Shown here: positions 1 through 64,000 of the stretch, piece by piece
Layout: every line of letters begins with the position of its first letter
How positions within the stretch are numbered: the first letter of the stretch is position 1
Source of the DNA: a virus
Reading direction: 5' to 3' (one strand)
IMG/VR virus record: IMGVR_UViG_3300049048_000052
Location: 86,643 to 150,642 of that record
Length of the DNA stretch: 64,000 bases
Made by a program: the position numbers and the translations under genes
Notes under the pieces: generated by a model
The model's database searches: none
What the model was told of the DNA's origin: nothing
The model's input: the letters and a program-made list of their open reading frames with translations, nothing else

Positions 1-81
1 CTAAGGCAACTTAGGTATAAGAATGAGGTACCCAGTACATTTGAAGCCATTTGGAGATCATTGTTCGATTAAGCCTTTGCT

Positions 82-375
82 ATGACGACCGATAGAATAA
101 GATCAAAAGTTTACATAATGAAGGCGGACTTTAGCTCCGCCAATGGGGTTAATATGTCAGTAGGTAGTGTTATGGGTATAGACCCTAACATAATAGACCT
201 ACCTGAGGGTTGGGTAGTATGTGATGGTCGTAATATTAATGACCTCACGTATTACCCCGCCCTGCAGAACTACTTAAGGCGTGGAGGAGAGAAAAGGCTC
301 CCCACACAGGAAGAGATATCTGAGACCATTAACAATTGGAAGCTGACTATACAAGACCGTAATATACTGAACTAG
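82..375 (+). CDS. hypothetical protein
   Basis: 97-aa ORF at the start of a same-strand, tightly packed gene array; no recognisable motif. Confidence 0.4.
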   Translation: MTTDRIRSKVYIMKADFSSANGVNMSVGSVMGIDPNIIDLPEGWVVCDGRNINDLTYYPALQNYLRRGGEKRLPTQEEISETINNWKLTIQDRNILN

Positions 376-404
376 CTACATAAGCAGTTTATCCAGGCAC
401 TGAC

Positions 405-938
405 ATGCAACTCAATAAAGGTTCGTTAGTCCGGTTACGTGCTAATCAGATTGCTACTATGAGAAGCAATCTGGTTGATGTAGAATGGTTGATTCAGAAT
501 GAGGACCTATATTGTAGGTCTCTTGCTCTTCTGTTACCTAAAGTTGGCCAATATTGGAGGAATGCAATTGATGGTAGTCCTAAGACTTTAAGGGAGGCTA
601 TAGAGTGGTTGAGTAATCAACGCTTTAAGGTTACCCTAACAGCACCAGAGGGTGCCATCAGGGTTATTGTTCAGCATCCTATTACGGGCCGCATGGCTAC
701 ACTACTTACTGCATGGGTAGAACTCAATACAGTAATAACAAGGACTGAGCCTCTAATGGTAGGTGTGGCCCTTAATAAACAGGGTGAGGTTCTAAGAGAT
801 CCTGATGGTAACCCTATTAGGATTGAGCCTCATAATGTTGAGTTCTTTGTGGAGCCCGTTCCATTGGAGAAACAGCCTGCAATGAGCGGGGGTAATACTA
901 GAGGAGGAAGAAAGGTGGGAAGGGCACCTAAGTCGTAA
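405..938 (+). CDS. hypothetical protein
   Basis: 177-aa ORF with ATG start, tiling with neighbours. Confidence 0.5.
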   Translation: MQLNKGSLVRLRANQIATMRSNLVDVEWLIQNEDLYCRSLALLLPKVGQYWRNAIDGSPKTLREAIEWLSNQRFKVTLTAPEGAIRVIVQHPITGRMATLLTAWVELNTVITRTEPLMVGVALNKQGEVLRDPDGNPIRIEPHNVEFFVEPVPLEKQPAMSGGNTRGGRKVGRAPKS

Positions 939-1101
939 TGTGTTTGAATGAGGATATGATATGTCTTCCCTATGAGGAGGACATCTGGTACTATGATGGA
1001 CCTTGGGCTATGGGGACAGCAGTAGATCCCCCTAGACCAGAGGTCGGATCGGTGGACAGTAGATCCACTGATCTACCATGCCTTCATGCTATGATTAATA
1101 C

Positions 1102-1410
1102 ATGGCAAGAAGGCACAAACTTATTGGAATCTATAGAATAGAGTGTCTCTCCTCAGGTAAGGTATACATTGGTTCATCCAAGGATATCTGCATGAGATGG
1201 AGTTCACATCTATTAGACTTAATCATGGGTAGACACCATAACCAGGGAATGCAAGATGACTTCCGGCGTTATGGTCTACCCGGATTTAAGTTCACCATAC
1301 TTAAATTGGTTGATACTGTTAGGGGCCTAAAGATGGCCGAACAGGTGGAGATGGATCAGGTAGACCTACGCAAACTATATAACATGAAGAGAGCAGTAGC
1401 TAAGAGATAA
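1102..1410 (+). CDS. GIY-YIG nuclease domain protein
   Basis: N-terminal IGIYRIECLSSGKVYIGSS followed by conserved R, H, N and YN positions typical of the GIY-YIG catalytic module; only 102 aa, so the catalytic domain without an obvious DNA-binding extension. Confidence 0.65.
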   Translation: MARRHKLIGIYRIECLSSGKVYIGSSKDICMRWSSHLLDLIMGRHHNQGMQDDFRRYGLPGFKFTILKLVDTVRGLKMAEQVEMDQVDLRKLYNMKRAVAKR

Positions 1411-1460
1411 GGGGGCCAAACAGCCTCCTTATTTATTGTTTATAGAAGTAGGTATATAAG

Positions 1461-2147
1461 ATGATGTATATTCCAAGTGATGGAATGTTTGGGGACATAC
1501 TAACATTAATGGACCTGTCAAAGAAGGATCCTAGTAAGGTTATGCCTCTGTTTAAGGTACCGGGGAGTAGACCCTTGGAGACCTTTACTTTAGAGGGTGT
1601 TATCTATAGCACACTACGTGAGATAGCAGCCTATACTGGATTCTCCGAATCTACTATATCAGGTAGAAGGAGCGATGAAGAGTTCAGATATAGAAAGATA
1701 TTTGGGGAGAATCATAAGAACAAATCTGTCTCTCCTGAGCTAATGAGGGCAGGTGGTATGTCTGAGGATCGTATACCCAAAATGTCTCATCAGGGTATTG
1801 CTATAGATGAGATAGTCTGGGCTCTTATGTGTATCAACAGAGTAAACCTAATGGATGGTAGAGGCAGTGTTGCTATTACCCCCGTAGCTATTGAGATACT
1901 TGATAAGTTAGAGGTAATTAAGCCTGCCATAGCTAGTCCTGCCTCTATATTAAATAGTGTAATGAGTAGGAAGGGTAAATTTGTAGAGGCACAAGGTATA
2001 AAGATATACTCTGATTGTCTTAGGGAAGCAGCCAGGTTAGGAATAACTACTGATGCTCTGAACGCAGATGATGCTCCTATAGAGTTCACTGGTACTATGA
2101 TTGCCCCCATGAAGACTATTCTGGAGCTATTATCCCAATGCTATTAG
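1461..2147 (+). CDS. hypothetical protein
   Basis: 228-aa ORF preceded by GGTATATAAG directly before the ATG. Confidence 0.5.
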   Translation: MMYIPSDGMFGDILTLMDLSKKDPSKVMPLFKVPGSRPLETFTLEGVIYSTLREIAAYTGFSESTISGRRSDEEFRYRKIFGENHKNKSVSPELMRAGGMSEDRIPKMSHQGIAIDEIVWALMCINRVNLMDGRGSVAITPVAIEILDKLEVIKPAIASPASILNSVMSRKGKFVEAQGIKIYSDCLREAARLGITTDALNADDAPIEFTGTMIAPMKTILELLSQCY

Positions 2148-2575
2148 AAACTATTAAGTCTGACCTAAATGAGTCTAGGAGATCAGGGGACTCTGCTAAG
2201 CGAGATATCCTAACTGTATTACTATCCCAAGTCGAGGCCAGGATTAAAGATACAGGTCAAGAAGTAGTCGATGCCGATGTTATTAACCTAGTTAAGAAAT
2301 GTATCAAGGAGAGAGAGGAGCTAGCTGGTGCATATGTAACAGCAGGTAGACCCACACTCAATATTGATACAGAGATATCTATACTTAAGGCATATATCCC
2401 TCAGCAAATAAGCCGAGAGGATTTAAAGACCATCATAACTACTGTTAAAGAAGTAAGTGCTAATGCAGATGGCCCCAAGTTAAAGGGTGTGGTCATGAAG
2501 TATCTGAAGCAGAACTATGATGGCACCTATGATCCAAGTATGGCATCTTCTATTATTGATGAAATAAATAAATAA
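2138..2575 (+). CDS. GatB/YqeY domain protein
   Basis: 145-aa protein whose motif spacing (ARIKD, ELAGAYVTAGRP, ILKAYIPQQIS, GPKLKGVVMKYLK) matches the YqeY/GatB C-terminal helical domain family. Confidence 0.55.
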   Translation: MLLETIKSDLNESRRSGDSAKRDILTVLLSQVEARIKDTGQEVVDADVINLVKKCIKEREELAGAYVTAGRPTLNIDTEISILKAYIPQQISREDLKTIITTVKEVSANADGPKLKGVVMKYLKQNYDGTYDPSMASSIIDEINK

Positions 2576-2668
2576 CTATTGCCTGGTATGGTTCTCTATG
2601 TACCCCATAGAAAACTCTAGTGAATACAGCGCTTAACTGTTCCTATGCCCAGGCTTTCCTATTTGGAT

Positions 2669-2708
2669 AAGGGTGAGCATTCTTAGATCTTTAAGGCTCA
2701 CCCTTTGT
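2669..2708 (+). terminator. rho-independent terminator-like hairpin
   Basis: AAGGGTGAGC ... GCTCACCCTT then TGTC. Confidence 0.45.
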
Positions 2709-2757
2709 CATAGCTAAGATTTATTATATACAAACCACTATATGGACTATATTTATT

Positions 2758-3543
2758 ATGACTAAGGCAAGGATAACCTCTGGCTACTGCGAGGGCAAGA
2801 GGGGTGGCGATAATGGGTACTCTCAATTAATGCTAGGTGTACTAATTCCTAAGGATCATGACACCTGTAAATTGTATGGAGCAGTAGAGGACTTCCAACA
2901 ATCTATTGCTATATGTTTAGAGGCTAACGAGCTAATGGATCCCTCATTAGAGCATGTGATGAAGTGGTTACATACTAATATGTTCTCCCTTTCCTCCTAT
3001 GCTTTTATGAAGGGTGAGACCTCTAACCATGAGATGCCCCAGGGATTCCTTCATTATATTGAGGGAGCCATAGAGGATATGAAGGCTGATATAGGGGATG
3101 CACCTGACTTTCTGGTGTACTCCCATAAGAGTCTCATCCACCTGAATGAAATTAGAATTAGAACTAGAGAAGTAGAAAGTAGATTTGTTGGTTGGAAGCG
3201 TAGCTTGGAGATGCAGTTACACCTCAAGGGACCTCTTGCCGTCCTACCGTTTGAGGTGAATGTCCCTCTCTCCTGGTATGAAGGTAAGCATAGTGCCCTC
3301 GTAGAGAAGCTGTTTGGTAAGAGATACCTTCTCCCGATTATTAATTATCATATACAAGTGTTAAACAGACTTTCCTCTTACTTCTTCTGGGCCTCTAGGG
3401 TTCAGGGTAAATTACTAGCTGGTAGATCTGAGGATAGTGGCCTCATTGAGAGATACTGGCAGGGTAAGATTGAGGAATTCGATATTGATTGTGCTAAACA
3501 GAAGGAAGCATATGTCGGAAGAACAATTGGAGCAACAGCCTGA
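2758..3543 (+). CDS. hypothetical protein
   Basis: 261-aa ORF. Confidence 0.5.
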   Translation: MTKARITSGYCEGKRGGDNGYSQLMLGVLIPKDHDTCKLYGAVEDFQQSIAICLEANELMDPSLEHVMKWLHTNMFSLSSYAFMKGETSNHEMPQGFLHYIEGAIEDMKADIGDAPDFLVYSHKSLIHLNEIRIRTREVESRFVGWKRSLEMQLHLKGPLAVLPFEVNVPLSWYEGKHSALVEKLFGKRYLLPIINYHIQVLNRLSSYFFWASRVQGKLLAGRSEDSGLIERYWQGKIEEFDIDCAKQKEAYVGRTIGATA

Positions 3544-3850
3544 GGTAGAGACGACCTTTAAGGACACCTTAGATCAATACAGTAACCTAGTCCTAGGTTA
3601 TGTGTTGCAGTCCTTAAAGGCCCGTAACTTCACCTTCTATGGGGTATCCTTGGTATCCCTAGTAGGTCTATTCTTAGCTCTAGAAGTAGGGGATATCTTT
3701 AATAAGATCCCTTTCTATGGAAGTCTAAGTACTACAGCATTCACAGGATGGCTTATCTATTCTATGGTGACTGTAGAACGTAGGAAGGTACTCTTTGCTA
3801 AGCTTGATGAGATCAAGGCAGCAGTCTTAGGTACTGAAGAACAAACCTAG
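3514..3850 (+). CDS. small membrane protein
   Basis: Hydrophobic segments; internal ATG at 3514 chosen because the listed upstream start overlaps the preceding gene by about 100 nt. Confidence 0.4.
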
Positions 3851-3858
3851 GAAAACTA

Positions 3859-3883
3859 AGAGGGACCCATGGGTCCCTCTATT
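3859..3883 (+). terminator. palindromic terminator (AGAGGGACC family)
   Basis: AGAGGGACCCATGGGTCCCTCT perfect palindrome then ATTCATTTAT. Confidence 0.5.
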
Positions 3884-3890
3884 CATTTAT

Positions 3891-4424
3891 ATGGTAAATA
3901 CTATGGATGCAAATGATATATATGGGGCGCCAGCAATAGCCTCAACCTTTGATCTAAGTCAGATAATAGGGGTATATACCAATATATTCCCTGAGCTTAA
4001 TGTTATTGGTTCATTCAATCAGAGGACCAGGGATAACATTAGAGAGAATAATAGGTCAATAGAGTTCAGGGTAACCCATCAGTTCAGCAATAGCTATGAG
4101 AGGTACAATGATGTCTCATCCTGGCTGATAGCCTCCATGTGGTATAACAGTGAGGCCTTTATGATTATGAGGAACGTAGGAAGGAATGGGGATAACTACC
4201 CTAGCTTCTTTGTGACTGATAGCCAGACCTATCATACTGCCCTATACCATCTATTCAGTCTACTAGAGGTTGATGCTGACTTCTCTGATGAGGCATGGTC
4301 ACCCCTCTCGGGAACCATAACTACGATGCCAGGGGAGCTAACAATGGTAGAGGTGGCCTATGATGATCCTACTTTGATCAAGGCATTAAATCATAGTATT
4401 AGATATGGTCCATTGACTTATTGA
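3891..4424 (+). CDS. hypothetical protein
   Basis: 177-aa ORF. Confidence 0.5.
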   Translation: MVNTMDANDIYGAPAIASTFDLSQIIGVYTNIFPELNVIGSFNQRTRDNIRENNRSIEFRVTHQFSNSYERYNDVSSWLIASMWYNSEAFMIMRNVGRNGDNYPSFFVTDSQTYHTALYHLFSLLEVDADFSDEAWSPLSGTITTMPGELTMVEVAYDDPTLIKALNHSIRYGPLTY

Positions 4425-4454
4425 TTATCAGTATTAAATAAAAGGTATATAAAC

Positions 4455-5300
4455 ATGACGGCCTGGTGTAAGACGGATAAGGGCATTACTGCTTCCTATA
4501 GAGGCAAGATATATAACATATTAAGTACTAATCCTAAATATGGTGAGATCATTGAGCTCATTAAGGCTAAGGAATGGGAGAGTGCTATTGAGTTACTTGA
4601 TGTAGCTCAGACAATCGAAAAGAAATCTGATGGTGCCTTTAGTGTTAGGGATGGTCTAGTGTATGTTAAGGGTGAGGATCGTCCTCTACCCGAGGTGTTA
4701 TCTAAGAGAGTCCTAGACTTCTATGAGGAGGGCCTAGATTATGCACCGTTACTTAAGTTCTGGGGCCATGTTAAGTTGAACCCCAGTAACCGGGCAGTGG
4801 ATAGATTATATGAATGTCTAGAACATAATCATCATCCTATTACTGAGGACGGCAACTTCCTTGCATATAAGAAGGTAAGGCAGAGTCCTGATGGTAACCT
4901 ATATGATATTTATACCTATAGGAATGATAAGGGGACCTTCCTTAATAATGTAGGTCTTACTGTAACTATACAAAGGAATCTAGTTGATGAGAATATCGAC
5001 CAAACATGCTCTTATGGGTTGCATGTGGCTTCTTATGATTATGCTGCTAGAGTTTATGGTTCTGATAGCGATGTGCTCCTAGAGGTCGAGGTTAATCCTA
5101 AGGACGTAGTTGCTATTCCTCGTGACTATAATAACCAAAAGATGAGAGTCTGTGCCTATAAGGTATTAGCTATCAGTGCTGGTTATGAGAGGACTGAGGC
5201 ATACGTTGGGTATGATCAGTACGAGGATGAGGACGAAGAGGAAGCCTATTGGGATGACCATTACAGCTATCTCTATGGGGACTATGATGAAGAATACTAA
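4455..5300 (+). CDS. hypothetical protein with acidic C-terminal tail
   Basis: 281-aa ORF preceded by GGTATATAAAC next to the ATG; C-terminus is a DEDEEEAYWDD...DYDEEY acidic tail. Confidence 0.55.
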   Translation: MTAWCKTDKGITASYRGKIYNILSTNPKYGEIIELIKAKEWESAIELLDVAQTIEKKSDGAFSVRDGLVYVKGEDRPLPEVLSKRVLDFYEEGLDYAPLLKFWGHVKLNPSNRAVDRLYECLEHNHHPITEDGNFLAYKKVRQSPDGNLYDIYTYRNDKGTFLNNVGLTVTIQRNLVDENIDQTCSYGLHVASYDYAARVYGSDSDVLLEVEVNPKDVVAIPRDYNNQKMRVCAYKVLAISAGYERTEAYVGYDQYEDEDEEEAYWDDHYSYLYGDYDEEY

Positions 5301-5871
5301 GATAATTGGTATAGATATTGATGGAACTGTAGCCGATACGGGAGAGTGGTTTGCAAAGGCTCTCTCCAGGGCTACAGGTAAACAGTTGGGTTACTTGGAT
5401 ATCAGTGGTCATGGTTGGGTAGAGGAGGGTATATGCACTCCTCTCCAGTGTGAGGCAGTACTAAGAGAGTACTGGGATACTGGGTATATGGAAGTGGAAC
5501 CTATGGAGGGAGCACGTAGGAAGATAAGAGGTCTATTGTTTAGTAGTGCGGCCCCCTGGGAGATCATATTTGTTACCGCTAGACCTATAGATATGCATGA
5601 TAAAACGGAGGAGTGGCTGTGTAAACATGACTTCTATTATGATAGGTTGATCTGCACGGGCTCCCATAATAAGCATGAGCTACCCATAGACTTCTCCCTA
5701 TTCATTGAGGATAGATATGAGACAGCCCTAGCATTTGCTGAGAAGGGTGTCCCATGTCTCCTCATTGATAACCCTTGGAACGCAGGTAAACCTGAGCATG
5801 ACCTAATACATAGGTGTTATGGGGGTTGGGAAGAGGTTGGTGCCTATATTAGCGAAGGTGTGTATGTCTAA
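5284..5871 (+). CDS. HAD-superfamily phosphatase (5'(3')-nucleotidase or Pnkp-phosphatase-like)
   Basis: IGIDIDGTVAD (DxDGT HAD motif I) at the N-terminus; the start is set at the internal ATG 5284 because the longer ORF overlaps the previous gene. Confidence 0.6.
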   Translation: MMKNTKIIGIDIDGTVADTGEWFAKALSRATGKQLGYLDISGHGWVEEGICTPLQCEAVLREYWDTGYMEVEPMEGARRKIRGLLFSSAAPWEIIFVTARPIDMHDKTEEWLCKHDFYYDRLICTGSHNKHELPIDFSLFIEDRYETALAFAEKGVPCLLIDNPWNAGKPEHDLIHRCYGGWEEVGAYISEGVYV

Positions 5872-6196
5872 AGAGTTCTTCATAACTGATGCACAGGAAG
5901 CTAAGCTTAACAAATGGTTAACCCAGGTTAAGAAGGAAGTCTGTGAGGAACAGATGGCCTTCTATCGTGATGCCATCATTAATCGTAGGGATGATGATAT
6001 CTTACCTATTGAGTGGTATCAAACTAAACTTAGCTTCATAGAATCCTGTTACAGAGAAGACAAGTATTATCCTTATGAGGGGGCCTCTGGTGGAGGTCTA
6101 AGCTATACATTTGTGCCTACTGGTCTTGGTATGGCTGTCAGCTGTAATTACTTCGGACGTGAGATAGACCTTACTGACCTCAATAGTTGGGGATAA
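5863..6196 (+). CDS. hypothetical protein
   Basis: ATG overlaps the stop of the HAD gene (ATGTCTAA); about 110 aa. Confidence 0.4.
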
Positions 6197-6750
6197 TTAT
6201 GCTCAAAGTAATTAGTCTGATGGGAGCCCCTGGCACAGGTAAGAGTACCTTAGCCCATGGGCTCTTTTATTTGATTAGATCTCAGTTCCCCTATATTAAA
6301 ACAGAGTTCGTCTCTGAATTTGCTAAAGACATGGTATGGAGAGGGGAACCCTTCCTTAGTCAAGGCTACATTACAAGTAACCAGTTCTACAGGATGAGGA
6401 TTCTGCAGGGTAAGGTTGACCTAGTAGTAAGTGATAGTTGCCTTCTCAATGGTTTGTTATACAAAGGAACCTGGGACAATAACTATATAGAAGATTTAAT
6501 ATTGGGTCTCCATAGTCACTTTGATAACTATGTAATACATACAGGCCCTCCTCCTAAAGAGTATGAATCCTCAGGTAGGATTCAGGAATATGAGGAGAGT
6601 ATGGAGATACATAGGAATGGTATAGAAGAACTAAGACCTATGTCATCAAAGATGAAGACGATACTACCTCATTTCCAGTCAGCTGAGTCTGTACTTGCTA
6701 GTGTTATTGATAATGGGTTTCTAGATAAGTTATTAGGTAAGACAAGTTAG
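6187..6750 (+). CDS. P-loop NTPase (kinase-like)
   Basis: Walker A LMGAPGTGKSTLA near the N-terminus; small (about 185 aa), consistent with a nucleotide or polynucleotide kinase-type fold. Confidence 0.55.
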   Translation: MGIIMLKVISLMGAPGTGKSTLAHGLFYLIRSQFPYIKTEFVSEFAKDMVWRGEPFLSQGYITSNQFYRMRILQGKVDLVVSDSCLLNGLLYKGTWDNNYIEDLILGLHSHFDNYVIHTGPPPKEYESSGRIQEYEESMEIHRNGIEELRPMSSKMKTILPHFQSAESVLASVIDNGFLDKLLGKTS

Positions 6751-6752
6751 TT

Positions 6753-7112
6753 ATGTTAGGTATAGATGATTATACTCTTGCACTATCGGATGAGCAGAGG
6801 ACAAGACTAGAAGCCTGGATAGGGCCGGTAAGAGAGGCAGTAGCAGCCCAATATGTAAATGATAGATGGGCAAAGTTCCATGCTTGGCATCCAGACTTTG
6901 GAGATAGCATAGATGTCCTAGAGACTTACGCTGAGATAGCAGAGGAACGGTTTGAGGCTGGGGACTATGAGGTACCCACTGAACTAGATGATGCTCTAAC
7001 CATCATGTTTACTCATACTGAGGATGGCATAGTCACCCGTTGTAGATATCATGGTTATGAGATAAACCTAGATACTGGTGAAGAGAGATATACTGGTGAA
7101 GATGATTATTAA
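6753..7112 (+). CDS. hypothetical protein
   Basis: 119-aa ORF. Confidence 0.45.
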   Translation: MLGIDDYTLALSDEQRTRLEAWIGPVREAVAAQYVNDRWAKFHAWHPDFGDSIDVLETYAEIAEERFEAGDYEVPTELDDALTIMFTHTEDGIVTRCRYHGYEINLDTGEERYTGEDDY

Positions 7113-7197
7113 CCTTTGTAACTAATGGGATGAGGGCATCCCGGTAATAACTATTGAAGCATCTATCTATTAGGTGTAGTTCTTAGCGGAGAAACTC

Positions 7198-7773
7198 ATG
7201 TCCATATTTACCAAGGAGCAGTTGCTTCATATCTACGATGGTAGGTTTAGAGATAAAAACGGTAAGCTCCTCAAAAGGATGACTGACATCCTAAATATAC
7301 CCTGCACTATCTTCTGTGATATTACCAAGAACGATATGATCTTAGTATTTGTTCAAGGTATACAGGAAGGTAAACAAGTTACCTATGAGGTGGTAGAGGT
7401 TGAGATAGGAGATAATGTACCTCCTATCTTAGATGTTAGAGGAGAGGAGAGACCCCTTAATAAGGCACTGATCATTCCAGTAGCTGTATTACCTCATGTT
7501 ATACCTGGACGTATCCTCAATAAACCTCCAGACTTTGGAGATACTGAAAGGCGAATCAACAAGGGTAAGACCCTGTTCTTCTCTTATGAAGAAGAGCAAA
7601 CAGGTAGACATGTCTATCACCTGATCTGGAAGGTGGGTCTTGACACTAGGGGTAGGGACTATATAGCTGTACTGGGTTTAGAGGCAAAGCCCTTTAAGCA
7701 ACTAAAGCTGTATACACCTCAGTTTGCAAGGACCAAATCTGAGGCGAGAGAGCTTAAGCTTGTGGCCAATTGA
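7198..7773 (+). CDS. hypothetical protein
   Basis: 191-aa ORF. Confidence 0.5.
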   Translation: MSIFTKEQLLHIYDGRFRDKNGKLLKRMTDILNIPCTIFCDITKNDMILVFVQGIQEGKQVTYEVVEVEIGDNVPPILDVRGEERPLNKALIIPVAVLPHVIPGRILNKPPDFGDTERRINKGKTLFFSYEEEQTGRHVYHLIWKVGLDTRGRDYIAVLGLEAKPFKQLKLYTPQFARTKSEARELKLVAN

Positions 7774-7798
7774 TTGTTCTACATAAGGAACAATAAGA

Positions 7799-8395
7799 AT
7801 GGGATGCTTTGATAGCACCTGTGCATTGACGAGGACCTCTATCCATCATGGTGACGAGGTCCTTTATGTTCAGGTTCAACCTGATGATGCAATGGACACC
7901 TATAGCTTAGTGCATGAATTCTGGAGAGTTAAAGCTCTAGCCAAATACCATGCAGAGTGTGAAGACTTAATAAAAGAGAACCCGGCACATGCTAAGTTAT
8001 TTGAGATCCAAGAGCGGCAAGTTAGAAGGTTTATCCGTCATGTAGCCATTGGTATATATGATGATTATGGCTCTATCGAGGGCTTTGATAACGAGGACAG
8101 TGTGACTAGAAGGGATTGGATGGAGTTTCAATTCATGATTCATAGGAAGGCGGCTGAGCTATTTCTAGGTGAGTCCTTGGATCCAAATAGTCTATTTGAT
8201 CAGTTAGATAGGCTAGTAGAGAAGTGTTTCTCAGCTCGTATCCAACTCTTTGGTCATCATCTTATAGGTGCCCAACACTTTGATAGGGAAGAGTTAGCTC
8301 TACAGGAGTTAGTGATTGAGGCTACTCAACTCATGATCAATGAGAAGAAAGAATATATTAGAATCAATTGGGATGAAGATGATGAAGGACAATGA
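7799..8395 (+). CDS. hypothetical protein
   Basis: 198-aa ORF. Confidence 0.5.
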   Translation: MGCFDSTCALTRTSIHHGDEVLYVQVQPDDAMDTYSLVHEFWRVKALAKYHAECEDLIKENPAHAKLFEIQERQVRRFIRHVAIGIYDDYGSIEGFDNEDSVTRRDWMEFQFMIHRKAAELFLGESLDPNSLFDQLDRLVEKCFSARIQLFGHHLIGAQHFDREELALQELVIEATQLMINEKKEYIRINWDEDDEGQ

Positions 8396-8910
8396 TGGAT
8401 GTACTATTTTATGCAGACTCACTAGTAATGGGGAGTCTAAACGCATATGGTTACCCGAGTCTGAGGCTGTAGTAGGAAAAGAACTAGACCTTGAGACCGA
8501 GGGTCGTTGGACTTACAAGTGGTTAGTAGAAGAGATCAATCTTGATCCTAATATAGTAGAAGGATAGCTGATATATAAGGGCTCTCCTCGAAGAGCAATA
8601 TAGGGAATCATTCTTGACCTGATGGTTCCCTTTCCTATTTACAATATTATAGAAGAGCCTAGGCTCACTGGTTTAGTAGTTGGATATTCCGGGGTCCCCA
8701 TAAAGGACCCCTTTCTACATTAATTAATATATAAGGTCCCTTGTGATCGTCTCAAATCCCTAAATGTGGAGGGTCCCAACTAGGACCCTCTTTCTTATAG
8801 TAACTATTATATAAACCGCACCCCTCCCTTTGTGAACAATATAAGGGATGTCCTGAGGGGTGTGTTGATATGGGTAGACATCCCTATTTCTTAAACTAAG
8901 GATCAAGTAT

Positions 8911-9657
8911 ATGAATAAGCCACTATGGTTACACGCTCTCATAGCCCAGATAACTGATACTAAGAAGAGAGCGGAGGGCATCAAGAAGTCCGTATATCAG
9001 AAGTTACAGAAGGCTACTCTCTTCGTAGCTACACTAAAGGAGTACACCCCATTAGTAGAGGGAGGTATACAGTACACATCTGAGGGTACATCAATCGTAC
9101 CTGAATCAGTACCTCTACTATTGGATGAGTTCAATGAGGCTGTCTCCAAACTATTAAATGAGATGGCTACCCAGGATTGGGGCAATACAAAGGCTAAGGC
9201 CGATGTTATTATTGATGATATAGTTATTGTTAAGGATGCACCTGTAACATTCCTAATGGCGTTACAGAGTCAGCTAATTGATTATAGAACTTTGTTTGAT
9301 CATGTACCCACTCTAAGTCCCGTGGACAAGTGGGAATATAATGCAGGTCAAATGGTATGGAGCACACCAGCTACCATTACTAATAAGGAACAAGTAATTA
9401 AGGAGTGGGTACCTATCTTCCAACCTACAGAGCACCACCCAGGTGAGGCCAAGGAAGTATCTAGGACAAAGCTAGAGGGTACATGGGAGAGCCGTAAGTT
9501 TAGTACTGCACTACTCCCTTCCCACAGGAAAGAATTGCTACAGAGGGTTGATAGACTAATTGAGGCGGTAAAGGTGGCACGTGAGGAGGCCAACCGTATT
9601 CAAGTAGAACCCAAGGATGTAGCTACAAGTATCATTGGGTACCTAATGGGTGCCTGA
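8911..9657 (+). CDS. hypothetical protein
   Basis: 248-aa ORF after a 340-nt non-coding region. Confidence 0.5.
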   Translation: MNKPLWLHALIAQITDTKKRAEGIKKSVYQKLQKATLFVATLKEYTPLVEGGIQYTSEGTSIVPESVPLLLDEFNEAVSKLLNEMATQDWGNTKAKADVIIDDIVIVKDAPVTFLMALQSQLIDYRTLFDHVPTLSPVDKWEYNAGQMVWSTPATITNKEQVIKEWVPIFQPTEHHPGEAKEVSRTKLEGTWESRKFSTALLPSHRKELLQRVDRLIEAVKVAREEANRIQVEPKDVATSIIGYLMGA

Positions 9658-9701
9658 TGGTAAACGGCGTAGGCTAAGGTTAAAGGTGTATAGGTAATAG
9701 T

Positions 9702-9758
9702 GTAGGTTCGAATCCTGCCCTTCCCATATATGGGAAGGTAGTCCAACTGGTAGAGACT
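9702..9758 (+). other. tRNA T-arm plus 3'-acceptor module followed 5 nt later by a complementary 5'-acceptor plus D-arm-like segment
   Basis: GTAGG/TTCGAAT/CCTGC then CCTTCCC A, TATAT, then GGGAAGG TA GTCC AACTGGTAGAGAC. Confidence 0.4.
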
Positions 9759-9862
9759 GTCCAATACACTATATAAGACTGAGCATTAAGTTCAGATTAT
9801 CGCCCTAGACTAAGTCTAAGGACAACAGCTCAGGTCGACTGTCTAGGACAACATTGACCCAC

Positions 9863-9964
9863 GTTGGTTCGAATCCAACCCAGGCCGCTTGGGGGCGACC
9901 CTATATGGGTAGGTAGCTGTCACACTTCTACCCCTTTCTTGGCCTGGTAGACTAGAGGTTAGTC
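9863..9964 (+). other. second T-arm plus 3'-acceptor module with a downstream complementary 5'-acceptor plus D-arm segment
   Basis: GTTGG/TTCGAAT/CCAAC CCAGGCC G ... (53 nt) ... GGCCTGG TA GACT AGAGGTTA AGTC. Confidence 0.4.
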
Positions 9965-10092
9965 AGGTCTTTATTAGATTGATCCTAGACAACTGGAAAT
10001 GAGAATACTGAGATCACTGTTGATGGGGGATTACTAATGCAAGGCATACTGCATGGTAATCCCCTTCCTATTATTAATAAAGGAGAAAGAAG

Positions 10093-10392
10093 ATGGGCGC
10101 ACATAGTACGTTGGACATAAGTAAGTCCGATGCAATTAGTCAGGTTACAAGATGGTTAGAAGAGAAGAAGGATAGGATCGTAAGGGATCCTAATAGTCTA
10201 CTAACTAGGGCGCTCACTAAGTTTGAAGCCGAGAAGGCAAGGAAGTTCCTATTGGATGAGCCGTTAAATGAGGCTGAGTGGGAGGCACTCAAGGACTCCA
10301 TACCTACTCTAAGTAGAGAGGAATTAGAAGTATTACTAGATAGGTTGGAGGAGGACCTGTATAACTATAATGTCATCGAGTGGGAGCATTAG
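10093..10392 (+). CDS. hypothetical protein
   Basis: 99-aa ORF with AAAGGAGAAAGAAG Shine-Dalgarno. Confidence 0.45.
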   Translation: MGAHSTLDISKSDAISQVTRWLEEKKDRIVRDPNSLLTRALTKFEAEKARKFLLDEPLNEAEWEALKDSIPTLSREELEVLLDRLEEDLYNYNVIEWEH

Positions 10393-11355
10393 GATCAACA
10401 GGGAGGAAGCCTTTGCCATTCTATGGCAGGAGGTTGCTATGAAACGTGATGTAATTAGTAATGAGACCTTAGGTCAACTAGTTAGTGTTATTAAGGGGGA
10501 TGACTACGAAGTGGTAGATCCCCCATTGACTATAGATAAAGAGAGTAATGAATCTGATACGTAAAGTTGAGGCAGTTGGCCTCATTAAGACTTATTTGGA
10601 ATCCAACAAGAAGAATATAGTCCTAGATGATGGAGGGATGGCCCTCTCTAATCTTGATGGTATACCCATAAAAGATAACTGGGATAATACCTTCAGGGGT
10701 GTAGGTAGGTTAACTATCCCTGAGTTACAGGGGATACTCAATACAATAGATCCAACCTCAGGTTACAAAGTCATATGATCCCAGTAGAGATCGGGAGTCT
10801 ACCCCATTGACATAGAGGAGTAGGTATCTCACAGTTTAGGAATTTGTCATCCTAGACCTTGGGGAGTCTCTTAGTAGGTAATAGGTACCTGATTGCTTGC
10901 TATATAGTTGTCCTTAATAATGGCCATTATCTCTGGACAATCTTGGTATTCGGGGGAGTATATCTCCCCTATTTTAATAATAGGAAGTTAAGGAGTAGTC
11001 ATGAGTCATTTCCAACCGGTACGCACAAGAGTTACAGACATTGAAGCTCTCAAGAAGGCTATCGAGGCCTGTGGTATGCGCTACACTAGCAATGTCCACA
11101 TCACTAACTGCGCTGGTGCCCTAAGAGATAGACCCGCATTATTGGGGGTTCTCTGCCCTGACCTTATTAGTAAAGGTATGGACAGAGGCTGCCGTCTGGG
11201 TTTTGAGCAGGGTGCTGATGCTATCTTTGCTACTTACTATGTAAGTGATAGCGAAGATGCGAGTAATCAACTGGAGCAAATCCTCTCTCGCTATGCTGCT
11301 ATCGAAGTGCAGCAAAAGGCCCAAAGTAGGACAGGACTCAAGGGGGCTATCGTCA

Positions 11356-11994
11356 ATGTCTCAGTGCAACATTGATTGCCAGTATTACCTGGTAGCAAGA
11401 AAACCTCTGTGCACCTTCCATATCAAACCACCTCCTAGATTTGAGGAATGTAGTGCTTATATTAAGGATGATTCCGAACTCCTTAGTAGAGACTCTGCTA
11501 AGACTTACTGGGAGATGTATGGCAATGGCAGATCTCAGCTGCCTAAATGGTTGGGGGTGGGGAAACACCATGAAGTTCTTAATAGTACATTAACTATTAA
11601 GAGTGAAGGCAGAAACATTAGGCTCGTAGATATGACTATCACAGTCAAGAGCGGTACCAGCCCTAGTTATGTACTCACTAATGTCTTAAGGGGAATGATT
11701 AGTAGTTGGTCCCCTAACTACAAGATAAGCACTATGGGTATGGGTAGGTTCTATGTTATTAAGCTGTCTTTTGAGATTGCTAGACATAGGCTCTGGGAGA
11801 TCAGCCGTAAACCTAAGAAGGTAATACACAGGCCTAGTGATAGAAAGAGATATAGGATGTTAGATACTATCCTTGAGTACACCAACTTTATGGGTTATGG
11901 TAATGGTCCTATAACCCCTCCTAATGTCTTTAATCTAACGGTAGAGGAGATGAGTGTCTTCATGGATAAATATCTAAGACCTAATCAGCCTTAG
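11356..11994 (+). CDS. hypothetical protein
   Basis: Internal ATG (MSQCNID...) chosen to avoid a 130-nt overlap with ORF 11001..11375. Confidence 0.4.
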   Translation: MSQCNIDCQYYLVARKPLCTFHIKPPPRFEECSAYIKDDSELLSRDSAKTYWEMYGNGRSQLPKWLGVGKHHEVLNSTLTIKSEGRNIRLVDMTITVKSGTSPSYVLTNVLRGMISSWSPNYKISTMGMGRFYVIKLSFEIARHRLWEISRKPKKVIHRPSDRKRYRMLDTILEYTNFMGYGNGPITPPNVFNLTVEEMSVFMDKYLRPNQP

Positions 11995-12041
11995 TCATAT
12001 ATGGAGGGGTAATCGCCTCTCCATATATCACAAGGAGCTAT

Positions 12042-12830
12042 ATGGATCTGGCAGTCAGGATCAAGGAATTCTATGAGTATGCATACCGCACCTTCCTACC
12101 CAGGAGGATGCCAGTCATACTTAGAGTAGATGGTAAGGCATTCCACTCTTATACAAGGGGTATGAATAGACCCTTTGATGAGAGATTGGAAGAAGTAATG
12201 AACCTTGTAGCTATTAAGCTATGTAAGGAAATACAAGGTGCTCAGATAGCCTATGTGCAATCTGATGAGATCAGTATATTAATTCATGGTTATAAGAAGC
12301 TCAATAGTGAGTCATGGTTTGGTAATAATGTACAGAAGATGACCAGTGTTAGTGCTGGTATAGCTAGTGCATGGTTTACCTACCACTCATCTAGGTTAAC
12401 TACTGTATCTGAGGATATAGGTAATACCCAACAGTTTATAGAATCTAAGCTAAAGCCAGCAGTATTTGACTCTAGGGTATTCGTACTCCCTGAATCAGAG
12501 GTATGTAACTACTTCATATGGAGACAGCAGGATGCTACTCGCAATAGTATCTCTATGCTTGCCCAGTCTTTATACTCCCATAAGGAGTTAAATGGGGTTA
12601 CATGTAATCAGATGCAGGAGCTCTGTTTCCAGAAGGGTCATAACTGGAATGATCTACCTATCATTAGAAAGAGGGGTAGATGTATTCGTAAGTTTATTAG
12701 GTATACACCTGTAGCTGGAAGACCTGAGGGTAATACAGTTGCTAGATCCTATTGGGATGTAGACTATGAGACTCCTATCTTTACTGAGAATCGTAACTAT
12801 ATTGAAGATCTATTAAAGACATATGAGTAG
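12042..12830 (+). CDS. Thg1-like protein (tRNA-His guanylyltransferase family, 3'-5' nucleotidyltransferase)
   Basis: N-terminus PVILRVDGKAFHSYTR...AYVQSDEISIL reproduces the Thg1 RVDGxxFH and SDE catalytic signatures with the correct spacing. Confidence 0.7.
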   Translation: MDLAVRIKEFYEYAYRTFLPRRMPVILRVDGKAFHSYTRGMNRPFDERLEEVMNLVAIKLCKEIQGAQIAYVQSDEISILIHGYKKLNSESWFGNNVQKMTSVSAGIASAWFTYHSSRLTTVSEDIGNTQQFIESKLKPAVFDSRVFVLPESEVCNYFIWRQQDATRNSISMLAQSLYSHKELNGVTCNQMQELCFQKGHNWNDLPIIRKRGRCIRKFIRYTPVAGRPEGNTVARSYWDVDYETPIFTENRNYIEDLLKTYE

Positions 12831-13221
12831 TATTAAAGAGGAGAGGGCCAGAGAACTGGCCGGGTATATATCCAAAATACTGAGAGTAGTAGGGCAAGCA
12901 GATATCTCACCCTCTTCCTCTGTTTACCACTATAGAGGAGGGGATAAATATCCCTTTATCCTTAGAGCCTGCATGGGACCTGTTAGTTTTGAATATGAGA
13001 CTAATGGACTAATCAGGAAGAAGAATAGCTACATGATAGAGGTCCTATCTCTAGGTGTTAAACAATGTTGGTTTAGACTAAGGATGTTCCCTAAAGTTAA
13101 GGGTGGCTATCGGTATAGGGTAGATACCTTATTAGAGGGCCCCTGGATTGAACAGCTAATGGACCTAAATAAACAGGTGCTGATACTTCAGACTACTAAG
13201 GATCTAATGACTATTAAATAG
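12823..13221 (+). CDS. hypothetical protein
   Basis: 132-aa ORF overlapping the Thg1-like stop; terminator follows. Confidence 0.45.
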   Translation: MSSIKEERARELAGYISKILRVVGQADISPSSSVYHYRGGDKYPFILRACMGPVSFEYETNGLIRKKNSYMIEVLSLGVKQCWFRLRMFPKVKGGYRYRVDTLLEGPWIEQLMDLNKQVLILQTTKDLMTIK

Positions 13222-13238
13222 TCTAATAGAGAACTGTA

Positions 13239-13270
13239 GAGTAGGGTTGCAAACATCCTACTCATTTTCT
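13239..13270 (+). terminator. rho-independent terminator
   Basis: GAGTAGG GTTGCAAACAT CCTACTC then ATTTTCT. Confidence 0.6.
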
Positions 13271-14622
13271 GCTGTCTCTTAATAAGAGGTATATATGAAT
13301 GAGGATAAAATGTATGAGAAGTTATCTCGTGCTGTACTTTATCTTGACCGTGCGTTTAAGAATCACTACGCTATGCATGGTCAAGAGATGGAGTTGAGTG
13401 TAGCTATAGACTCAATAATAAATAGATTTGAACCTACTATAAATAGATTAGCCCTAAGGAATATAGATGAGTCATAAAGTATATGCCTGTTATGGACTCA
13501 CTAGAGACTGTATCGGTGAGTTTGAATCCATAGAGATAAGTATAGTAGATCCTACCTGTTGGATGAGTACTGAGGATGAAAGGGTACCTAAGTTCTATGG
13601 AACAGGATTACCTGTTACTACCTGGAAAGCCAACAATGGAACTCTAAGGCCTATCCTTACTGATGTGGATTACATAATGATCCATGTTAGTGAAGAAAGT
13701 TTAGGTGACTTTGAGTTAAGAGTAATACCTATAGAAATGTTCCTAGATATAAAGAAGGAATGTAAGGTAAAGAGTGCTAAAGGTGAGGGCGCCATAACGT
13801 TCAAGATGCGTACAGAAACAAACAGCTGATTGATTTAGGAGAGTAGAATGTATTGGAATAATAGGAACTACAAGATCGCAATGGTATTACTTGTGTACGC
13901 TCTAGGCTTTTCCGTAGTAGTAGTACCTCACTTCTTTATGACAGGAACCTTTGACCTAATTAGGTTTGTCAGATACACAATCCTTTATGCCCTTGGCGCA
14001 GTTTTAGGATGGTTATGGGAGAGCTCATGACAGTAACCCTTGTAATAATACTACTAGCCTCTGGAATTCTAGCCCTCTACTCCCTAGAGGCTAGGGCCAC
14101 TGCCATCGACGCTCAGGTCACCTATGATGCTATCGTAGCTAACAAAGAGCCCACGCTTATGCTCAATGAGATATCGGAGCTTACTGGTATGAGCATAAGA
14201 AGGACAGAGAAGGCAGTGGATCAGTTAGTGGAACATGGTTGGTTGAAGAGGAGTATCAATGCTCCATTCCATAAGGAGGACTACCATTACTTCTGTGGCG
14301 ACATTCTTTATTACTTACCTGGGAGGTAAAATGCAAGTTCAAGTATCCCTTTCTCTTCCTTTAATCATACCAATCCTCATAGCTGCCTTCTCTACAGGTA
14401 TCAGTGCTGGTGTGATCATAAGCTGTTGGTTCTTAGATTCTAAATTACCTAAGGGCCCTCTAAGCTGGATATTCTACTCTGGCTTATTTGCAGCAGGCTC
14501 ATTATCAAGCTTACTACTAATCCTTACCAGGTAGTACTATAACAGTAGGGATAAACAACCCTACTGTTATATCCACCAGAGTACCCTTGACATAGAGTTT
14601 AATATTTGATATCAATATGTAT

Positions 14623-14695
14623 AGGTAGCTGGTCCAATATAGGAACGGGCTGTCTCGATAAGAGGCTATGCTAGGTTCGAATCCTAGGCTGCCTA
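14623..14695 (+). tRNA. tRNA (anticodon unresolved)
   Basis: Acceptor AGGTAGC pairs with GCTGCCT (one G-U pair); T-arm CTAGG/TTCGAAT/CCTAG; 73 nt. Confidence 0.5.
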
Positions 14696-14714
14696 TTGGT
14701 AAATAGAATTAGTC

Positions 14715-15134
14715 ATGATAAATGTATTTAAGTATTCAGTTAAGGACAAGTCTTTAGTAAGAATAGGTAAGTTTGATAGTCTTAAGGTAAGGGATGTAAA
14801 GCAATCTCTTAGTCGTAGCAGCTATACAGAACTGAATCCACATATGGGAGATAGCCATGATAACTATGGTGCGGAGATACAGGACCTAATCTACTTCAAT
14901 TTGATATTGGGTGAATTATGGAACAACTATCTAGATAGAGAACATAGAGTTGTCATACAGCTTATACCAGGAGAATATGATTACTGTACAAGGGACCATT
15001 TGGATAGAGTATATTATCTAGAGGTAGGTAAGGGTCCCTTCCAAAGAAGGATGACAGATTGCATGAGCCTAAGGATAAGAGAGATTAAAGGACCTGCTAA
15101 AGGTCTACATACATCACTAGAGACAATCATATGA
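14715..15134 (+). CDS. hypothetical protein
   Basis: 139-aa ORF downstream of a tRNA. Confidence 0.45.
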   Translation: MINVFKYSVKDKSLVRIGKFDSLKVRDVKQSLSRSSYTELNPHMGDSHDNYGAEIQDLIYFNLILGELWNNYLDREHRVVIQLIPGEYDYCTRDHLDRVYYLEVGKGPFQRRMTDCMSLRIREIKGPAKGLHTSLETII

Positions 15135-15401
15135 ATACTGATAAAGATAAGGAACAAGAGCAAGAGGCCCAAGAGGAATCCATGGAGTCTGTCCTACAAA
15201 GGATAGAGGCTATTAAGGATGCTCAAGAGAAAGGTCTAGTTCAAGGTTAAAGATTAGGGAGTTAATGATAACTCCCTTATACATGCCGCTGGATATGGTC
15301 AGGGACCTGATCACCCCTTGAGGTTCGATTCCTCACAGTTGGCTTCAGGAGATAATATATATCTCCTATCTAAAGGGTATTAATGAGGGGGCCACCCGAC
15401 C

Positions 15402-15458
15402 CTAGGTTCGAATCCTAGTTACGCCATCCGGCTGCGTAATGGCTGAGTGGCTAAAAGC
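15402..15458 (+). other. third T-arm plus 3'-acceptor module followed by a complementary 5'-acceptor plus class II-like D-arm
   Basis: CTAGG/TTCGAAT/CCTAG TTACGCC A, TCCGGC, then TGCGTAA TG GCT GAGTGGCTAAA AGC. Confidence 0.4.
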
Positions 15459-15543
15459 AGGTAGTAGGAAAATCCTACTCATCGTCGGGAGCCTCCTCTT
15501 CAATACCCTTTCTTATTGATTGTCTTACCTAGTAGAGACAGTA

Positions 15544-15918
15544 ATGTTTGAAGATACAGAAGTAATAATCTCCGAGGATATCTCTACGCCTACCAAGTTG
15601 GTGAAGGCTATTGAGAGAGTAATGGAATTAGATAATGATAGACAGGGTTATGACCATCAATATAACTTAGAGCGCTTCAGCGGTCGGATAGTAGGTAACG
15701 CTGCCTGTCTAATCATCATCTCAAGATTGGCTAATGATGTTAGTGCTAGTATAGCCCTAGAGCATAGGGTGGCTGAGGTGCTGAGAATGGATTGGAATAG
15801 ACCCAAACACCTAGAGGTATATAGGAGTAAGGCTAACGAAGATATAGATCAACTGAGAATGAAGTTAATCGTCTATACCTTCAATAGCTGTGGTGAGCCC
15901 CTAATTGATCTAGGTTAA
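15544..15918 (+). CDS. hypothetical protein
   Basis: ATG at 15544 (MFEDTEV...) preferred over the TTG at 15520; TTATTGATTG motif about 22 nt upstream. Confidence 0.45.
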   Translation: MFEDTEVIISEDISTPTKLVKAIERVMELDNDRQGYDHQYNLERFSGRIVGNAACLIIISRLANDVSASIALEHRVAEVLRMDWNRPKHLEVYRSKANEDIDQLRMKLIVYTFNSCGEPLIDLG

Positions 15919-15954
15919 TCGCCCACTGATAAATATTAAGTAAATCTTAAGATA

Positions 15955-16161
15955 GTGGTTAACCTAAAGGAGGTGATTACTATTTTAAGATTAACGCTAG
16001 TTTGGACATTCATCCTATCTGGCTGTGCTGAGCCTCGTGTACTCACTGTATATGAGATGCAAGAAGGTACCTGCTATAGAGTAACTTATACGGTTAGATC
16101 TAGAAATGACTCAGTATTAACTGAGAGGGATCCAGTATCAAAGGAGATGTGTCGTGCGTAG
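15955..16161 (+). CDS. putative small lipoprotein
   Basis: Hydrophobic leader ending ILSGC (lipobox-like); a second small ORF (about 16153..16323) with LLGGC follows. Confidence 0.35.
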   Translation: MVNLKEVITILRLTLVWTFILSGCAEPRVLTVYEMQEGTCYRVTYTVRSRNDSVLTERDPVSKEMCRA

Positions 16162-16510
16162 AGCCCTGGTTATATCAGGTTGTTTAGGATTAACATTCCT
16201 CTTAGGGGGATGTGATAAGTATGAGTGGAGAAAGGTAGGTGACCGTACCCAATGTTATCGGATAGGTATCATTGGGGAACCCACAACCGCACCTCATCAG
16301 ATGTGTAGGGAGAAAGCAGGTAAATGACGTTCGGTGATTTACACAAAGGAGCTATCTTCCTCTATGCCAACCTCAAACTAAGAAAGGTAGCAGAAGATAA
16401 GGGCGAGGTCCTAGAAGACTGTAATGGCTTTGAGGCGGGACAGTCCTTACCTATAGGGACAGATGAGGAAGTAATGCCTCAGTATGATAGAGCCCTACGC
16501 CCATTCTAAC

Positions 16511-16547
16511 TATTGACTTCATTGATTTACCCTATTGATTGTTTACC
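16511..16547 (+). promoter_or_regulatory. three tandem copies of the ATTGA(C/T)T(T/G) upstream motif
   Basis: TATTGACTTCATTGATTTACCCTATTGATTGTTTACC. Confidence 0.4.
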
Positions 16548-16969
16548 TCATAGGATAAACACAGTGCGTAGATCAAAGAAACTAGCCAAGGCCCTCGCTA
16601 ATCGTCAAGCAGCATTCGATATCTATGCTGCATCGGCAGGTCAACGAGGTCCGGCTTGGAATGCATACCCAGGTGGATTCACCCGTCCGGGTTCAAATAA
16701 GAAGGGCTTCCGTTAATGAGGGATGTTCTGTTAACTATACTTAACATGCTGGTGGGTATAGGCCTATTTATCCTAGCTATCTGGGTATTAGGTCCTTTAA
16801 CTCATTAGTTATTTGTAGCTCATTTATAACCCCAAGGAGGGTAGAGCTATGACCCAGATCATCGATCCGTTTGCCAAGGCCTTCTTTATCATAATCGTAG
16901 GATTGATCGTATTAGTCATAAGGCTAATAGTGATGACATTCACGCACAGGCCTAGGTAGTCCTTAGAAA

Positions 16970-16997
16970 GGAGGAGGGTTAATCTCCTCCTTTTATT
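16970..16997 (+). terminator. rho-independent terminator
   Basis: GGAGGAG GGTTAAT CTCCTCC then TTTTATT, after a 37-codon membrane-peptide ORF (16849..16962). Confidence 0.65.
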
Positions 16998-17382
16998 ATG
17001 TTGCCCACTAGATTACAGATCCTAGATATGTTAATAACTACTAGGAAACATCCGGTTGTAATAAAGGTGAGGGGATATGGTATTGGCAATTAGAAGATTC
17101 CTGTTCCATAACAACGGGGTCGCTGCGGATAGCTACACAGAGGATCAATGTGTAGCTATGAGAAAAGAGCTAAATGATATAGGGGCCGGGTTGCCTATTA
17201 GTACATCAGATAAGGTGGTAGCAACTACCTACCGCAACCTGATGCAAGAGGAAGAGGATGAAGGGTACTGTTATCCTTCATCTAGAGATTACGAAGGTTA
17301 GATAAATAAGTATTGGGGATATCCCCAATACTCTTACTTGCCTGGTATGCACTAAGGTAGTGCGATTAGACCACATATGTTT

Positions 17383-17454
17383 GGGCTCATAGTTCAATGG
17401 ATAGAATGATTCCCTCCTAAGGATTAGATCTAGGTTCGATTCCTAGTGGGCCTG
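17383..17454 (+). tRNA. tRNA (anticodon CCU?, Arg)
   Basis: Acceptor GGGCTCA/TGGGCCT, D-arm GTTC/AATGGATA/GAAT, loop CTCCTAA, T-arm CTAGG/TTCGATT/CCTAG. Confidence 0.55.
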
Positions 17455-17525
17455 CTTTTTATATGGTGGTTTAGTTATAGTGGGTTCGATTCCCACACCA
17501 GGCGTTAGTTAATTAGGGATAATGT

Positions 17526-17933
17526 ATGATTGGTGGGTTAATAGGGACCCTAGTAGTCTATGCATTACTAGGTATTAGTATCATGGCCTTTGTGTCTGAC
17601 GAAGTGGGAATTGAGGAGGGTATCTTTGTAGCAAAGGTGTACTTCTCCCCATTCTTCCTTATCTTCTTACTTATAACAGAGCTAAGCCTATTAGCCTTTA
17701 GATTTACGAGGATGTCCCGCAGAATCAAGGCTAAGGCAAAATGTGATGCTACAAATAGGTTGGCTGGATTAGAAGGGCTGGATATTTCTCATCTTCTAAT
17801 AGAGATACCTGAGAACTGTAATCTGGAGTTTGTAGAGAATCCAGTACAGAGATTCCTGTGGTTCGAGACCTATAAGAGAGAATACAATAATACTCTCAGG
17901 GTTATGTCCGATGAGTCATGGTTAAATAGATAG
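17526..17933 (+). CDS. membrane protein (paralog A)
   Basis: Two N-terminal TM helices; C-terminal ...NPVQRFLWFETYKREYN shared with the next gene. Confidence 0.45.
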   Translation: MIGGLIGTLVVYALLGISIMAFVSDEVGIEEGIFVAKVYFSPFFLIFLLITELSLLAFRFTRMSRRIKAKAKCDATNRLAGLEGLDISHLLIEIPENCNLEFVENPVQRFLWFETYKREYNNTLRVMSDESWLNR

Positions 17934-17943
17934 TTGGGACAAT

Positions 17944-18396
17944 ATGTTTGAATTAATACTGACCCTTGTTATGCTGCAATGCTTTGCAGTACTTATATTC
18001 GCAGCCTTTGGTTGGATTTTAGGAGGGGCAGGAGGTGCTGCCTATGGTGTTGCCTCAAGTCTAATGCCTGCCGTATTTGTAATACATTTACCTAGTCTAT
18101 TGGCTAAAGAGATAGCCCTCATATGCTTCCAGGGAACAAGGGACTATGAGATGTTAGCTCATAGGGCGCAATTAGATATAGAGCAGGACCTAGAAGTAGT
18201 ACAGAAGAATCCTAGGGTGGGTAGGTTAGTAAATACTACCAGGGACTGTAAGATAGATTGGATAGAGGATCCCCTAACTAGATTTTTATGGTTAGAGTCC
18301 TACAAGAGAATCTATAATCCCCCTATGAAAAAGCTCTTAGATGAGATAGATAGGAAGAAGATTACAGACAGAAAAGTAGACTGGTTATCTAGGTAG
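17944..18396 (+). CDS. membrane protein (paralog B)
   Basis: TM N-terminus; C-terminal ...DPLTRFLWLESYKRIYN paralogous to 17526..17933. Confidence 0.45.
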   Translation: MFELILTLVMLQCFAVLIFAAFGWILGGAGGAAYGVASSLMPAVFVIHLPSLLAKEIALICFQGTRDYEMLAHRAQLDIEQDLEVVQKNPRVGRLVNTTRDCKIDWIEDPLTRFLWLESYKRIYNPPMKKLLDEIDRKKITDRKVDWLSR

Positions 18397-19317
18397 TTTA
18401 AAGGGCGCACCTAAAGACCGCTTAGGTTGATATGCTTTTGGAAAAGTTACGAGGTACGGTTATGGGACAAGAGAAGAGACCTAACATATTTGATGTGGCC
18501 AAGAGGGTTGAGGAGGAGGATCTAGTATCCTTTAGTGATCTAATAGAGGCAGTGGATGGTCCAGAGGCATTTACCCCTGAAGGCTACGAGGCTGTAGAAT
18601 CATTATTGGAGCGCAACCTCAGTGGTAAGGCCCCTCGTCATATAGCCTAACTAATATTATTGATTGCTTAGTCCGATAAAAGGTTTGTAATGGACATCAG
18701 CAACAACAGCTCCTTCAAAATATTCATCAGTGATGAAGATAAGTTCAAGAGCACATATCCTAAAGTAGGTATGGCATCCCAAGGACTTGTAGATATCTCT
18801 GAGCAGGATATGTCTACTTATGCATTTGTACATTGTGCGGTATATGAGGACGATCCTTATACGTTCGTAGTATTGTACTCAGGTATAGGGGACAACAATA
18901 ATAATATATTAATAGGTCTTACCTACTCTCCAGATGGGACTCTAACTGAGGCCGCAATGGAAGTAGTAATAGACTGGGAACTCTAAGGTTCCACTTATTG
19001 ATTGACCTCACTAATTAAAGGTTATGGAATTAAACCAGAAAGTCCTAGATCAAATGAGAAGCGATCTAGAGAGCTGTAAGCGGTGTGTAGAAATGCCATC
19101 AGCTTCACAGGTGCTGACCCTAATGAGTCATATGGAAGCACTCTTAGACTTTGCAGGACCTGCGTTAGAGTTGGTAGTCCATACAGGCTTAGGGCCGTTT
19201 ATGTTAAAGGTTCCTTATATACCTAAGACATATCCTATGCCTCATGGTAATAACTCGCATGTGACTGACCTACCTACTGGGTAAGATTGATTGCCTAGTA
19301 TCAGATAGGTTACGAGT

Positions 19318-20028
19318 ATGGCAGTATATGACGGTTGCACCATATTAAATCCTAAAGGGGAGTTTCTAACATGGTGCGCCTCCAAAAAAGCAAGATGGTA
19401 TCTCAATAAGGGTAGGGCTAAACTAGTAGACCAGGATAAGGATGGAAGGCTAACTATACAGTTAGAGTTTGAACCTAAGGGACCTGGTGTAATAGATAAC
19501 CCCTACTACAGAGAACCAAAAGAGAATAAGTGTGTAGTCTGTGGGACCACTGATGATTTAACAAGACATCATGTGGTCCCTCGTTGTTATAGGAAACATT
19601 TCCCTAATGATGTTAAGTCTTTTGCTTCTCATGATGTGTTGGCGGTATGTCATGAATGTCATGAGAAGTATGAGGCTAGTGCAGACCTATTCAAGGTAGA
19701 GCTATTAGCTGAGGTAGATATTAAAGAGGAGGATATCCTAAGGATTAATAGTCTGATAAAGGCGGCATCCTCCTATCTATCTACCAACATTAGGAGCCGT
19801 AAGGGTAGTGCTAACTTCAATAGATTAAAGGAGTACTTTGGCACCTCAAATTTCAATAGGTCAGATCTAGAGGAACTAGCTAACCTTAAGATAGATAAGC
19901 ATAGTTATGTTGTATCTAACATAGAGAGTGTTGAACACTTCTGTCAGAGGTGGAGGGAACACTTTGTTAAGTATGCTAAACCCCAGTACCTACCTAAGTA
20001 CTGGACTGTTGAGGGTACATGGTGCTAA
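19318..20028 (+). CDS. HNH endonuclease family protein
   Basis: CVVCG...TRHHVVPRC...CHECH arrangement (Cys pair, HH, distal CxxCH) typical of the HNH motif. Confidence 0.6.
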   Translation: MAVYDGCTILNPKGEFLTWCASKKARWYLNKGRAKLVDQDKDGRLTIQLEFEPKGPGVIDNPYYREPKENKCVVCGTTDDLTRHHVVPRCYRKHFPNDVKSFASHDVLAVCHECHEKYEASADLFKVELLAEVDIKEEDILRINSLIKAASSYLSTNIRSRKGSANFNRLKEYFGTSNFNRSDLEELANLKIDKHSYVVSNIESVEHFCQRWREHFVKYAKPQYLPKYWTVEGTWC

Positions 20029-20395
20029 CTATAAGAGACTCTATTTAAGAGTGTAGACTCATTCTCATATTATTAGATTAGGGGGAACTTATGTCTCATG
20101 GAGTCTTAGATAGAAGTTTCATTCTGCCATCAGGCAGAAGTGTGGGTCAGGTAGAGGATGAGGTAGTCCTAGGTTTAATGCATGAGGACTGCCCTATTAC
20201 ACATCAGCAGTGTGCTGATCCCTGCCTCTTTGGTATGCTCATGAGTATCGATCTAGGTGAGCTAATTGGTACTCTAATGCTTGCTGTTTTCTTTACCAGT
20301 GATTAGATATTCTTATCTAGTTAAATAAGATGGACTTTGATGGGCACTTTCACTAAGGAGGTGCCCATTATTGTTATCACTTGTTAATTTAATCT

Positions 20396-20896
20396 TTGAG
20401 GACCATGAATAAGATTGATGCCCTAAGAGGGTTAGCCGATAAGTTGAGGGATCCTAGTACCTATTACTATTGGAACCATGCCTCTACTTGCAACTGTGGC
20501 CTCTTAGCCCAGGTGACTAGTGGTGTCACAGAGAAAGAACTCTTAGATAACCCTTATATTAAGAGGACCTGGAATTCTGTTCTGAATTGTTATGATGCAG
20601 CGCTTTGTCGTATCACTAATATACGGTTAGCCGTAATAGTTGAATCTCTACTTAATACGGGCTTCACTCATGATGAGATCCGGGGCCTAGAATACATCAA
20701 TCATTGCAAGATCATTAACTATATGAAGTCAAGGCATATGCCTTATCAGCCTAGTAAGGAGAATAGGTGGGCCGCGCTCTCATATGTTGAGGCATGGATT
20801 GAGTATGAAGAGGAGCAGGCAGTCCAACAATTGTCTAGCTCCCTGGTTAAGGTTAAACCTAAACAAATGGTAGGAGTCGGCTGTGGGATTAACTAA
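20396..20896 (+). CDS. hypothetical protein (paralog 1 of tandem pair)
   Basis: 166 aa; shares YYxWxxAxxCNCGLLAQV and a GFT(H/D)xEI(R/K)GLE block with the next gene. Confidence 0.5.
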   Translation: MRTMNKIDALRGLADKLRDPSTYYYWNHASTCNCGLLAQVTSGVTEKELLDNPYIKRTWNSVLNCYDAALCRITNIRLAVIVESLLNTGFTHDEIRGLEYINHCKIINYMKSRHMPYQPSKENRWAALSYVEAWIEYEEEQAVQQLSSSLVKVKPKQMVGVGCGIN

Positions 20897-21380
20897 AATC
20901 AAGGCTCTAAAAGGTCTTGAGGCTAAACTAGCAGATTCCTCTGTGTATTACCAGTGGAGTGAGGCATTTGCCTGCAACTGTGGGCTGTTAGCTCAAGTGG
21001 TTAATAATGTGACAGACAATGAGTTAGCAGATGTAGCCTGGATATCTGGCCCCTGGGAAGATATTCTAAATGACTATGACAACCCCTCGTTAGGGGACGT
21101 TGTATGTCCAGTCACAGGCTTAACCTGGCGTAAGGTTGTAGAGTCCTTATGGAACTTAGGGTTTACAGACTCTGAGATAAAAGGCTTAGAGATGCTTAAC
21201 CAAAGAAGTATCCTGGAAAGACTAAAGACTAAGGGACATGAGAACCTCACTCGTAACCACAGAGGACATGTGTTACTCTATGTACAAACCTGGATTGAAC
21301 TTGAGGAGGAGGCAGTTATAGAAGTGGCACTCCGTCAACTCTGGCTAAGCAAGTCTGAACCAGGGCTACCAGTATTCTAA
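20883..21380 (+). CDS. hypothetical protein (paralog 2 of tandem pair)
   Basis: 165 aa, clear paralog of 20396..20896. Confidence 0.5.
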   Translation: MGLTKIKALKGLEAKLADSSVYYQWSEAFACNCGLLAQVVNNVTDNELADVAWISGPWEDILNDYDNPSLGDVVCPVTGLTWRKVVESLWNLGFTDSEIKGLEMLNQRSILERLKTKGHENLTRNHRGHVLLYVQTWIELEEEAVIEVALRQLWLSKSEPGLPVF

Positions 21381-21465
21381 CTTAGGTTAGATTATGGTTA
21401 GTCCAGTCTGTCTCCCTTACTGTTCTAACCATCAATAAGGGGGACACTTAGCTCTCCTCGGAGAG

Positions 21466-21963
21466 ATGTCGAATTCAGCTAATAAAGGAATGTTAGAAAC
21501 TTTAACTCTACTTGGAATGATTGCATCCGTCTCTATCCATGATGCGGATATACCTCATGTTAAACCTGAGCCTCTCAAGGTAACCTATGTTACTAAGCAG
21601 GTAACCAGTTATAGATCCATAGGATGTGCTGATGTCTCATGGTATGGTCCTGGGTTTAATGGTAATACAACTGCAAACGGTGAAGTCTTTAATCAGGATG
21701 GCATCAGTGCAGCCCATAAAGACTTGCCCTTTGGTACTATGCTCAGGGTTACCAACCAGGAGAATGGTCGCAGTGTAATAGTCAGGATCAATGATAGAGG
21801 TCCTTATGCTCCAGGTCGATTTGTTGACCTAAGCAAAGGTGCGGCAGAGGTTATTGGAAGCACTCATAGAGGTGTAGTCTATGGTTGTGCTGATATAGTA
21901 GAGAAGAGATGGGTGACTATACCCAGGTTACCAGGCACTGTAATTGCAGAGTCTGGATTATAG
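21466..21963 (+). CDS. RlpA-like double-psi beta-barrel domain protein
   Basis: TANGEVFNQDGISAAHKDLPFGTMLRVTN.ENGRSVIVRINDRGPYAPGRFVDLSKGAAEVIG matches the RlpA/DPBB consensus. Confidence 0.6.
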   Translation: MSNSANKGMLETLTLLGMIASVSIHDADIPHVKPEPLKVTYVTKQVTSYRSIGCADVSWYGPGFNGNTTANGEVFNQDGISAAHKDLPFGTMLRVTNQENGRSVIVRINDRGPYAPGRFVDLSKGAAEVIGSTHRGVVYGCADIVEKRWVTIPRLPGTVIAESGL

Positions 21964-21969
21964 AGTAAA

Positions 21970-22743
21970 TTGGAGAGGGTCCTTAATGGACCCTCTAATA
22001 ATATGAAGATATTAATAGTAAGTGATATACACTTTGAACGACATGACTACCCTAAGACCTTCATAGATAGATTACCTGAGGCTGATGTACTTATAGTAGC
22101 TGGGGATATGATTCCCTTTACTGATTATAATTATCGGAACGTAGTGTACAGCCTATCCAACAAGTATGATGACTTCATACATATAGCAGGTAATCATGAG
22201 TTCTATGGTAATGGGATAAAAGAGGGCACCCTTATAGCTAGAGAGGAAGAACATAAACAATATAGCTATGTTTACCTAGATAACCAGGTAACTACTGTAG
22301 GTGATACAGACCTTATAAGTATTGCTGGCTCTACCACCTGGTTCCCTTGGGTACCTGAGGTAGATACAGAACGCATATACCTTAATGACTACAACTATAT
22401 AAAAGAGTTCAAGAAGGACCCTAAGGTGCCCCATGAGTTAAATCAGAAGGCCATAGAGTTCTGGTGTAACGTAAATGCTGACATATGGGTGATGCACCAT
22501 TTACCCAGTAAGCAATCAGTACACCCTAAGTATGAGGGTGATGCCTTCAACTGCTTCTTCCTATCTGATATGGAGGAAGTAATAAGAGAGAGGCAACCTA
22601 AGCTAGTTATACATGGGCATACACATGATAGCTTTGATTACCATATAGGTGAGACAAGGGTTATCTGTAATCCCTATGGTTATGACACATGGAACCATAA
22701 GCAATTAAATAAGAACTTTAAACATTTAATCGTGGAGATATAA
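21970..22743 (+). CDS. calcineurin-like metallophosphoesterase
   Basis: ILIVSDIHF, VLIVAGDM, IAGNHEFYG and GHTHD reproduce the four metallophosphoesterase metal-binding motifs in order. Confidence 0.7.
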   Translation: MERVLNGPSNNMKILIVSDIHFERHDYPKTFIDRLPEADVLIVAGDMIPFTDYNYRNVVYSLSNKYDDFIHIAGNHEFYGNGIKEGTLIAREEEHKQYSYVYLDNQVTTVGDTDLISIAGSTTWFPWVPEVDTERIYLNDYNYIKEFKKDPKVPHELNQKAIEFWCNVNADIWVMHHLPSKQSVHPKYEGDAFNCFFLSDMEEVIRERQPKLVIHGHTHDSFDYHIGETRVICNPYGYDTWNHKQLNKNFKHLIVEI

Positions 22744-22978
22744 GATGGATAATAACCAATTAATAGAAGCTATAGATGATGCCTTGGTAAATGGTAGTAT
22801 TCCTAGAAATATATATGAGGCCGCTAACAATGCTCAAAACATCCTTGAAGATCCTCCCTTAGCAAGGGCAATCCTGGATATAGGAGAGGCAGTATTTGAT
22901 GGCAAGGTAATTATTGAAGATTAATATTTAAGATGGGACCAAGGTCCCATTATTTGTTTATTGATTAGTGGTTGTGAG

Positions 22979-23665
22979 ATGCCAAAGTTAGTTGCACCAA
23001 GTCAACATAAGCGTAGAAAAGGCCGTAAGGCTGATTACTTTCAGCTACCCAACCTACTCAGCCTAGAGACCCTAAATAGGATGGATCTTATTGAGGTCCG
23101 TAGGGCAATGAGGGACAAGGGTATTAGCTGCCTTCCTACTACCGATCTAAAGCAGGTGTTGAGGGAGCTAATTGCAAAGCGTAAAGCAATAGAGATAGGC
23201 TCAGGTAACAACCTGTTATGTGGTTATCTCCAAATATTAGGCACTGACTCCTTTGCTGGAGTCAAGGATGCAACCCTATCAATGTGGATGACCTCAATAG
23301 GATTCTCATTACCAACCCCTAACATACATCTAGTAAAAGAGATGGAGGCCTTAGAGGCAGTAGAGCATTATAAACCTAAGGTAGTCATAGGGGCATGGAT
23401 ACCTGATAAACATACCTGCTTTGGTAAGGAGAGAGGATATGGGGTAGATGAGGTGGCCATACTAGAGAGCCCCTATGTAGAGACATATATCCACATAGGT
23501 AATACCTTAGTCCACCAGAACAAGACAATCAATCAAATACCCCATAAAGTGTTTGATGCCCCTACAATATCTATTGCTAATAGGGGTAAGGATATCATTC
23601 AGGTGTGGACTAAGGTGGATATAGATTCACCTGAGGGATCCGTTGACGACGATAATTACACATAG
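22979..23665 (+). CDS. hypothetical protein
   Basis: ATG at 22979 preferred over the TTG listed at 22961; TTTATTGATTAG motif just upstream. Confidence 0.45.
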   Translation: MPKLVAPSQHKRRKGRKADYFQLPNLLSLETLNRMDLIEVRRAMRDKGISCLPTTDLKQVLRELIAKRKAIEIGSGNNLLCGYLQILGTDSFAGVKDATLSMWMTSIGFSLPTPNIHLVKEMEALEAVEHYKPKVVIGAWIPDKHTCFGKERGYGVDEVAILESPYVETYIHIGNTLVHQNKTINQIPHKVFDAPTISIANRGKDIIQVWTKVDIDSPEGSVDDDNYT

Positions 23666-23959
23666 GACACACAGATGCTACTTACAACAGAACAGATCCT
23701 CAACAACCTCCAAGCTGAGGTAGGTCCAGGGCGTCACTTCATGGCAACCTTAGACAAAACTGGGGATACCAAACATGCATGGGATCCATCCAAGGCAGAA
23801 GAGGTGGCAGTAGCCAAGGCAACCTTTGATAGCCTAAAGAAGAAAAGCTACATAGCCTACACAGTAAATCCAGATGGCAGTAAGGGTGAGATCATGCATG
23901 AATTCAATGCACTAGCAGCGGTCATCATCATGAGTCAACCCATGGTAAGTGGTTGAGGT

Positions 23960-24580
23960 ATGACACAAACAACCAACTACCTAAGATCACTTGTCTGGAA
24001 GGACTGGGTTGATAGTGCGATCACAATGAGTGCACAGGCTACACACCTTGCTAGGTATGGAACGACTACCGTTGACTACTTATGGCCCAAATGGGTAACG
24101 GACGTGGCAACTACTAGCATCGAGATACCTATGAGAAGACCTGTGCAGGCAACTATACAGGTTATCGACAGAGAACAAGAGAGGCTAGCAGTCCGACATA
24201 GAATGGCTGAGCAGGAGTCTGAAAGACTCAGGTGGAGTCAAGCTATGAAGGAAGCTGAGGAGAGATCCTTAGCCTTACTATTGGCTATGTTACCTGTTGA
24301 GCTGGCTGTAGAACTAAGGACAAAGAAGTTCTTCACTATCACAACACCAGCGGGTAATAGGTATCAGATCCATGGCTACCGTACTCATAATGTGAAACAG
24401 TTAGATACTGAAGGTAAACCCTTCATGTCCTATTGTTATCACTCACCTAGCCATATTCCTATCTATGACAGCATGGTAGCCCAATTGTTACTGCTGATGA
24501 CTGATGAGGAGGACTTCCTAGCCCGTGCTAATAGGAGAGATCTTAGAACAGGTCTCTACCATCAGGCCAGGGTGAGATAA
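23960..24580 (+). CDS. hypothetical protein
   Basis: 206-aa ORF followed by a 12-bp-stem hairpin. Confidence 0.45.
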   Translation: MTQTTNYLRSLVWKDWVDSAITMSAQATHLARYGTTTVDYLWPKWVTDVATTSIEIPMRRPVQATIQVIDREQERLAVRHRMAEQESERLRWSQAMKEAEERSLALLLAMLPVELAVELRTKKFFTITTPAGNRYQIHGYRTHNVKQLDTEGKPFMSYCYHSPSHIPIYDSMVAQLLLLMTDEEDFLARANRRDLRTGLYHQARVR

Positions 24581-24583
24581 GAA

Positions 24584-24620
24584 TACTAAGGGCAGGAAAG
24601 CCTGCCCTTAGTATTAAGTT
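24584..24620 (+). terminator. terminator-like hairpin
   Basis: ATACTAAGGGCAGG AAAG CCTGCCCTTAGTAT (14-bp stem). Confidence 0.45.
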
Positions 24621-25475
24621 AGTAGTAGCAACCCCTAAGGGATTCAAGATAAAGGAGAGATAATGTTAGAAGTACTAAGAATAACCGTAGATACTATTAG
24701 ATTTCTATATAGTCTTAGTGTAGCCGTATTTATATTAAAGATGCTGATCTTCTCAGAAATGAGGAAAGATCCAGATGCAATGCTCAAGTGTCTCCTATGG
24801 CCCTTTACTAAACTGATCAAGAAGAGACGGTTACGTGCAGTTAGCGGCATAGTTACAGTATGTTTCAGTATATTCTTTGTAGGGGCAGCAGTATCAGATA
24901 GCTATAGGTTAGCGGCACTAAGTGAGTCCTTTCTATGGGCAGGTATGATAACAGGCATTATGATGTCCTCTACATTAGATCTTTACTCTGCTGAATATAC
25001 TAAGGAATAGATATCATGCAGATTGTAAAACAAATGGCTTTAGGCCTAATGTTCCTAGGTATAGGGCTAGCTCTAACACGGTTAATCAGACCTCCTCAGT
25101 CTAAAGATAGGGCTGCCTTATCTAAAGCTGATATAGATAGAGTAACTAATAAGGTGGAGGAGATTATCTACCTAGCCCATAGTTCTATACCAGAGGGTAT
25201 GGGTGTGATAGTACTACTCAGTAAGGAAGAACATGAGGCTCTCCCTTGGGATCCCACTGATATCATTAGTACAGCAAAGGCTAAGCTAAGATTCAATGAA
25301 CTTATAGAAGATAAGTACGCAATGATTAAGGTTAGTAGTAACTTAGATAGCGCGCTAGAAACCACTGACTTTGATCCTTATGCAAGAGTCGTACTTGCTG
25401 TGCGTAATAAGGACTAATGCTTACTCTAATAGGTCAGGGCATTGATATACTACCCCCACTAAGGAGGAATAGTAT

Positions 25476-25754
25476 ATGAAACCAGGACCTAAGAAGGGTA
25501 GTAGTCAGAGTAAATCCCATGTTGCCAAGAGGGCCAAGGCTGTAAAAGGTAAGGCCAATGGTATGTTTAAGGATGGAAGACGTTCCTATCGTTCCATAGC
25601 GGGAGCTAGGAATAGCGATGGAAAAGTTGTGCATCACAAGGACGGTGATAGGACCAATAATTCAAGATCTAATCTAAAGGTCCTGAATGATGGTCCTAGT
25701 AGGCCAGGTAGGAAGACAACTAGTAAGCATGAAAGACTTACTAGACGTAAGTAG
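25476..25754 (+). CDS. small basic HNH (HNH_3-type) endonuclease-like protein
   Basis: 92 aa, K/R-rich, with VVHHKDGDRTNNSRSNLKVL (the HH.DG...NN...NL pattern of HNH_3-type homing endonucleases); ends exactly where a tRNA-like gene begins. Confidence 0.5.
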   Translation: MKPGPKKGSSQSKSHVAKRAKAVKGKANGMFKDGRRSYRSIAGARNSDGKVVHHKDGDRTNNSRSNLKVLNDGPSRPGRKTTSKHERLTRRK

Positions 25755-25924
25755 CCAGTGTAGCTTAAAAGGTAAAGCGTACCCCTCTCAGGGTATACCG
25801 AAAGGGTCCATAGGTAATAGGTGTAGTTGCAAGATTCTGTGAGAGTTATAAACTCCGTATTCGGCAGAGTCCCAGACTGCACAACTATACCTATGGATAT
25901 GAGGGTTCGATCCCCTTCACTGGC
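25754..25924 (+). tRNA. tRNA-like gene (anticodon-arm loop CTCTCA, Glu-like) with about 100-nt insertion after the anticodon arm
   Basis: 5' part 25754..25795: acceptor GCCAGTG, D-arm GCTT/AAAAGGTA/AAGC, stem TACCC/GGGTA. 3' part 25901..25924: T-arm GAGGG/TTCGATC/CCCTT, acceptor CACTGGC pairing 7/7. Confidence 0.35.
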
Positions 25925-26012
25925 GTTGACTAAGATAGAACAATGAGACATAAAGAAATGCCCCTCTATGTAAGACACATAAGAGGGGGTCCAATTAACT
26001 TAGGAGTAAATA

Positions 26013-26327
26013 ATGATAAATCCAGTATCAGAGATATTATTAGGGGAATCCAAAGAGGGAGTCCAGTTTATGACACCGATGGCTGCGGCAGCTAAGGATA
26101 TATATGTAAGAGCTTTAAGAGCTGGATTAGATGTAACATTAACCGCAGCTAACCAAGAGGTGAGTATAGATCCTCAGTCTGGACTGTTAGAGGCAAGCTT
26201 GAATCTATGTGAGGTCGAGGGATATAGACCCTCGGTAGCTGAGTATTATAAGTTAGTGGATATCATGACAGGGGCCCTAGCTGCCCTTAAGGAAGTTAAG
26301 AACGAATGGAAAGCTCCTACTAAATAG
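26013..26327 (+). CDS. hypothetical protein
   Basis: 104-aa ORF with GGAGTAAATAATG ribosome-binding site. Confidence 0.45.
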   Translation: MINPVSEILLGESKEGVQFMTPMAAAAKDIYVRALRAGLDVTLTAANQEVSIDPQSGLLEASLNLCEVEGYRPSVAEYYKLVDIMTGALAALKEVKNEWKAPTK

Positions 26328-26730
26328 CCCTATTAGGATCAAGGGTACATTTATGATGATGCTTATCTAAAGTCTCATATGTACCCTGCACCTTGTGATA
26401 GATAACTCTTCTAGAGGGAATAATCCCCGGTTTAGAATAAGTAACTTGACAACCCTCTAGTGTCCACTGGTAATCCCAGTCCCTCTGGTTACCTTCATAG
26501 TATAGGGTACTGAAGATAGTAAAGCTAATATCGGGTTTTATAAGTAAGTCTCTCCCTATGTATCCATCATTAAATAAGGACATAGCAGGGACTGCTGTCA
26601 TACCATAGAGTAATTTAAACCTACCTGGTTGAGGTAGCCAAAACTCTTCAAACTTAAACAGAATCATATCGCCATGCTTGATAAAGGTATCTCGGCTGGC
26701 ATATGGATCCGCGCTTATATCTACTAACAT
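26320..26730 (-). CDS. hypothetical protein
   Basis: 136-aa minus-strand ORF filling a gap with no plus-strand ORF; non-repetitive composition. Its ATG and the ATG of the following plus gene share CATATG, so one of the two starts is probably internal. Confidence 0.4.
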   Translation of the reverse strand: MLVDISADPYASRDTFIKHGDMILFKFEEFWLPQPGRFKLLYGMTAVPAMSLFNDGYIGRDLLIKPDISFTIFSTLYYEGNQRDWDYQWTLEGCQVTYSKPGIIPSRRVIYHKVQGTYETLDKHHHKCTLDPNRAI

Positions 26731-27312
26731 ATGAATCCTAATACTGAATTACAAATAATAAATAACATAAAGACTCCCCTAATTGAGGAGCCTCATAAAT
26801 ATCATGCCTTTGTGGGCCCTAGGGATCTCTCAGGTATGCCCGAAGAGAAAATAGATGAGTATAAGCAACAGGTTCATGTAACTTGTGCTGCAGGTACTAT
26901 GGTTAGAACAGGGGCGGCACCGGGGGCTGATCAGTTATCTGCTGATAGTGCTCTCTACTTAGAAGAGAAGGTGTCCTTATGTCTACCCTGGAAAGGTTAC
27001 CAGAAGGAATGGAGAAGGATTATTCCTAGACATCTAGTGGAAGAACTCATATTCGACGAAAGTATACATAAGGAAGCTGCAGACTCTGTAGATAAGTATC
27101 ATCCTAATCCTCTAGCTGTTAAGTCCAACTTCGCTACATTCCATCTTATGGGCCGTAACTACCTAATCATGGTAGACCCAAAGACAGGTCCCGTAGGTAG
27201 AGTGGTAGCCCTATGTTACCTAGATGAACAAGGTAAGCCAAAGGGCGGTACAGGTCAGGCTATTAGAATCGCAGAGGCTTTGGGGATTCCGACCCTTCTG
27301 ATTCACCCTTAG
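26731..27312 (+). CDS. DprA/Smf-like SLOG-fold protein
   Basis: YHAFVGPRDL...TGAAPGADQLSADSA...GGTGQAIRIAEALGIPTL resembles the Rossmann-like DprA/SLOG nucleotide-binding core. Confidence 0.45.
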   Translation: MNPNTELQIINNIKTPLIEEPHKYHAFVGPRDLSGMPEEKIDEYKQQVHVTCAAGTMVRTGAAPGADQLSADSALYLEEKVSLCLPWKGYQKEWRRIIPRHLVEELIFDESIHKEAADSVDKYHPNPLAVKSNFATFHLMGRNYLIMVDPKTGPVGRVVALCYLDEQGKPKGGTGQAIRIAEALGIPTLLIHP

Positions 27313-27643
27313 GATCTGGATATATATAAGAGGAGCCATCATAACTCATCTGGAAACTCTCTACGTTAAGCCTATTCTTTACAGGGGAGGCTGTGGACTT
27401 CATAGACTCATAGATACAACCATGATATAGAATAGCAGTCTGTCTATAAGCAGGCTCTAATCTATTGATGAGACAGAAGCCATACTTCTGAGCTAGTGGC
27501 AGTACTCTGTAATCTATGTAGCCCTGCTCTACAATTATGACCTCAGGGCCTACATCAATTAGATTAAAGGCACCAAACATTATGGATTCCTCATCAGCCA
27601 TTATCCATAGTTGATAGGGGGGTGTTGCTACTGATTCATTCAT
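27263..27643 (-). CDS. hypothetical protein
   Basis: 126-aa minus ORF in the gap 27313..27684; its 3' end overlaps the plus gene by 50 nt. Confidence 0.3.
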   Translation of the reverse strand: MNESVATPPYQLWIMADEESIMFGAFNLIDVGPEVIIVEQGYIDYRVLPLAQKYGFCLINRLEPAYRQTAILYHGCIYESMKSTASPVKNRLNVESFQMSYDGSSYIYPDPKGESEGSESPKPLRF

Positions 27644-27684
27644 ATTAATACCTGTAAATATAAGTTCATTATAACTTAAGGAAC

Positions 27685-28338
27685 ATGAGAGTAATAACAG
27701 ATACGGTAACTAGACATAGGGTTACCTCTACCCTTATTACTAAGGGACTCTACTTAATTCTAGAGGAACGTAGCATAAACAATGAGGCTGAAATGCCTCA
27801 GGAGTTGGATCTACTCAATGCTTTCTTCTGTAAGCAGGAGAATGGAACCGGGGACAGATACTATTACTACCCTAAGGAAGCATGGGATCATTACAGTAGC
27901 ATGCCCTACTCCGGATACATAAGAACCATAGGTCTAGCCACATTGAAGGCTGATGAGGTAGTAAATCTGCCTGAGTTTGACCTTGATCTAATAGGTCGTA
28001 TGCACATAGGTTCCTACTTCATGTACAGGTGGAACAAGATTGATCCAATCACTAGGCCCTATGTGACTGAGGCTAATGAACTCATATGGGACCTGTTTGA
28101 CTTAGATAACATGAGGATTTACTTAGAGCAGCACCCTTATGTTAGTGATATTCAAAGCAGACCAACTGACGAGAATAAAGCAGGACTTAGAATAGAGGTT
28201 CTATTGCCTCAAGATGTTCATGATCAAGTCTGGAAGGACTCTCATATACATGGCCTTGGGATGTGGGAAATGCTGTGGCCGGAGCACTCTGGTGCTGAGT
28301 TCGATATACTCAATATCAAACAATTCCTGTTGCCCTAA
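27685..28338 (+). CDS. hypothetical protein
   Basis: 217-aa ORF. Confidence 0.45.
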   Translation: MRVITDTVTRHRVTSTLITKGLYLILEERSINNEAEMPQELDLLNAFFCKQENGTGDRYYYYPKEAWDHYSSMPYSGYIRTIGLATLKADEVVNLPEFDLDLIGRMHIGSYFMYRWNKIDPITRPYVTEANELIWDLFDLDNMRIYLEQHPYVSDIQSRPTDENKAGLRIEVLLPQDVHDQVWKDSHIHGLGMWEMLWPEHSGAEFDILNIKQFLLP

Positions 28339-28343
28339 CAACT

Positions 28344-28898
28344 ATGACAGATAAGAAAGCTTGGTCAGTTATCTTTAGGATGGGAGGCATTAGCTTTACC
28401 TCAGTAGAGGAAGAGGATGCCTTCATCAATTATCTAGAGGCACAGGATGATATCCTGAGTAGTCTGGATGTTTGGGGTGCTGACAACAAATTGAAGCGCC
28501 TACTCTACGAGTTCTCTAAACCTACACTACCTGAGCTACAACTGAGAAGGTTATATTATCGGCCTGGTACAGATGCCTATGATACAGACTTCTTTATTGC
28601 TACTGCAGACAAAGGGGAGACAGTAGAGGGACTTCATATTACTTGGTCTCAGCTCCCAACTTTAAAGAGTGTGTATCGAATTGATATACCTAATCCTGAG
28701 GTATGGTGTCCTGCCCCTGAGTATGTTCATAAGGATGCTTGGTGGGTTATGCAGGCAAATATTAGGGATGCCAGGAATAAGTTAGCGGAGACTCTTGCAG
28801 GATCTCGTGTACTTAGATGGGCTATAGGTCCCGCCCCTAAGAAGGAAGAGAAGCCCCCTGTGGAATACCCTGATTACATAGTAACAGTGGAGGATTAG
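28344..28898 (+). CDS. hypothetical protein (paralog 1)
   Basis: 184 aa; shares EEEDAFI.YLEAQDDIL, RLYY.PG and VWCPAPEYV blocks with the next gene. Confidence 0.5.
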   Translation: MTDKKAWSVIFRMGGISFTSVEEEDAFINYLEAQDDILSSLDVWGADNKLKRLLYEFSKPTLPELQLRRLYYRPGTDAYDTDFFIATADKGETVEGLHITWSQLPTLKSVYRIDIPNPEVWCPAPEYVHKDAWWVMQANIRDARNKLAETLAGSRVLRWAIGPAPKKEEKPPVEYPDYIVTVED

Positions 28899-29407
28899 TG
28901 GATTATAAACTAGCTTGGAAGATCATACTAACAGCCAACGATGTGGAATGTCGCACTAACGAGGAAGAGGCTGCCTTCATTGATCATCTAGATCAACAAG
29001 AGGGTATCTTAGAGACGCTAGACAATCATTGGTGTATGAGGGATAAGCTTTATGAGTTACTAGAGACATTCACAAAGCCTCCATTAGGTCCACTAGATCT
29101 GAATAGGCTGTATTACAAGAAGGGCAGCACACTCTATAATACCCAGTACTTTCTTCCTACTCACGAGGGAGTTGGTATGGTAGGAGGCTTCTTAGTTACT
29201 CGCCATAAGGGTGTAGATGAAACATCTATATCCAGGCATAGGATTCCTGGCGAGGAATGGTGTCTAGCCCCTGAGCATGTGGAGTCTGAGGTAGCACCTG
29301 TCTTAAGTGATTACTTGGATAGTCTAAATGTGCGTGTGGAGACAACTAGGTTAGCTCAAGTGCGCCTAGAGGAGCTACTAACAAAAGTAAAAGAGGTTAT
29401 TGAGTAG
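28898..29407 (+). CDS. hypothetical protein (paralog 2)
   Basis: 169 aa; EEEAAFIDHLDQQEGIL, RLYYKKG, WCLAPEHV. Confidence 0.5.
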   Translation: MDYKLAWKIILTANDVECRTNEEEAAFIDHLDQQEGILETLDNHWCMRDKLYELLETFTKPPLGPLDLNRLYYKKGSTLYNTQYFLPTHEGVGMVGGFLVTRHKGVDETSISRHRIPGEEWCLAPEHVESEVAPVLSDYLDSLNVRVETTRLAQVRLEELLTKVKEVIE

Positions 29408-29413
29408 GATTCT

Positions 29414-29656
29414 ATGAGAAAGCTAGTGAGTCTAACAATTCTAGTGCTAATGAGCATATCACTATGGTCCTGTGGTGCGAGCCCTACTCCCAGCCCTCCT
29501 CCTGCAGTTAGGGCAAGTGGGTCACCCTTTGAGGTATATAACCTTGAGGGTACTGAAGGTTTCCCTGATGTTAGAGTTATCACTGGTAGCATGATGAGTG
29601 ACCCTGTAGTCATACTCAAGTGCGGCCAGGATACTAAGCTGTGGAGGCAGCAATGA
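29414..29656 (+). CDS. putative lipoprotein
   Basis: Signal peptide MRKLVSLTILVLMSISLWSCG then a Pro/Ser-rich linker. Confidence 0.4.
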   Translation: MRKLVSLTILVLMSISLWSCGASPTPSPPPAVRASGSPFEVYNLEGTEGFPDVRVITGSMMSDPVVILKCGQDTKLWRQQ

Positions 29657-30060
29657 CAGATCCGGAGTTAGAGGTCATTAAGCAAAGGGAACTTGATAGG
29701 TGGACCCAAGCTATCATGCTCTTAATGTCTGTGGGCCTAAGTGCGCCCGCATCTATGTCCCATCGTTACGGGTTCTACCTTATCTTTGAGCAGGTTATGA
29801 GACCTGGGCTCACCTGTAATGTTGAGTATATGGCTGATGGTTGGTGTAGAGTAACTCTGACTGATGGTTATACTAAATGGACCGCCTATGGTTACCATTT
29901 ACTCTTTGCTATGACTAAGGCAACCCTACATTACCTTGGGGTTAGTGTGGATACCCTAGAGGACGAGGAAGAAGAATCCGAGTTAAATGAGGTACCTGAT
30001 TTACAGGTCATGATGCCTAGCTTTAAGTGCTAGATAAGAGGGCCCTTATAGGCCCTCTTT

Positions 30061-30081
30061 ATATATAAGGATATAAATATG
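30061..30081 (+). promoter_or_regulatory. GGATATAAAT box abutting the ATG (TATAAATA-like)
   Basis: TATATATAAGGATATAAATATG. The same arrangement (terminator palindrome, GGATATAAAT, ATG) occurs at 59357..59376; related GGTATATAA(G/A/AC)-ATG at 1441, 4441 and 13284. Confidence 0.35.
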
Positions 30082-31151
30082 TGCCTAGCTGAATACGTAT
30101 TCATAATTAAGACTAGCAGCAGTACTACTCAGATAGATAGGGACATGACTGCCTTTATCACTGGCAGACAGGGAGATAGTGGGGCTAGTCCCGAGTGCCT
30201 TAAGGCTGCTGAGGAAGAGCTAAGTGAGTATGCCGAGGACTGGTTTGATAATGCAGTTAGCTGGATTCCAGGTGAGTGCGGGGACGCTATATGTGAACCT
30301 TGGTACAACAACAAATTAAAGGCTTGGTCTAGTGTAGCCATCTTCCTGTCAGAGGAACCTGAGGAGGATATAGCTGAACTAATGAAGATTAGGGCTATAC
30401 GCTTTGCTGAGATGACAGGTATAAAGATACTGGGCTTTGAGCTAATAAGCCAGGAAGTAGTAGAGACAACAATATGGGAAACAGAAAAGACAAATTAGTC
30501 CAGGATGTTAATGGGGCTTATGTATTGGACCCCAAAGAGACAGCCCTACATATAATAATAGGTAATGCTGAGATCCATGTATTTAAACTGGATAAAGCTT
30601 TAGAGGTAACTGTATATGGTAGAAGGGATGAGCCTCTAGTATATGCACTACCTAGATATGAGGATATAGATAAGGAACCCGATGAGTAGTTTAGTTCAGT
30701 CAAATGAGGAGGAGTATAGACTCAAGGCTAATGGGCGCCATAATCATGTATGGATTATCGTAGATAACCTCAAGGTTTATATAAGGAGAACTGACATGGG
30801 CGTCACAGTAGATCTTTACCCTACCGAGGGTAATACTGACGAGTGTCTTGCTGGTACATACGCCTTCTTTAGTGAGGCTATATATGATGAGGATGAAGAA
30901 CCTCCCGTGAAGAAGTAGAAGAATGTTATGAATGACTTCAAGGAAGAAGACACTAATGAACCTCAAAGCCTGGAGGAGCTTAGGCAGATTATCAATAAAA
31001 CCATATTTGCTAAGCAGATAGTAGTGCCTATAACAGTGGAGGGAGATAGAGTGTACTTCTCCTTTATTGTCCCAAGTAATAATGTTCAAGGTAGGTTTCA
31101 GGTGACTCTACCTACAAGCTAGAGAATACACAAGCCCTTTATTGGAGTTTT

Positions 31152-31556
31152 ATGGTTAAACCACGACGACGTAGAAGGTCTGCTGGCTTTAAGCTGTTGA
31201 GGCAATGGGCCTTTGTTACAATTGGTTTGATCGTAGTATCAATGGTACTTACCTCAATCAACCCAATGCTACTGAACTCTAACCTCGCGCTGTTAGGCTT
31301 CTTGGTATGGGCAATATTAGCTATAGGTACTATAGGTTTTGCTGCCTATAGTCTGGATGTAGCAATCCAGGCCTCAAAGGTAAGGAAGATCTTCGTTGAG
31401 AGGTTTCCTACCTACGAGGCCCTGTCCTGGTATGACTTCTTGGGTATATACCCAGAGGAAGTGCTGGATAACATTGAGCTCCTAGCTCAGATATGTCGAG
31501 AGGAGGAAGACCTCCATGTTTCTTTGTTTGAACTATTAAGGAGAGACTTTCGGTGA
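31152..31556 (+). CDS. membrane protein (possible partner of the downstream SPFH protein)
   Basis: Basic N-terminus, two TM helices, soluble C-terminal domain; its stop overlaps the SPFH gene start. Confidence 0.45.
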   Translation: MVKPRRRRRSAGFKLLRQWAFVTIGLIVVSMVLTSINPMLLNSNLALLGFLVWAILAIGTIGFAAYSLDVAIQASKVRKIFVERFPTYEALSWYDFLGIYPEEVLDNIELLAQICREEEDLHVSLFELLRRDFR

Positions 31557-32473
31557 AGTTAAGCCGTTTGATTTGTGGTGTGAGTTTATTTGCTGGTTCC
31601 TTATTCCTAGGCGCCTGCGGGGTAATCCCCGGCACTAATGTGGAAACTGTCCAGCCTGGCTATACGGGCCTCTTGATTGACCTCTATGGAGGTAATAAGG
31701 GTATCGAGAATGCTCAGATTGTTAACGGTAGGGTTTGGTACAACGGCTATACTCAAGACATTGTTGTATTCCCTACCTTTGTTAGTACATACTCCTTCAC
31801 CTCTAGTGTAGAAGAGGGTGCTGCTAGGGATGAATCTATCACCTTCGCCGTGGGTGGCAGTCCAGTCTCTGGGGACGTTGGGGTATCTTTTGGGTTCAGT
31901 ACTGAGCAAGCACCGGGTAGCACTAAGACCAAACTGCATCAGTTTTATGAGACTTACCGTAAGGAACCTCAACAATTCATGCAGTCTGATATGCGTAACG
32001 GCCTGCGGGATTGCTTCACTAGAGCTGCCGAGGACCTAAAACTGATTCCCTCCGTGCTATCCACCAACCAACAGAAGCTAGTGGCCAAGGTAAGAGACTG
32101 CCTCCAAATACGCTACCCTGTTGTTAATATCTCTGATGTGAGTCTATTGGGACCTCTGCGTCTACCTCCTGATATCCAAAAGAGTATCAATGAACAACAG
32201 ACAGCTCAACAGGCCGCACAGACTGCGGAGGCCAATAAGCGTAAGGTAGAAGCTGAAGCCGCCTCTAATGTAGCTAGAGCTAAGGGCGAAGCCCAGGTAA
32301 CTATTGAACAAGCCCGTGCTGAGGCGGAGGCCAACAGGCTACGCTCCGGCTCCGTTACTAATCAACTGCTGGAACTGGAACGCTTACGTGTTGAGCGTGC
32401 TCGTATTGAGAAGTGGGATGGTCAACAGGCCCCCACTATCCAAACACCAGTAGTCCAGTTGGGCGGCAAGTAG
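31553..32473 (+). CDS. SPFH/band-7 domain lipoprotein
   Basis: GTG start; signal peptide ending FLGACG (lipobox); SPFH-like core (GYTGLLIDLYGG...VVFPTFV); C-terminal Ala/Gln/Glu-rich coiled coil typical of prohibitin/HflC-like proteins. Confidence 0.6.
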   Translation: MKLSRLICGVSLFAGSLFLGACGVIPGTNVETVQPGYTGLLIDLYGGNKGIENAQIVNGRVWYNGYTQDIVVFPTFVSTYSFTSSVEEGAARDESITFAVGGSPVSGDVGVSFGFSTEQAPGSTKTKLHQFYETYRKEPQQFMQSDMRNGLRDCFTRAAEDLKLIPSVLSTNQQKLVAKVRDCLQIRYPVVNISDVSLLGPLRLPPDIQKSINEQQTAQQAAQTAEANKRKVEAEAASNVARAKGEAQVTIEQARAEAEANRLRSGSVTNQLLELERLRVERARIEKWDGQQAPTIQTPVVQLGGK

Positions 32474-32528
32474 TTAAATCTTGGGGTGTATTTCTACACC
32501 CCACAAACCTATTGATTGAAGGCAACTT

Positions 32529-33062
32529 ATGACAAAGCTTTTGGAGGCTGAAGCTCAGAGTATCATAACCTCGGGACATCCTGAGGACTTGAATAAGATG
32601 GCTAATGATCTATTGATCTTAGGTAGTACTCGATTGGAAGCTAGGGTGACAAGCAATCCTGAGCAGGTTAGGTTGAATATGATACTGCTGACCAGACAGT
32701 TAGCTGAGGCTAGAGGACGTAACCTCACAGCCATGGCTGTGTTAGGTCTATTCGCATGTGTAACACTCCTTATCCTAACCCTGATATATCTGGATGTACA
32801 GAAGAGTAGAGAGGACTATGATAGGTCCCTAGGTGCCTATGTGCTGCTTAGTGATGCCAATTGGCTTAAGTGTAAGATCGTGTACGATAGCACCACTAGG
32901 TGCCCCAGGTTACCTGATGAGTACATAGATGGTAGAGAGCCTAAGGTAGAGGACTACTTTGCGGGTTACCCACCTAAGTTAATCCAGGCAAAACAAGAAA
33001 TTGACAGTGCTGGTAAAACAAGGAGAGTTATTGATGAAGCCAGAAGAAGTGGCCGTCCTTGA
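32529..33062 (+). CDS. membrane protein
   Basis: 177 aa with a central TM helix (AVLGLFACVTLLILTLIYL). Confidence 0.4.
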   Translation: MTKLLEAEAQSIITSGHPEDLNKMANDLLILGSTRLEARVTSNPEQVRLNMILLTRQLAEARGRNLTAMAVLGLFACVTLLILTLIYLDVQKSREDYDRSLGAYVLLSDANWLKCKIVYDSTTRCPRLPDEYIDGREPKVEDYFAGYPPKLIQAKQEIDSAGKTRRVIDEARRSGRP

Positions 33063-33439
33063 GAGGGACCTCGCTGACGCCAAGTTACGTGTTAAGGAGA
33101 TAGAGGATAAGTTACAGGCCACTCAGCTTGTAAGGGCCTCTAGCCCAGAGTTTAAAGATAAGATGGTAGGACCTTACAATATAAGTAGGTTCCATCATGT
33201 TCTTGATCTATTGGTTGCAGGTAGGACCTGTGTCTTCCGGCATGAATCCTATGGGGAATATGTTGTATATACCCATAAGGAGACAGGTCATGTTAAGGTA
33301 AGGAAGACGAAGCCAGGTCCTAATGAAGGGATTATGGCTATCCAACCACCCTATCAACAGATCAATGACCAAACTATATTCAGATGTATGGTCCTGTCTG
33401 ATACGGGGGAGTGGTTTGTTTATCCTGAAGAGGATAAAG

Positions 33440-33787
33440 ATGAGAAGCCCTAGAGTAGCGCTCATTATCTTGCTACTAAGTCTAGTAGCAGCACCTGTTT
33501 TGGCAAGGAAACCTAATCCTAAGGGTGCAACCTTCTGTGAACTGGGTAGCGGCTACTGGACTGTAACTATAGTCTCGGGTATCTCTGGAGAGGAGATGTC
33601 AGTAGTTATCTCAGAGTTCCTTGCTAAGGAAGAGCTGATCACTTACTACACTTTTATGGGCCTATGCAATAATAGGACTCCTAGAGAGTTGTGGGTACAG
33701 GGCCTTAATGAGGCCAGTGCTAAGAAGGTCTACAACTTCCTGAGAAGGAGGTATCCCGATAGGGAAGTGTATAACATTAGACCATAA
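33440..33787 (+). CDS. secreted protein
   Basis: Internal ATG giving MRSPRVALIILLLSLVAAPVLA signal peptide; the longer listed ORF overlaps the previous gene. Confidence 0.4.
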   Translation: MRSPRVALIILLLSLVAAPVLARKPNPKGATFCELGSGYWTVTIVSGISGEEMSVVISEFLAKEELITYYTFMGLCNNRTPRELWVQGLNEASAKKVYNFLRRRYPDREVYNIRP

Positions 33788-33847
33788 ATCTTAGGGCGTA
33801 AGCCCTTATTCATTCCTCAGTGGCGCAGTGGATAGCGCACCCGCCTT

Positions 33848-34537
33848 TAGGATAGGAGCACTTCTAGGGGAAACCCTTAAAGTGAATGTGGTTAAATTCA
33901 GGGAAGACTAAGTAGATTATGATCAAACTCCCAATGACAGTTAGGACATAGAGGTACTAAGTTGTCTACAGAGTTAATGTCGTTAACTAAGGTTTCATGT
34001 GGAAAACTAGAGATGGCCTTTCTATGGGCTATTTCAACATGTTTGTTATACCCACAGTTAATACAACAAGACCAGTCGAGTTTTGCTGCTACAGCTCTAG
34101 CCCTTGCTCTAACTAAAGCATAGGCTGAGGACCTGTGATGTTTATTGTACATGGCTTCTTCTAAAGTGACATTTAGATTTAGTCCCTTACGATGAGATCC
34201 AAAGCAGGATTTACAGTAGGTTCTGGAGTTACTTATAGGAGTGGTGCATACCAAGCATTTATTCTCGGGTTTCCTCTTGGGGAAATTACGATTATTATGT
34301 GTAGCAGCACAACTCTTACTACAGAACTTAGGGTTAGTTGTTTCCTTATTACAGTTGAGACAATTCATAGTTTATATGTTAATCCTGAGCCAAGCTATTC
34401 GAAAGCCCTATTATATCATGGGTTCGAATAGAAGGTGCAGAGACTTAACAGCCACCACCTAAGGTCATAAGACTATGGTGAAGATAAAGTCCAGACTACA
34501 AACACTCTTGAGTGGCAGCTAAAGCTGTAGTAGGAGG
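33848..34537 (+). mobile_element. group I-like intron in the tRNA anticodon loop (between nt 34 and 35)
   Basis: TTCAGGGAAGACTAAG (33897..33912) and AAGATAAAGTCCAGACTACAA (34481..34501) resemble the group I R and S (P7) elements; terminal G before the 3' exon; about 210 nt of non-ORF sequence. Confidence 0.55.
33898..34368 (-). CDS. HNH homing endonuclease, encoded antisense inside the tRNA intron
   Basis: 156 aa; CINCGYNKHVEIAH...NLVPLCPNCH is a classic HNH motif, plus N-terminal CxxC pairs. Confidence 0.7.
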   Translation of the reverse strand: MNCLNCNKETTNPKFCSKSCAATHNNRNFPKRKPENKCLVCTTPISNSRTYCKSCFGSHRKGLNLNVTLEEAMYNKHHRSSAYALVRARARAVAAKLDWSCCINCGYNKHVEIAHRKAISSFPHETLVNDINSVDNLVPLCPNCHWEFDHNLLSLP

Positions 34538-34595
34538 CTAAGCGGTCGGTCGCAGGTTCGAATCCTGCCTGGGGAGTTTTAGTTAGGAGAAGATC

Positions 34596-35300
34596 ATGAG
34601 AATCATGACATATAAGGGCAGGCATGATTACTATGATCATGCTATGGCCTATGGTACTGATGAGAAGATTGTCTATGTTAGGCATCCTAAGGAGTTTCAC
34701 TTAGACCAGGTATTCAAGGGACGTGAGATACGTCAATATTATAGAGAGTTAAATCATTGGTTACCTCAGGATATAAGGGCCTCCGTCCTAGGTTTCTGTG
34801 GTACGTTGTACCCTGTCTATAGATACGAGGACACATACGGCATGTCTCCTGAGTACCTACTCGGTAAGCAGAAAGACGATGCTAGAAGAAGGTTAGAGGC
34901 TCTGCTTAATAAGCATGTCCTTTCTCCCTGGAATTATAAAGACGCCCTCCTCAAAGACAGGATGGTCAAAGAGATGATAGGTAAGGAACTGGGAATTGAG
35001 ACCTTTAATAAGTTAAGGTCTCCTTGTTTTCATATGCAGATGGAGTTTGGACGTACTGGTTTTCAGTATACCCTGACCACAAATCCTATACTTGTAGAGT
35101 TAGGGTTCCAGGTTATAGAAGAACCTATGTATTGTTATCAAGAGATCTATATGTTTATAGATAACCTTAATGCAAGTATAGGTCCCGTAGATGAGTCCAC
35201 TAAGTCCGATGATGTGATTGCAAAGTCTAAGGGTCATGATCCTAAGACATCCTTTAGAACTAATAGTCCTGGTAAGAAGGCCAGGAGGAGAAGTAAGTGA
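34596..35300 (+). CDS. hypothetical protein
   Basis: 234-aa ORF with TTAGGAGAAGATC ribosome-binding site. Confidence 0.5.
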   Translation: MRIMTYKGRHDYYDHAMAYGTDEKIVYVRHPKEFHLDQVFKGREIRQYYRELNHWLPQDIRASVLGFCGTLYPVYRYEDTYGMSPEYLLGKQKDDARRRLEALLNKHVLSPWNYKDALLKDRMVKEMIGKELGIETFNKLRSPCFHMQMEFGRTGFQYTLTTNPILVELGFQVIEEPMYCYQEIYMFIDNLNASIGPVDESTKSDDVIAKSKGHDPKTSFRTNSPGKKARRRSK

Positions 35301-35863
35301 GATATAGATTGAATACAGAGGGACCTCAGGGTGCTGCGGCTGCGAAGCTTGTAGCTATAGTCGTAGGATCTATTAGCACCTTTATGCTATTAGTGTCCTT
35401 TGCTTACCTATTATTTGGTACGCCCTCAGGGGCTGCTGTCCTAGGTTGCATACTGGGTCTGTTATTGGGAGCTGGGGGTATTGTCCTCTCGGCCATCGGA
35501 TTCATTATGGGTGCCGTAGCTCAGGATGAAGATTAAGTAGTTATTAGGAGTATAGAGAATGCGTAGACATAGCAATGATGATTTCGATTCCATGTTTAAT
35601 AGCATGGCCGATACCATATCCAAGGCCCAGAGGAGAGCTAAGAGAATCTTCCTCATTCTAGGCCTGATATCGGTAAGTGCCCTGTTAGGCTGCTTTTGGG
35701 CTCTGTTTATGGGTAACCTGAGCATGTCCGCAACTGTGGGGGCCTGTCTAGGCATCCTGATTTCAGCACCATTAAGCTGGGTAAGTCTAGCAACTGTATT
35801 GGCTTCGAGTATTAAGGCATAGTTTGACTAACATGGGTATATAGAAGTATACTCATGTAACAT

Positions 35864-35944
35864 GGGTGGATGACCGAGAGGCCGATGGTGCCTGACTGTA
35901 AATCAGGTCGTAACAGCGCGCTGGTTCGAATCCAGCTCCACCCA
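35864..35944 (+). tRNA. tRNA-Tyr (GUA)
   Basis: Acceptor GGGTGGA/TCCACCC, class II D-arm CCGAGAGGCCGATGG, anticodon stem-loop CCTGA CTGTAAA TCAGG, long variable arm, T-arm GCTGG/TTCGAAT/CCAGC. Confidence 0.7.
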
Positions 35945-35953
35945 TTTCAATAA

Positions 35954-36036
35954 CGGCAGGCTAGGCGAGTTGGTGATCGCTGGGGAGTGTACAACCCTAC
36001 CTTATAGGAACGTTGGTTCGAATCCAACCCTGCTGA
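35954..36036 (+). tRNA. tRNA (long-variable-arm type, anticodon unresolved)
   Basis: Acceptor CGGCAGG/CCTGCTG, T-arm GTTGG/TTCGAAT/CCAAC, D-loop AGTTGGTGAT; anticodon arm could not be folded by hand. Confidence 0.4.
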
Positions 36037-36542
36037 TTCTACATAGTAAACAGGGGAATGTTATGGTGAGTCGTAGTGTCTACAGACTTACATATAGGTG
36101 TAAATGTAAGCACTGTAATAGACCATCGGAATATAAAAGCCATATGATTAGATCTGGCAATAAGAGATGCAGGGCCCTCAATAAGAAGGCCCTTAATAAT
36201 ATTAATATTGATGATGATACATATGATCCTATATTCGTTGATATAGGTTACACCGATTAAGGAGAAACAATATGCCACCAGAAGAGGAAGTTAATGATGA
36301 GGAAGTCACCAATCCAATCGAGGATGAAGTGGAGAGACAGAAGGCCATCTTTGGCTATGCTGATATCGATGAGAAAGCAGAGGAACTTAAAGTCCTCTTT
36401 GGCACTGACAGAGACTCTGCCTAGTATCGCGGTAATCATACTGGCCCTGTTTGCTATAGCGGCTAGTGCGGTGTATGGGATACCAGTATGACTAAATGCG
36501 AGGCGTGTAATGATAGTAAATGGTTGTACAGGAGTGTAAGGA

Positions 36543-36725
36543 ATGAGCAAGGTAATATCATCTGGGAACCAACAGAGTGCTTCTGCGTCCAAGAGGAAGC
36601 AACGGGGAGCCAACCTACTGGTGACGACGATCAGACACAACACCCGTTGTAATTGCGGCAGAGTTGTTAATGTAAGTAGGGAGGTGCTTAACTATAAGTG
36701 CCTTACTTGTTATATAGGTAATTGA
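36543..36725 (+). CDS. small Cys-rich (zinc-ribbon-like) protein
   Basis: 60 aa with CNCG...CLTC and an AGGAGTGTAAGGA ribosome-binding site; an overlapping alternative small ORF 36488..36651 also has a CxxC. Confidence 0.3.
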   Translation: MSKVISSGNQQSASASKRKQRGANLLVTTIRHNTRCNCGRVVNVSREVLNYKCLTCYIGN

Positions 36726-36787
36726 TTATTAGGACTCAGTAGGTAACCGCTTACTGAGTCTATTAACTTATTAGGAAGATACTTATT

Positions 36788-37132
36788 ATGTTGGTTAAGA
36801 TTAATGGGGAAGACCATATTATTGGATTCCACTATGTGAGATGCCCCCTTGGTGAGGCCCCTAAGAATAAACGGGAGGCTGATGTAGAACGGTCATATAT
36901 TATACAGAAGTTCTTTGAAGGTAAACTGCCTCCTTATAATAAGGATATGCACCCCTTCGCATCCATTTGTTATATTAAAAAGCAGGCCACTGGTGAAATG
37001 CTAGCTGCCGCAGTATCCATATGTATTGAAGAGGATAACTTCAGTAGGAAAGTTGGTAGAACTAAGTCTTATAACTCTCTATTAAAGATATTGAATATAG
37101 ATGCTGATAAGCTGGAGATTATTAATAAGTGA
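36788..37132 (+). CDS. hypothetical protein
   Basis: 114-aa ORF. Confidence 0.45.
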   Translation: MLVKINGEDHIIGFHYVRCPLGEAPKNKREADVERSYIIQKFFEGKLPPYNKDMHPFASICYIKKQATGEMLAAAVSICIEEDNFSRKVGRTKSYNSLLKILNIDADKLEIINK

Positions 37133-37659
37133 AGGTAGCCATTGGTACTCAAAGTGGTCCTAAGATAGAGTCTGTACTCAATGGATTTGAAGTACTAGGC
37201 CTAATCGCTATAGATATATATCCTAAGAATTGTATAACGGGAATAGTACAGCCCAAGTCCTTAAGTCAAATGGAGAACTGTGCTATGACAAGAATGGAGC
37301 AGTTGCAGGATGAATTTGGGGACTGTATCTATCATGTGGTAGTTGAGAGTGGCCTTATTCAAAAGAGGGCACCCATAGGTAATACTGAAACTACGCTTTG
37401 TCTCATTAAGCATGTGCCAACAGGTACTCTAGGTTATGGGACTGGGGGTGAATGGAGGGTACCTGAGTACATTATCGATCAGCTAAATGAATGTGGTGAG
37501 ATGGGTAAGACTCAGGTTAAGGGTGCTCAACCCTTAGATAAGCTAGCTATTGGTGGTAGTGTTATTGATGCTATCACAGGTGGGAGATGGAATAGGGTTG
37601 ACCAAATAGAGGTTGCCACTATACATGCCCTTGCTTATTTGTTACATGAAGTAGAATAG
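37129..37659 (+). CDS. hypothetical protein
   Basis: 176-aa ORF overlapping the previous stop; hairpin follows. Confidence 0.45.
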   Translation: MKVAIGTQSGPKIESVLNGFEVLGLIAIDIYPKNCITGIVQPKSLSQMENCAMTRMEQLQDEFGDCIYHVVVESGLIQKRAPIGNTETTLCLIKHVPTGTLGYGTGGEWRVPEYIIDQLNECGEMGKTQVKGAQPLDKLAIGGSVIDAITGGRWNRVDQIEVATIHALAYLLHEVE

Positions 37660-37686
37660 ATCATAGCCCCTTAAGTGGGGCACCAC

Positions 37687-37760
37687 GTCCCTGTGGTCCA
37701 ACTGGTAGAGGTAACGGACTTAAAATCCGTGTGTTGTGGGTTCGAATCCCACCAGGGACA
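37687..37760 (+). tRNA. tRNA (anticodon UAA; Leu by anticodon, but short variable arm)
   Basis: Acceptor GTCCCTG/CAGGGAC 7/7, anticodon stem-loop ACGGA CTTAAAA TCCGT, T-arm GTGGG/TTCGAAT/CCCAC. Confidence 0.6.
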
Positions 37761-37763
37761 TTT

Positions 37764-37837
37764 GCCGCAGTAGCCCAATTGGGTAGAGGCTGTAGGTTGA
37801 GGGCTTACATGTTACAGGTTCAAATCCTGTCTGCGGT
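37764..37837 (+). tRNA. tRNA (anticodon GAG?)
   Basis: Acceptor GCCGCAG/CTGCGGT, loop TTGAGGG between GTAGG and CTTAC, T-arm ACAGG/TTCAAAT/CCTGT. Confidence 0.55.
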
Positions 37838-37859
37838 ATTATCACTATAAAGGATATGT

Positions 37860-39884
37860 ATGTTTGAGCAATTAAGATCGGCCGTTAAGGCTCGTTTTGC
37901 TTCCCTCGTTGTAGGGAATGGTGAGAATATGTTTGTCCTGGATATCTCTAGGGATGATCTATGGAACACTTATATAACTGGATATCCAGAGGGCGCTGAA
38001 AGACAAGAGAACAACTGCAACGCCTGTAGATCTTTCATTAAGAATTATGGAGGTCTTGTATGGGTAGACCCCAACACCTATGAGCTCCATAATATCTGGC
38101 AGCTAGAAGGACCCATGGCTGACTATGGCCCAGTTAAGGCTCTGAGAGAATTGGTAGAACTAGCTACTATTCGGGATGCGTTCATTAACGATACCCGTAA
38201 GTTAGGTGTTGACTATAACTTCGCCGCTGAGAGTATGACCAAGTGGACACATCTCTTCTATGAGATGCCTAGGTCATTTCCTACGCAGGTACGTAGTGAA
38301 GTGCCTACCCTGCTTAATGATATTAGGACTGGTGCTAAGGCGTTTGAAAGGGCTCTAATTGAGCTAACTACAGACAGTGTAGAGACAGTCCTAGAACTCA
38401 TAGAGACTAACTCAATCTATCGAGGTGCTGAAAGTAAGGGGGTCCTTCAATCCTTCTTAACCCTAAAGCAGACCTATGATGCCTTACCAGATTACTCTAG
38501 GAAGCAAGCCTTCGCTTGGCTTACCTCTAGGAGGAATCCTGGTATAAGCCGTATCAAGAATACGGCTATCGGTACTCTGCTGGAGGATATATCTGGGGGC
38601 ATGGAGCTAACCCCTGCTGTTCACAGATTTGTGGATAAAATGGATCCCAATAAGTACCAGAGACGTACTGCTGTAGTATCCTCTGGTATGATCAAGCAGG
38701 CAGAGCAGAAAGTCCTAGAGTTAGGTCTGGATACAGCCTTAGCTAGACGACACTCGACCCTGGATGACCTGCGTATTGAGGATGTCCTCTATGTTAATAG
38801 AGATGCTGTCAAGGGAGCCCAGTCTCTCTTTGGTGAGATCATGGGAGAGGTAGAGACTAAGGTTGATCCCAAGAAGTTTGAGGACCTCAAGGATGTTACA
38901 GTAGATACGTTCCTAGAGAGTGTACTACCCGGTGCATCTAAGGTAGAGGTTCTCTTTGAGGGTAGACACTTCTCTAACCTGGTCAGCTTGACTACCGCAG
39001 TTAACCCTGATGCCAAGTATCTCTTCAAATGGGATAACCATCACTCCTGGTGTTACAATGGGGCCCTTGCGGACTCAAGTACTAAGGCTTTGGTTAAGGC
39101 GGCAGGTGGTCAAGTAGAGGGTATACTTCGGTGTTCTCTAGGTTGGGGCAATGGAGATGATCTAGACTTGCATCTTGAGGAACCTAACGGTTTCCATATT
39201 TACTTTGGATCTAAGAAATCTCCAACTGGAGGGGCCCTAGATGTAGATATGAATGCTGGCGGTATTGACAATAGTACCAACCCAGTAGAGAACATTATCT
39301 ACCCCTATGGTAGTAACATGAGGGAAGGGGTGTATAAGGTCTGGGTAAATAACTACTCTAAGAGATCCAACGATGGCTCTGGCTTTGAGGTAGAGATGGA
39401 GTTTGGGGGACGCATCCTGAAGTTTGTCCATCCTAAACCACTGACTAATCACTCTAGTTACACTGTAGCCACCTTCAGCTACAGCAAGACAAAAGGTATC
39501 GAGCTAATCTCAGGTACTCCAGACAGCACAGGCAGCCTAAGTAAGGAGATATGGGGTATCCAAACAGATACCTTCCATCCCGTGCAGGCTGTAACCCTAT
39601 CCCCCAACTATTGGGGAGATAAGCAAATAGGTAACAAACACATGTTCCTATTCATCGAGGCCTGTAAGAATGATGGCATCGTCCGAGGACTCTTTAATGA
39701 GTTCCTACGTCAGGAATTGGCCCCGCATAGGACCGCCTTTGAGTTATTAGGAGCCAAACTTCAGGTAGCCCAGAGTGATGGTCCTCAATTAAGCGGACTT
39801 GGCTTCTCATCCACTCAGGCTGCAGACTTTGTAGTCAGAGTGACCGGGAAGACGGTTCGTATGTTACGTGTGAAGACTTTGTAG
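37860..39884 (+). CDS. large hypothetical protein (674 aa)
   Basis: Longest ORF of the central region; no recognisable catalytic motif. Confidence 0.6.
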   Translation: MFEQLRSAVKARFASLVVGNGENMFVLDISRDDLWNTYITGYPEGAERQENNCNACRSFIKNYGGLVWVDPNTYELHNIWQLEGPMADYGPVKALRELVELATIRDAFINDTRKLGVDYNFAAESMTKWTHLFYEMPRSFPTQVRSEVPTLLNDIRTGAKAFERALIELTTDSVETVLELIETNSIYRGAESKGVLQSFLTLKQTYDALPDYSRKQAFAWLTSRRNPGISRIKNTAIGTLLEDISGGMELTPAVHRFVDKMDPNKYQRRTAVVSSGMIKQAEQKVLELGLDTALARRHSTLDDLRIEDVLYVNRDAVKGAQSLFGEIMGEVETKVDPKKFEDLKDVTVDTFLESVLPGASKVEVLFEGRHFSNLVSLTTAVNPDAKYLFKWDNHHSWCYNGALADSSTKALVKAAGGQVEGILRCSLGWGNGDDLDLHLEEPNGFHIYFGSKKSPTGGALDVDMNAGGIDNSTNPVENIIYPYGSNMREGVYKVWVNNYSKRSNDGSGFEVEMEFGGRILKFVHPKPLTNHSSYTVATFSYSKTKGIELISGTPDSTGSLSKEIWGIQTDTFHPVQAVTLSPNYWGDKQIGNKHMFLFIEACKNDGIVRGLFNEFLRQELAPHRTAFELLGAKLQVAQSDGPQLSGLGFSSTQAADFVVRVTGKTVRMLRVKTL

Positions 39885-39900
39885 TTGTAAGGAAAGACTA

Positions 39901-40290
39901 ATGCAAGACATGATGTATAAGAAGGCTGTTCGCATGAAGCTGCGTTTCCAGGCAGCTAAAGGGCAGATTACAATGGAGGACCTATATGGTCTTTCCTTGG
40001 AAGTCCTAAATGGCATGGCCAATGAGGTGAACGAACGCCTCAACAAGAATGCCGTCAGCTTCATCCCTGATGCCACCGTCAACAAGGGTAACGAAGAGGA
40101 TACACTAAGACTGGAGATCCTCAAGGATGTAATCCTGACTAAATATCAGGAGCAACAGGCCCGAGCCAATGCTGCAGAGTTAGCCCGTAGGAAACAAGAC
40201 CTTATGGATGCTTTCCATCAAGTGCAGCAGAAAGATCTCTTGAGTAAGACCCCTCAAGAGATTGAGGCAATGATTGCAGCCTTAGGATAG
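39901..40290 (+). CDS. hypothetical coiled-coil protein
   Basis: 129 aa, charged and helical; terminator hairpin follows. Confidence 0.45.
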   Translation: MQDMMYKKAVRMKLRFQAAKGQITMEDLYGLSLEVLNGMANEVNERLNKNAVSFIPDATVNKGNEEDTLRLEILKDVILTKYQEQQARANAAELARRKQDLMDAFHQVQQKDLLSKTPQEIEAMIAALG

Positions 40291-40364
40291 TCGATAACCT
40301 AGAGGGGGTAGTAATACCCCCTCAACGTCAAGGCTTAGTTACAATAGTTAGTTAGGAGATAACT

Positions 40365-40763
40365 ATGAGGAAGGCTAAAGCGACCAGGATAGGTTCTACG
40401 AAGAGTAGAATCTCAGTTAGTAGGAATGGTTTGTGGGAGGCTCAGGGGGCTATTGTAGCCTTAGCTGGGACTTTAGCCACAGATCCTTTCGTTATGGCTA
40501 ATCTACTTAGCATAAGGAAGAGATTACCACGGGCCCCTATTGCTCATACCTTAGAGGCATGTCAAAAGATCAGTGCTTCTCTAAGAGGAACCGCAATCTA
40601 CTTAAGACACGACACAACCAACGAGTTAGTAAAGGTGGTAAATGCCGCTCAGTTCTGCAGAGAACGAGGGCTACATAGCAATGGTAATGGTATAAGCATG
40701 ATGCTAAGAGGTAGCGTCAGGAGTTACCATGGGTGGCGGCTGGTAGGACAGAACGATTTATAG
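40365..40763 (+). CDS. hypothetical protein
   Basis: 132-aa ORF. Confidence 0.45.
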   Translation: MRKAKATRIGSTKSRISVSRNGLWEAQGAIVALAGTLATDPFVMANLLSIRKRLPRAPIAHTLEACQKISASLRGTAIYLRHDTTNELVKVVNAAQFCRERGLHSNGNGISMMLRGSVRSYHGWRLVGQNDL

Positions 40764-41150
40764 ATAAGATACAATAGGCCCTTGATCTTTATCTTGGGCC
40801 TTATAGAGGACAATAACTATGGCAAACGATTGGGATACTTTGGATAAAGGAATCGACGCCCTAGACCAAATTGTGACTAAGTGTGAGGAAGCTAAGTTTA
40901 ATTACTTCCATGGTGATAGTGATATTCATGATTTTGAGGGTGGTAGGCTAGTAGGTGCCTTTGAGTTAGCCCGTGAGATTATACATATAATAAGGAGCAT
41001 TAGGGATGACGGATCAGGAGAAACTGAAAGTAATTAAGGATATGTGTAATGGTGCCCTGAAGGAGACTTATGAGTCCTGGGATACAACTTGGGATTGCGG
41101 TTTCATATCAGGTAAAAAGGATTTATCAGAGAGTATATTGAAGGTCTTAG

Positions 41151-41750
41151 GTGATGGTTAAGAAAGTAAAAACTAGGTGTAAGAGAATCCTAGAAACGTA
41201 CGGGAGAAGATATAGCAATATAGTAGATAAGATGTCTGCTGCCCTAAGTTGTGAAGTATATAAGCTTTGTACCGATTGGAAGATTAACTTCAAACCACAG
41301 GTATTGTGGGGCCTTGGATTTACATGCGCCTATTCCTATAGAGGTAAAGAGATCCACTACAACATGGGAGTCAGCTTTGATAAAACCATCGAGGTTATGG
41401 ACCTAGACCTTTACAAAGCTATGGATACCTATGTAGGTCTAAAGTCACATACGCCCATTGGTAACCTAGTAAAGGACTGGGACTGTTCCTTACTTTATGA
41501 AGAAGAGGCTACCCTTATTAAGATTGGGACTGGCTTTAAGGATGACCCAAAAGGGAAAGAGTTAAGCCTGGTGGCTTGCAATGAGGACCTAATATTTGAA
41601 AGAGGTTTCAGTTATGTAGGTCCTGTATATAAGGATAGAGCGTTAGAAGTGGCTGAGGTTTACCAGAACAATCCTGAGCAAGGTAAATGGGCAGTAACAG
41701 GTCTAGGTTATTTTGGGCCTAATGAATTAGAGAAGCTAACTAAATCCTAG
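41151..41750 (+). CDS. hypothetical protein
   Basis: 199-aa ORF. Confidence 0.5.
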   Translation: MMVKKVKTRCKRILETYGRRYSNIVDKMSAALSCEVYKLCTDWKINFKPQVLWGLGFTCAYSYRGKEIHYNMGVSFDKTIEVMDLDLYKAMDTYVGLKSHTPIGNLVKDWDCSLLYEEEATLIKIGTGFKDDPKGKELSLVACNEDLIFERGFSYVGPVYKDRALEVAEVYQNNPEQGKWAVTGLGYFGPNELEKLTKS

Positions 41751-41776
41751 GATCTATGGTATACTCCATATACCAA

Positions 41777-41849
41777 CGGGGTGTAAGTCACCGGTAGACG
41801 TTCTGATTTGGGGTCAGAAAGAAGTTAGTTCGATTCTAACCATCCCGAC
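41777..41849 (+). tRNA. tRNA-Pro (UGG)
   Basis: Acceptor CGGGGTG/CATCCCG, anticodon stem-loop TCTGA TTTGGGG TCAGA, T-arm GTTAG/TTCGATT/CTAAC. Confidence 0.7.
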
Positions 41850-42178
41850 TTTACCTACAAATAGTCCATGGGTTACCCTCTATAATCACCAGTATTATAG
41901 AGAGGTACTGCTATGAGCTATGAGAGTCCTAATGATCTTATTGTGGGATTCTATGTCAATAGGATCTTAGAGTTAGCTGAGACAGACCCTGAGCTAGAGG
42001 AAACATTTGACTATATAGAGGAGAACCTTAGCGATGCTACTGAAGAGATCATAGCTGAGGTTACCATCAAGGTAGGTAGAAGATTAAAGGATAAACATAA
42101 GGGTAAGTACATATTGTTCTTAGTCTATATGTATGGACCTGATACTGAAGATATATTACAGATAGATAGGAAGATCAT

Positions 42179-42733
42179 ATGTTAATAGAGAGGCTCCTAA
42201 TGGAGGGGGCGGATGTATCTATATATTACATAGATAACCTTGATACGGCAATGTTAATGGATGAGTTAACAAAAGCTGTAGAATGGGATACTATGGGTGG
42301 TACTAGAAGGAAGATGGCATGGTTTGGAAGGGGAGAGTATACCTATCGGGATAGACTTCATAAACCTCAGGATATGCCATTGGTCGTTAAGATAGCTAAG
42401 GCACCAGTAGAACGAGTGACTGGCCACACCTACAATGGTTGTCTAGCTAATTGTTATGAGAATGGGAGGATAGGGGTTAACTGGCATTCAGATGATGAGT
42501 CTATACCAGGTTCACCTATAGCCATACTATCTCTAGGTGCAACCCGTACCTTTAGGATGATGCATAAAGTATTAGGTATCAGCAGGGAGTGGAGACTGGC
42601 AGCAGGTACTGTACTTGTCATGTCTGGTCCTACTCAAGAGAACTGGATGCATTGCATTCCTAAAGAGGGAGAAGTTAAAGAGGCTCGTATCAGTCTTACA
42701 TACAGACAAACTAAGTTGACCTCCGTAGATTGA
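42179..42733 (+). CDS. AlkB-like 2OG-Fe(II) dioxygenase (nucleic-acid demethylase family)
   Basis: NWHSDDE (HxD), SLGATRTF, WMHCIP (distal His) and RISLTYRQ (RxSxTxR) match the AlkB signature in order and spacing. Confidence 0.7.
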   Translation: MLIERLLMEGADVSIYYIDNLDTAMLMDELTKAVEWDTMGGTRRKMAWFGRGEYTYRDRLHKPQDMPLVVKIAKAPVERVTGHTYNGCLANCYENGRIGVNWHSDDESIPGSPIAILSLGATRTFRMMHKVLGISREWRLAAGTVLVMSGPTQENWMHCIPKEGEVKEARISLTYRQTKLTSVD

Positions 42734-42775
42734 GGGGTTATGCTTAGAGTATATAGTTAGTAATCTTATACTCTA

Positions 42776-43189
42776 ATGCATAGCAAGTCGAAGGGTAACA
42801 TAGGGCAGTTTTATGCTGCTGCTAAATTGGCCGAGTTAGAGTTCGCCGTATTCACTGAGGAGGGAGATAACTCCAAGGTGGATATAATAGGGGTTAAGGA
42901 TAATATAATACTTAGGTTTCAGGTAAAAGCTGTAACTCCTAAGAATAATACATTAGCTTTAATGCTGAAGAAATCTGGTCCTAATTATAAGTTTAAGTAT
43001 AAAGAGGAGATGTTTGACTACTTTATAGTAGTTGACCTTATTAGCTTTAAAGTATATGCTGTAAGTTCGGAGGTACTAAGAACCCATCAAGATACTTTTA
43101 CTATAAGATTAGTAGCAGCGAAAAACAAGCAGAGTTGTAATACGAATGAGGCAGACGATTACCTCATGGAGAAAGTTTTGGGTCATTAA
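42776..43189 (+). CDS. hypothetical protein (possible PD-(D/E)xK nuclease fold)
   Basis: 137 aa; SKVDIIGVKD...RFQVK spacing resembles a D...(D/E)xK core; weak. Confidence 0.35.
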   Translation: MHSKSKGNIGQFYAAAKLAELEFAVFTEEGDNSKVDIIGVKDNIILRFQVKAVTPKNNTLALMLKKSGPNYKFKYKEEMFDYFIVVDLISFKVYAVSSEVLRTHQDTFTIRLVAAKNKQSCNTNEADDYLMEKVLGH

Positions 43190-43252
43190 CTTAGCGGCTA
43201 AAGTACCTAGCTTTTAACTAGGGAACCGAAGGTTCGAGTCCTTCATGACCCA
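43180..43252 (+). tRNA. tRNA-Lys (UUU)
   Basis: Acceptor GGGTCAT/ATGACCC 7/7, D-arm ACTT/AGCGGCTA/AAGT, anticodon stem-loop CCTAG CTTTTAA CTAGG, T-arm GAAGG/TTCGAGT/CCTTC; its 5' end overlaps the stop of the preceding CDS. Confidence 0.7.
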
Positions 43253-43311
43253 CTGGTTCTATAAAATAGAACTGGTTGAGGGGGAGTGGTGTAATGGTAG
43301 CCACGCAGGTC

Positions 43312-43857
43312 TTAACTCATTGGAGTTAGTTGGTGTATTAGTTTATAAGCGTTCTTAACTAGATCTCTAGAGAGCATCTTACCACCAGATATCAATTTTA
43401 TAATTGGGTTCTTGCGTGAGTGGTCTAACTGAAATCTAGCTTGAGGATATAAGTCCAGGAAGGATGTGGCAGTATCTTTATTAGAGGCAGCTATTTCTAT
43501 CCTATAAGTCTTAACTTTATAGACTTGTACTAAAAGTTGCTTTATCAGATCTATTAAAGTAGGATCCTGGTTGCAGAAGTAAACATGATTTGTTTTATCT
43601 GTATGCCAGCCCTCACATAAATAGGCCGTATGGGCAGCAATGGAAAGAGGTGTTAGGAGTAAATCATCTGTAGGGGAGATATAGTTCTTCCTAGCTAGAA
43701 AGTTATACTCTGAGGCAGATCTCATTGGTATATGGTACTTCCTTAAGTAAGACCTAATAGTCTTATGGTTACAGGCTAGTAACTGACCTATCTGATAGGG
43801 ATTAAGTTCCTGAGTCAGGTATAGATCCTCAAGTACCTCTTTATTAATTAACTTCAT
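43312..43857 (-). CDS. intron-encoded protein, antisense (HTH plus LAGLIDADG-like, putative homing endonuclease)
   Basis: 181 aa inside the second tRNA intron; N-terminal helix-turn-helix-like segment and AYLCEGWHTDK, loosely resembling a single LAGLIDADG motif. Confidence 0.5.
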   Translation of the reverse strand: MKLINKEVLEDLYLTQELNPYQIGQLLACNHKTIRSYLRKYHIPMRSASEYNFLARKNYISPTDDLLLTPLSIAAHTAYLCEGWHTDKTNHVYFCNQDPTLIDLIKQLLVQVYKVKTYRIEIAASNKDTATSFLDLYPQARFQLDHSRKNPIIKLISGGKMLSRDLVKNAYKLIHQLTPMS

Positions 43858-44111
43858 AATCCTGAGCCTTCATGTAGAAATACATGTTGTGAACGAAGCT
43901 ATATGCGGGAAACGCTTAAAGCCTACAACACTATATGTCTACCAAGATATAAGTAACAGTTTGTAGGATGTAACAATAGCCAATCCGCAGGGAAGATACC
44001 TAGGTATCCCCTCAGAGACTAAACGCTTTGCACCTTAACGTAGAGACGAAGGTGATGATATAGTCCAGACTACAACAGCTTACGCTGGCCTATGAAAGTA
44101 GGAGTAGTAAG
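43314..44111 (+). mobile_element. group I-like intron in the tRNA-Leu anticodon loop (between nt 34 and 35)
   Basis: TCAGAGACTAAACGC (44012..44026) resembles R; GATGATATAGTCCAGACTACAACAGC (44054..44079) resembles S; terminal G; near-identical S region to the first intron. Confidence 0.55.
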
Positions 44112-44266
44112 AGGAACCTGTGCCGCAAGGCGTGAGAGTTCGAATCTCTCCTCCCCCATTTACAGTAGTGAGCACACGGTATGATGTAGGGTTCCCCCTA
44201 CTTGTACTAAGGCTAATACCTTTGCTATATTCACTACTGTAAACATATTGATTGTTTCTAATAATT

Positions 44267-44683
44267 ATGGAAACACAAATGGCATTATTTGGTTTTGGTG
44301 GTTCTAACTCTGCTATCGATGAGTTAAGCCGTGTCTTAGGTGCAAGTAGCTCTATTGCTAGCCAACAGAGTCCCCCGTATGAAATTGGGATCTCTGATCG
44401 TAAACTAGTAGTTAAGTTCATAGTACCTGGTATCGATAAGGATACTGTTGATGTGACCATCCATGATAAGTACGTAGAGCTATATGGCATGCGTAAGAAG
44501 GATGATAAGTTAGCAGTTGAACTGAGTGAGTTCTATTACGGTAAGGTTTATCGTACAGCCCCACTAAGTCAGAGAGTAGACAGAAACTCTGCCTCTGTAT
44601 CTTACTCAGATGGTATTCTGACTCTCTCTATGGATCTATTACCAGTTAATCCTCCCACTGCGGTTAGGGTTAAATTAGGTTAA
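44267..44683 (+). CDS. Hsp20/alpha-crystallin family small heat-shock protein
   Basis: Alpha-crystallin-domain-like blocks (KFIVPGIDKDTVDVTIHDKYVELYG..., SVSYSDGILTLSM); ATG at 44267 preferred over the listed TTG. Confidence 0.55.
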   Translation: METQMALFGFGGSNSAIDELSRVLGASSSIASQQSPPYEIGISDRKLVVKFIVPGIDKDTVDVTIHDKYVELYGMRKKDDKLAVELSEFYYGKVYRTAPLSQRVDRNSASVSYSDGILTLSMDLLPVNPPTAVRVKLG

Positions 44684-44705
44684 ACATTATAGGAGTTATT
44701 GATCT

Positions 44706-45218
44706 ATGCAGTTAAACATTATGAGTGGTTCTACGGGGGATCCACCTTGGAGAACAGATGATGTGGGTAGGCGTATCCCAGACCGAACTGGGACAACTAA
44801 GGGTGGTTATATACCGGACTATCCTGGTATCGGTTTCCCTAAGCCTCCTAATACTTTCTATCACCTAATTAACTCAACCTATAAGGCACCTGCTGATATA
44901 CCATGTGATGCTAATAGTGTTGGCACTCAGTTCATCGCTGTGTTCAACTTGGGTGGTGTAAGGAAGGAGGATATTGATATCACTGTCCATCCTGACAGAG
45001 TAGAGATATCTGCTACTAGAAGTCTCAGCGGCCCTAAGTCGTTGAGTCTTTATAGTAGTGAAGTCTCCTGCGGTAAGCTAAGGCGCACCATCCCATTTGA
45101 GGATACTAAGGTCAACATCGAGACAGCTAAGGCTGACTATGATAATGGACTGGTAACTCTCACAATGGACCTGCTTCAACCTAAGCCGCCACCGGCCGTC
45201 AAGGTAGAAATCAAATAA
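44706..45218 (+). CDS. Hsp20/alpha-crystallin family protein (second copy)
   Basis: FIAVFNLGGVRKEDIDITVHPDRVEIS...DYDNGLVTLTM parallels the previous gene. Confidence 0.5.
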   Translation: MQLNIMSGSTGDPPWRTDDVGRRIPDRTGTTKGGYIPDYPGIGFPKPPNTFYHLINSTYKAPADIPCDANSVGTQFIAVFNLGGVRKEDIDITVHPDRVEISATRSLSGPKSLSLYSSEVSCGKLRRTIPFEDTKVNIETAKADYDNGLVTLTMDLLQPKPPPAVKVEIK

Positions 45219-45280
45219 GAAGGATACCTTCCTTACTGTATAACTGCTATAGTTATCATTAGTAAGGAAGGTATTAACTT
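45219..45280 (+). terminator. long stem-loop (terminator or RNA structure)
   Basis: ATACCTTCCTTACT ... AGTAAGGAAGGTAT, a 14-bp stem enclosing a 24-nt loop with its own mini-hairpin. Confidence 0.4.
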
Positions 45281-45282
45281 AT

Positions 45283-45630
45283 ATGGAAATGGATATATTT
45301 AGCCCCTCAAGACTCGTCTGTATTCACTATGGAAATAATGCTATAGATGAGATAATGGATGGTAGAGCTGAGGAAGCCCTAGATAAACTAGAGAAGGCTC
45401 GTGAGGATGATATGTTCGATATGGAGCATTATCAATCTATACTGCTCTATGTGGGTGCATGCCTTAAACAAGAGAGCATGGGCCATTATATACAATTCCT
45501 ATTGACTATCTTTGATGAAGATGATATTACTAGTATTAACACCGCAGATTCTAAGGTCAATGGTGTCCTAGCGGAAGCGGCAGCAATCCATAGCGGGGAT
45601 GGAGCAACGGGAGGCTCGATGGTCTCATAA
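45283..45630 (+). CDS. hypothetical protein
   Basis: 115 aa, preceded by a 14-bp-stem hairpin. Confidence 0.4.
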   Translation: MEMDIFSPSRLVCIHYGNNAIDEIMDGRAEEALDKLEKAREDDMFDMEHYQSILLYVGACLKQESMGHYIQFLLTIFDEDDITSINTADSKVNGVLAEAAAIHSGDGATGGSMVS

Positions 45631-45666
45631 GCCATACATCGCTGAGTTCAATTCTCAGCCCCGACA
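45593..45666 (+). tRNA. tRNA-like (anticodon CAU) with imperfect acceptor stem
   Basis: D-arm GAGC/AACGGGAG/GCTC, anticodon stem-loop ATGGT CTCATAA GCCAT, T-arm CTGAG/TTCAATT/CTCAG. The acceptor pairs only 5/7 and the loop overlaps the TAA stop of CDS 45283..45630. Confidence 0.35.
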
Positions 45667-45898
45667 TTGTCAGTTTACCTGTCCTGACGTTGTGAAAAGA
45701 TAGGTGTAGGTCATAGGCCTAACTAGCAAGAATTGAGTTCGAATCTCAACAGGTCCATTTCGAGGGCCTGACTTGGTAATCGATTGTTAGCATGAGGAAC
45801 TATGACTGAAGGTGTGTACAACCAAAGTACAGAACAACAAGTGCAACCAATAACATTGTACCCTTCTCAAGGGTAAGTTCTATAGTAGTGTAATCTAC

Positions 45899-46663
45899 TC
45901 AGGCGTTTAGTATACTAAACGCCTGCTCTTTTTTACGCATACAGTAGGGACCACCTAAGTTATATAACCTAAATATAAAAGTCTTAAGGATTTTACCTTG
46001 AAAGGAGAAACCGTACTGATTATTCCAGTTGGGATTCTTACTTTGCAAGTCCCTCATATGTACATTAAGGGATATATCTAGTAGTTTGTTGAGCCTAGAG
46101 GCTAGAGTATACATAAAAGACTTTGAGCATCCATAGGCTGTAAGTCTACGGGAGGACCAACACCCGTCAGAGTCTAGATATCCTCTAATGAAATCTAACT
46201 CGTAGACGCTGTCTATAAGAGGCTCAGGGTAAATCATAGTCTTGGACTTATTACTTTCTAACTTTAGGATAGTAGTTAGATCTCTATGTAGACTAGTGGA
46301 ACATATAGCGAGCTGAAGACAGTTAGAAGCTATATTCCTTATTTTATAATCGGTATTGAGGTTAGATTGTATCTGTTCTAGAATATCCCTGTCCGAGGTA
46401 GTAAATACTATCTGACATCCATTTCTATGTAAGTGACCATCCCCATACAATACACCTAACATCCAAGCTTTAAAGGTGTCCATAGGGAACAATTTATAGT
46501 TCTTAAGCTTAGATAATGGCTTATAGGACATTGCCCCGGAGCTCTGCAGGACTTTGTATATACAATAAGAGGATAGCCCTAATTTAGAACTAATATTTGT
46601 AACAGACTGACCCTCCTTATACATAGTTATAATAGGCGTTGGGTTAATATGAGTAGATTTCAT
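45899..46663 (-). CDS. LAGLIDADG homing endonuclease (two-motif type)
   Basis: WMLGVLYGDGHL and FIRGYLDSDGCW are the two LAGLIDADG motifs; N-terminal HTH-like segment. Confidence 0.7.
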   Translation of the reverse strand: MKSTHINPTPIITMYKEGQSVTNISSKLGLSSYCIYKVLQSSGAMSYKPLSKLKNYKLFPMDTFKAWMLGVLYGDGHLHRNGCQIVFTTSDRDILEQIQSNLNTDYKIRNIASNCLQLAICSTSLHRDLTTILKLESNKSKTMIYPEPLIDSVYELDFIRGYLDSDGCWSSRRLTAYGCSKSFMYTLASRLNKLLDISLNVHMRDLQSKNPNWNNQYGFSFQGKILKTFIFRLYNLGGPYCMRKKEQAFSILNA

Positions 46664-47486
46664 AAAATTTGTATTGACTACATGCTTATATTACTAAAGT
46701 AATATAGGAAAGAGTGGGTTAATGTTCGTACCCTTTGCACGCACCCGCGTAGCAGTAGGTTAATTTAGAGAGGGCTCCTTGGGGGGGCCCTTTCACATTA
46801 GGAGGGTGTATGGACTCTGATCTCTTAGAGAAGTGGATACTACAATTCTTGGCAGAGCACAAAGGGAATCCTAGACTAGTAACCCAAATACTACACGGTG
46901 TAAGGATGGATAGTCTAGGTGCGGACTACATTCAAGTAGGTAAGGCTTTACGTACTTTAAAGGTAAAGGGTCTTATCAAAGTACATAAGATGTATCTAGG
47001 TCAGCATTCAAAGAGGTGGCGGCCCTGCTATGAGTTAGAGGAGGTATTCTTAAATGAATATTGATACATGTTCCTATGTATTAAATATTGTTGATAGAAT
47101 ATGTCACAGGATACTGTTATACTTATTGGCAACAGCTATAATACATCTATTACTAGAGCGCTTGGGTATAGGCGCATGGTTAATAGAGGCCGCAGTATTG
47201 GCTACCTATAGTATAATAGCTGTGCTTGATATAAACCTTTGTATCCGTATCCAAAAGAAAGATGAATAATCTAGATGAGATCGAGCAGGTGTTGGCTTAC
47301 TTTGGGTTCGTAGAGAAGCTATTCGTAGGAGTACTACTCTCCTTGTTAGCTGTTATCTTAATTAGATCCTGTACTATACCGTGGTTAGATGTAACCATAG
47401 CTATATTAGGAGGGCTGGTTATACCAGTTGCTACCTTATGGTATATAGACAGTTGTAGTAGTAAATGGAGAGACTGGTAAATACCT

Positions 47487-47559
47487 GCCACCTAGGCCAA
47501 ATGGTGCGGCGGTGAGTTCATACCTCACTTATAGTAAGTTCGATTCTTACAGGTGGTAT
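47487..47559 (+). tRNA. tRNA (anticodon CAU; Met or Ile2)
   Basis: Acceptor GCCACCT/AGGTGGT, anticodon stem-loop GTGAG TTCATAC CTCAC, T-arm GTAAG/TTCGATT/CTTAC. Confidence 0.6.
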
Positions 47560-47578
47560 TGTCGAGTTAAAGGAATAT

Positions 47579-47998
47579 ATGAGTCTTAGTCAGCAAGTAA
47601 AAGATTTCTTAAGTGTGGCCCCAGCTAGCTGGATTCCTCCAAGGAAACTTATCACTACTAAGTTGAGAGAGCCTATCAAGGGATGTCCTCAACTGAATGT
47701 TTACCCCCTGAACCAAGTACTAGAAATTAGCATGGATGGGGCACCCTTCTATCAACCCAATACTATATGTAGACTAACGGATTCAGATTTCCAGTTCACT
47801 ATGGTCTACGTTCCAGGAAGGGGTCCCATAGAAGTCTATGTGATTAAAGATCAGAGTACTGCCTATGTGTTTGAGGATCAGGTAGAGGCCTTTGCATTCC
47901 TCTACACTATTAAGCCCTACGAGCTAACTCAACTGGACGGAGATCCAACCTATGAGTGGGCACAGTTCAGATCTCACCTAGCCCCAGTACCCGCTTGA
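47579..47998 (+). CDS. hypothetical protein
   Basis: 139-aa ORF followed by a perfect 22-nt palindrome. Confidence 0.45.
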   Translation: MSLSQQVKDFLSVAPASWIPPRKLITTKLREPIKGCPQLNVYPLNQVLEISMDGAPFYQPNTICRLTDSDFQFTMVYVPGRGPIEVYVIKDQSTAYVFEDQVEAFAFLYTIKPYELTQLDGDPTYEWAQFRSHLAPVPA

Positions 47999-48033
47999 TA
48001 TAATTATGACTACAGTATATACTGTAGTCACTG

Positions 48034-48105
48034 GCACCCTACCCCTATATGGTGAGGGACCTGCCTTGTAAGCAGGACAACACAGTTCGAGTCTGTGAGG
48101 GTGCT
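48034..48105 (+). tRNA. tRNA-Thr (UGU)
   Basis: Acceptor GCACCCT/AGGGTGC 7/7, D-arm CCCT/ATATGGTG/AGGG, anticodon stem-loop CCTGC CTTGTAA GCAGG, T-arm CACAG/TTCGAGT/CTGTG. Confidence 0.7.
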
Positions 48106-48419
48106 TTTATATGTGCCTATCTTATTCAGTCGGCATATGTAACTATATAAATATCTCCATCAAACTGATAGAGTCATAGAGCCTATATGGTCTCTGACTA
48201 AGAGCTGATACGGATGGAATATTGGGGGATAGGTACTCCCGATGAGGGCCCCAGCTCTCAACACAAATATCAGCTCTCCTAGCAACTAACTGGCTTATGC
48301 TAACCCTTAATCAGGTAATCATATATTGGTTCAACTCCAATAGTTGCTTTTCCCAGTCGCATAACTTGCGTTCCCAACTGGGATTCTTAGCAATGGTTGG
48401 CTTAGTCCAATCATTTCTT

Positions 48420-48492
48420 GAGGCTGTCGTCTAAAATGGTAGGACTCCCCAAGTTAGTGGGGCAGATGTAGGTTCAAATCCTACCGGCTTCA
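48420..48492 (+). tRNA. tRNA with non-canonical anticodon loop
   Basis: Acceptor GAGGCTG/CGGCTTC, D-arm GTCT/AAAATGGTA/GGAC, stem CCCCA/TGGGG enclosing a 6-nt loop AGTTAG (or 4-bp stem plus 8-nt loop), T-arm GTAGG/TTCAAAT/CCTAC. Confidence 0.45.
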
Positions 48493-48497
48493 TTTAT

Positions 48498-48569
48498 GCA
48501 GTGTTGGTCTAATGGATAAGACGTCTCCAAACTAAGGAGTTAATGTAGGTTCGATTCCTGCTAACTGCG
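48498..48569 (+). tRNA. tRNA (anticodon unresolved)
   Basis: D-arm GTCT/AATGGATA/AGAC, T-arm GTAGG/TTCGATT/CCTGC, acceptor 5/7 paired. Confidence 0.45.
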
Positions 48570-48955
48570 TTTGTGATTTATACAACTTAATATAGTGACC
48601 ATAATCACCCCACATTACACAAAGCATATCCTCTTAATATTCAGTATTAACTACTGTAGGTATTAGAGGATATTATGAGTAAGTGGGAATGTCCCCAACA
48701 ATGCCCCTATCAGGCAGATGATTCTAAGTGGCCCCATATCCGACTCTTCCTCTTAACTGTGGTTGCGGTCGGCATCCTCTGGGGAACAAAGATATATAAG
48801 CAGCAGGACATAGAACCAGCTGATTGGGGTATAGGCTTAACGGCCCTAGTCCTAGCATCTAATCACCCTGAGACCCTACACAAGATAACTACTAAGGCAG
48901 CTAATAAGTTATTGGACTTAAACCCTGCGGAGGAAGATGAAAGTGAGGGAAGATA

Positions 48956-49513
48956 ATGACAAGTACAACGTCCTTAAGCCGCTTCCTAGAGTGGCTTAAG
49001 AGTCTGTTCTATAAGAAATCTAAGGGTGAAAAGAGCCATGTCAGGATTATTGAAGAAATTAAGAGTCCTATATCCAGGACTATTCGGATTAACAGGGATT
49101 ACCCAGGGGCAGTTGATACCTGGAAGTCCATACCAATGTATGAGTCAGCCTATGACTTTTATTGCCTCGTTGATAGAACGAAGCGGGAGGAAATGGGCCG
49201 AGATAACCTGTTCTTGCGAGCAGGCAATACCACTATACGAGTTAGAGCTGATCCAAGGAGTGGACTGGGAGGGGATATTAACTCTTCACATAGAATCACA
49301 ATCGTTGGAGTCTCAAGACTACCAATAGGTAAAGGTCAGTATCAAACTGAGGTCCTATATGTAGGCCTATTTAATCTAGTTAAGTCCTTCAATTCATATG
49401 ATAGTGTAGCTAAGGTCTTAGCTCATCGTATAGCTAAAAAGATGAGTGTTGTTATAGTTGATAATATGGATTGGTGTACATTTATAAATGATGAGAAGAA
49501 TAGGTTGATATAA
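48956..49513 (+). CDS. hypothetical protein
   Basis: 185-aa ORF overlapping the stop of 48675..48956. Confidence 0.45.
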   Translation: MTSTTSLSRFLEWLKSLFYKKSKGEKSHVRIIEEIKSPISRTIRINRDYPGAVDTWKSIPMYESAYDFYCLVDRTKREEMGRDNLFLRAGNTTIRVRADPRSGLGGDINSSHRITIVGVSRLPIGKGQYQTEVLYVGLFNLVKSFNSYDSVAKVLAHRIAKKMSVVIVDNMDWCTFINDEKNRLI

Positions 49514-49579
49514 TGATTCTCTATTAGTTACTTTAGGACCTCAGGGTGATTACCTTGGGGTCTTATCTTTAGGAGGGAT

Positions 49580-49724
49580 ATGTCTAGGAGTGATCCTTTA
49601 CCTGTTACTTGTCAGACCTGTAAGGGCCATGGTAAGTTGTTTGATAGGAGACCAGGTCGTGGGGATGGCAAGAAGTGCTATGAGTGTGATGGCAGTGGTT
49701 TCTCAGTGCAGTCTAATGATTAAA
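49580..49724 (+). CDS. small DnaJ-type zinc-finger protein
   Basis: 48 aa with two CxxCxGxG repeats (CQTCKGHG, CYECDGSG). Confidence 0.4.
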
Positions 49725-49740
49725 GGGTGTGATGTAAGTT

Positions 49741-49950
49741 ATGTCTAGAGGTGGTGGTTGGGCAGTCTGTCATGTATGTAATGGTACTGGCGTATTGCTA
49801 GATAGAGAGGACGAGGTCATCGACTGTAAGACCTGTAACAATAGCGGTTTAGAAGAAGTAGATAATGACTTTACTAAGGTTAAAGACCTATGGAAGTTAT
49901 TAGTAGGTCAAACACTAGTAGAGAGGATGAGTGCTAATGTCGGGGCCTAA
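49741..49950 (+). CDS. small DnaJ-type zinc-finger protein (second copy)
   Basis: CHVCNGTG and CKTCNNSG repeats. Confidence 0.45.
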   Translation: MSRGGGWAVCHVCNGTGVLLDREDEVIDCKTCNNSGLEEVDNDFTKVKDLWKLLVGQTLVERMSANVGA

Positions 49951-50196
49951 GGAGGAAAAGGATGATGCGGTTGTGTTGAGTATGGGGGATGTCACCTTTG
50001 TTCTCTTTAAGAATGCTAATGGAGAGGTAGTTGCCCTTCCAGTAGATGAGGATGATGAAGATGACATGCCCTTTGGGATTCAGATGCCCCAATGAACCTT
50101 GTAACGAATGGACCGACTGTGACTATAAGGATAGATTAATATATCTACCTGAGAAGCATGAGGACCCTAATGATTGGCAGGATGCCAGTTAAGCCT

Positions 50197-50276
50197 CCCC
50201 GCTACGTCCTAAGGTAGGACACCTGCCTTCTAAGCAGGCGCCTTGAGCATAACAGGTTCGATTCCTGTAGCGGGGG
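50197..50276 (+). tRNA. tRNA (anticodon UCU) with 13-nt variable arm
   Basis: Acceptor CCCCGCT/AGCGGGG 7/7, D-arm GTCC/TAAGGTA/GGAC, anticodon stem-loop CCTGC CTTCTAA GCAGG, variable arm CGCCTTGAGCATA, T-arm ACAGG/TTCGATT/CCTGT. Confidence 0.55.
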
Positions 50277-51301
50277 TTAATACATTTGGAGAAGAGTATG
50301 TCGGAAGTCTGGTTGGCTATAGGTATTACTATGTGGTTATGTGTAGGTATAGGAGCTATGTTCCTTAACCTCTTTAAGATTAGTATAAAAGAGTTTATGG
50401 GAGTGAAGACTGATGCGGTCCATCTTACGTTAATGTCTTTATCTATCATTGCTCTGGGCCCAATAGGTCTAGCCATTGTTATTTGGGGGTAATATGAAGG
50501 ATCCAAAACAGAATCCTGGTCAGGCCGCTGCTGCGGTCGCTATTGTTGTAGGCTTGATTGCAGGGGGCGCAGTTATAAGGGACGAGATCGTTAGGAACGT
50601 CAATACTCAGGAGCAAAAGCATGACCGATAAGAAAGAAGAGAAGGATACTGGTAAAGGTTCAAGTAATAAACCGATAACTAAGGAAAGCGATAAACCAAA
50701 CGGCGGATCACAATATATCGGCGGTATACCTGGCCTGGGGGATAAATGAAGTTAGTGTCTATTTGTCTAGGGTTCCTAGCAGTAGTTACGGGACTGTGTT
50801 TTATATCTATTCAATCCAACCTACCCTGCGATTCGTGGGTGATGGGGATGGCTATGACTTACCTATTATCATTGGGAGGTATATCCTTCCTCTTATACAC
50901 TGTTTGATTAATGAAGGGGCCTCAATTAAGGGGCCCATAAAAGGAGAAAGATGATTGGAACAATGTGGAGAAATAGAGTCAGTGGTATACCCCATTGGGT
51001 GGTAGGTCATATGATTATAAATCCTATAAGATTAGATACCCACACTAATACTCACGGTACGTGGATCATATTAGAACATAGGGCAAGTGGACCTAAGGAA
51101 CTATATGTTTCTGAGCATGAGCTATCTGAGCTCTATAATATGGAAGGCAATATATGATAATGGAATTCTGGATGCAGCCTGTTATACAGGAGTTTGCTAC
51201 TGTAATATTGCTTTCTATCGTGGCCCCTATATTGATATCATTGCTATTCTATTGGTTGTATAAGGATTAATTGATTGGTTACTTAGTAAGGAATCAATAT
51301 A

Positions 51302-51631
51302 ATGGCAGTTATCCAATTAGATAATGGTATTCACTTTGAGGGTACCAATGAGGCTGTGCTAATGGTTGCAGAGGCAGTTAAGCCAGTTAAGCCTTTAGCC
51401 ACTGACCTGAAGAAGCATGAGGATTATGTACACATGTCCCATGGCGGCCCTATTAAAGTCGGTGCTATGTCTAAGCAACATATGGCTAACCTTATAAAGA
51501 AGGACATAGAGACCTTGGTTAAGTTCTCTAGTCTTAGAGATCTGTGCGATATAGCAGAGCTATTAGGCGGACGTCTTGATAGAAGGGCTATAGAGTCTAT
51601 CATTAAGGTAGCTAGGGCTCGTAATTATTGA
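51302..51631 (+). CDS. hypothetical protein
   Basis: 109-aa ORF. Confidence 0.45.
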   Translation: MAVIQLDNGIHFEGTNEAVLMVAEAVKPVKPLATDLKKHEDYVHMSHGGPIKVGAMSKQHMANLIKKDIETLVKFSSLRDLCDIAELLGGRLDRRAIESIIKVARARNY

Positions 51632-51663
51632 TTGATATATATATATATAAATAGGAAGTACTT

Positions 51664-51969
51664 ATGAAGGTTACTGTAAAAGGTGTAACGATTGAGGGTA
51701 GTGAGGATCAAGTAGCGGCAGTCCTTAGGGCTATGGGTGAGGGAGATGGTGAGTTGTTCTATAACTCTACTAGCAAAGGTCTAATACTCATTGCTAGTAT
51801 GAATGCGGTTCACCTTAGGAATGCACTTATGGTTGAGTATGAGAAGTGGTTAGCCAGCCTAAAAGCTTTGGATGTTAACAAACTAATTGCTGCTATTGAG
51901 GAAGGTCCTACGGATAATAAAACTCTCATGGCCCTATACAAAGAACTAAAGGGTAGACCTGCTCATTAA
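51664..51969 (+). CDS. hypothetical protein
   Basis: 101-aa ORF. Confidence 0.45.
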   Translation: MKVTVKGVTIEGSEDQVAAVLRAMGEGDGELFYNSTSKGLILIASMNAVHLRNALMVEYEKWLASLKALDVNKLIAAIEEGPTDNKTLMALYKELKGRPAH

Positions 51970-52032
51970 TATTATATATTGACTGATTACTTAATAGGTG
52001 ACTAGGAGGCCAATGGCCCCTTTCTTATAACT

Positions 52033-52467
52033 ATGACTATTGAAATACAAGTACACAATAGAGAGACTATTGTTAAGGCAGTAACAGAGTTGCCCAAGGG
52101 CAACCGTACGATGGTTATCAGTATAACCAATGAGCAAGACTGGCCTCGACTACCTCCTGTGAAGCTAGAGGAGTACGTTATGCTCAGCTTCTATGATAAT
52201 GATGGGCCTGATAGTTGTACACCATGTATGACCAGGGGACAGGCTAAGAGAGTAGTATCTACCTTTATGGCATGTAAGGATAAGCTAACCCATCTGCTAA
52301 TCAATTGTGATGCTGGAATATCCCGAAGCGCAGGTATGGCAGAAGCTTTCTCGCTACTTGTGTATGGTAAGGACTATTACTATACATGTGATAGAATCCC
52401 CGCCCCTAATGCTTGGGTGAAGAGGCTGACATTGGAGGCCGGGGGTCTTGCTCATGGCTACCAGTGA
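52033..52467 (+). CDS. Cys-based CX5R phosphatase (PTP/DSP-like fold)
   Basis: LINCDAGISRSAG gives the HCxxGxxR(S/T)-type P-loop with the catalytic Cys. Confidence 0.5.
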   Translation: MTIEIQVHNRETIVKAVTELPKGNRTMVISITNEQDWPRLPPVKLEEYVMLSFYDNDGPDSCTPCMTRGQAKRVVSTFMACKDKLTHLLINCDAGISRSAGMAEAFSLLVYGKDYYYTCDRIPAPNAWVKRLTLEAGGLAHGYQ

Positions 52468-52729
52468 TGATAAGGAGAAGGCTGAGAGGCTTAAATATAG
52501 GAAGTCAGTCCTAGGACCTACTATTGTTAAGGCCCATGATGCTCTATCAACTATGAGTAAAGGGGAGAGAGCCGATCTAATAGAGGAGCTCAAGTTAGAC
52601 CCATCTATATTCGATGTTAAAAAAGCGCCTAAGAAAGAGAAGGATGCACTGACCATATGGGATTTCATATGGTTCAGTCTATGCCTTCTGTTTGGTATTA
52701 GGGTTGTCATAGTTCTTATGAGGTGAGGA

Positions 52730-53032
52730 ATGAATATCGCTTTGGCACTGACGCTGGTTAGTCAACCGGTATTATTAAGTCAGTTACCTAAATGTAATGA
52801 TGCAGCAGGTAGCTACTCCTATGTTTCTATTCCGGCTATTAAGAGGTCTCAAGCACAGTCAGATATGGCCCAGGCTCTTAGAGACTCAGGAGGTGGTAGT
52901 CAAGCTACCTGTATTGGCGGTGATAATAGTACTAAGACTATTGGGTTTGCTCTAAATAGTAATCATGCTTTTAGAGAACTACCCCGTAAATTAAGAGCTA
53001 TGGGATACTCACCTGGTATTCATTACCGGTAA
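52730..53032 (+). CDS. secreted small protein
   Basis: N-terminal signal peptide MNIALALTLVSQPVLLS. Confidence 0.4.
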   Translation: MNIALALTLVSQPVLLSQLPKCNDAAGSYSYVSIPAIKRSQAQSDMAQALRDSGGGSQATCIGGDNSTKTIGFALNSNHAFRELPRKLRAMGYSPGIHYR

Positions 53033-53040
53033 TTCCAACT

Positions 53041-53079
53041 TTATTGACTTTATTGATTGGTCCGCTTTTATTGATTGTG
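53041..53079 (+). promoter_or_regulatory. three copies of the TTATTGA(C/T)TG motif upstream of gene 53115
   Basis: TTATTGACTTTATTGATTGG ... TTTATTGATTGTG; the same decamer recurs at 4412, 15513, 18657, 18996, 22957, 32511, 44245, 51266, 53574 and 57175. Confidence 0.45.
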
Positions 53080-53114
53080 AAAACAAACACAAACAAAAAG
53101 GATCAATTTCTATC

Positions 53115-53564
53115 ATGGCTAACGTAATCACTGCACAAACCCCCATCCGTATCACCATTGCTACCCCCGGTCGTAATGGTAATATCAGTGGGGATATTGT
53201 ATCTCGTGTAGTAATGGCAAGCGTACTGGGCTTCCCCAAAGAGGGTTTGGAAGCCCCAGTATTCCCTCAACAAGAGGTAGCATCTATCAATGGTAATGAG
53301 AAGCTGACGGCCGCTGATAAGCAGTCCCGTGTTAACGCTATCATTCTTGAGTACACTGAAGCCCAGAATGCATTCCTGCATTCTGGTGGCGTCAATGCAT
53401 TGGATATGGTGCCCTCTGCTGTTGTGGATTATCTGGTAGCACATGAAGGCTTCTCTGCTAATGGTAGAGATGAAAAGCCTTATGTTCGTGCTACGGACTT
53501 GGTTGCTAACTTCGTTGAAGATGGCACCGCTGTCCAAGTTTATCCTAGCGCAACCTGGGGTTAA
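53115..53564 (+). CDS. hypothetical protein
   Basis: 149 aa; three copies of the TTATTGA(C/T)T motif within 75 nt upstream. Confidence 0.5.
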   Translation: MANVITAQTPIRITIATPGRNGNISGDIVSRVVMASVLGFPKEGLEAPVFPQQEVASINGNEKLTAADKQSRVNAIILEYTEAQNAFLHSGGVNALDMVPSAVVDYLVAHEGFSANGRDEKPYVRATDLVANFVEDGTAVQVYPSATWG

Positions 53565-53616
53565 TACCTAGGCATATTGATTTTATTGATTGTCCCTATT
53601 AGTTTGAATTAGGACA

Positions 53617-55104
53617 ATGGAAGTGGATAGAGTTAGTTACAGACAATACAGTCCTGCACTGAGAAGATTAAACCTCAGGGATGGTAAATACTATCTGGAC
53701 TATGGGTATGATGATATAGAAGTAAAGCTGCAGCCCTTATCTGAGTTAGGTAAGAAGCTACTGGGTGATAATACTTCTAGAGTTATAGATCGTAGATTAC
53801 TCAATAAGTATGACTTTGATGATGGGCACTGGAGGATCAACGGTAGATTCTGTAAGACTCCTGTGGTACCAGTCTATCTAGACTCGTTACTGAATAACTC
53901 TCACCCTCTAATGACCTTGGGTGATGATGTGGCAGGTATTGTAGAGCTAGGGGAGAAGCTCTTAGCTGACTTTCAGCCCCCTCAGATCAATAATGAGGGC
54001 TACACTAAGATACTTACTCAGGGTACACATGATAGATCAGGTCACTTCTACCCTCGTCTGACTCAGGTTACAATCAATGGCAAGGGGGGAATAGATGATA
54101 AGACTGAGGAACTCTACCGTCTTATCAGTAGTTACTTGGAGATCCTTGATGTCTCTGGAGTGGCAGTTAGGGATAGTGCTATCTACACATCCGTAGTCCA
54201 TCAGAAACTTAAGGAGGCTAAGGTCACCATAAGAAACGCTAGGGATGAGCATGCTGGAGGTGGTCGCCCTGATATCCTGTTTGCGGATACGCTAAGTGTT
54301 CCCAAGCTTACGGAGGAAGAGGCAGCAAAGCTAATCATGAACGCACGTAGAGAGAATAGGTTGAGAGGTTACATAACTGATAAACCTACACTCTCTGAGT
54401 TGGAAGATAACACTGAGATGCTAGCTAAGTTCCAGGAAGCTACTAAGTCTATTAAGGGCTTAGTTATTAGCTATCTCCGTAAGCGTGATCCCATTGTATT
54501 CACCGCAGGTAGTAACTTCGGGGTTTCACCTGAGGCTTGGAATATGGATCTTGAGGAGAAGGATAGAATGGGACCCCTAACCGCTATCATAGATCATGAG
54601 GGTAATATAGGTTGGGGTAGCCCTCATAAAGAGGGTAACCGTATGATCTCCAACAATGGTCCTATTGTTCACTATATGGGCCCTAGCTGGTGTGTTAGAT
54701 TCCATTATGTGAATGATGAGGGTGTTACCATCGATGTGCTTCAGGATAATGAGATATTCTGCGTCACAGGTCAGATGTATGCAGATGCTATTAGACCTTA
54801 CCGGCCAGACCTGCTAGAGTTATGGCAACCAGATCCTGAGGCTATCTACTTTGTATGTAGCTACTGGTGCCAAAGAAGTGGGGCCTTTGCTAAGCATAAC
54901 GGTATCCTGGACTTCTATAATGTCTTCCGTATGCGTTGGACATTGGCAGAATGGATTACATATTCTCTAGTGCCTAAGTGTGTAAACATGGGTATTAACA
55001 TACCTGGTTACAATGAGAAAGCCATGGTTGATGGACAGACTCAGTCCGCCAGACTTGCAGCTATCAAGGATTATCTAACTAAGGCTAATGCCCTTAAAAG
55101 TTAA
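53617..55104 (+). CDS. hypothetical protein (first gene of the E1-like operon)
   Basis: 495 aa; motif upstream; 12-nt gap to the next gene. Confidence 0.55.
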   Translation: MEVDRVSYRQYSPALRRLNLRDGKYYLDYGYDDIEVKLQPLSELGKKLLGDNTSRVIDRRLLNKYDFDDGHWRINGRFCKTPVVPVYLDSLLNNSHPLMTLGDDVAGIVELGEKLLADFQPPQINNEGYTKILTQGTHDRSGHFYPRLTQVTINGKGGIDDKTEELYRLISSYLEILDVSGVAVRDSAIYTSVVHQKLKEAKVTIRNARDEHAGGGRPDILFADTLSVPKLTEEEAAKLIMNARRENRLRGYITDKPTLSELEDNTEMLAKFQEATKSIKGLVISYLRKRDPIVFTAGSNFGVSPEAWNMDLEEKDRMGPLTAIIDHEGNIGWGSPHKEGNRMISNNGPIVHYMGPSWCVRFHYVNDEGVTIDVLQDNEIFCVTGQMYADAIRPYRPDLLELWQPDPEAIYFVCSYWCQRSGAFAKHNGILDFYNVFRMRWTLAEWITYSLVPKCVNMGINIPGYNEKAMVDGQTQSARLAAIKDYLTKANALKS

Positions 55105-55116
55105 CTAGGAAATAGA

Positions 55117-55821
55117 ATGAATCTAATATTAGTTGGGGCTGGGCAATTGGGCTCAGCCTTTATCTTGGAATTGCTTAAACGGATATCGGCTACAGGTTTC
55201 ACTGCTATCACTATACATATCTATGATGATGATATCGTAGAGGATAGGAATACCCATGTACAGTATTTCACCCCCAGGGATCGAGAGAAGCCCAAGGCTG
55301 TGGTTATGGCTGACCTGGCTGCAGAGTATGGTATAAAGGCCATCGCCCATGTTGAGCGCTTTGCCTTCCCAGATCTACAAGCTATGGAGAACGTGGTAGT
55401 GGTTGATGCTGTAGACAATGTCAGCACCAGGTATGCTCTGTGGAACTATGCGGTAACACAGAATGTACCCCTGATGACTATGGGTAATAGCCTGAAGGGT
55501 AATGGCTTTGTCACATGGACCTGTGCTGCCTTTGATCACAACACCTGGGGCCTAGGTGCAGGTAGCTACACTGCAATCATGAATGCAATCGAGAAAGAAA
55601 AGGAACCTGAAGAGAAGGTACCCCCTTGTGAACTAACTAAGTATAGAGGTCTAGCCCTTAATACTGCGTTGGCCGCATGTGAGGCATTCCTTATCTATTG
55701 GGGTCAGGATGTCATGATTAGAATAGACCCTGAGGTATATCAAGCTGGCTTCGTCACTGAGTGGCGTATCAAGCCCGAGGGTTATGAGTTGGTTCACATT
55801 AGTTATATGGAAGGTAAGTAG
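55117..55821 (+). CDS. ThiF/MoeB (E1-like) adenylyltransferase family protein
   Basis: LVGAGQLGSAF Rossmann GxGxxG followed by IHIYDDDIVEDRNTHVQYF (matches the ThiF D.D.Ve.sNl.RQ block); C-terminal GLALNTALAACEAFLIYWG resembles the ThiF C-terminal motif. Confidence 0.6.
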   Translation: MNLILVGAGQLGSAFILELLKRISATGFTAITIHIYDDDIVEDRNTHVQYFTPRDREKPKAVVMADLAAEYGIKAIAHVERFAFPDLQAMENVVVVDAVDNVSTRYALWNYAVTQNVPLMTMGNSLKGNGFVTWTCAAFDHNTWGLGAGSYTAIMNAIEKEKEPEEKVPPCELTKYRGLALNTALAACEAFLIYWGQDVMIRIDPEVYQAGFVTEWRIKPEGYELVHISYMEGK

Positions 55822-57156
55822 ATGGTTTATTATCAAGCAGCAGCAAGTCTAACTCCTAAACTCTATGTAGAGGTTGTAGGTGGTATCAATTGGCATATCA
55901 CATCAGCCACTCAGTACCTTATCAATATTGTTAAGGAGCATATGGATTGCTTCGAGGGTATTGCTGATGGGGTAAAGTATGTTAAGGCCTTGATCCCGCC
56001 AGAAAGAGCGGCCTACACATCATCAACACCACAGGTCCTTACTTGTGGTCTAGTGGCAACCTCAGCCTACATGAAACACAATCTGGGGATGGAAACAGAT
56101 AACCATGATGAGTACTGGTACAAGACTCATCCTCTATGTGTTGCATCTGGTTTACCTCAGCAACATACGCTGAGTGTTATCCATCATCTGGTCAACCCTT
56201 ATGGCCTGGGTATCTCTAAGGTATTCCATCGACGTGGAGTATCTATGAGCCCTGATGCTATTAAGTGGATGACTTATCTACCTCCTAATCCTATGGGCTA
56301 TGGTAATCGTACTACTAGCAATAAGGAATATGCGGAGCTATGTGGCTTTGATCCTAAAGTTGTAGAGTCGGAGTACTCTACGGAGTTCGTGGATAAGCCT
56401 AAGGGTCCTGTTATCCTGTTCAATGCAGTGGCAGCTACTACATCCTTTGCTAGTGGAGGGGGCCACGCTAGTTATGCAGGTCCTAGAGCTAAATTCCATA
56501 GTTGGGAGATGGCCATCCGACTTGATAGACTGGAGAGGATCAACTATGCAGTTGAACCTGAGATCGTTGAGGTTGAGCCTAAGCTAAATCAAGTCCTAGA
56601 TGTATGGAAGTGCTTGACCAAGGATGGTGCAACTCTTGAGAGCAAGAAGCCTCAGGGTACTACCTTTGTTGTGCCTCCTATGCAGAAGAGTCTATTGCCT
56701 CTATTACCCTCTAATAATAGTCTTATTATCAGTAAGGGAGAGTTTGAGGACTTCAAGAGATATAATCCTAACCGGATTACGGATGATGACTATAAGGAAG
56801 TATTGAAGCATCCTGTAAATAAGGAGAGGGTAGAAAGCTTCCTTAGTATGTTGATGAATGAAGTCGATAAACTAGGTGAGACATCTGACATTCTGGTGGC
56901 GGCGGGTGGTGTTAAACTAAAGGATCTATCTCAGAAGATAGGCGCTGTCCAATGTATCACAGACTTGAAGAATAAGTTATGTGCTATAGCCAAGGGTGTT
57001 ACTGAGCTTACCTTATCAGATATCATCTATTTCAACCGGCAGTTGGTCGAGGATAAGACCTATGATATTATCTGGGCACTTGGTGACGAGATGCTAGATA
57101 ACATGTTGGATGAATGGATTCTGAACCTGTATGGTGTTAACGACTATACTAAATGA
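55822..57156 (+). CDS. hypothetical protein (third gene of the E1-like operon)
   Basis: 444 aa; its ATG immediately follows the E1-like stop. Confidence 0.55.
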   Translation: MVYYQAAASLTPKLYVEVVGGINWHITSATQYLINIVKEHMDCFEGIADGVKYVKALIPPERAAYTSSTPQVLTCGLVATSAYMKHNLGMETDNHDEYWYKTHPLCVASGLPQQHTLSVIHHLVNPYGLGISKVFHRRGVSMSPDAIKWMTYLPPNPMGYGNRTTSNKEYAELCGFDPKVVESEYSTEFVDKPKGPVILFNAVAATTSFASGGGHASYAGPRAKFHSWEMAIRLDRLERINYAVEPEIVEVEPKLNQVLDVWKCLTKDGATLESKKPQGTTFVVPPMQKSLLPLLPSNNSLIISKGEFEDFKRYNPNRITDDDYKEVLKHPVNKERVESFLSMLMNEVDKLGETSDILVAAGGVKLKDLSQKIGAVQCITDLKNKLCAIAKGVTELTLSDIIYFNRQLVEDKTYDIIWALGDEMLDNMLDEWILNLYGVNDYTK

Positions 57157-57214
57157 GTACTTTTAGTACTCTAACTATTGATTGAATTGATTTACTCTTT
57201 ATTATTGGTCCAGT

Positions 57215-59326
57215 ATGGATAGAAGATATTTTGAACTGATTAAACCTAAGTACTTGACTTGGGAGTTTCTATCTAAGTATGTGGAGGTCAAGCCTCCTTT
57301 TGGGGCTATAGGACCCATCGTATATCTAAGGACATACTCTAGGTTTGTCCCTCAAATGAGCAGGAGGGAGTTGTGGTGGGAGACCTGTATGAGGGTAACT
57401 GAATATAGTATGTCCCTATTCCCAGCTAAGCCTAGGTACCCTATGTCCTTCGAGGAGTTACAGGCAGAGGCAGAGGAACTCTTTGATAACCTATTCTGGA
57501 TGAAGGTCTTTGCTGCAGGGCGTACTATGTTCACTGGAGGGGCCCAACTGAAGACTGGGGACTCTCAATTCAATTGTAGCTTTATTGCTGTTAGTGAGTT
57601 GAAGGCATTCAAGGATGCCCTGTATCTCCTGATGAATGGTTGTGGTGTTGGTTTCTCAGTTGAGAGGCAGTACACGGAGAATCTACCCAGGTTCAGACAG
57701 GACTTTAAGGTTAGACATCTGGATTATAATCCGATAGCTAGGGGAAAAAGAGAGGACATCACTCGTCTTGAAGAGGATGATAACAACCACATAATCAAGA
57801 TAGGAGATAGTAAGGAAGGCTGGTGCGATGCACTGTTTGGTTTCCTGTCTAACTTAGCAGATCTGAGCTGTTGGAAGAACTTTGTATTTATATACAACGA
57901 TGTCAGACCTGAGGGTGAGAAGCTTAAGACCTTTGGTGGTAGAGCCAGTGGGCCTGCACCCCTAAGACTAATGTTCGAGCGTATTGAACAGACCATCAAG
58001 GAAGCGCCTAAGGGTCATCTGAGACCTGTAGACGTAATGGATATCATGAATATCATTGCGGCCGCAGTAGTTGTAGGTGGTGTCCGTAGGTCCTCTGAGA
58101 TTGCCTTTGGTAACCTAGATGATGTGGACTTCGTAGAGGCTAAGCTGAACCTATGGTCTGATCCAGATAAGCAAAGGTACCAGGCTACTAGAGTTCTCTC
58201 CAATAACTCTGTGGCTATATGGGAGAAACCTAGTAAGGCCCAGCTAGTAGATATATTTGAACGTATTAAGAATAATGGTGAGCCTGGCATCTCTATTGCA
58301 GGTAATGCCGCTAAGAGAAGACCTAACTATAAGGGCTCTAATCCATGTCATGAGATCCTATTGGATCATAATGGAGTATGTAATTTAACTACTATAAATA
58401 TGGCTGCCTTTGTGGAGGCTGATCGTATCTTTAACTGGAAGGCCTTTGAGAGAGCGCTTTATCATGCAGTCCGTATGGGTTCCCGTATTACCAATGTTAA
58501 TATGTGGGATCCTGATTGGGATTATGTTCAGAAGAGAGACCGCCTACTAGGTGTATCCCTAACTGGTCAAATGGACTGCTGGAATAAGATGGGGGTAGAC
58601 TTTGATAGTACTACTGCCATCAATATACTCTCTAGTGCTAAGGCTTATGCTAGGGCATACGCAGATGAATACCATAATATCATGGGTATTCCTACATCCC
58701 TTCTGATTACTACTGTTAAACCAGAGGGCACGATCTCTCAGTTACCTACAGTAAGCAGTGGGGTCCATGCTAGTTATGCTCCTTATTACATTAGGAGAGT
58801 AAGGATTAGTAGTAATGATCCTGTGGCTAAAGCACTAAGGGACATGGGTCTAGAACCTCAGCCTGAGAATGGACAAGGTAAAGACCTGGATGCTCCTGAC
58901 TGTTCCACCTGGGTATTCAGCTTCCCCATTAAGACTGATGCTAAGATCAGGGCCATTGATGAGCCTGCGATCCGTCAGCTTAAGAGGTACAAGGTTATGA
59001 TGGATGAGTATGTTGATCATACTTGTTCTATTACCGTTACTGTGGCCCCGGATGAATGGGATGAGGTAGTAGATTGGGTCTACGACAATTGGGAGTCCTG
59101 TGTAGGTATTGCATTCTTACCTAGGTTTGATCCTAGTGAGCCGGGTAACATGTACCCTCAGATGCCATATGAGACATGTACTGAAGAACAGTACCATGAG
59201 ATGGTTAAGGCCATGGGTACCATCGATGAGGATGAGCTTGTAGCTTTGATCTCAGTCTTTGAGCAGGAGTACGAGGAGCATGAGCTTGATGCAGGCTGTG
59301 CTACTGGTATGTGTCCCGTTAGATAA
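57215..59326 (+). CDS. ribonucleotide reductase large subunit (class II-like, monomeric type)
   Basis: 703 aa; GSNPCHEIL active-site block (the SN(P/L)C.EI thiyl-radical loop); C-terminal cysteine pair GCATGMCP. Confidence 0.7.
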   Translation: MDRRYFELIKPKYLTWEFLSKYVEVKPPFGAIGPIVYLRTYSRFVPQMSRRELWWETCMRVTEYSMSLFPAKPRYPMSFEELQAEAEELFDNLFWMKVFAAGRTMFTGGAQLKTGDSQFNCSFIAVSELKAFKDALYLLMNGCGVGFSVERQYTENLPRFRQDFKVRHLDYNPIARGKREDITRLEEDDNNHIIKIGDSKEGWCDALFGFLSNLADLSCWKNFVFIYNDVRPEGEKLKTFGGRASGPAPLRLMFERIEQTIKEAPKGHLRPVDVMDIMNIIAAAVVVGGVRRSSEIAFGNLDDVDFVEAKLNLWSDPDKQRYQATRVLSNNSVAIWEKPSKAQLVDIFERIKNNGEPGISIAGNAAKRRPNYKGSNPCHEILLDHNGVCNLTTINMAAFVEADRIFNWKAFERALYHAVRMGSRITNVNMWDPDWDYVQKRDRLLGVSLTGQMDCWNKMGVDFDSTTAINILSSAKAYARAYADEYHNIMGIPTSLLITTVKPEGTISQLPTVSSGVHASYAPYYIRRVRISSNDPVAKALRDMGLEPQPENGQGKDLDAPDCSTWVFSFPIKTDAKIRAIDEPAIRQLKRYKVMMDEYVDHTCSITVTVAPDEWDEVVDWVYDNWESCVGIAFLPRFDPSEPGNMYPQMPYETCTEEQYHEMVKAMGTIDEDELVALISVFEQEYEEHELDAGCATGMCPVR

Positions 59327-59509
59327 ACAATAAGGGCCCCATATGGGGCCCTTAATAATTAGAGGATATAAATATGAATAATGAAGAGCGTAGAACACAC
59401 CTCAATAATCAGAGGGACCGTATAACTAAAAGAATGGAAGCAGCTAAGGATAACCCTGAGTTGCTAGCTATTCTAATAGAAGAGGAGAAGGGTCTCTGGA
59501 ATCAGCTAT

Positions 59510-60274
59510 CTAAGCTGAAATAAAGTGAGCCCACATACCTATTGAGTCAACGCAGGTTTCTGTCATCATGTTATATGAGTACAGGACCTGCTTGCCCTTG
59601 GCTGGGTTGGAACTGTCATTCCTATCGTAGCCCCATTGGTACCACTCACCATAAGGATCATTTACAATGAAGCCCTTGCTATTGTAACCGACCAGCGTAA
59701 CTATGTGACCAGAGGAAGTAAAGTAGCCATGGACAACAACAGGGAAGCCCTTACGTAACCATGCCTTTACCTCATCAAAGTTAGCATTATCAACGAAGGT
59801 ATCCTTAAATCCGAAACCCTTAACAGCCTCAGCCAAGTGTTGAGGAGAGTGTCTAGATAAACCATTAGACTCTACCCACATCTGAATTTCATCCTCTAAC
59901 TGATCAGGGCCCGAGGCACTTAGACCTAGGTATGCCATGGCCATAGCTATAGAGGTAACATTACAGGAGCCATATGGATACATCTTATTATCCAATTGGC
60001 TGAAGTAAGGTACATCTAGTAGTACCTCACCATTAGGTGCCTCCTTGATCTCATGGTCTACAGAGCAATGACCCATGAATACATACCAGGTATTCATATT
60101 GTTAATAAGGTTAGCAGGGTTAAGTACTACTCTATAATGACCTTTCTCAGTAGCAAGTGAATCAACAATGAAGGACTTACCTTTAACTACTGCAGCCTTC
60201 TGATCCTTAGGTAGTTCACTAGCCTGAGCATTGGATCTTTTGAACGTAGTATCAACGTTTACTATTAATTTCAT
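59510..60274 (-). CDS. peptidase C39-like (papain-fold) domain protein, possible cell-wall hydrolase
   Basis: YFSQ.D...YPYGSCNVTSIAMAMAYLG (Gln/Cys block) and GHIVTLVGYN...NDPYG (His block) fit the C39/C39_2 catalytic arrangement. Confidence 0.55.
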   Translation of the reverse strand: MKLIVNVDTTFKRSNAQASELPKDQKAAVVKGKSFIVDSLATEKGHYRVVLNPANLINNMNTWYVFMGHCSVDHEIKEAPNGEVLLDVPYFSQLDNKMYPYGSCNVTSIAMAMAYLGLSASGPDQLEDEIQMWVESNGLSRHSPQHLAEAVKGFGFKDTFVDNANFDEVKAWLRKGFPVVVHGYFTSSGHIVTLVGYNSKGFIVNDPYGEWYQWGYDRNDSSNPAKGKQVLYSYNMMTETCVDSIGMWAHFISA

Positions 60275-60316
60275 ATGATTGGTATTGAGGAAATAACTAT
60301 AACATTATACTAACTT

Positions 60317-61435
60317 ATGGACAGTGAAATAGTAAGCAAGAGGACAATATTGTTAGGCCTTGGGGGTAGTCATTCCTATGGTCTAAATGTAGAAGGTTCT
60401 GATATAGATGGTAAGGGTATATGTGTAGGGCTAAAGGAGCATTACCTAGGCTTCACTACATTTGAACAGAAGGACGCAGGTTGGGATATAAGTAAGACGT
60501 TATGGAAGGATCATCCTATTAAGATAGGTGAGGACCTAGTTGTATATGAACTACGTAAGTACCTGCAGTTGGCTGCGGATGCTAATCCTAATATACTAGA
60601 ACTCCTATGGTTGAAACCAGAGCAGTATCTATTACAGACAGAGGTAGGTGCTGAGCTGATAAAGCATAGGCAACTGTTTATGACTAGTAAGTGTAAATGG
60701 ACCTTTAGTGGTTATGCCCATAGCCAATTAAAGAAGATACAGGCTCACCGTAAGTGGTTATTGGATCCACCGGATAGGAGACCTGAGCCACAGGACTTTG
60801 GTCTTGGTCTGGGTAATAAAGATCCTATGACCAAGGAACAACTACATGCCTTCTATGAGTTTCTATATATCCTGGTTAGAGATGCTATCGAATATGCTCA
60901 ACCAGCTGAGGACTTATATAACATATTAATTGCTCGTATAGATTACAAGGGTCTATTCAAACAACATCCACTATCTATAGGGGTACTGCCCTATGTACAA
61001 TCCTTAACTAGATCCTCTGATGACTTTATAAGTCTACTGCATGCTAGTCAGGAGTATAGAGGAGCTCTGACCCGTTGGGATGCTTATCAGAATTGGAAGC
61101 TTAATCGTAACAAGAAGAGGGCAGCTACTGAGGCCGCTATTGGTTATGACAGCAAACATGGTATGCATCTAGTAAGACTGTTGTCTATGGGTATTGAGAT
61201 CCTAGAGACAGGGGAGCTTATAGTGGATAGAGGCATAGCTGGGGATAGAGATGATCTTATGGCCATACGTAACTGCGAGTGGCCCTATGAGAAGCTAATG
61301 GACTATGTTAGTCTCTTAGAGCAAAGAGTAGAGGATGCGTTTAAGCAAACTAGACTTCCTAGATCCTGTGACCGAACTAAGGTCAATGAGTTGTGTATTG
61401 AGTTAGTTGAGATAATGGGTTGGTATGACTATTAG
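60317..61435 (+). CDS. Pol-beta-superfamily nucleotidyltransferase
   Basis: LGLGGSHSYGLNVEGSDIDGKGI is the hG[GS]x9-13[DE]h[DE]h nucleotidyltransferase signature; 372 aa. Confidence 0.6.
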   Translation: MDSEIVSKRTILLGLGGSHSYGLNVEGSDIDGKGICVGLKEHYLGFTTFEQKDAGWDISKTLWKDHPIKIGEDLVVYELRKYLQLAADANPNILELLWLKPEQYLLQTEVGAELIKHRQLFMTSKCKWTFSGYAHSQLKKIQAHRKWLLDPPDRRPEPQDFGLGLGNKDPMTKEQLHAFYEFLYILVRDAIEYAQPAEDLYNILIARIDYKGLFKQHPLSIGVLPYVQSLTRSSDDFISLLHASQEYRGALTRWDAYQNWKLNRNKKRAATEAAIGYDSKHGMHLVRLLSMGIEILETGELIVDRGIAGDRDDLMAIRNCEWPYEKLMDYVSLLEQRVEDAFKQTRLPRSCDRTKVNELCIELVEIMGWYDY

Positions 61436-61925
61436 GAAACTATACGGGGACATTGTCAGTCTCGCCATTGATGCTTCTACTACACATAAGATAGTGATAG
61501 CCCATCAGGTTAATTGTATCCCTATTATGGGAGCTGGATTAGCTCTGCAAATAGCGAATGCTTTTCCTAATGTGGAGAGGGAGTATCGTCTTAAGCATGA
61601 TGGTTGGAGATTAGGGGATCTACAGATCGTAACCACACATTACTACCCTAATATCTGTGTGGCTAACCTAGCAGGTCAGAGAGGTGTAAAGAGCCGTACT
61701 AATCCAGTACCCACTAATCTGAAGGCCCTTAGTTTGGCTTTGGAGGGTTTGTCTCAGTGGAGATCCTCTGATGAGGCTACTGGGTACAAGCTATTATTCC
61801 CTATTGGTATGGGTTGCGGTCATGGGGGAGAATCCTGGGAAAGGGTTCAACCTATTATTGAGGAAAGGATGCAGCCTCATCATGAGTTCTGCTTCTTTGT
61901 TAAGAGAGACAGAAGAAGGACGTAA
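61425..61925 (+). CDS. macro domain protein
   Basis: IVIAHQVNC...MGAGLALQIANAFP resembles the macro domain ADP-ribose-binding loops (NAAN...GGGV.GAI analogue). Confidence 0.6.
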   Translation: MTIRKLYGDIVSLAIDASTTHKIVIAHQVNCIPIMGAGLALQIANAFPNVEREYRLKHDGWRLGDLQIVTTHYYPNICVANLAGQRGVKSRTNPVPTNLKALSLALEGLSQWRSSDEATGYKLLFPIGMGCGHGGESWERVQPIIEERMQPHHEFCFFVKRDRRRT

Positions 61926-61958
61926 TTAGGGGGCCTATAACAGGCCCTCATTAACAAT

Positions 61959-64000
61959 ATGAAACTAGCTATACCCACAGTAAATATAGAAAGATCGGAC
62001 GTTACTACTGAGGTGGTAATGGGTATTGATGATGCTAATAAGCACGTCATTATGAACTTATTGAGATCAGAGCTGTACTCTGACCCTATAGGATCCTTTG
62101 TCAGAGAGATTATTAGTAACGCTGTTGATGCACATACTCGATCTAAACAGGATCGGCCTGTAGAGGTAACATTACCTAATCCATTTGCCCCTGAGTTAGT
62201 AGTTAGGGACTATGGATACTCTATGACTATAAAGGTTATAGAACTTATATATTCTCAGTTAGGTACCTCTACTAAAAGAGATAGTAATGAGGAGTTAGGA
62301 TGCTTTGGTATTGGCGCAGCCAGTCCTCTATCCTATGCTAGTAACTTTAGTATAGAAACTATTACATTAGAAGATAATAGGTTTATTAAGAGACTTTGGG
62401 TACAGTATGTAGATGAAAGTCTCATCGGTAAGCTGAGTCTACTTGGTGAGGAGGAAGTTGAGGGCCCTACAGGTACCACTATCAAAATACCTATAGAGAA
62501 GGATGATTATACAACTGTGTCTAACTCGGTTGTGTACTTTACTCAGTTCCTAAGGGATAGGGTTAGTATTACCAATATTGGTAATAGGAGCTATAAGGAG
62601 TATACCTACTATCATGAACAGGATGACTGGAAGTGGATAGGCAGTCATGTTGGTAGCCCCTATCAGATGGATCGGGTTGCTGATAACTCACTGGTCATCA
62701 TGGGCGGCATACCATATCCTATAAACACTAGCTCGTTAGGTTTAAAGGATAGTAAGATGGTAACCCTAATGAAGTCGGGTCTACATCTACATGCCCCATT
62801 AGGTTCTGTTACTCTAACACCTAGTAGGGAGAATCTTAAATATAGCGATAAGACTAAACAGTATTTAGCTAATAAGCTTATTGAGATATCTGCTGAATTA
62901 ACTAAGGTAGCCGAACGTTCTGTAGCGGACTGTAAGTATATACATACAGCAGCTAAGACTTATAGTGAGTTGCCTCAAGCATTGAAGGCTGTCGTGAATT
63001 GTAGCCAATGGAGGGGTCATGTCCTGAAGTCAGGTATAAACCTACCTGAGGGATTAAGGGCTGAGTCTTTTGGTGTTGAGAATGCTTATACTAATCAGGG
63101 CTATAAGGAAGTTGTTAAGTCTAAGAAGTTAGCTAGTGTAGAGCTATTACGTGATACCACCTTCTGGATTAATGATCTAGGAGGTAAGATAGCTAACAAG
63201 GAGATCGTCACCAAATATGTCATAGAGAAGAAAGGGTCCCTTGTTGTATTCACAACCCTAGAACCTAGTGATGAAATAACTGAGTTCCTTAAGTTGTTCG
63301 ATACAAGTCTCATGAGCACCTTATATCCTAACTTTGTTAAGACAAAGAATAGAGCATTAAGAGGTCATGTCGATGGATATACCTTTGACCCTGATCTACA
63401 CAGATCTAATACAAGAGGGATACATGCTAACTTATTACCTACTAAGATACCAAGGGATAAGGGCGGTATATATCTAGTTGTGGATGGGGGTATCCGCTGT
63501 ACTCATGCTGTTAGTATGGGGGCCTGGTATTACGGTCAACAACCTGCAGAACTAGATAGACTAACTAAGACCTTAGGTTGTGAGGTAAAGGGTATGCCTG
63601 TCTTTAATAAGTCTGTCCTACAGAAACTAGATGAGACATGGTTGACCTTTCAGCAGGCAGTAGATAACTATGTGGATGCTCTACCTAATAAGGAGCAACT
63701 CATGTCTAACCTATTGGATACTGACTATTATTATAATAAGCAATACTCACAGCTCTATAAGCAGAGTAAGGACTTTCTAGAAGGGTTAGATCCTAAGTCA
63801 ATGTTAATTACTTATATGGTAACGTCCTCTACGAAAGAGGTTAAGATGCGGGATGATAAGACCAGTCCTTATCATATGATAGCCAGCTGTACTCAATATC
63901 ATACCTATAAATTAGAAGGTAAGTCAGAGTTAAAGGATTTATATACAGCCTGCAGATCAAGGTACCCAATGTTAGAACTTGGAACCTATGTAACTCCTGC
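61959..64000 (+). CDS. GHKL/HATPase_c-family ATPase (runs past the window end)
   Basis: Own translation from the ATG at 61959: EIISNAVDA (N box), RDYGYSM (G1) and LGCFGIGAAS (G2) in the correct order; the ORF is open to the end of the window. Confidence 0.5.
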   Translation, partial: MKLAIPTVNIERSDVTTEVVMGIDDANKHVIMNLLRSELYSDPIGSFVREIISNAVDAHTRSKQDRPVEVTLPNPFAPELVVRDYGYSMTIKVIELIYSQLGTSTKRDSNEELGCFGIGAASPLSYASNFSIETITLEDNRFIKRLWVQYVDESLIGKLSLLGEEEVEGPTGTTIKIPIEKDDYTTVSNSVVYFTQFLRDRVSITNIGNRSYKEYTYYHEQDDWKWIGSHVGSPYQMDRVADNSLVIMGGIPYPINTSSLGLKDSKMVTLMKSGLHLHAPLGSVTLTPSRENLKYSDKTKQYLANKLIEISAELTKVAERSVADCKYIHTAAKTYSELPQALKAVVNCSQWRGHVLKSGINLPEGLRAESFGVENAYTNQGYKEVVKSKKLASVELLRDTTFWINDLGGKIANKEIVTKYVIEKKGSLVVFTTLEPSDEITEFLKLFDTSLMSTLYPNFVKTKNRALRGHVDGYTFDPDLHRSNTRGIHANLLPTKIPRDKGGIYLVVDGGIRCTHAVSMGAWYYGQQPAELDRLTKTLGCEVKGMPVFNKSVLQKLDETWLTFQQAVDNYVDALPNKEQLMSNLLDTDYYYNKQYSQLYKQSKDFLEGLDPKSMLITYMVTSSTKEVKMRDDKTSPYHMIASCTQYHTYKLEGKSELKDLYTACRSRYPMLELGTYVTP

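Follow-up and report, generated by a model that had tools for sequence, protein, structure and literature searches.

In the Bacillus jumbo phage AR9, early promoters follow the consensus AAATATATATTAT-N6-G(+1) and late promoters follow AACA-N6-T(A/G), in which the last base is the transcription start; doubled or shifted extra promoters precede some AR9 genes, and the late promoter of phiKZ is TATG, with the G as the start (PMC5312081). Both phages encode multisubunit RNA polymerases, none of which was seen in the 79 kb of the phage studied here. T4 late promoters consist of an TATAAATA box at -10 that is used by the host core polymerase together with gp55, gp33 and the gp45 clamp. T4 middle promoters combine a sigma-70 -10 element with a MotA box, (a/t)(a/t)(a/t)TGCTT(t/c)A, whose centre is at -30, and transcription from them involves AsiA and MotA; the MotA box requires a TAnnnT -10 at 11-13 bp downstream, and the start lies ~25 nt past the box. 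At the RNA level, the T4 RegA sites overlap the Shine-Dalgarno sequence (SD) and the AUG and have a loose AU-rich consensus.

The DNA analyzed here is a 64-kb stretch (the window) with a GC content of ~42%, whose + strand carries nearly all genes. Exact-protein look-ups matched the window to a 183,128-nt Logan contig, in which base 17,991 corresponds to window base 1, and to a 251,778-nt JGI contig; it is therefore part of a phage of ~250 kb (~252 kb). With flanks assembled from these look-ups, the analyzed sequence comprised 79,168 nt (window coordinates -7243 to 71,925), about a third of the ~252-kb genome. Megablast found no nucleotide match to cultured phages, tblastn likewise gave no useful relative, and no close relative of this phage was present in the collections searched. 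About 80% of its genes are ORFans; the 495-aa neighbour protein had no homologues at all, and the 149-, 444-, 495- and 674-aa neighbour proteins had no significant PDB sequence match.

The recognizable genes of the window are of the early or auxiliary kind. They include a cobalamin adenosyltransferase-like gene (2758-3543, + strand), an rIIB-like gene (4455-5300, + strand), a class II ribonucleotide reductase gene (57215-59326, + strand) and an rIIA-like ATPase gene that begins at 61959. RNA ligase and Thg1 genes, two HSP20 genes, one 2OG-Fe(II) oxygenase gene and 13-16 tRNA genes are also present in the 79 kb. Past window position 65,000, the genes turn to the minus strand; in this cluster (65-71 kb), two products match genes annotated as tail-collar or tail-fibre in other phages, and Microcystis phages are the group with the largest number of matching records. 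The ribonucleotide reductase has relatives no closer than 56% identity and is without a match in IMG/VR; it and a DUF7873 protein both match phages of filamentous cyanobacteria best. Because of these two groups of matches, the sequences hint at a cyanobacterial host.

The original prediction pointed to ATTGA(T/C)T(T/G) repeats recurring before genes of the window, and this recurrence is borne out by the counts: ATTGAYTK has 27 matches in the window versus 9.5 expected, none of 100 shuffles reached 27, and 24 of the 27 matches lie on the + strand. When one mismatch at most was allowed, TTATTGATTG had 20 matches versus 5.6 expected, and ATTGATT is the most enriched 7-mer of the non-coding sequence. 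The window total is 27 motif copies at 20 loci, and the motif is present in ~17 of the ~44 intergenic spacers of at least 18 nt. Considering the 79 kb, 23 of the 35 copies of ATTGAYT on the + strand sit 0-45 nt upstream of a called start (7.6% expected; p=6e-18). The exact sequence ATTGATTG occurs 18 times on the + strand and twice on the - strand, and for 16 of the 18 + strand copies, a start codon follows within 45 nt (p=4e-16). Inside genes, the motif frequency equals the chance level given by codon shuffles, and these shuffles detected no counter-selection against it there; the proposed association with upstream rather than coding sequence therefore survives in the 79 kb. None of the 17 called minus-strand genes, including those of the 65-71 kb cluster, has the motif upstream.

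The motif is thus a strictly conserved signal of 8-10 bases, often in tandem, that precedes about one fifth of the early-type genes, and it is the sole recurrent intergenic signal for ~130 co-oriented genes. The logo of the motif-aligned sites reads tTATTGATTG, with nothing conserved upstream. This agrees with the earlier view that the motif is distinct from the T4 late box; TATAAATA itself occurs in the 79 kb eight times on the + strand and four times on the - strand, with inconsistent placement. A literature search on the motif sequence found nothing relevant.

All sites described below are on the + strand, and alignment columns are numbered from the first A of ATTGATTG as column 0. Two or three tandem copies occur at five loci, with an exact 9-nt period in four. 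The flagged site, 53041-53079, does hold the three copies predicted before the gene at 53115, namely TTATTGACT, TTATTGATTG and TTATTGATTG; they span 53041-53077, with their A at 53043, 53052 and 53070, offsets of 9 and 18 nt that keep the third copy in the 9-nt register, and a proximal copy 37 nt before ATG 53115 of a 149-aa ORFan. Two copies 9 nt apart are found at 53574-53592, where the proximal one is 24 nt before ATG 53617 of the 495-aa ORFan, and at 57175-57193, after the hairpin GAGTAC/GTACTC, where the proximal one is 21 nt before ATG 57215, the start of the class II ribonucleotide reductase gene, which has no SD. Two overlapping copies, ATTGACTT and ATTGATTA, offset by 8 nt at 4410-4427, are 27 and 35 nt before the rIIB-like ATG 4455. 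At 16510-16541, three copies (ATTGACTT, ATTGATTT and ATTGATTG) have offsets of 9 and 13 nt. The start that had been assigned to this locus, 16513, is a TTG inside the first of these copies; the likely start is GTG 16564 of an uncalled 50-aa ORF, 22 nt past the proximal copy. The remaining starts that had been listed, i.e., 4455, 15544, 18690, 19024, 22979, 32529, 44267, 51302, 53115, 53617 and 57215, all have the motif upstream.

Among the single copies, TTATTGATTG at 15513-15522 is 21 nt before ATG 15544, and its leader resembles over ~30 nt the leader at window -2806, before the RNA ligase gene. Three consecutive genes bear the motif as TTATTGATTG at 18657-18666 (23 nt before ATG 18690), TTATTGATTG at 18995-19004 (19 nt before ATG 19024, with TA at columns 15-16 and a small hairpin, 18977-18992, immediately upstream) and ATTGATTG at 19284-19293 (24 nt before ATG 19318). 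The copy TTATTGATTA at 22958-22967, 11 nt before ATG 22979, is directly 3' of a terminator-like hairpin (22932-22951 plus a T run), and ATTGATTG at 32509-32518 follows the hairpin GGGGTGTA/TACACCCC, abuts the SD AAGG and is 10 nt before ATG 32529. At 44245-44254, ATTGATTG lies 12 nt before ATG 44267 of an HSP20 gene, a first ATG without an SD, and 24 nt before the alternative ATG 44279; another ATTGATTG, at 51268-51277, is 24 nt before ATG 51302.

Sites beyond those listed in the original prediction were located before 3512, 7799, 13848, 19318, 36788, 51664 and 52033. The single copy ATATTGATTG at 3482-3491, 20 nt before ATG 3512, overlaps the 3' end of gene 2758-3543. At 7767-7776, ATTGATTG is 22 nt before ATG 7799, with TA at columns 15-16, and gene 7198-7773 ends at the TGA within the motif; likewise, the TGA of TTATTGATTG at 51625-51634, 29 nt before ATG 51664, is the stop of gene 51302-51631. 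The copy ATTGATTT at 13827-13836 abuts the SD AGGAG, 11 nt before ATG 13848. The variant ATTGACTG at 51976-51985 is 47 nt before the called ATG 52033 and 26 nt before the upstream ATG 52012. The least typical site is ATTGATTA at 36719-36728, located 59 nt before ATG 36788 with a strong hairpin between. An orphan copy of ATTGATTG at 11369-11378 has no start codon within 45 nt, and its TGA terminates ORF 11001-11375. Four more sites are located just outside the window, at window coordinates -3461, -2806, 64069 and 64749.

Of 23 sites, 16 have G and 19 have a purine at the last motif position. Start-proximal variants with one mismatch deviate almost only at position 8, and since this is nearly the sole variable position, ATTGATT (positions 1-7) is in effect invariant; a C at position 6 is accepted in the single copy at 51978 and in three copies that are distal in tandem arrays. 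Besides the seven core positions, T-rich positions -2/-1 and the G at position 8 are conserved. The motif holds ~12.6 bits of information, a value somewhat inflated by the choice of sites, and ~12.3 bits are needed to specify 31 sites in 2 x 79 kb; a second element is therefore not needed.

Start codons lie 8-59 nt past the last G; the main mode, with 14 of 23 sites, is at 19-25 nt, and another group is at 8-12 nt. At columns 15-16, i.e., 8 nt past the motif, 11 of 23 sites have a T-A step (ATTGATTG-N7-TA) and 15 of 23 have a pyrimidine-purine step; the other columns from 8 to 29 score 0-7. When the same genes were aligned by their ATG, the best TA column scored only 6, so the TA is anchored to the motif and not to the ATG. 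The binomial probability of the TA step is 5e-5 before correction for ~22 columns. The spacers of the 11 TA sites are unrelated except for one pair, and shared leader ancestry is thus not the cause of the step. No start codon begins before column 16, and in the two shortest spacings (window -3461 and position 11583 of L060, a locus described below), the ATG has its A exactly at column 16. In tandem copies with the 9-nt period, columns 15-16 of the upstream copy coincide with the terminal TG of the next.

Several copies lie directly 3' of terminator-like hairpins, as in terminator-promoter junctions, and the upstream 45 nt have a folding z of -1.5 or lower at 6 of 23 proximal sites. Many intercistronic hairpins of this phage run straight into the SD and the ATG, leaving no room for any promoter. 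Read-through transcription must therefore be common, some of the resulting transcripts must include the motif, and the genes do not strictly require a promoter at every motif. At three of five short-spacing sites (-3461, 13829 and 32511) and at L060 11583, the motif directly adjoins a good SD.

The rIIB protein has homologues, the best of which (52% identity) is encoded on locus L060 (GC content of 39%). L060 and the window have in common an adenosyltransferase, a C39-like peptidase and one further protein. ATTGATTG is not used in L060; in an unbiased count over the 52 nt before its start codons, the most frequent 7-mer is a one-base variant, TTGATGG, which precedes five genes (the next best 7-mer precedes three). 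Five of the eight + strand copies of TTGATGG are at most 45 nt from a start (p=1e-4); four of these five are intergenic and are located 7-24 nt before the ATG, including that of rIIB, and three of the four intergenic copies come directly after a GC-rich hairpin. The motif is absent from L061, L062, L143 and L144 (47-50% rIIB identity), some of which have other upstream motifs: a start-proximal motif, TAAATACAC, is present in L143 and L144. In L118 and L126, which have ATTGACA-N17-TAnnnT, the ATG always follows the -35 by 29 nt, a leaderless geometry, and L131 has an extended -10, TGATATAAT, 22-31 nt before the ATG. L062 encodes a Sigma70_r4 domain, and L143 shows faint matches to such domains. 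The picture suggested by these loci is that rIIB phages carry lineage-specific promoter boxes close to their start codons, and the motif of the window is positioned where the recognizable -10-type boxes of the relatives sit. An IMG/VR scan for the tandem motif gave 54 matches, which were chance or coding occurrences (e.g., IDW repeat proteins) and no relatives.

The original prediction proposed a phage promoter element or a binding site for a phage regulator. This direction is favoured by the strand specificity, the tie to start codons, the N7-TA spacing and the L060 variant. A promoter has to be weighed against four other readings. The similarity of ATTGAYT to a -35 hexamer preceded by an A is evident, since TTGACT matches five and TTGATT four of the six positions of TTGACA; moreover, the distantly related L118 and L126 do use ATTGACA-N17-TAnnnT right before genes, and two good promoters of this kind precede tRNA genes of the window (35824-35853 and 47995-48023). 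Nevertheless, it is very improbable that the motif is the -35 of ordinary host sigma-70 early promoters. No -10-like hexamer is found 16-18 nt downstream, where the logo is flat (columns 23-30 unconserved), and the window shows no excess of consensus matches over chance (52 vs 50, 32 vs 52 and 38 vs 43). The start codons are only 8-37 nt past the motif, compared with a constant 29 nt in the true sigma-70 relatives, so a canonical sigma-70 start would fall inside the gene. We rejected the -35 reading on the spacing and the missing -10; a leaderless sigma-70 geometry with the constant 29 nt of L118 and L126 does not fit the spacing either. It is just as hard to believe that the motif belongs to the upstream transcript, as the U-rich tail of intrinsic terminators or as an RNA-processing site. 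A terminator scan did take it as a T-rich tail at 18977-18992 and 53554-53572, and the stable upstream folds at 6 of 23 proximal sites and the GC-rich hairpins before three of the four intergenic L060 copies point the same way. However, most sites have no upstream hairpin because the sequence there is coding, many hairpins of the window come without the motif, the spacing is variable to the upstream stop but constrained to the downstream start, and the tandem copies and N7-TA would go unexplained. This reading was rejected because the upstream hairpin is confined to a minority of the sites.

Two readings deserve more weight. In one, which we consider rather unlikely, the element acts in RNA: UUAUUGAUUG in the 5' leader or intercistronic RNA would be an operator or enhancer of early-gene translation or stability, bound by a phage RNA-binding protein or by ribosomal protein S1, like T4 RegA or AU-rich leader boxes. 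The sense-strand restriction, the position just 5' of the SD with a favoured ATG distance of 19-25 nt (14 of 23), the single copy per gene in the consecutive runs 18657-19293 and 51268-53592, and the evident read-through of many intercistronic hairpins all fit such an element. Tandem copies would suit cooperative binding to single-stranded RNA, and a permutation showed better pairing of the motif flank with its own leader than with foreign ones (p=0.002). However, leaders with the motif fold no more strongly than those of genes that lack it, base pairing involves the 3' half of the motif in 9 of 15 cases versus 42-54% in controls, L060 has no leader hairpins, and no complementary RNA was found in the 79 kb. 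Seven invariant positions are unusually strict compared with known translational operators, the conserved TA is anchored to the motif and not to the SD or the ATG, and the 9-nt tandem period has no rationale at the RNA level. A leader hairpin between the 3' half of the motif (AUUG plus 3-4 nt) and SD- or ATG-adjacent sequence was seen by eye at ~8 sites and was dropped as a defining part on the folding z-scores, the control pairing rate and the unfolded L060 leaders. An antisense partner RNA was also discarded; the complement CAATCAAT occurs only within genes or in one leader. The other reading, a DNA operator at which a phage or host repressor or activator acts on non-consensus promoters, would account for the high information content, the direct-repeat arrays of two or three copies and the lineage-specific L060 variant. 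The likeness to a -35 hexamer (TTGATT, TTGACT) is of the type bound by sigma region-4-like helix-turn-helix proteins, and distantly related rIIB phages encode region-4-like domains (L062 and, faintly, L143). We hold an operator of this kind to be unlikely: apart from the TA, no conserved core promoter element flanks the motif on either side, the 9-bp period does not match the helical repeat, the window yielded no helix-turn-helix candidate, and the lower limit on spacing and the pyrimidine-purine step are better explained by a start site.

On balance, then, we think it somewhat probable that the motif defines a lineage-specific promoter class for non-structural genes, read by a putative phage-encoded or phage-modified polymerase or specificity factor, with transcription starting ~9 nt past the last G. 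The promoter reading is favoured by the strict conservation, the strand specificity, the restriction to one gene class, the placement after hairpins, the L060 variant and the want of any other recurrent promoter signal; the start-site reading is favoured by the motif-anchored pyrimidine-purine step and the hard lower limit on spacing. TTATTGATTG would be the recognition box of a single-element phage promoter driving many co-oriented non-structural genes, such as those for rIIB, RNA ligase, HSP20, class II ribonucleotide reductase and small ORFans. Transcription would begin at the conserved A, 9 nt after the last G, giving 5' leaders of ~11-17 nt that still contain the SD; at the shortest spacings, the transcript would begin at or beside the ATG. 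Tandem copies at the 9-nt period may be stacked promoters. The reader of the box could be a phage polymerase or specificity factor, or the host polymerase re-targeted by a phage protein, and its gene would lie outside the 79 kb. ‘Promoter’ here is what we infer, since neither a cognate polymerase nor a cognate factor turned up in the 79 kb.

Several observations count against the promoter model. Half of the sites lack the TA, as do two of the four intergenic L060 sites, a copy before each of three to five consecutive small genes would be equally natural for a per-gene RNA element, and the motif is not avoided inside genes. The main internal tension is that an SD abutting the motif would lie upstream of the proposed start; this would be lifted if the genes in question are translated from read-through transcripts. 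As for the reader, no RNA polymerase, sigma-like or MotA-like gene was present among the Pfam hits in the 79 kb or in a PHROG scan of all 125 window proteins (best 25 of 61 families). A gp55-type sigma factor or gp33 co-activator was likewise absent from the Pfam and PHROG hits in these 79 of ~252 kb, and no split beta/beta'-like polymerase subunits were found in the 79 kb.

Compared at the sequence level with the AR9 and phiKZ promoters, the motif is similar in its short conserved single box, its fixed and unconserved spacer and the T-purine at the proposed start. Further shared features are the lack of a -35/-10 pair, the dozens of copies right before genes, the occasional doubling and the jumbo phage background. 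It differs in its sequence and in a spacer of 7 nt instead of 6, and the leaders predicted here are 0-30 nt long, compared with 26-491 nt in AR9 (PMC5312081). With the T4 late promoters, the motif would share a single 8-bp element without a -35, a box very close to the start codons and, as proposed here, a phage-encoded specificity factor that reads the box; this phage also has rIIA/rIIB-like genes, as T4 does. However, the sequences are unrelated, the box proposed here is at -16 to -9 and not at ~-10, no gp55 homologue was seen in the window, and the genes marked are non-structural ones (rIIB, ribonucleotide reductase and RNA ligase) that are early or middle in T4. The T4 middle promoters are comparable in that a phage box takes the place of the -35, in the kinds of genes served (rIIB and nucleotide metabolism) and in the tens of copies. 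A MotA-type geometry was rejected: there is no TAnnnT at 11-13 nt, the TA at columns 15-16 is not accompanied by a T at column 20, and the start codons are too close. Like the RegA sites, the motif is a sense-strand sequence of the initiation region with a regulon of early genes that includes rIIB; unlike them, it lies 8-59 nt upstream of the start and 5' of the SD, is strict and has a motif-anchored TA.

As a class-specific promoter-like box of a large phage, the motif is familiar in kind and new in its consensus, and its practical use is in annotating this uncultured lineage. A feature of this type is to be expected: class-specific promoter boxes are found in most well-studied large phages. 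More tentatively, as a possibility that falls well short of being probable, the motif may mark promoters of a so far unrecognized transcription apparatus in a lineage of uncultured ~250-kb phages, i.e., a divergent phage RNA polymerase or a new specificity factor that uses no -10 hexamer, starts 9 nt past the box and has drifted in specificity by one base between relatives (TTGATTG vs TTGATGG). In that event, TTGATTG and TTGATGG would be a natural pair for learning how such a factor reads DNA. The one-base variant in L060 is also a handle for matching factor to box by co-variation. If the motif is indeed a promoter, it would provide a ready transcription-unit map for an uncultured jumbo phage, place ~25 genes of the region in one expression class and predict a cognate polymerase or specificity factor elsewhere in the genome, with a counterpart in the L060 lineage whose specificity is shifted by one base. 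This phage would then be another large phage that does not rely on host-type -35/-10 promoters.

Upstream of many + strand genes lies the promoter-like ATTGATTG box, often in tandem, and two of its sites share a near-identical 30-nt leader (ATTGATTGTCTTACCTA..GT..AGACAGT). One is located at -2806..-2777, in the flank preceding window base 1, and the other at 15515-15544. The genes downstream are unrelated, an RNA ligase gene at the former versus a 124-aa ORF at the latter; since the leaders are almost identical over ~30 nt while the genes 3' of them are not related, this arrangement suggests that promoter-leader cassettes have been duplicated or exchanged. The strongest motif arrays precede a run of ORFans, i.e., ORFs without recognised homologues, of 149, 495 and 444 aa (53115-57156), which flank a ThiF/E1-like gene (55117-55821). 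The 495-aa ORFan had no detectable homologue among 5.8 billion proteins, and a PDB sequence search returned no match for the 149-, 444- and 495-aa products.

Comparison with loci of distant rIIB-carrying phages revealed other upstream signals. In L118 and L126 (IMG/VR rIIB loci), the promoters follow the pattern ATTGACA-N17-TAnnnT, and the ATG starts lie at a constant 29 nt past the -35 hexamer; this constant distance suggests that early mRNAs in these two loci have no leader or almost none. In L143 and L144 (Logan contigs carrying rIIA/rIIB), a recurrent (T)AAATACAC sequence was found upstream of three genes per locus, 15 to ~42 nt from the start codon. This is a further lineage-specific upstream motif, different from that of the window.

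Terminator-like hairpins are enriched in the first part of the window (1-20000), where 36 were counted versus 13 expected. The 515-nt non-coding stretch at 8396-8910 contains three GC-rich hairpins. Behind each comes a run of pyrimidines, mostly T (TTTCC or TTTCT), and, slightly downstream, a TATA-rich run, which is TATATAA after two of the three. The spacers at 30034-30078 and 59327-59373 are alike in build, with a GGGCCC-type hairpin followed by an identical GGATATAAATATG. In both spacers, TATAAATA is placed between the Shine-Dalgarno sequence and the ATG, and a T4-type late promoter is therefore ruled out at these positions.

Several long non-coding stretches (9658-10092, 14330-14714, 15135-15519 and 17456-17525) carry several copies of the T-arm-like sequence GGTTCGA(A/T)TCC. 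Over the 79 kb formed by the window and its flanks, this sequence occurs 13 times on the + strand and never on the - strand, and about half of the copies fall outside called tRNAs. The stretches may represent tRNA-like or degenerate tRNA elements; YrlA, a tRNA-like Y RNA family, gave a weak match at 9670-9790 (26.8 bits, far under the gathering score of 69). At 45668-45984, immediately 3' of a tRNA-Met gene, ARAGORN also proposed a tmRNA-like gene, complete with tag peptide. This call is probably spurious, as Rfam at its gathering threshold reported no tmRNA there and the proposed gene runs into the 3' end of a LAGLIDADG-like ORF on the minus strand (45899-46663).

Group I introns appear to interrupt two tRNA genes, which were called in an ARAGORN run permitting long introns. 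In the tRNA-Ser(gct) region (33813-34577), Rfam places the group I intron at 33837-34513 and ARAGORN calls a 690-nt intron; for the opposite-strand ORF at 33898-34368, the precomputed family matches include a weak one to HNH_2. For the tRNA-Leu(tag) region (43280-44158), the corresponding calls are 43845-44086 and 798 nt, and the opposite-strand ORF at 43312-43857 has no family match. At 25754-25925, ARAGORN additionally called a tRNA-Gly(ccc) containing an intron of 85 nt, and a tRNA match in Rfam (38.7 bits) spans the same 172 nt.

On the window + strand, just two sigma-70-type promoters are convincing, TTGACT-N18-TATACT (35824-35853) and TTGATA-N17-TATACT (47995-48023), which end ~10 nt before tRNA-Tyr (35863) and tRNA-Thr (48033), respectively. 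Because each directly precedes a tRNA gene, the tRNA genes may use host-type promoters, with the ATTGATTG box serving many protein genes.

Follow-up and report, generated by a model that had tools for sequence, protein, structure and literature searches.

The CBASS Cap2/Cap3, Bil (BilABCD) and Bub systems are operons built around an E1 enzyme, in which the C-terminal Gly of a substrate is activated and a dedicated peptidase is encoded; their E2 is of the UBC type and in many cases joined to the E1 in one protein, and the peptidase is a JAB or a Ser/His enzyme (PMC10557695, PMC11601596). In the tail assembly of phages lambda and T1, TAPI, a ubiquitin-like protein (Ubl) with a conserved C-terminal Gly, is paired with TAPK, which contains JAB and NlpC/P60 parts (PMC1779556). 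E1-like enzymes of the MccB/PaaA type are described as modifying the C-termini of ribosomal peptides (PMC12250964).

The locus described here lies in a 64,000-nucleotide stretch of viral DNA, the whole of which was analysed and is called the window. We consider it somewhat probable that this locus encodes an E1-dependent module for protein activation, made up of four phage genes and of a kind not described before. As far as its sequence goes, the module looks like an E1-driven conjugation-type pathway that is free of UBC and JAB partners and related to ubiquitin-like protein tagging. An earlier note on this DNA had suspected an undescribed adenylation or conjugation module around a minimal E1, and this suspicion is supported by the syntenic set of genes and by partners without a match in Pfam, PHROGs, PADLOC, NCBIfam or PDB sequences. 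The genes are as follows.

53115 to 53564, plus strand: 149-aa "WG protein", predicted to serve as substrate of the E1 or as modifier, ending ...PSATWG-stop (Gly149 codon 53559-53561).
53617 to 55104, plus strand: gene A, a 495-aa protein with homologues next to the same E1 family.
55117 to 55821, plus strand: minimal E1-like adenylation enzyme of 234 aa, recognised by Pfam ThiF and linked to known E1-type enzymes by a family profile.
55822 to 57156, plus strand: gene C, a 444-aa protein and predicted thiol enzyme.

The 495-, 234- and 444-aa genes occupy a single reading frame, with a 12-nt gap between the first two and a 0-nt gap between the last two, the TAG of the E1 gene (55819-55821) being followed immediately by the ATG of gene C at 55822. 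These recomputed ORFs match the coordinates, lengths and spacing reported earlier. The locus had been read as a three-gene operon centred on the E1; the three ORFs and the central E1 stand, and the restriction to three genes does not, as the functional unit is four genes (149-aa, 495-aa, 234-aa E1 and 444-aa).

The same arrangement recurs in other loci. The E1 gene lies directly 5' of a gene C homologue in 12/12 contexts, metagenomic or viral (the window, L002/3, L004/8, L005-7, L009, L010, L012, L013, L014, L015, L016 and L017/18), and a gene A homologue is found 5' of the E1 in every locus reaching far enough. A WG homologue lies 5' of the 495-aa family gene in 10/10 related loci with enough upstream DNA, bearing out the earlier suggestion that the gene at 53115 may belong to the module. 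The gene C family comprises at least 265 clusters at 50% identity in an exhaustive search. Judged by these homologues, the module is not a singleton: it belongs to a large family, so far without a name, that is spread over phages and metagenomes. With the patterns used, a scan of 185,579 species-representative genomes did not turn it up.

The module is carried by a jumbo-phage genome, and genes of early, metabolic and counter-defence types surround it in the window and in relatives. A class II ribonucleotide reductase (RNR) gene lies directly downstream in three loci, the window included; RNR is not adjacent to the module in L005, L009, L014 and L017, which marks the module as an independent unit. 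In the window, L004 and L005, genes for RlaP-type nucleotidyltransferases follow the module at a distance of a few kb, and neighbours in relatives include Gad1, RlaP, PNKP, NAMPT, NUDIX, PARP and Macro genes. The surroundings consist of PARP/Macro/NAMPT in L005, a sigma factor in L009, and SLT and a helicase in L014. The window phage is also rich in tRNA biology, with 13 tRNA genes (ARAGORN) and a Thg1-like gene.

Could these genes be chance neighbours in one phage lineage, forming no functional unit? All four products are so far uncharacterised, and several of the loci evidently come from large phages that are related to one another and have RNR, RlaP and HATPase_c_3 genes in common. However, pairwise protein identity between loci is ~20-45%, indicating that the gene order is held by selection and not by recent common descent. 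The same order in 12/12 independent contexts at this divergence, while the surroundings differ completely, is more than chance would give, and in most loci the genes of the module touch or overlap one another. We therefore regard mere proximity as extremely improbable.

Features within and around the unit are as follows.

53041 to 53077, plus strand: three copies of a promoter-like motif (TTTATTGACT, TTTATTGATTG, TTTTATTGATTG), 5' of the 149-aa gene.
53577 to 53592, plus strand: two copies of the promoter-like motif (TTGATTTTATTGATTG), 5' of the 495-aa gene (53617).
57155 to 57171, plus strand: hairpin with a perfect 7-bp palindrome (GAGTACTTTTAGTACTC), overlapping the gene C stop codon.
57175 to 57192: two copies of the promoter-like motif, 5' of the RNR gene at 57215.

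The three motif copies previously noticed ahead of the 53115 gene were recovered as TTATTGA(T/C)T. Allowing at most one mismatch, TTATTGATTG occurs 20 times in the window compared with 5.6 +/- 2.7 times in shuffles, and the motif is presumably a recurrent phage promoter. The triple motif in front of the WG gene fits a modifier needed in excess over enzymes. The hairpin is a putative terminator, of a pattern whose hits in a scan did not outnumber those in shuffles. The motif copies preceding the RNR gene come right after it, so the unit probably ends here on its 3' side.

The WG protein is the probable substrate of the E1. Its homologues are ~140-190 aa long and carry ...[V/T][W/F]G in 10/10 loci; the Gly is kept throughout, and the penultimate residue is W in 8 loci and F in 2. 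[W/F]-Gly forms the last residues in 9 loci, while the L003 homologue bears a 45-aa extension beyond WG. An aromatic-Gly end with or without a tail suggests the pattern typical of an E1 substrate with an optional cleavable tail. A di-glycine C-terminus was never seen among the 10 homologues, and looking for a "GG-ending Ubl" would overlook the WG protein because it ends in Trp-Gly and not Gly-Gly. The protein has no match in Pfam, PHROGs or PDB sequences. Its AF2 model (pLDDT means of 10-residue blocks ~58-89) has the topology beta-beta-alpha-alpha-alpha-beta-beta followed by a tail.

The 234-aa protein is confirmed by sequence as a member of the ThiF/E1 adenylation superfamily, with Pfam ThiF (PF00899) matching residues 3-176 at E 7e-14 (51.9 bits, cut-off 28.1). 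The E1-like identity and Rossmann GxGxxG claimed for the middle gene thus hold, the latter as GAGQLG, and a DAVDN motif is also found. Residues invariant among 10 family sequences are G7/G9/G12, D37, R44, N45, Q49, K60, D97, D100 and N101 (D97-x-x-D100-N101), R105 and C171. The nucleotide-binding set is complete: GxGxxG, the ribose-binding Asp D37, K60 and the DxxDN Asp (Mg/alpha-phosphate). The "D.D.V...N..RQ" block given in the earlier note needs correction, the actual letters being DDDIVEDRNTHVQ, with Val48 where the canonical Arg of "RQ" was expected. The motif reads R44-N45-T-H-V48-Q49, and the family-invariant Arg is R44, immediately before N45.

We made a provisional alignment of the enzyme with MoeB and ThiF reference sequences. 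In this alignment the canonical Arg of "S-N-L-x-R-Q" is absent and replaced by Val, both CxxC zinc motifs are absent, and the N-terminal ~30-residue arginine-finger segment is missing because the enzyme begins at the Rossmann strand. With Val at the canonical Arg and no arginine finger, catalytic competence is assumed from the invariant R44, which may substitute for the canonical Arg. The invariant Cys171 (codon 55627-55629), within PPCEL, presumably shares its MAFFT column with MoeB C187 and ThiF C184 in this provisional alignment. This column corresponds to the crossover loop and to the Cys-domain site in Ub E1s.

Searches against PDB with the family profile gave UBA6 (2.6e-15) and ThiF (6.6e-15), along with MoeB, UBA1, TcdA, UBA5 and Uba4 (the whole set at about 1e-15 to 1e-9), and weaker matches to MccB (9e-6) and PaaA (3.6e-4). 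NCBIfam rejects a MoeB/ThiF equivalog (TIGR02356 40.5 vs 275, NF004281 24.7 vs 266, TIGR02355 17.9 vs 377). A PRTRC-system ThiF is rejected as well (TIGR03736, 40.0 bits vs a cut-off of 144.75), and no ParB/PRTRC genes occur in the contexts examined. The best PADLOC match is BilD (E 5e-7), confined to residues 2-109, and PADLOC E1-E2 models match the Rossmann part alone at E>=1e-3. The earlier note had named a plain MoeB/ThiF paralog flanked by virion proteins as the finding that would speak against a new module; the enzyme scores far below every equivalog cut-off, and no flanking gene resembles a virion protein.

The position of this enzyme, equally near ThiF/MoeB and eukaryotic E1s, bears on a sulfur-carrier system, in which the WG protein would receive a C-terminal thiocarboxylate (cf. 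ThiS, MoaD, TtuB, Urm1) and the Cys partners would thiolate tRNA, DNA or a cofactor. ThiF Cys184 forms an acyl-disulfide with ThiS, and the invariant Cys171 presumably occupies the Cys184 position; both large partners contain invariant cysteines, and the phage is tRNA-rich (13 tRNA genes and a Thg1-like gene). Known sulfur carriers, however, all end in Gly-Gly and are all small (66-100 aa), whereas members of the WG family have 140-190 aa and a Trp/Phe-Gly end. Partners of the rhodanese, cysteine desulfurase, PP-loop ATPase or radical-SAM kind occur in 0/12 contexts, NCBIfam ThiF/MoeB/MoeZ/UbaA scores are about 5-10 times under cut-offs, and the CxxC zinc motifs typical of MoeB/ThiF are missing. 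Together these points make sulfur transfer unlikely.

The single-sequence search of PDB returned TcdA as its best match (E 1.3e-4), which raises the idea of a non-protein carboxylate as substrate. The E1 would then act on a modified nucleoside, as TcdA does on t6A, or on an intermediate of nucleotide or DNA hypermodification; the large proteins would be accessory enzymes, and the WG protein a conserved neighbour with another role. The RNR gene directly downstream in three loci and the RlaP-type genes in the window, L004 and L005 are consistent with this idea. With the family profile, however, TcdA does no better than UBA6, ThiF or MoeB, and its NCBIfam score rejects TcdA identity (25.6 vs a cut-off of 304). 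TcdA is not known to have a conserved catalytic Cys where the E1 has Cys171. Moreover, the WG gene stays where RNR adjacency is lost (L005, L009, L014, L017), and an invariant terminal Gly in 10 loci together with a precursor-type variant would be hard to explain. We judge such a substrate decidedly unlikely.

Returning to the conjugation-type pathway, the two large proteins are its candidate partners. Neither has a match in Pfam (E<=10), PHROGs, PADLOC, NCBIfam, PDB sequences or GenBank phages (tblastn). Gene A was aligned with 7 homologues, 3 taken directly from the exhaustive search and 4 read from related loci, all of which (7/7) adjoin the same E1 family. Across the 8 sequences G76, P146, E261, A307, Y353, G355, F362, R396, L399, C418, R420, D432 and W446 are invariant, and the conserved part is the C-terminal half (about residues 256-480). 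Cys418 (codon 54868-54870), within S-x-W-C-x-R, sits at a strand-to-helix junction of the AF2 model, whose pLDDT is 50-90 in the C-terminal half and <50 in the N-terminal half. A UBC/E2 was considered and rejected for this partly modelled fold, with no Pfam UQ_con/UBC-like match and no HPN near C418. Gene A may serve as thioester carrier, as ligase or as target.

In gene C the N-terminal domain (residues ~10-280, nt 55849-56661) is the conserved part and is modelled at pLDDT >95; a variable, helical C-terminal part of low model confidence follows it. Cys75 (codon 56044-56046) is found in 58/58 aligned sequences, and His215 (codon 56464-56466), within GGGHASYxGPR, in 55/58. In the model C75 opens helix 75-88 and H215 opens strand 215-219, the Cys-at-helix-start then His-at-strand-start order present in papain-like (clan CA-type) and transglutaminase-like enzymes. 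The domain is predicted to be a Cys/His thiol enzyme, either a peptidase or a transferase. E2 enzymes have an HPN motif in their UBC core, some 8-10 residues before the catalytic Cys. A UBC/E2 was rejected for gene C, where H103-P104 falls 28 residues after C75 and not before it and no Pfam UBC-like match exists. The flanking proteins, said earlier to lack obvious E2, JAB and Ubl signatures, indeed show no UBC, RING, JAB or known DUB likeness by sequence.

The presence of three invariant cysteines in three proteins points to a relay rather than to one step, and so bears on MccB/PaaA-like or RiPP-like tailoring, in which a terminal amide, phosphoramidate or cyclic product would form on the WG protein itself with no transfer. 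Such tailoring would agree with MccB and PaaA appearing among the weaker profile matches. However, the WG protein, folded and ~150 aa long, is no short peptide, and MccB chemistry requires a C-terminal Asn. The E1, beginning at the Rossmann strand, has no RRE/peptide-clamp N-domain, and exporter or immunity genes were not found nearby. Tailoring of this kind is very unlikely.

We propose that the conjugation-type pathway would proceed as follows. The 234-aa E1 would use ATP to adenylate Gly149 of the WG protein, and its Cys171, where the crossover loop ends, would attack the acyl-adenylate. The WG protein would then pass to Cys418 of gene A and/or Cys75 of gene C, probably as a thioester, and would finally be amide-linked to a target. 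The gene C N-domain would most likely be the processing and deconjugating peptidase; it would bare the terminal Gly of those homologues that carry a C-terminal extension. The other option is that this domain is the transferase. We infer this order of the thioester relay, the division of peptidase and carrier or ligase roles between the two large partners, and a protein conjugate as the end product. The genes next to the module in relatives (Gad1, NAMPT/NUDIX, PARP/Macro and RNA repair) allow a guess, by association only, at host takeover or counter-defence as the biological role.

Compared with CBASS, Bil and Bub, the locus shares an operon around an E1 domain, a predicted substrate with a C-terminal Gly and a predicted peptidase. 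The CBASS substrate is no classical Ubl, providing a precedent for a non-beta-grasp substrate. Those systems are bacterial defence operons, whereas this module is phage-encoded, with a stand-alone 234-aa minimal E1 domain and partners from unnamed families. A Bil, CBASS-Cap2 or 6A-MBL-type system was rejected, as the WG protein, gene A and gene C have no PADLOC match and no UBC or JAB was found in Pfam.

The ThiF-ThiS and MoeB-MoaD pairs likewise have a stand-alone E1 of ~240 aa with GxGxxG, DxxDN and a Cys in the C184/C187 column, and a Gly-ending substrate. Here, in contrast, the arginine-finger segment and CxxC zinc site are missing, "RNxxxQ" replaces "SNLQRQ", the WG protein has 140-190 aa in its family and W/F-Gly instead of Gly-Gly, and sulfur-mobilising partners are absent. 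TcdA, the tRNA ct6A37 dehydratase, is also a stand-alone E1-like enzyme, but its substrate is tRNA and not a protein, and it is outscored by UBA6 and ThiF with the family profile.

Human ATG12 ends in ...WG, and ATG8/LC3 ends in ...FG after cleavage. The ATG7/ATG12-ATG8/ATG4/ATG3-ATG10 system resembles the module in the aromatic-Gly end of the modifier, in members with a C-terminal extension that would have to come off, and in pairing a Cys/His protease with non-canonical Cys carriers (both predicted here) instead of classical UBC and RING. The E1 here has no ATG7 N-terminal domain, likeness to ATG proteins in sequence or fold was not seen, and the resemblance is one of functional analogy only. 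Finally, TAPI/TAPK is phage-encoded like the module and combines a small protein bearing a C-terminal Gly with a papain-fold peptidase, the counterpart here being a predicted thiol enzyme. TAPI and TAPK lie inside a tail-assembly cluster and work without an E1, whereas in this module the E1 is central.

The earlier note had described an operon of three genes, a minimal E1-like enzyme between two large proteins of no recognizable family, and had suggested that a strongly motif-marked gene upstream might belong to it. The three reading frames have the lengths and the 12-nt and 0-nt spacing it reported, in one frame of the + strand. The upstream gene also proved to be part of the module, with a homologue upstream of gene A in 10/10 related loci that have enough upstream sequence. 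The four genes are as follows.

53115-53564, + strand: WG gene, 149 aa, upstream of gene A; its product ends in Trp-Gly
53617-55104, + strand: gene A, 495 aa, in the same frame as E1 and gene C
55117-55821, + strand: E1, the ThiF-family gene, 234 aa, 12 nt after gene A
55822-57156, + strand: gene C, 444 aa, 0 nt after E1

The large products of gene A and gene C are indeed without a recognizable family: neither has a Pfam match even at E<=10 or any match in PHROGs, PADLOC, NCBIfam or PDB sequences, and GenBank phages returned nothing for the region by nucleotide search or for any of the three proteins of the proposed operon by tblastn. Roles for the two flanks as aGPT-pyrophosphorylase-type DNA-hypermodification enzymes or as YcaO-type partners were considered and dropped on the empty Pfam result. 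Comparison by hhalign found the four families mutually unrelated, and they are therefore not duplicated domains.

The middle gene encodes a ThiF-type E1, as had been proposed, matching Pfam ThiF (PF00899) over residues 3-176 with 51.9 bits (gathering score 28.1). Ten members of this E1 family have in common G7/G9/G12, D37, D39, R44, N45, Q49, K60, D97, D100, N101, R105 and C171 (within PPCEL). The block previously read as 'D.D.V...N..RQ' is actually DDDIVEDRNTHVQ, with Val where the canonical Arg of 'RQ' is expected. The family profile best matches the UBA6 (2.6e-15), ThiF (6.6e-15), MoeB and UBA1 active adenylation domains, followed more weakly by TcdA, UBA5, Uba4, SAE2, UBA3, MccB and PaaA. 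Judged by its sequence, the phage enzyme is a bona fide E1-superfamily member, with the sulfur-carrier branch and the ubiquitin branch at about the same distance. It scores far under every NCBIfam equivalog cut-off (ThiF 40.5 versus 275, PRTRC-ThiF 40 versus 145, TcdA 25.6 versus 304). Terminal tailoring of the MccB kind, a family found among the weaker profile matches, would be a very unlikely function.

We extended the E1 alignment with provisional reference sequences of E. coli MoeB and ThiF. Relative to these references, the phage E1s begin at the Rossmann strand without the ~30-residue arginine-finger N-terminus, lack either CxxC zinc motif, carry 'RNxxxQ' in place of 'SNLQRQ' and have a crossover loop ~17 residues longer. 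In the same alignment the invariant Cys171 shares a column with MoeB C187 / ThiF C184, the site at which the catalytic cysteine of E1 enzymes acts.

The WG protein is the predicted substrate of this enzyme. Its homologues are 140-190 aa long, share 25-34% identity with the window protein (17% for the most divergent, in locus L012) and are encoded immediately 5' of gene A in 9/10 loci, one gene intervening in L017. The only invariant residues of the family are P48, D97, L107 and Gly149, the last residue. The C-terminus reads ...[V/T]-[W/F]-G with the stop codon next in nine loci, and the L003 homologue continues beyond ...AVWG with a 45-residue extension. A conserved terminal glycine that is either free or hidden behind a tail is a well-established hallmark of E1-activated proteins such as ThiS, MoaD, ubiquitin, Atg8 and the type II CBASS CD-NTases (PMC1779556, PMC10557695). 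No Pfam, PHROG or PDB-sequence match was found for the family. The small GG-ending Ubl that the earlier note proposed to look for nearby is not visible because the penultimate residue is aromatic instead of Gly. Sulfur-carrier thiocarboxylation would be an alternative use of such an E1, but the WG protein has no GG terminus and sulfur-mobilising partners are absent, and we consider this reading unlikely.

We modelled gene A and the WG protein as a fusion with AlphaFold, using unpaired homologue rows (mean pLDDT 58). In the WG part, means over 10-residue blocks range from roughly 58 to 89, and the predicted topology is beta(10-18), beta(24-34), three helices, beta(129-133), beta(140-144) and a PSATWG tail. 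This modelled topology is compatible with an elaborated beta-grasp, though not proof of one. In the same model residues 1-255 of gene A gave no usable structure and residues ~260-470 are mixed (pLDDT 50-90). The invariant Cys418 of gene A (S-x-W-C-x-R) is placed at a strand-to-helix junction, and R420 and D432 are likewise invariant.

The AlphaFold2 model of gene C, built on a 58-sequence alignment, has pLDDT above 95 for residues 10-280, followed by a variable, helical, low-confidence C-terminal stretch of ~160 residues. C75, G110, N156, G214 and R222 are conserved in 58/58 sequences, D96 in 57/58, and H215 and N167 in 55/58; a Pfam domain falls on the conserved region in 0/58 of these relatives. 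In the model C75 begins a helix (75-88) and H215 begins a strand (215-219), as the nucleophile and general base do in thiol enzymes of the papain-like and transglutaminase-like kinds. Because of this placement, gene C is probably a thiol peptidase or transferase. Its fold is not clearly represented in the PDB.

A word-indexed protein search missed gene A and gene C even as their own entries and returned for E1 only a match to itself. The blank for the flanks reflects a limit of the index, and 'no homologues' from such a search should not be trusted for proteins of this kind: when concatenated gene A and gene C were later run by HMMER exhaustively against 1.84 billion cluster representatives, 265 matched at E<=1e-3 (220 at E<=1e-10). 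Nearly all of these cover residues ~10-290 of gene C, and three (P0004, P0033 and P0146) are full-length relatives of gene A. Scanning IMG/VR with single proteins revealed no close relatives; two loci came from an alignment-based scan. The gene-C patterns matched none of the species-representative genomes; absence of the module from cellular genomes is weakly suggested.

The order of the genes is retained among the relatives. A ThiF-family gene lies directly upstream of the gene-C homologue in 12/12 contexts (the window/L001, L002-3, L004/8, L005-7, L009, L010, L012, L013, L014, L015, L016 and L017/18), and a gene-A homologue precedes it whenever the contig extends far enough. Module homologues share 20-45% protein identity with the window, and the neighbours vary: PARP, Macro, NAMPT and NUDIX genes lie upstream in L005, a sigma-factor gene accompanies L009, and SLT and helicase genes accompany L014. 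A ribonucleotide reductase (RNR) gene is found 3' of the module in three loci. Since order is kept at such identity while surrounding genes differ, the module is a unit under selection rather than an adjunct to the RNR; that the genes are mere neighbours is extremely improbable. The loss of the RNR linkage in relatives, together with the invariant terminal Gly of the WG family, also speaks against a role like that of TcdA, or in nucleotide modification, that would leave the WG protein irrelevant, and we regard such a role as quite unlikely.

Some relatives carry additional genes. Two unannotated genes (235 and 233 aa) separate the gene-A homologue from E1 in L009 (4767-6168 of a 245-kb contig), and the gene that intervenes between the WG homologue and gene A in L017 encodes 188 aa; these may be lineage-specific accessory components. 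L017 (GCA_040384025.1, contig JAWVHG010000277.1) also has a second, separate ThiF-family gene at 11965-12696 (243 aa), 2.7 kb downstream of the module's four genes. The ORF before it encodes 101 aa ending in ...GFVAK, and the three genes after it are unannotated. The element may therefore have two E1 systems.

Within the window, allowing one mismatch at most, the decamer TTATTGATTG is present 20 times (shuffled sequences: 5.6 +/- 2.7), with 17/20 sites on the + strand (window-wide scan; copies include 15513, 18657, 18995, 51625, 53050, 53068, 53583 and 57175). The three promoter-motif copies noted before 53115 are copies of this decamer; two more precede 53617 and two precede the RNR gene at 57215. 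Several sites (e.g. 53050, 53068, 53583 and 57175) fall in short intergenic gaps, sometimes in tandem. We regard TTATTGATTG, which is unlike the sigma-70 consensus, as a candidate phage-specific promoter or regulator site. Scans for sigma-70 promoters and terminators gave counts no higher than shuffles, and an intergenic RNA hairpin at 53575-53629 was not significant (z = -0.74).

Contigs of 183 and 252 kb encode the identical E1 protein, and the source is therefore an uncultivated jumbo phage. Nearly all genes of the window are on the + strand, at ~42% GC, and they include genes for 13 tRNAs (ARAGORN), a Thg1-like protein, a cobalamin adenosyltransferase, a class II (B12-dependent) RNR, a C39-type peptidase/endolysin and an RlaP nucleotidyltransferase. 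Of the proteins compared with GenBank phages, the RNR alone gave relatives, the nearest in Nodularia phages at no more than 47% identity. Because a cobalamin adenosyltransferase (PF01923, 2758-3543) accompanies the adenosylcobalamin-dependent RNR (57215-59326), the phage may provide the cofactor form that its own RNR requires.

Several further features of the window were observed. Two group I introns (Rfam RF00028; 33837-34513 and 43845-44086, 54.1 and 66.8 bits) each overlap or abut a minus-strand ORF (33898-34368, 156 aa; 43312-43857, 181 aa) that could encode a homing endonuclease. A permuted 'tmRNA' called by ARAGORN at 45668-45984, directly after a tRNA-Met (45591-45667), overlaps a minus-strand ORF (45899-46663, 254 aa) with a faint LAGLIDADG match; Rfam gave no tmRNA there at the gathering score, so the call is probably artefactual, or else marks a further intron or homing element. 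The Thg1-like tRNA-His guanylyltransferase gene lies at 12042-12830; the tRNA genes, spread over 17383-50277, include a tandem tRNA-Tyr pair and one tRNA (48419-48493) with an odd anticodon loop; a 172-nt Rfam tRNA match at 25754-25925 possibly contains an intron. The sole sizeable minus-strand gene of the neighbourhood (59510-60274) encodes a Peptidase_C39_2 / AvrRpt2-like cysteine peptidase labelled endolysin in PHROGs. About 650 nt upstream of the module, 52033-52467 encodes a 144-aa protein (PHROG 5614) with a dual-specificity phosphatase (DSPc) match below the cut-off (E 2e-4).

The anatomy of the module, its conservation and the identity of its E1 are direct observations; from these we infer substrate, relay order, end product and biology. 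The best explanation, to which we lean slightly, is E1-driven activation of the WG protein, followed by relay and joining to a target. Gly149 would be adenylated by E1, the WG protein taken up by Cys171 as a thioester, relayed to Cys418 of gene A and/or Cys75 of gene C, and finally attached to a target, with gene C most plausibly also removing precursor tails and reversing the conjugation. More tentatively, large phages may encode a complete ubiquitin-like conjugation pathway, in which a minimal E1 works with three protein families of no kinship to UBC, RING or JAB. Its modifier of ~150 residues with an ATG12/ATG8-like aromatic-Gly end would be attached during infection to proteins of the host or the phage, or conceivably to a lipid amine. 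The E2, ligase and protease functions would have been invented independently around the E1, for host takeover or counter-defence.

Such a biological role is suggested solely by the neighbours of relatives (Gad1, NAMPT/NUDIX, PARP/Macro and RlaP/PNKP RNA repair). Known or suspected counter-defence genes adjoin the module in two relatives: a gene of the Gad1 (anti-Gabija) family in L004 (7733-8647), and NUDIX, NAMPT, Macro and WGR-PARP genes in L005 (837-6429), where RlaP and PNKP follow downstream.

To our knowledge, the prokaryotic ubiquitination-like conjugation pathways characterised by experiment (CBASS Cap2/3, Bil, Bub) all defend bacteria against phages; a widespread counterpart encoded by phages, if true, would mean that viruses too use E1-driven tagging in this conflict. 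Since the partners have no detectable kinship to E2, E3 or DUB families, and one contains a domain modelled at very high confidence without a clear PDB relative, they could show new ways in which enzymes achieve thioester relay and deconjugation. An E1 without zinc site or arginine finger offers a handle on the minimum requirements of E1 enzymes, hundreds of metagenomic 'hypothetical protein' clusters acquire a working hypothesis, and the module, with four small genes, is directly testable.

No description of the module was found in the searchable literature, and a comparative review of jumbo phages does not mention E1 or ThiF. E1-driven C-terminal activation and conjugation is itself known; here it would be phage-encoded and would involve three unnamed partner families. 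The module differs from Bil, CBASS and Bub in that neither a UBC protein nor a JAB or Bub peptidase is present, and from MoeB/ThiF in its scores and its lack of zinc motifs and of a GG partner; its E1 fails the family scores of PRTRC and TcdA. The aromatic-Gly end, the precursor form and a putative Cys/His protease recall ATG12/ATG8-ATG4-ATG7, a possible analogy. More broadly, the module resembles ubiquitination-type pathways in its E1, its terminal-Gly substrate, its cysteine enzymes and its peptidase, the roles of these components being predicted from the genes.

Follow-up and report, generated by a model that had tools for sequence, protein, structure and literature searches.

Profile searches recognised four accessory genes at the end of the window, which here denotes the whole 64,000-nucleotide stretch of jumbo-phage DNA that was analysed: genes for a papain-like cysteine peptidase of the C39_2 type (59510-60274, minus strand, 254 amino acids), a Pol-beta nucleotidyltransferase of the RlaP family (60317-61435, plus strand, 372 amino acids), a standalone macrodomain (61425-61925, plus strand, 166 amino acids) and a homologue of rIIA (61959-64000, plus strand, running off the end). 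The initial annotation had placed all four ORFs and named their superfamilies correctly, and each can be assigned to a described family. The 42-bp divergent spacer between the start codons of the peptidase and RlaP (60275-60316) contains no strong sigma-70-like site. The RlaP and macrodomain genes overlap by 11 nucleotides, as had been noted (macrodomain ATG at 61425, RlaP TAG at 61433-61435), and the 33-nucleotide gap from the macrodomain stop codon to the rIIA start holds a GC-rich plus-strand stem-loop found by motif search (GGGGGCCUAUAACAGGCCCUC, 61929-61949; RNA fold -15.1 kcal/mol, z = -3.75), which bounds the RlaP-macrodomain bicistron, apart from rIIA. It lacks a T-tail, which makes a role in processing or stability, or weak termination, the likelier reading.

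The peptidase gene is a separate, opposite-strand transcription unit with its own terminator-like hairpin. This GC-rich, perfectly palindromic element (TAAGGGCCCCATATGGGGCCCTTA, 59331-59354; RNA fold -20.4 kcal/mol, z = -4.1 on the plus strand and -3.0 on the minus strand) resembles a terminator of the peptidase transcript because a terminator scan found a T-rich tail on the minus strand; its GGGCC..GGCCC motif is present three times in the window, where 0.32 occurrences would be expected. The stop codon of a class II RNR gene lies directly before the hairpin. Between hairpin and peptidase, a small plus-strand ORF of 49 amino acids (59374-59523, called on the identical Logan contig L004 at 7950-8099) convergently overlaps the 3' end of the peptidase gene; it has no match in a Pfam search and may not be a true gene. 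The peptidase itself matches Pfam Peptidase_C39_2 (PF13529, E = 5.8e-21, 76 bits against a cut-off of 24), bearing out the C39-like call. From its sequence a catalytic triad of Cys104 (GSCNVTS), His190 (SSGHIVT) and Asp206 (VNDPYG) is predicted, and roughly 80 amino acids at the N-terminus form an additional domain.

The nucleotidyltransferase contains both motifs quoted for it initially (G17-S18 and S28-D29-I30-D31-G32). CCA-adding enzymes and CD-NTases had been offered as its possible families; it belongs instead to RlaP according to Pfam (PF10127, E = 1.1e-18, 68 bits, cut-off 23) and PHROG (phrog_388, 5.4e-51, residues 3-364), and neither CD-NTases nor any other signal synthases resembled it in Pfam, PADLOC or Foldseek searches. 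G17-S18, D29, D31 and D73 are invariant across sets of 20 and 31 homologues, and the three aspartates are the presumptive catalytic residues. The AF2 model (pLDDT 92.7) has a long C-terminal helical domain, being helical from residue 126. The closest relatives occur in filamentous cyanobacteria (47-56% identity); for one relative (P0020) three assemblies were examined, and in all three a 3'-5' exonuclease gene comes next. RlaP genes of jumbo phages were reportedly catalogued by Iyer et al. in 2021. Characterised RlaP enzymes of Pseudomonas add one or two nucleotides (NMPs) to damaged RNA 3'-OH ends, and leave DNA and protein unmodified (PMC12776372). By analogy, the window enzyme is predicted to add one or two NMPs to RNA (tRNA) 3'-OH ends ahead of ligation. 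The 64-kb window and the 8 kb beyond it yielded neither an RNA ligase nor PNK or Tpt1/KptA, so the expected partners of RlaP are unseen.

Confirmation of the macrodomain by profile was mixed: the Pfam Macro match (E = 0.038, 14.4 bits) falls under the 22-bit cut-off, but the protein matches PHROG 335 (3e-25), SCO6735 (PDB 5e3b, phmmer 5.8e-12), DarG macrodomains (phmmer) and DarG models (NCBIfam 5.3e-12, PADLOC 4.5e-11). The domain is real. Its confident AF2 model (pLDDT 91.3) has BT1257, SCO6735, DarG, Poa1p and TARG1 as best Foldseek matches in the PDB, and the subtype check assigns it to the ALC1-like class (TARG1/DarG/SCO6735/Poa1p), SCO6735 subtype. The key residues are Asn30 and, in the catalytic position, Gln85, together with a G-rich phosphate loop (130-136) and a basic loop (R86, K89, R91); Asn30 and Gln85 are invariant in all 79 IMG/VR phage homologues. 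In an hhalign comparison with AdfM of phiKZ (99% probability), a lysine is aligned to Gln85. NCBIfam, PADLOC and the annotation of the window revealed neither a DarT gene nor a DarT-binding domain, which leaves the macrodomain as an orphan, antitoxin-like eraser. Gln85 of SCO6735 is indispensable; the enzyme removes thymine-linked ADP-ribose from DNA, rescuing cells from DarT, and uracil-linked ADP-ribose from single-stranded RNA (PMC9411070, PMC13036486), and its long basic loop binds DNA (PMC9411070). AdfM is a standalone phage DarG-like macrodomain and a proven anti-DarT2 factor (PMC13309987).

The last ORF, correctly called a GHKL ATPase (Pfam HATPase_c_3, PF13589, 2.2e-6), does run off the window as had been noted, with 680 of its 695 residues inside and 15 beyond; the full length was read from the identical contig (L004 10535-12622). 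It is an rIIA homologue (phrog_612 'RIIA', 2.3e-78, residues 1-672 against 1-699 of 725), with an N-terminal Bergerat-fold ATPase domain (REIISNAVDA at 49-58, DYGYS at 84-88, GCFGIGAAS at 114-122) and a variable C-terminal region. A homologue of its usual partner, rIIB, is encoded on the plus strand at 4455-5300, where it was found with a profile built from the rIIB proteins of four phages (hmmsearch E = 3e-71; phmmer with the rIIB of Vibrio phage K470, 2.2e-28).

Other genes of the early block serve as context. A Thg1-like tRNA 5'-end (3'-5') nucleotidyltransferase gene (12042-12830, plus strand; Pfam PF04446, 1.6e-28) is another tRNA-repair or maturation gene in the same block as RlaP, and Thg1 recurs close to RlaP and macrodomain genes in other phages. 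A calcineurin-like metallophosphoesterase (21970-22743, plus strand; Pfam PF00149, 7.5e-16) is a candidate RNA end-healing phosphoesterase, and the block also carries 13 tRNA genes and an AlkB-like oxygenase gene. Among the 80 best IMG/VR macrodomain loci, which represent 31 lineages, an RlaP match lies within 6 kb of the macrodomain in six lineages, four of them confirmed by Pfam; the window and L006/L007 are two further cases. Direct adjacency or overlap of the pair, with both gene orders represented, is seen in L069, L086, the L063 group and the window itself; adjacency recurs in several unrelated phage lineages. Of the 80 best RlaP loci, only 3 have this macrodomain nearby; the linkage is loose, and weak from the RlaP side. 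Most macrodomain genes adjoin NAD+/ADP-ribose or RNA-repair genes, and most RlaP genes adjoin PNK, phosphoesterase, CCA-adding or ligase genes, the neighbours of phage RlaP relatives also including Hen1, RNA ligase and Thg1. Metallophos is the commonest Pfam family adjoining macrodomain genes (4 of 123 neighbours; 3 of 108 for RlaP), and rIIA or rIIB lies within a few kilobases of a macrodomain or RlaP gene in L014, L020, L076, L118, L122 and Vibrio phage K470.

The best explanation, modestly probable when taken as a whole, is that the region is the 3' end of an early plus-strand accessory block of tRNA-maintenance and counter-defence genes in a jumbo phage (contig of approximately 252 kb), encoding four separate enzymes and not one machine; the host is probably a cyanobacterium. 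RlaP would restore tRNA nucleotides removed by host anticodon nucleases, after which a ligase would rebuild a working tRNA. The macrodomain, translated from the same message and co-expressed with RlaP, is predicted to be an ADP-ribosyl hydrolase acting on nucleic-acid bases: using Gln85, it would strip the ADP-ribose that DarT2-like toxins of the host place on thymine in phage single-stranded DNA, and possibly also ADP-ribose on uracil in RNA, in the manner of AdfM but by a Gln-type catalytic mechanism. The two would most likely be paired as early damage-reversal functions on nucleic acids, and would not be required to act in sequence on one substrate. The rIIA homologue would supply the GHKL ATPase of the rII counter-exclusion system, which is itself poorly understood. 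All four ORFs add new members to phage counter-defence families that are already known and do not make up a new system, and the arrangement is already covered in published surveys. The initial interpretation is partly supported, its suggestion of RNA-repair or anti-defence functions agreeing with the RlaP family, with the RNA-repair neighbours of phage relatives and with the DarG/SCO6735 class of the macrodomain.

Its leading idea, in which the macrodomain takes away a nucleotide-derived modification or signal produced by the nucleotidyltransferase, is highly improbable. The gene overlap and the recurrence of the pair as neighbours in other phages would fit it, and macrodomains of the same family adjoin a PARP-like ADP-ribosyltransferase in two other lineages, so writer/eraser pairs with this family do exist; however, ADP-ribose is not an RlaP product, characterised members adding NMP to RNA 3'-OH (PMC12776372), the enzyme is unlike any signal synthase in the searches described above, and macrodomains of the SCO6735/DarG class cut C1'' linkages of ADP-ribose, not 3'-5' phosphodiesters. 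A soluble substrate of the macrodomain is a better contender, though still rather unlikely. The enzyme might act on ADPR-1''-phosphate or Appr>p from NAD+-dependent RNA repair, on O-acyl-ADPR or on ADPR-derived immune signals, freeing ADP-ribose for detoxification or NAD+ reconstitution, with RlaP a neighbour by way of the RNA-repair pathway. SCO6735 Lys34, important for its DNA activity, is Ala37 in the window protein, and Lys89 is not retained in most phage homologues, so DNA may not be the substrate. The fold matches the ADPR-1''-phosphatase Poa1p (Foldseek 4e-9, TM 0.74-0.79), members of PHROG 335 are labelled 'phosphatase', and Iyer et al. 2022 (PMC9503650) make the case that the targets of phage macrodomains are mainly soluble ADP-ribose derivatives. 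Many neighbours of macrodomain genes are NAD+-salvage genes, which fit a soluble ADP-ribose substrate equally well: NARP1-type Adps and Namat flank or adjoin the macrodomain in Vibrio phage K470, L078, L081 and L093, and NAD synthase, NAMPT, isochorismatase, cREC and Metallophos occur elsewhere. Against this, sequence and structure both place the protein closest to the SCO6735/BT1257 group, which has the same essential glutamine, the DNA-binding basic loop of SCO6735 (R86, K89, R91) is kept, and searches of the window turned up no gene for Tpt1/KptA, a 2H phosphoesterase or NARP.

The peptidase is probably a cell-wall (peptidoglycan) peptidase or lysin; transcribed alone, it would cleave peptides of the cell wall, whether as an endolysin or as a virion-associated lysin, a role made plausible by annotation and host range. 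Its best PHROG is an 'endolysin' family (10051, 3e-23), its only sequence match in the PDB, a weak one, is the cell-wall endoisopeptidase PeiR, and its homologues, almost all from cyanophages (98 of 100 phage records with a tblastn match), bear mixed labels such as endolysin, peptidoglycan-binding protein, cysteine protease and lysozyme. That it is instead a virion- or maturation-associated protease, or an effector cleaving a host protein, seems doubtful in the face of these matches, although a second Pfam match to the AvrRpt2 family (PF12385, Peptidase_C70, 7.4e-6) hints at such an effector, the homologue in Arthronema virus TR020 lies between capsid and tail tubular genes, and a separate DPBB_1 lytic-transglycosylase-like gene is present elsewhere in the window.

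Among known systems, the macrodomain most resembles the Gln-type ALC1-like hydrolases SCO6735 (Streptomyces coelicolor, PDB 5E3B) and BT1257, its top sequence match (5.8e-12) and some of its best fold matches being in this group, with the asparagine (Asn27/Asn30), essential Gln85, G-rich loop and long basic 'mobile' loop of equal length all kept; identity is only about 24-33%, Lys34 and Val25 of SCO6735 are Ala37 and Gln28, and SCO6735 is a DNA-damage-induced chromosomal gene whereas the phage gene is co-translated with RlaP. AdfM (phiKZ gp104), a DarG2-like macrodomain that reverses DNA ADP-ribosylation by DarT2, is likewise a standalone phage protein of about 160 amino acids in the same structural class, with the asparagine conserved and no cognate toxin gene, again an orphan antitoxin-like eraser, but it shares 22-30% identity, has the DarG-type catalytic Lys78 where the window protein and all 79 relatives have glutamine, and was reported from nucleus-forming chimalliviruses, a group to which nothing links the window phage. 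The N-terminal macrodomain of DarG, the DarTG2 antitoxin, is matched at about 5e-12 (NCBIfam) and 5e-11 (PADLOC), at 45.6 bits far under the 250-bit equivalog cut-off, and differs in Lys80 (glutamine here), in its C-terminal DarT-binding domain and in its adjacent DarT gene. Like PfRlaP and PaRlaP of Pseudomonas and NrdC.11 of T4, the nucleotidyltransferase passes the PF10127 gathering score, has the GS motif, three putative catalytic aspartates and a helical C-terminal domain, and shares a phage early region with further genes for tRNA repair (Thg1, phosphoesterase); it is of a longer subtype, in which the Pfam model spans only residues 9-142, and is followed by an overlapping macrodomain gene, with no RNA ligase nearby. 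The rIIA homologue shares with T4 rIIA a full-length PHROG match and the N-terminal GHKL ATPase motifs, but here rIIB lies 57 kb upstream and an HNH endonuclease gene takes its place 3' of rIIA.

The four open reading frames at the end of the window were all recovered by ORF calling as the initial annotation had described them: a minus-strand peptidase gene (59510-60274, 254 aa), and plus-strand genes for a nucleotidyltransferase (60317-61435, 372 aa), a macrodomain protein (61425-61925, 166 aa), of which the ATG lies 11 nt inside the preceding gene, and a GHKL ATPase, which starts at 61959 and continues past the window end. A Logan contig (L004) that is 100% identical to the window over 12,576 nt extends 7.9 kb further, and encodes an HNH endonuclease downstream of the GHKL gene, then a 159-aa ORF and convergent tail-fibre genes; thus, the four genes lie where a long plus-strand block reaches its 3' end. 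The window has positive GC skew throughout. A JGI contig that encodes the same proteins measures 251,780 bp, which makes the source a jumbo phage. A megablast search of INPHARED with positions 59400-64000 returned zero matches, and Rfam found zero RNA families in the interval 59-64 kb. Because the nearest relatives of the nucleotidyltransferase are cyanobacterial and those of the peptidase are in cyanophages, sequence affinities point to a cyanobacterial host for this tRNA-rich jumbo phage. The possibility that the locus is a phage-borne defence system was rejected, the only PADLOC matches being DarG (to the macrodomain) and a weak TmtA (to the GHKL domain).

The nucleotidyltransferase belongs to the RNA-repair family RlaP (Pfam PF10127; 68.3 bits against a cut-off of 23, E = 1.1e-18), to which an identical JGI protein has a precomputed assignment, and it matches phrog_388 over its whole length (5e-51). 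Residues G17, S18 and D29 are invariant and D31 and D73 are kept in at least 90% of an alignment of 31 homologues. The AF2 model (pLDDT 92.7) consists of an alpha/beta N-terminal nucleotidyltransferase domain followed by an all-helical region (residues 126-367). Foldseek comparison of this model with the PDB gave nothing significant, the weak best matches (E of at least 0.03) being KNTase-like minimal nucleotidyltransferases, HalB and MntA, and a PDB sequence search found no match with either the single sequence or a 20-sequence profile. The initial annotation had named the CD-NTase, CCA-adding and MNT families for comparison with this protein; profile searches resolve it as RlaP, and rule out both a CD-NTase (cGAS/DncV-like) and a class I or class II CCA-adding enzyme, neither of which is matched in Pfam, PADLOC or NCBIfam or among the best Foldseek matches. 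Its nearest relatives, at 47-56% identity, come from filamentous cyanobacteria. Downstream of the closest cellular homologue (P0020, 55% identity, at 4096-5199 of cyanobacterial assembly L008), a DNA_pol_A_exo1 gene begins after 3 nt in the three assemblies examined (L008-L010), suggesting that in cyanobacteria the two proteins work as a pair on RNA 3' ends, this RNase D-like 3'-5' exonuclease trimming them and RlaP rebuilding them.

The name RlaP reflects the association of the family with RNA ligases, and Iyer et al. (2021, PMC7824862) reported it to be the commonest end-restoring nucleotidyltransferase of jumbo phages. Two Pseudomonas enzymes, PfRlaP and PaRlaP, were characterised in a 2025 preprint (PMC12776372), which also assigns T4 NrdC.11 to the family: they add one or two NMP to RNA 3'-OH ends in a Mn2+-dependent reaction with a preference for mimics of cleaved tRNA, are inactive on DNA and protein, and partially return aminoacylation to a tRNA lacking one anticodon-loop nucleotide. 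The genes that flank RlaP in 54 lineages (from the best 80 IMG/VR RlaP loci) include PNK (AAA_33, HAD_PNKP), Metallophos, HD, CCA-adding enzyme, Hen1, RNA ligase, HAD_SAK_2 and Thg1. In this phage, Thg1 (12042-12830) and Metallophos (21970-22743) genes share the block of RlaP. RNA ligase and PNK were found neither in the window nor in the 8 kb beyond it, out of a genome of 252 kb; in the window itself, a Pfam scan of 60 further ORFs and searches with proteins of other phages likewise found no DarT, Tpt1/KptA, RNA ligase or PNK, and PADLOC, too, found no DarT-like gene among its ORFs.

The macro-like motif of the third gene passes a profile search only in part. Read strictly, the prediction of the initial annotation fails, with Pfam Macro (PF01661) at 14.4 bits, under the 22-bit cut-off (E = 0.038), although some homologues have a precomputed PF01661 match; every other method upholds it. 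The protein matches PHROG 335 (3e-25), DarG models of NCBIfam (5e-12) and PADLOC (4.5e-11), and, by phmmer, SCO6735 (PDB 5e3b, 5.8e-12) as well as BT1257 and DarG macrodomains. The top Foldseek matches of its AF2 model (pLDDT 91.3) are BT1257, SCO6735, DarG, Poa1p and TARG1 (2fg1, 9e-11; 5e3b, 1.8e-10; 5m3e, 3e-9; 6lfq, 4e-9; 4j5q, 7e-8). By sequence and predicted structure, it is a member of the ALC1-like (TARG1/DarG/SCO6735) class. Asn30 aligns with Asn22 of DarG and Asn27 of SCO6735, and Gln85 with Gln85 of SCO6735, at the position of the catalytic lysine of DarG (Lys80), TARG1 (Lys84) and the phiKZ protein AdfM; both Asn30 and Gln85 are invariant in 79 of 79 IMG/VR homologues. The position of SCO6735 Lys34 is occupied by Ala37, and Lys89 is kept here but is Gly in most phage relatives. 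The window protein matches 261 phage records in INPHARED. When IMG/VR was scanned with this single sequence, or with that of RlaP, there were no matches; alignment queries succeeded for both.

The RlaP and macrodomain genes, with their 11-nt overlap and a stem-loop (61929-61949, -15.1 kcal/mol, z = -3.75) that precedes the next gene, are likely a bicistron. The window has three copies of a GC-rich hairpin motif, GGGCC-N(3-9)-GGCCC (30040-30055, 59334-59351 and 61931-61947, versus 0.32 expected), of which the second and third bracket the segment from the peptidase to the macrodomain; the motif may serve as a terminator or a processing signal specific to the phage. When the best 80 IMG/VR macrodomain loci were clustered into 31 lineages at 60% identity, a match to the RlaP profile was found within 6 kb of the macrodomain in 6 of the 31, and Pfam supported RlaP in four of these (the L016 group, the L063 group, L069 and L086). 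The nucleotidyltransferase-like ORFs that adjoin the macrodomain in L075 and L087 (RlaP profile, 1e-7 to 1e-9) were not confirmed by Pfam and were not counted as firm. Two further lineages with both genes are the window itself and contigs L006 and L007, reached through protein P0007, where the order is RlaP, Y04K, macrodomain. Direct adjacency or overlap of the two genes is seen in the window and L086, with RlaP first, and in L069 and the L063 group, with the macrodomain first; the existence of both orders argues for selected proximity rather than inherited synteny. By a rough estimate, chance adjacency of two single-copy genes in a genome of ~200 genes is ~1%. Seen from the side of RlaP, the linkage is weak: among the best 80 IMG/VR RlaP loci, this macrodomain was nearby at only three. 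No macrodomain adjoins RlaP in Vibrio phage 496E54-1, Escherichia phage LTH01 or Cronobacter phage GAP32; its INPHARED neighbours are instead the CCA-adding enzyme (in rV5-like phages and 496E54-1) or Thg1 (in GAP32).

Within two genes of the macrodomain in IMG/VR are found Metallophos (4), cREC (2), RtcB, NAD synthase (2), NAMPT/NAPRTase (2), PARP-like ADP-ribosyltransferases (2), isochorismatase and DUF4326. RNA ligase 2 abuts the macrodomain of Acinetobacter phage ABPH49 (INPHARED), and that of Vibrio phage K470 is flanked by NARP1-type Adps and Namat, a few genes from rIIA and rIIB; rIIA or rIIB also lies a few kb from the macrodomain or RlaP in five other phage loci (L014, L020, L076, L118 and L122). 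RlaP, the macrodomain and the rII genes thus belong to a loose neighbourhood of early genes that recurs, combining nucleic-acid repair and counter-defence functions with those of NAD+/ADP-ribose, exactly as already described by Iyer et al. in 2021 (PMC7824862) and 2022 (PMC9503650). On a second phage contig, L006 (Logan SRR4039778), positions 4800-12441 hold a dense cluster of RNA-repair type, with RlaP, a T4 Y04K-family protein, the macrodomain, a faintly matching TROVE/Ro60-like protein, cREC, Thg1 and Metallophos.

Family memberships, catalytic residues, operon anatomy and recurrent neighbourhood are read directly from the locus and its relatives; we infer every substrate and counter-defence role from there on. 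In the best-supported account, RlaP would restore nucleotides at the cleaved 3' ends of tRNA, and the co-expressed macrodomain would erase base-linked ADP-ribose placed on nucleic acids by ADP-ribosyltransferase toxins of the host. The closest characterised relative of the macrodomain, SCO6735, removes thymine-linked ADP-ribose from DarT-modified DNA, depends on Gln85 to do so, and rescues cells from DarT (PMC9411070); it is better than DarG at removing uracil-linked ADP-ribose from ssRNA (PMC13036486), and has no activity on RNA ADP-ribosylated at a 5'-phosphate or 2'-OH (PMC11833690). The target base may therefore be thymine in ssDNA, which is certain for this relative, or possibly uracil in RNA. 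The main rival is that the macrodomain acts on a soluble ADP-ribose derivative, such as ADPR-1''P or an immune signal, which its similarity to Poa1p and the NAD+-salvage genes in its vicinity support. The RNA-repair genes of the same neighbourhoods (RlaP, Metallophos, cREC, RtcB, Rnl2 and Thg1, each near the macrodomain), together with the activity of SCO6735 on uracil in RNA, suggest that some of these phage macrodomains could act on RNA.

The initial annotation had proposed that the nucleotidyltransferase and macrodomain make and remove the same nucleotide-derived modification. This idea is unsupported, since nothing that RlaP makes is removed by macrodomains. In two IMG/VR lineages, an ADP-ribosyltransferase with a PARP catalytic domain is encoded within two genes of a macrodomain of the same family, which suggests that phage-encoded writer/eraser pairs exist in other phages. 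A more ambitious version of the repair account, which we consider improbable, is that the co-translated RlaP and Gln-type macrodomain constitute a two-step module for reversal of RNA damage, in which the macrodomain would strip host-placed ADP-ribose from tRNA or mRNA, at uracil bases or at RNA ends, and the trimmed ends would be rebuilt by RlaP with the help of phosphoesterases and a ligase whose genes lie elsewhere. In that case, RNA de-ADP-ribosylation would be the activity of the large PHROG-335 family of phage macrodomains, and an undiscovered bacterial defence that ADP-ribosylates uracil in RNA would be implied.

The long GHKL ATPase ORF was correctly recognised as such by the initial annotation, and its identity can now be specified as a homologue of rIIA: it is 695 aa at full length on L004 (15 residues beyond the window), matches phrog_612 at 2.3e-78 (residues 1-672 versus 1-699 of 725), and has Bergerat/GHKL motifs at residues 49-58, 82-89 and 113-122. 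It would act in the rII counter-exclusion system, the peptidase being unrelated and probably lytic. The latter matches Pfam Peptidase_C39_2 (76 bits against a cut-off of 24, E = 5.8e-21) and, more weakly, Peptidase_C70; its top PHROG is an "endolysin" family (3e-23), its predicted triad of Cys104, His190 and Asp206 has each residue in the expected motif, and ~80 additional residues precede the catalytic domain. Cyanophages account for 98 of the 100 INPHARED records matched by tblastn, among them Synechococcus, "Cyanophage", Leptolyngbya, Microcoleus, Arthronema and Acaryochloris phages, whose annotations include endolysin and, at the other end of the range, cysteine protease; capsid and tail genes flank the homologue of Arthronema virus TR020. 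Because the peptidase gene runs on the strand opposite to the other three and is followed there by a perfect GC-rich hairpin with a T-rich tail (59331-59354), it is a separate transcription unit; nothing ties it functionally to RlaP, the macrodomain or rIIA. At the level of annotation, it is most likely a cell-wall peptidase. A classical C39 bacteriocin-processing peptidase was ruled out, as this is a standalone protein of 254 aa with an ABC-transporter domain neither fused to it nor encoded beside it.

Also in the block of Thg1 and Metallophos are genes for a cobalamin adenosyltransferase (2758-3543) and, at 57215-59326, for a B12-dependent class II ribonucleotide reductase (RNR). Thirteen tRNA genes, of which two are tRNA-Tyr genes in tandem and another (48419-48493) has an odd anticodon loop, are spread over 17383-50277 amid small ORFs, and Pfam matches in the ORFs of the block include an AlkB-like oxygenase, YqeY, NT5C, an ITPase-like protein and HSP20. 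A further Rfam tRNA match (25754-25925, plus strand), not called by ARAGORN, spans 172 nt, implying an insertion or intron of ~100 nt. Two group I introns score above the Rfam gathering threshold (33837-34513 and 43845-44086, plus strand), with minus-strand ORFs in or beside them (33898-34368; 43312-43857 and 44080-44490). Directly after a tRNA-Met gene, ARAGORN predicts a permuted tmRNA-like gene (45668-45984, plus strand), unconfirmed by Rfam at gathering score, of which the 3' end is overlapped by a minus-strand ORF for a LAGLIDADG homing endonuclease (45899-46663). Within 53617-57156 (plus strand), a gene for a ThiF/E1-like adenylyltransferase (55117-55821) lies between two large ORFs, of 495 and 444 aa, that match nothing in Pfam, PHROG or NCBIfam, the start codon of the latter directly following the ThiF stop codon. 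The adenylyltransferase weakly matches ThiF of PRTRC systems and the E1 protein (BilD) of Bil systems, and with its flanking ORFs could be an uncharacterised phage module of ubiquitin-like conjugation or anti-conjugation.

Every gene of the locus falls into a described family, of which it is a new and divergent member, and the arrangement is known from comparative surveys; the region itself is no discovery. What is mildly new is that a large family of phage macrodomains, uncharacterised and recurrently near RNA-repair genes, is uniformly of Gln type (79 of the 79 IMG/VR homologues examined), unlike the Lys-type AdfM. Since AdfM is the sole phage macrodomain shown to act against DarT, the larger Gln-type family clearly presents itself as a candidate second class of de-ADP-ribosylases in phages.

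In T4 and most phages, including K470 and three of the other phage loci (L014, L118 and L122), rIIA and rIIB are side by side, whereas here an HNH endonuclease gene takes the place of rIIB after rIIA, and the rIIB homologue (4455-5300, plus strand) is 57 kb upstream. The macrodomain protein resembles DarG of DarTG2 systems without the C-terminal DarT-binding domain, its 166 aa covering positions 19-139 of a 338-position model, and has no darT neighbour. With SCO6735 it shares the glutamine and asparagine of the active site; of the two DNA-positioning lysines of SCO6735, Lys89 is present and Lys34 is replaced by Ala37. AdfM (phiKZ gp104), a standalone phage macrodomain demonstrated to be an anti-DarT2 factor (PMC13309987), is homologous (hhalign, 99%) and has the same asparagine, but its Lys78 stands opposite Gln85, which makes the two proteins different catalytic subtypes.
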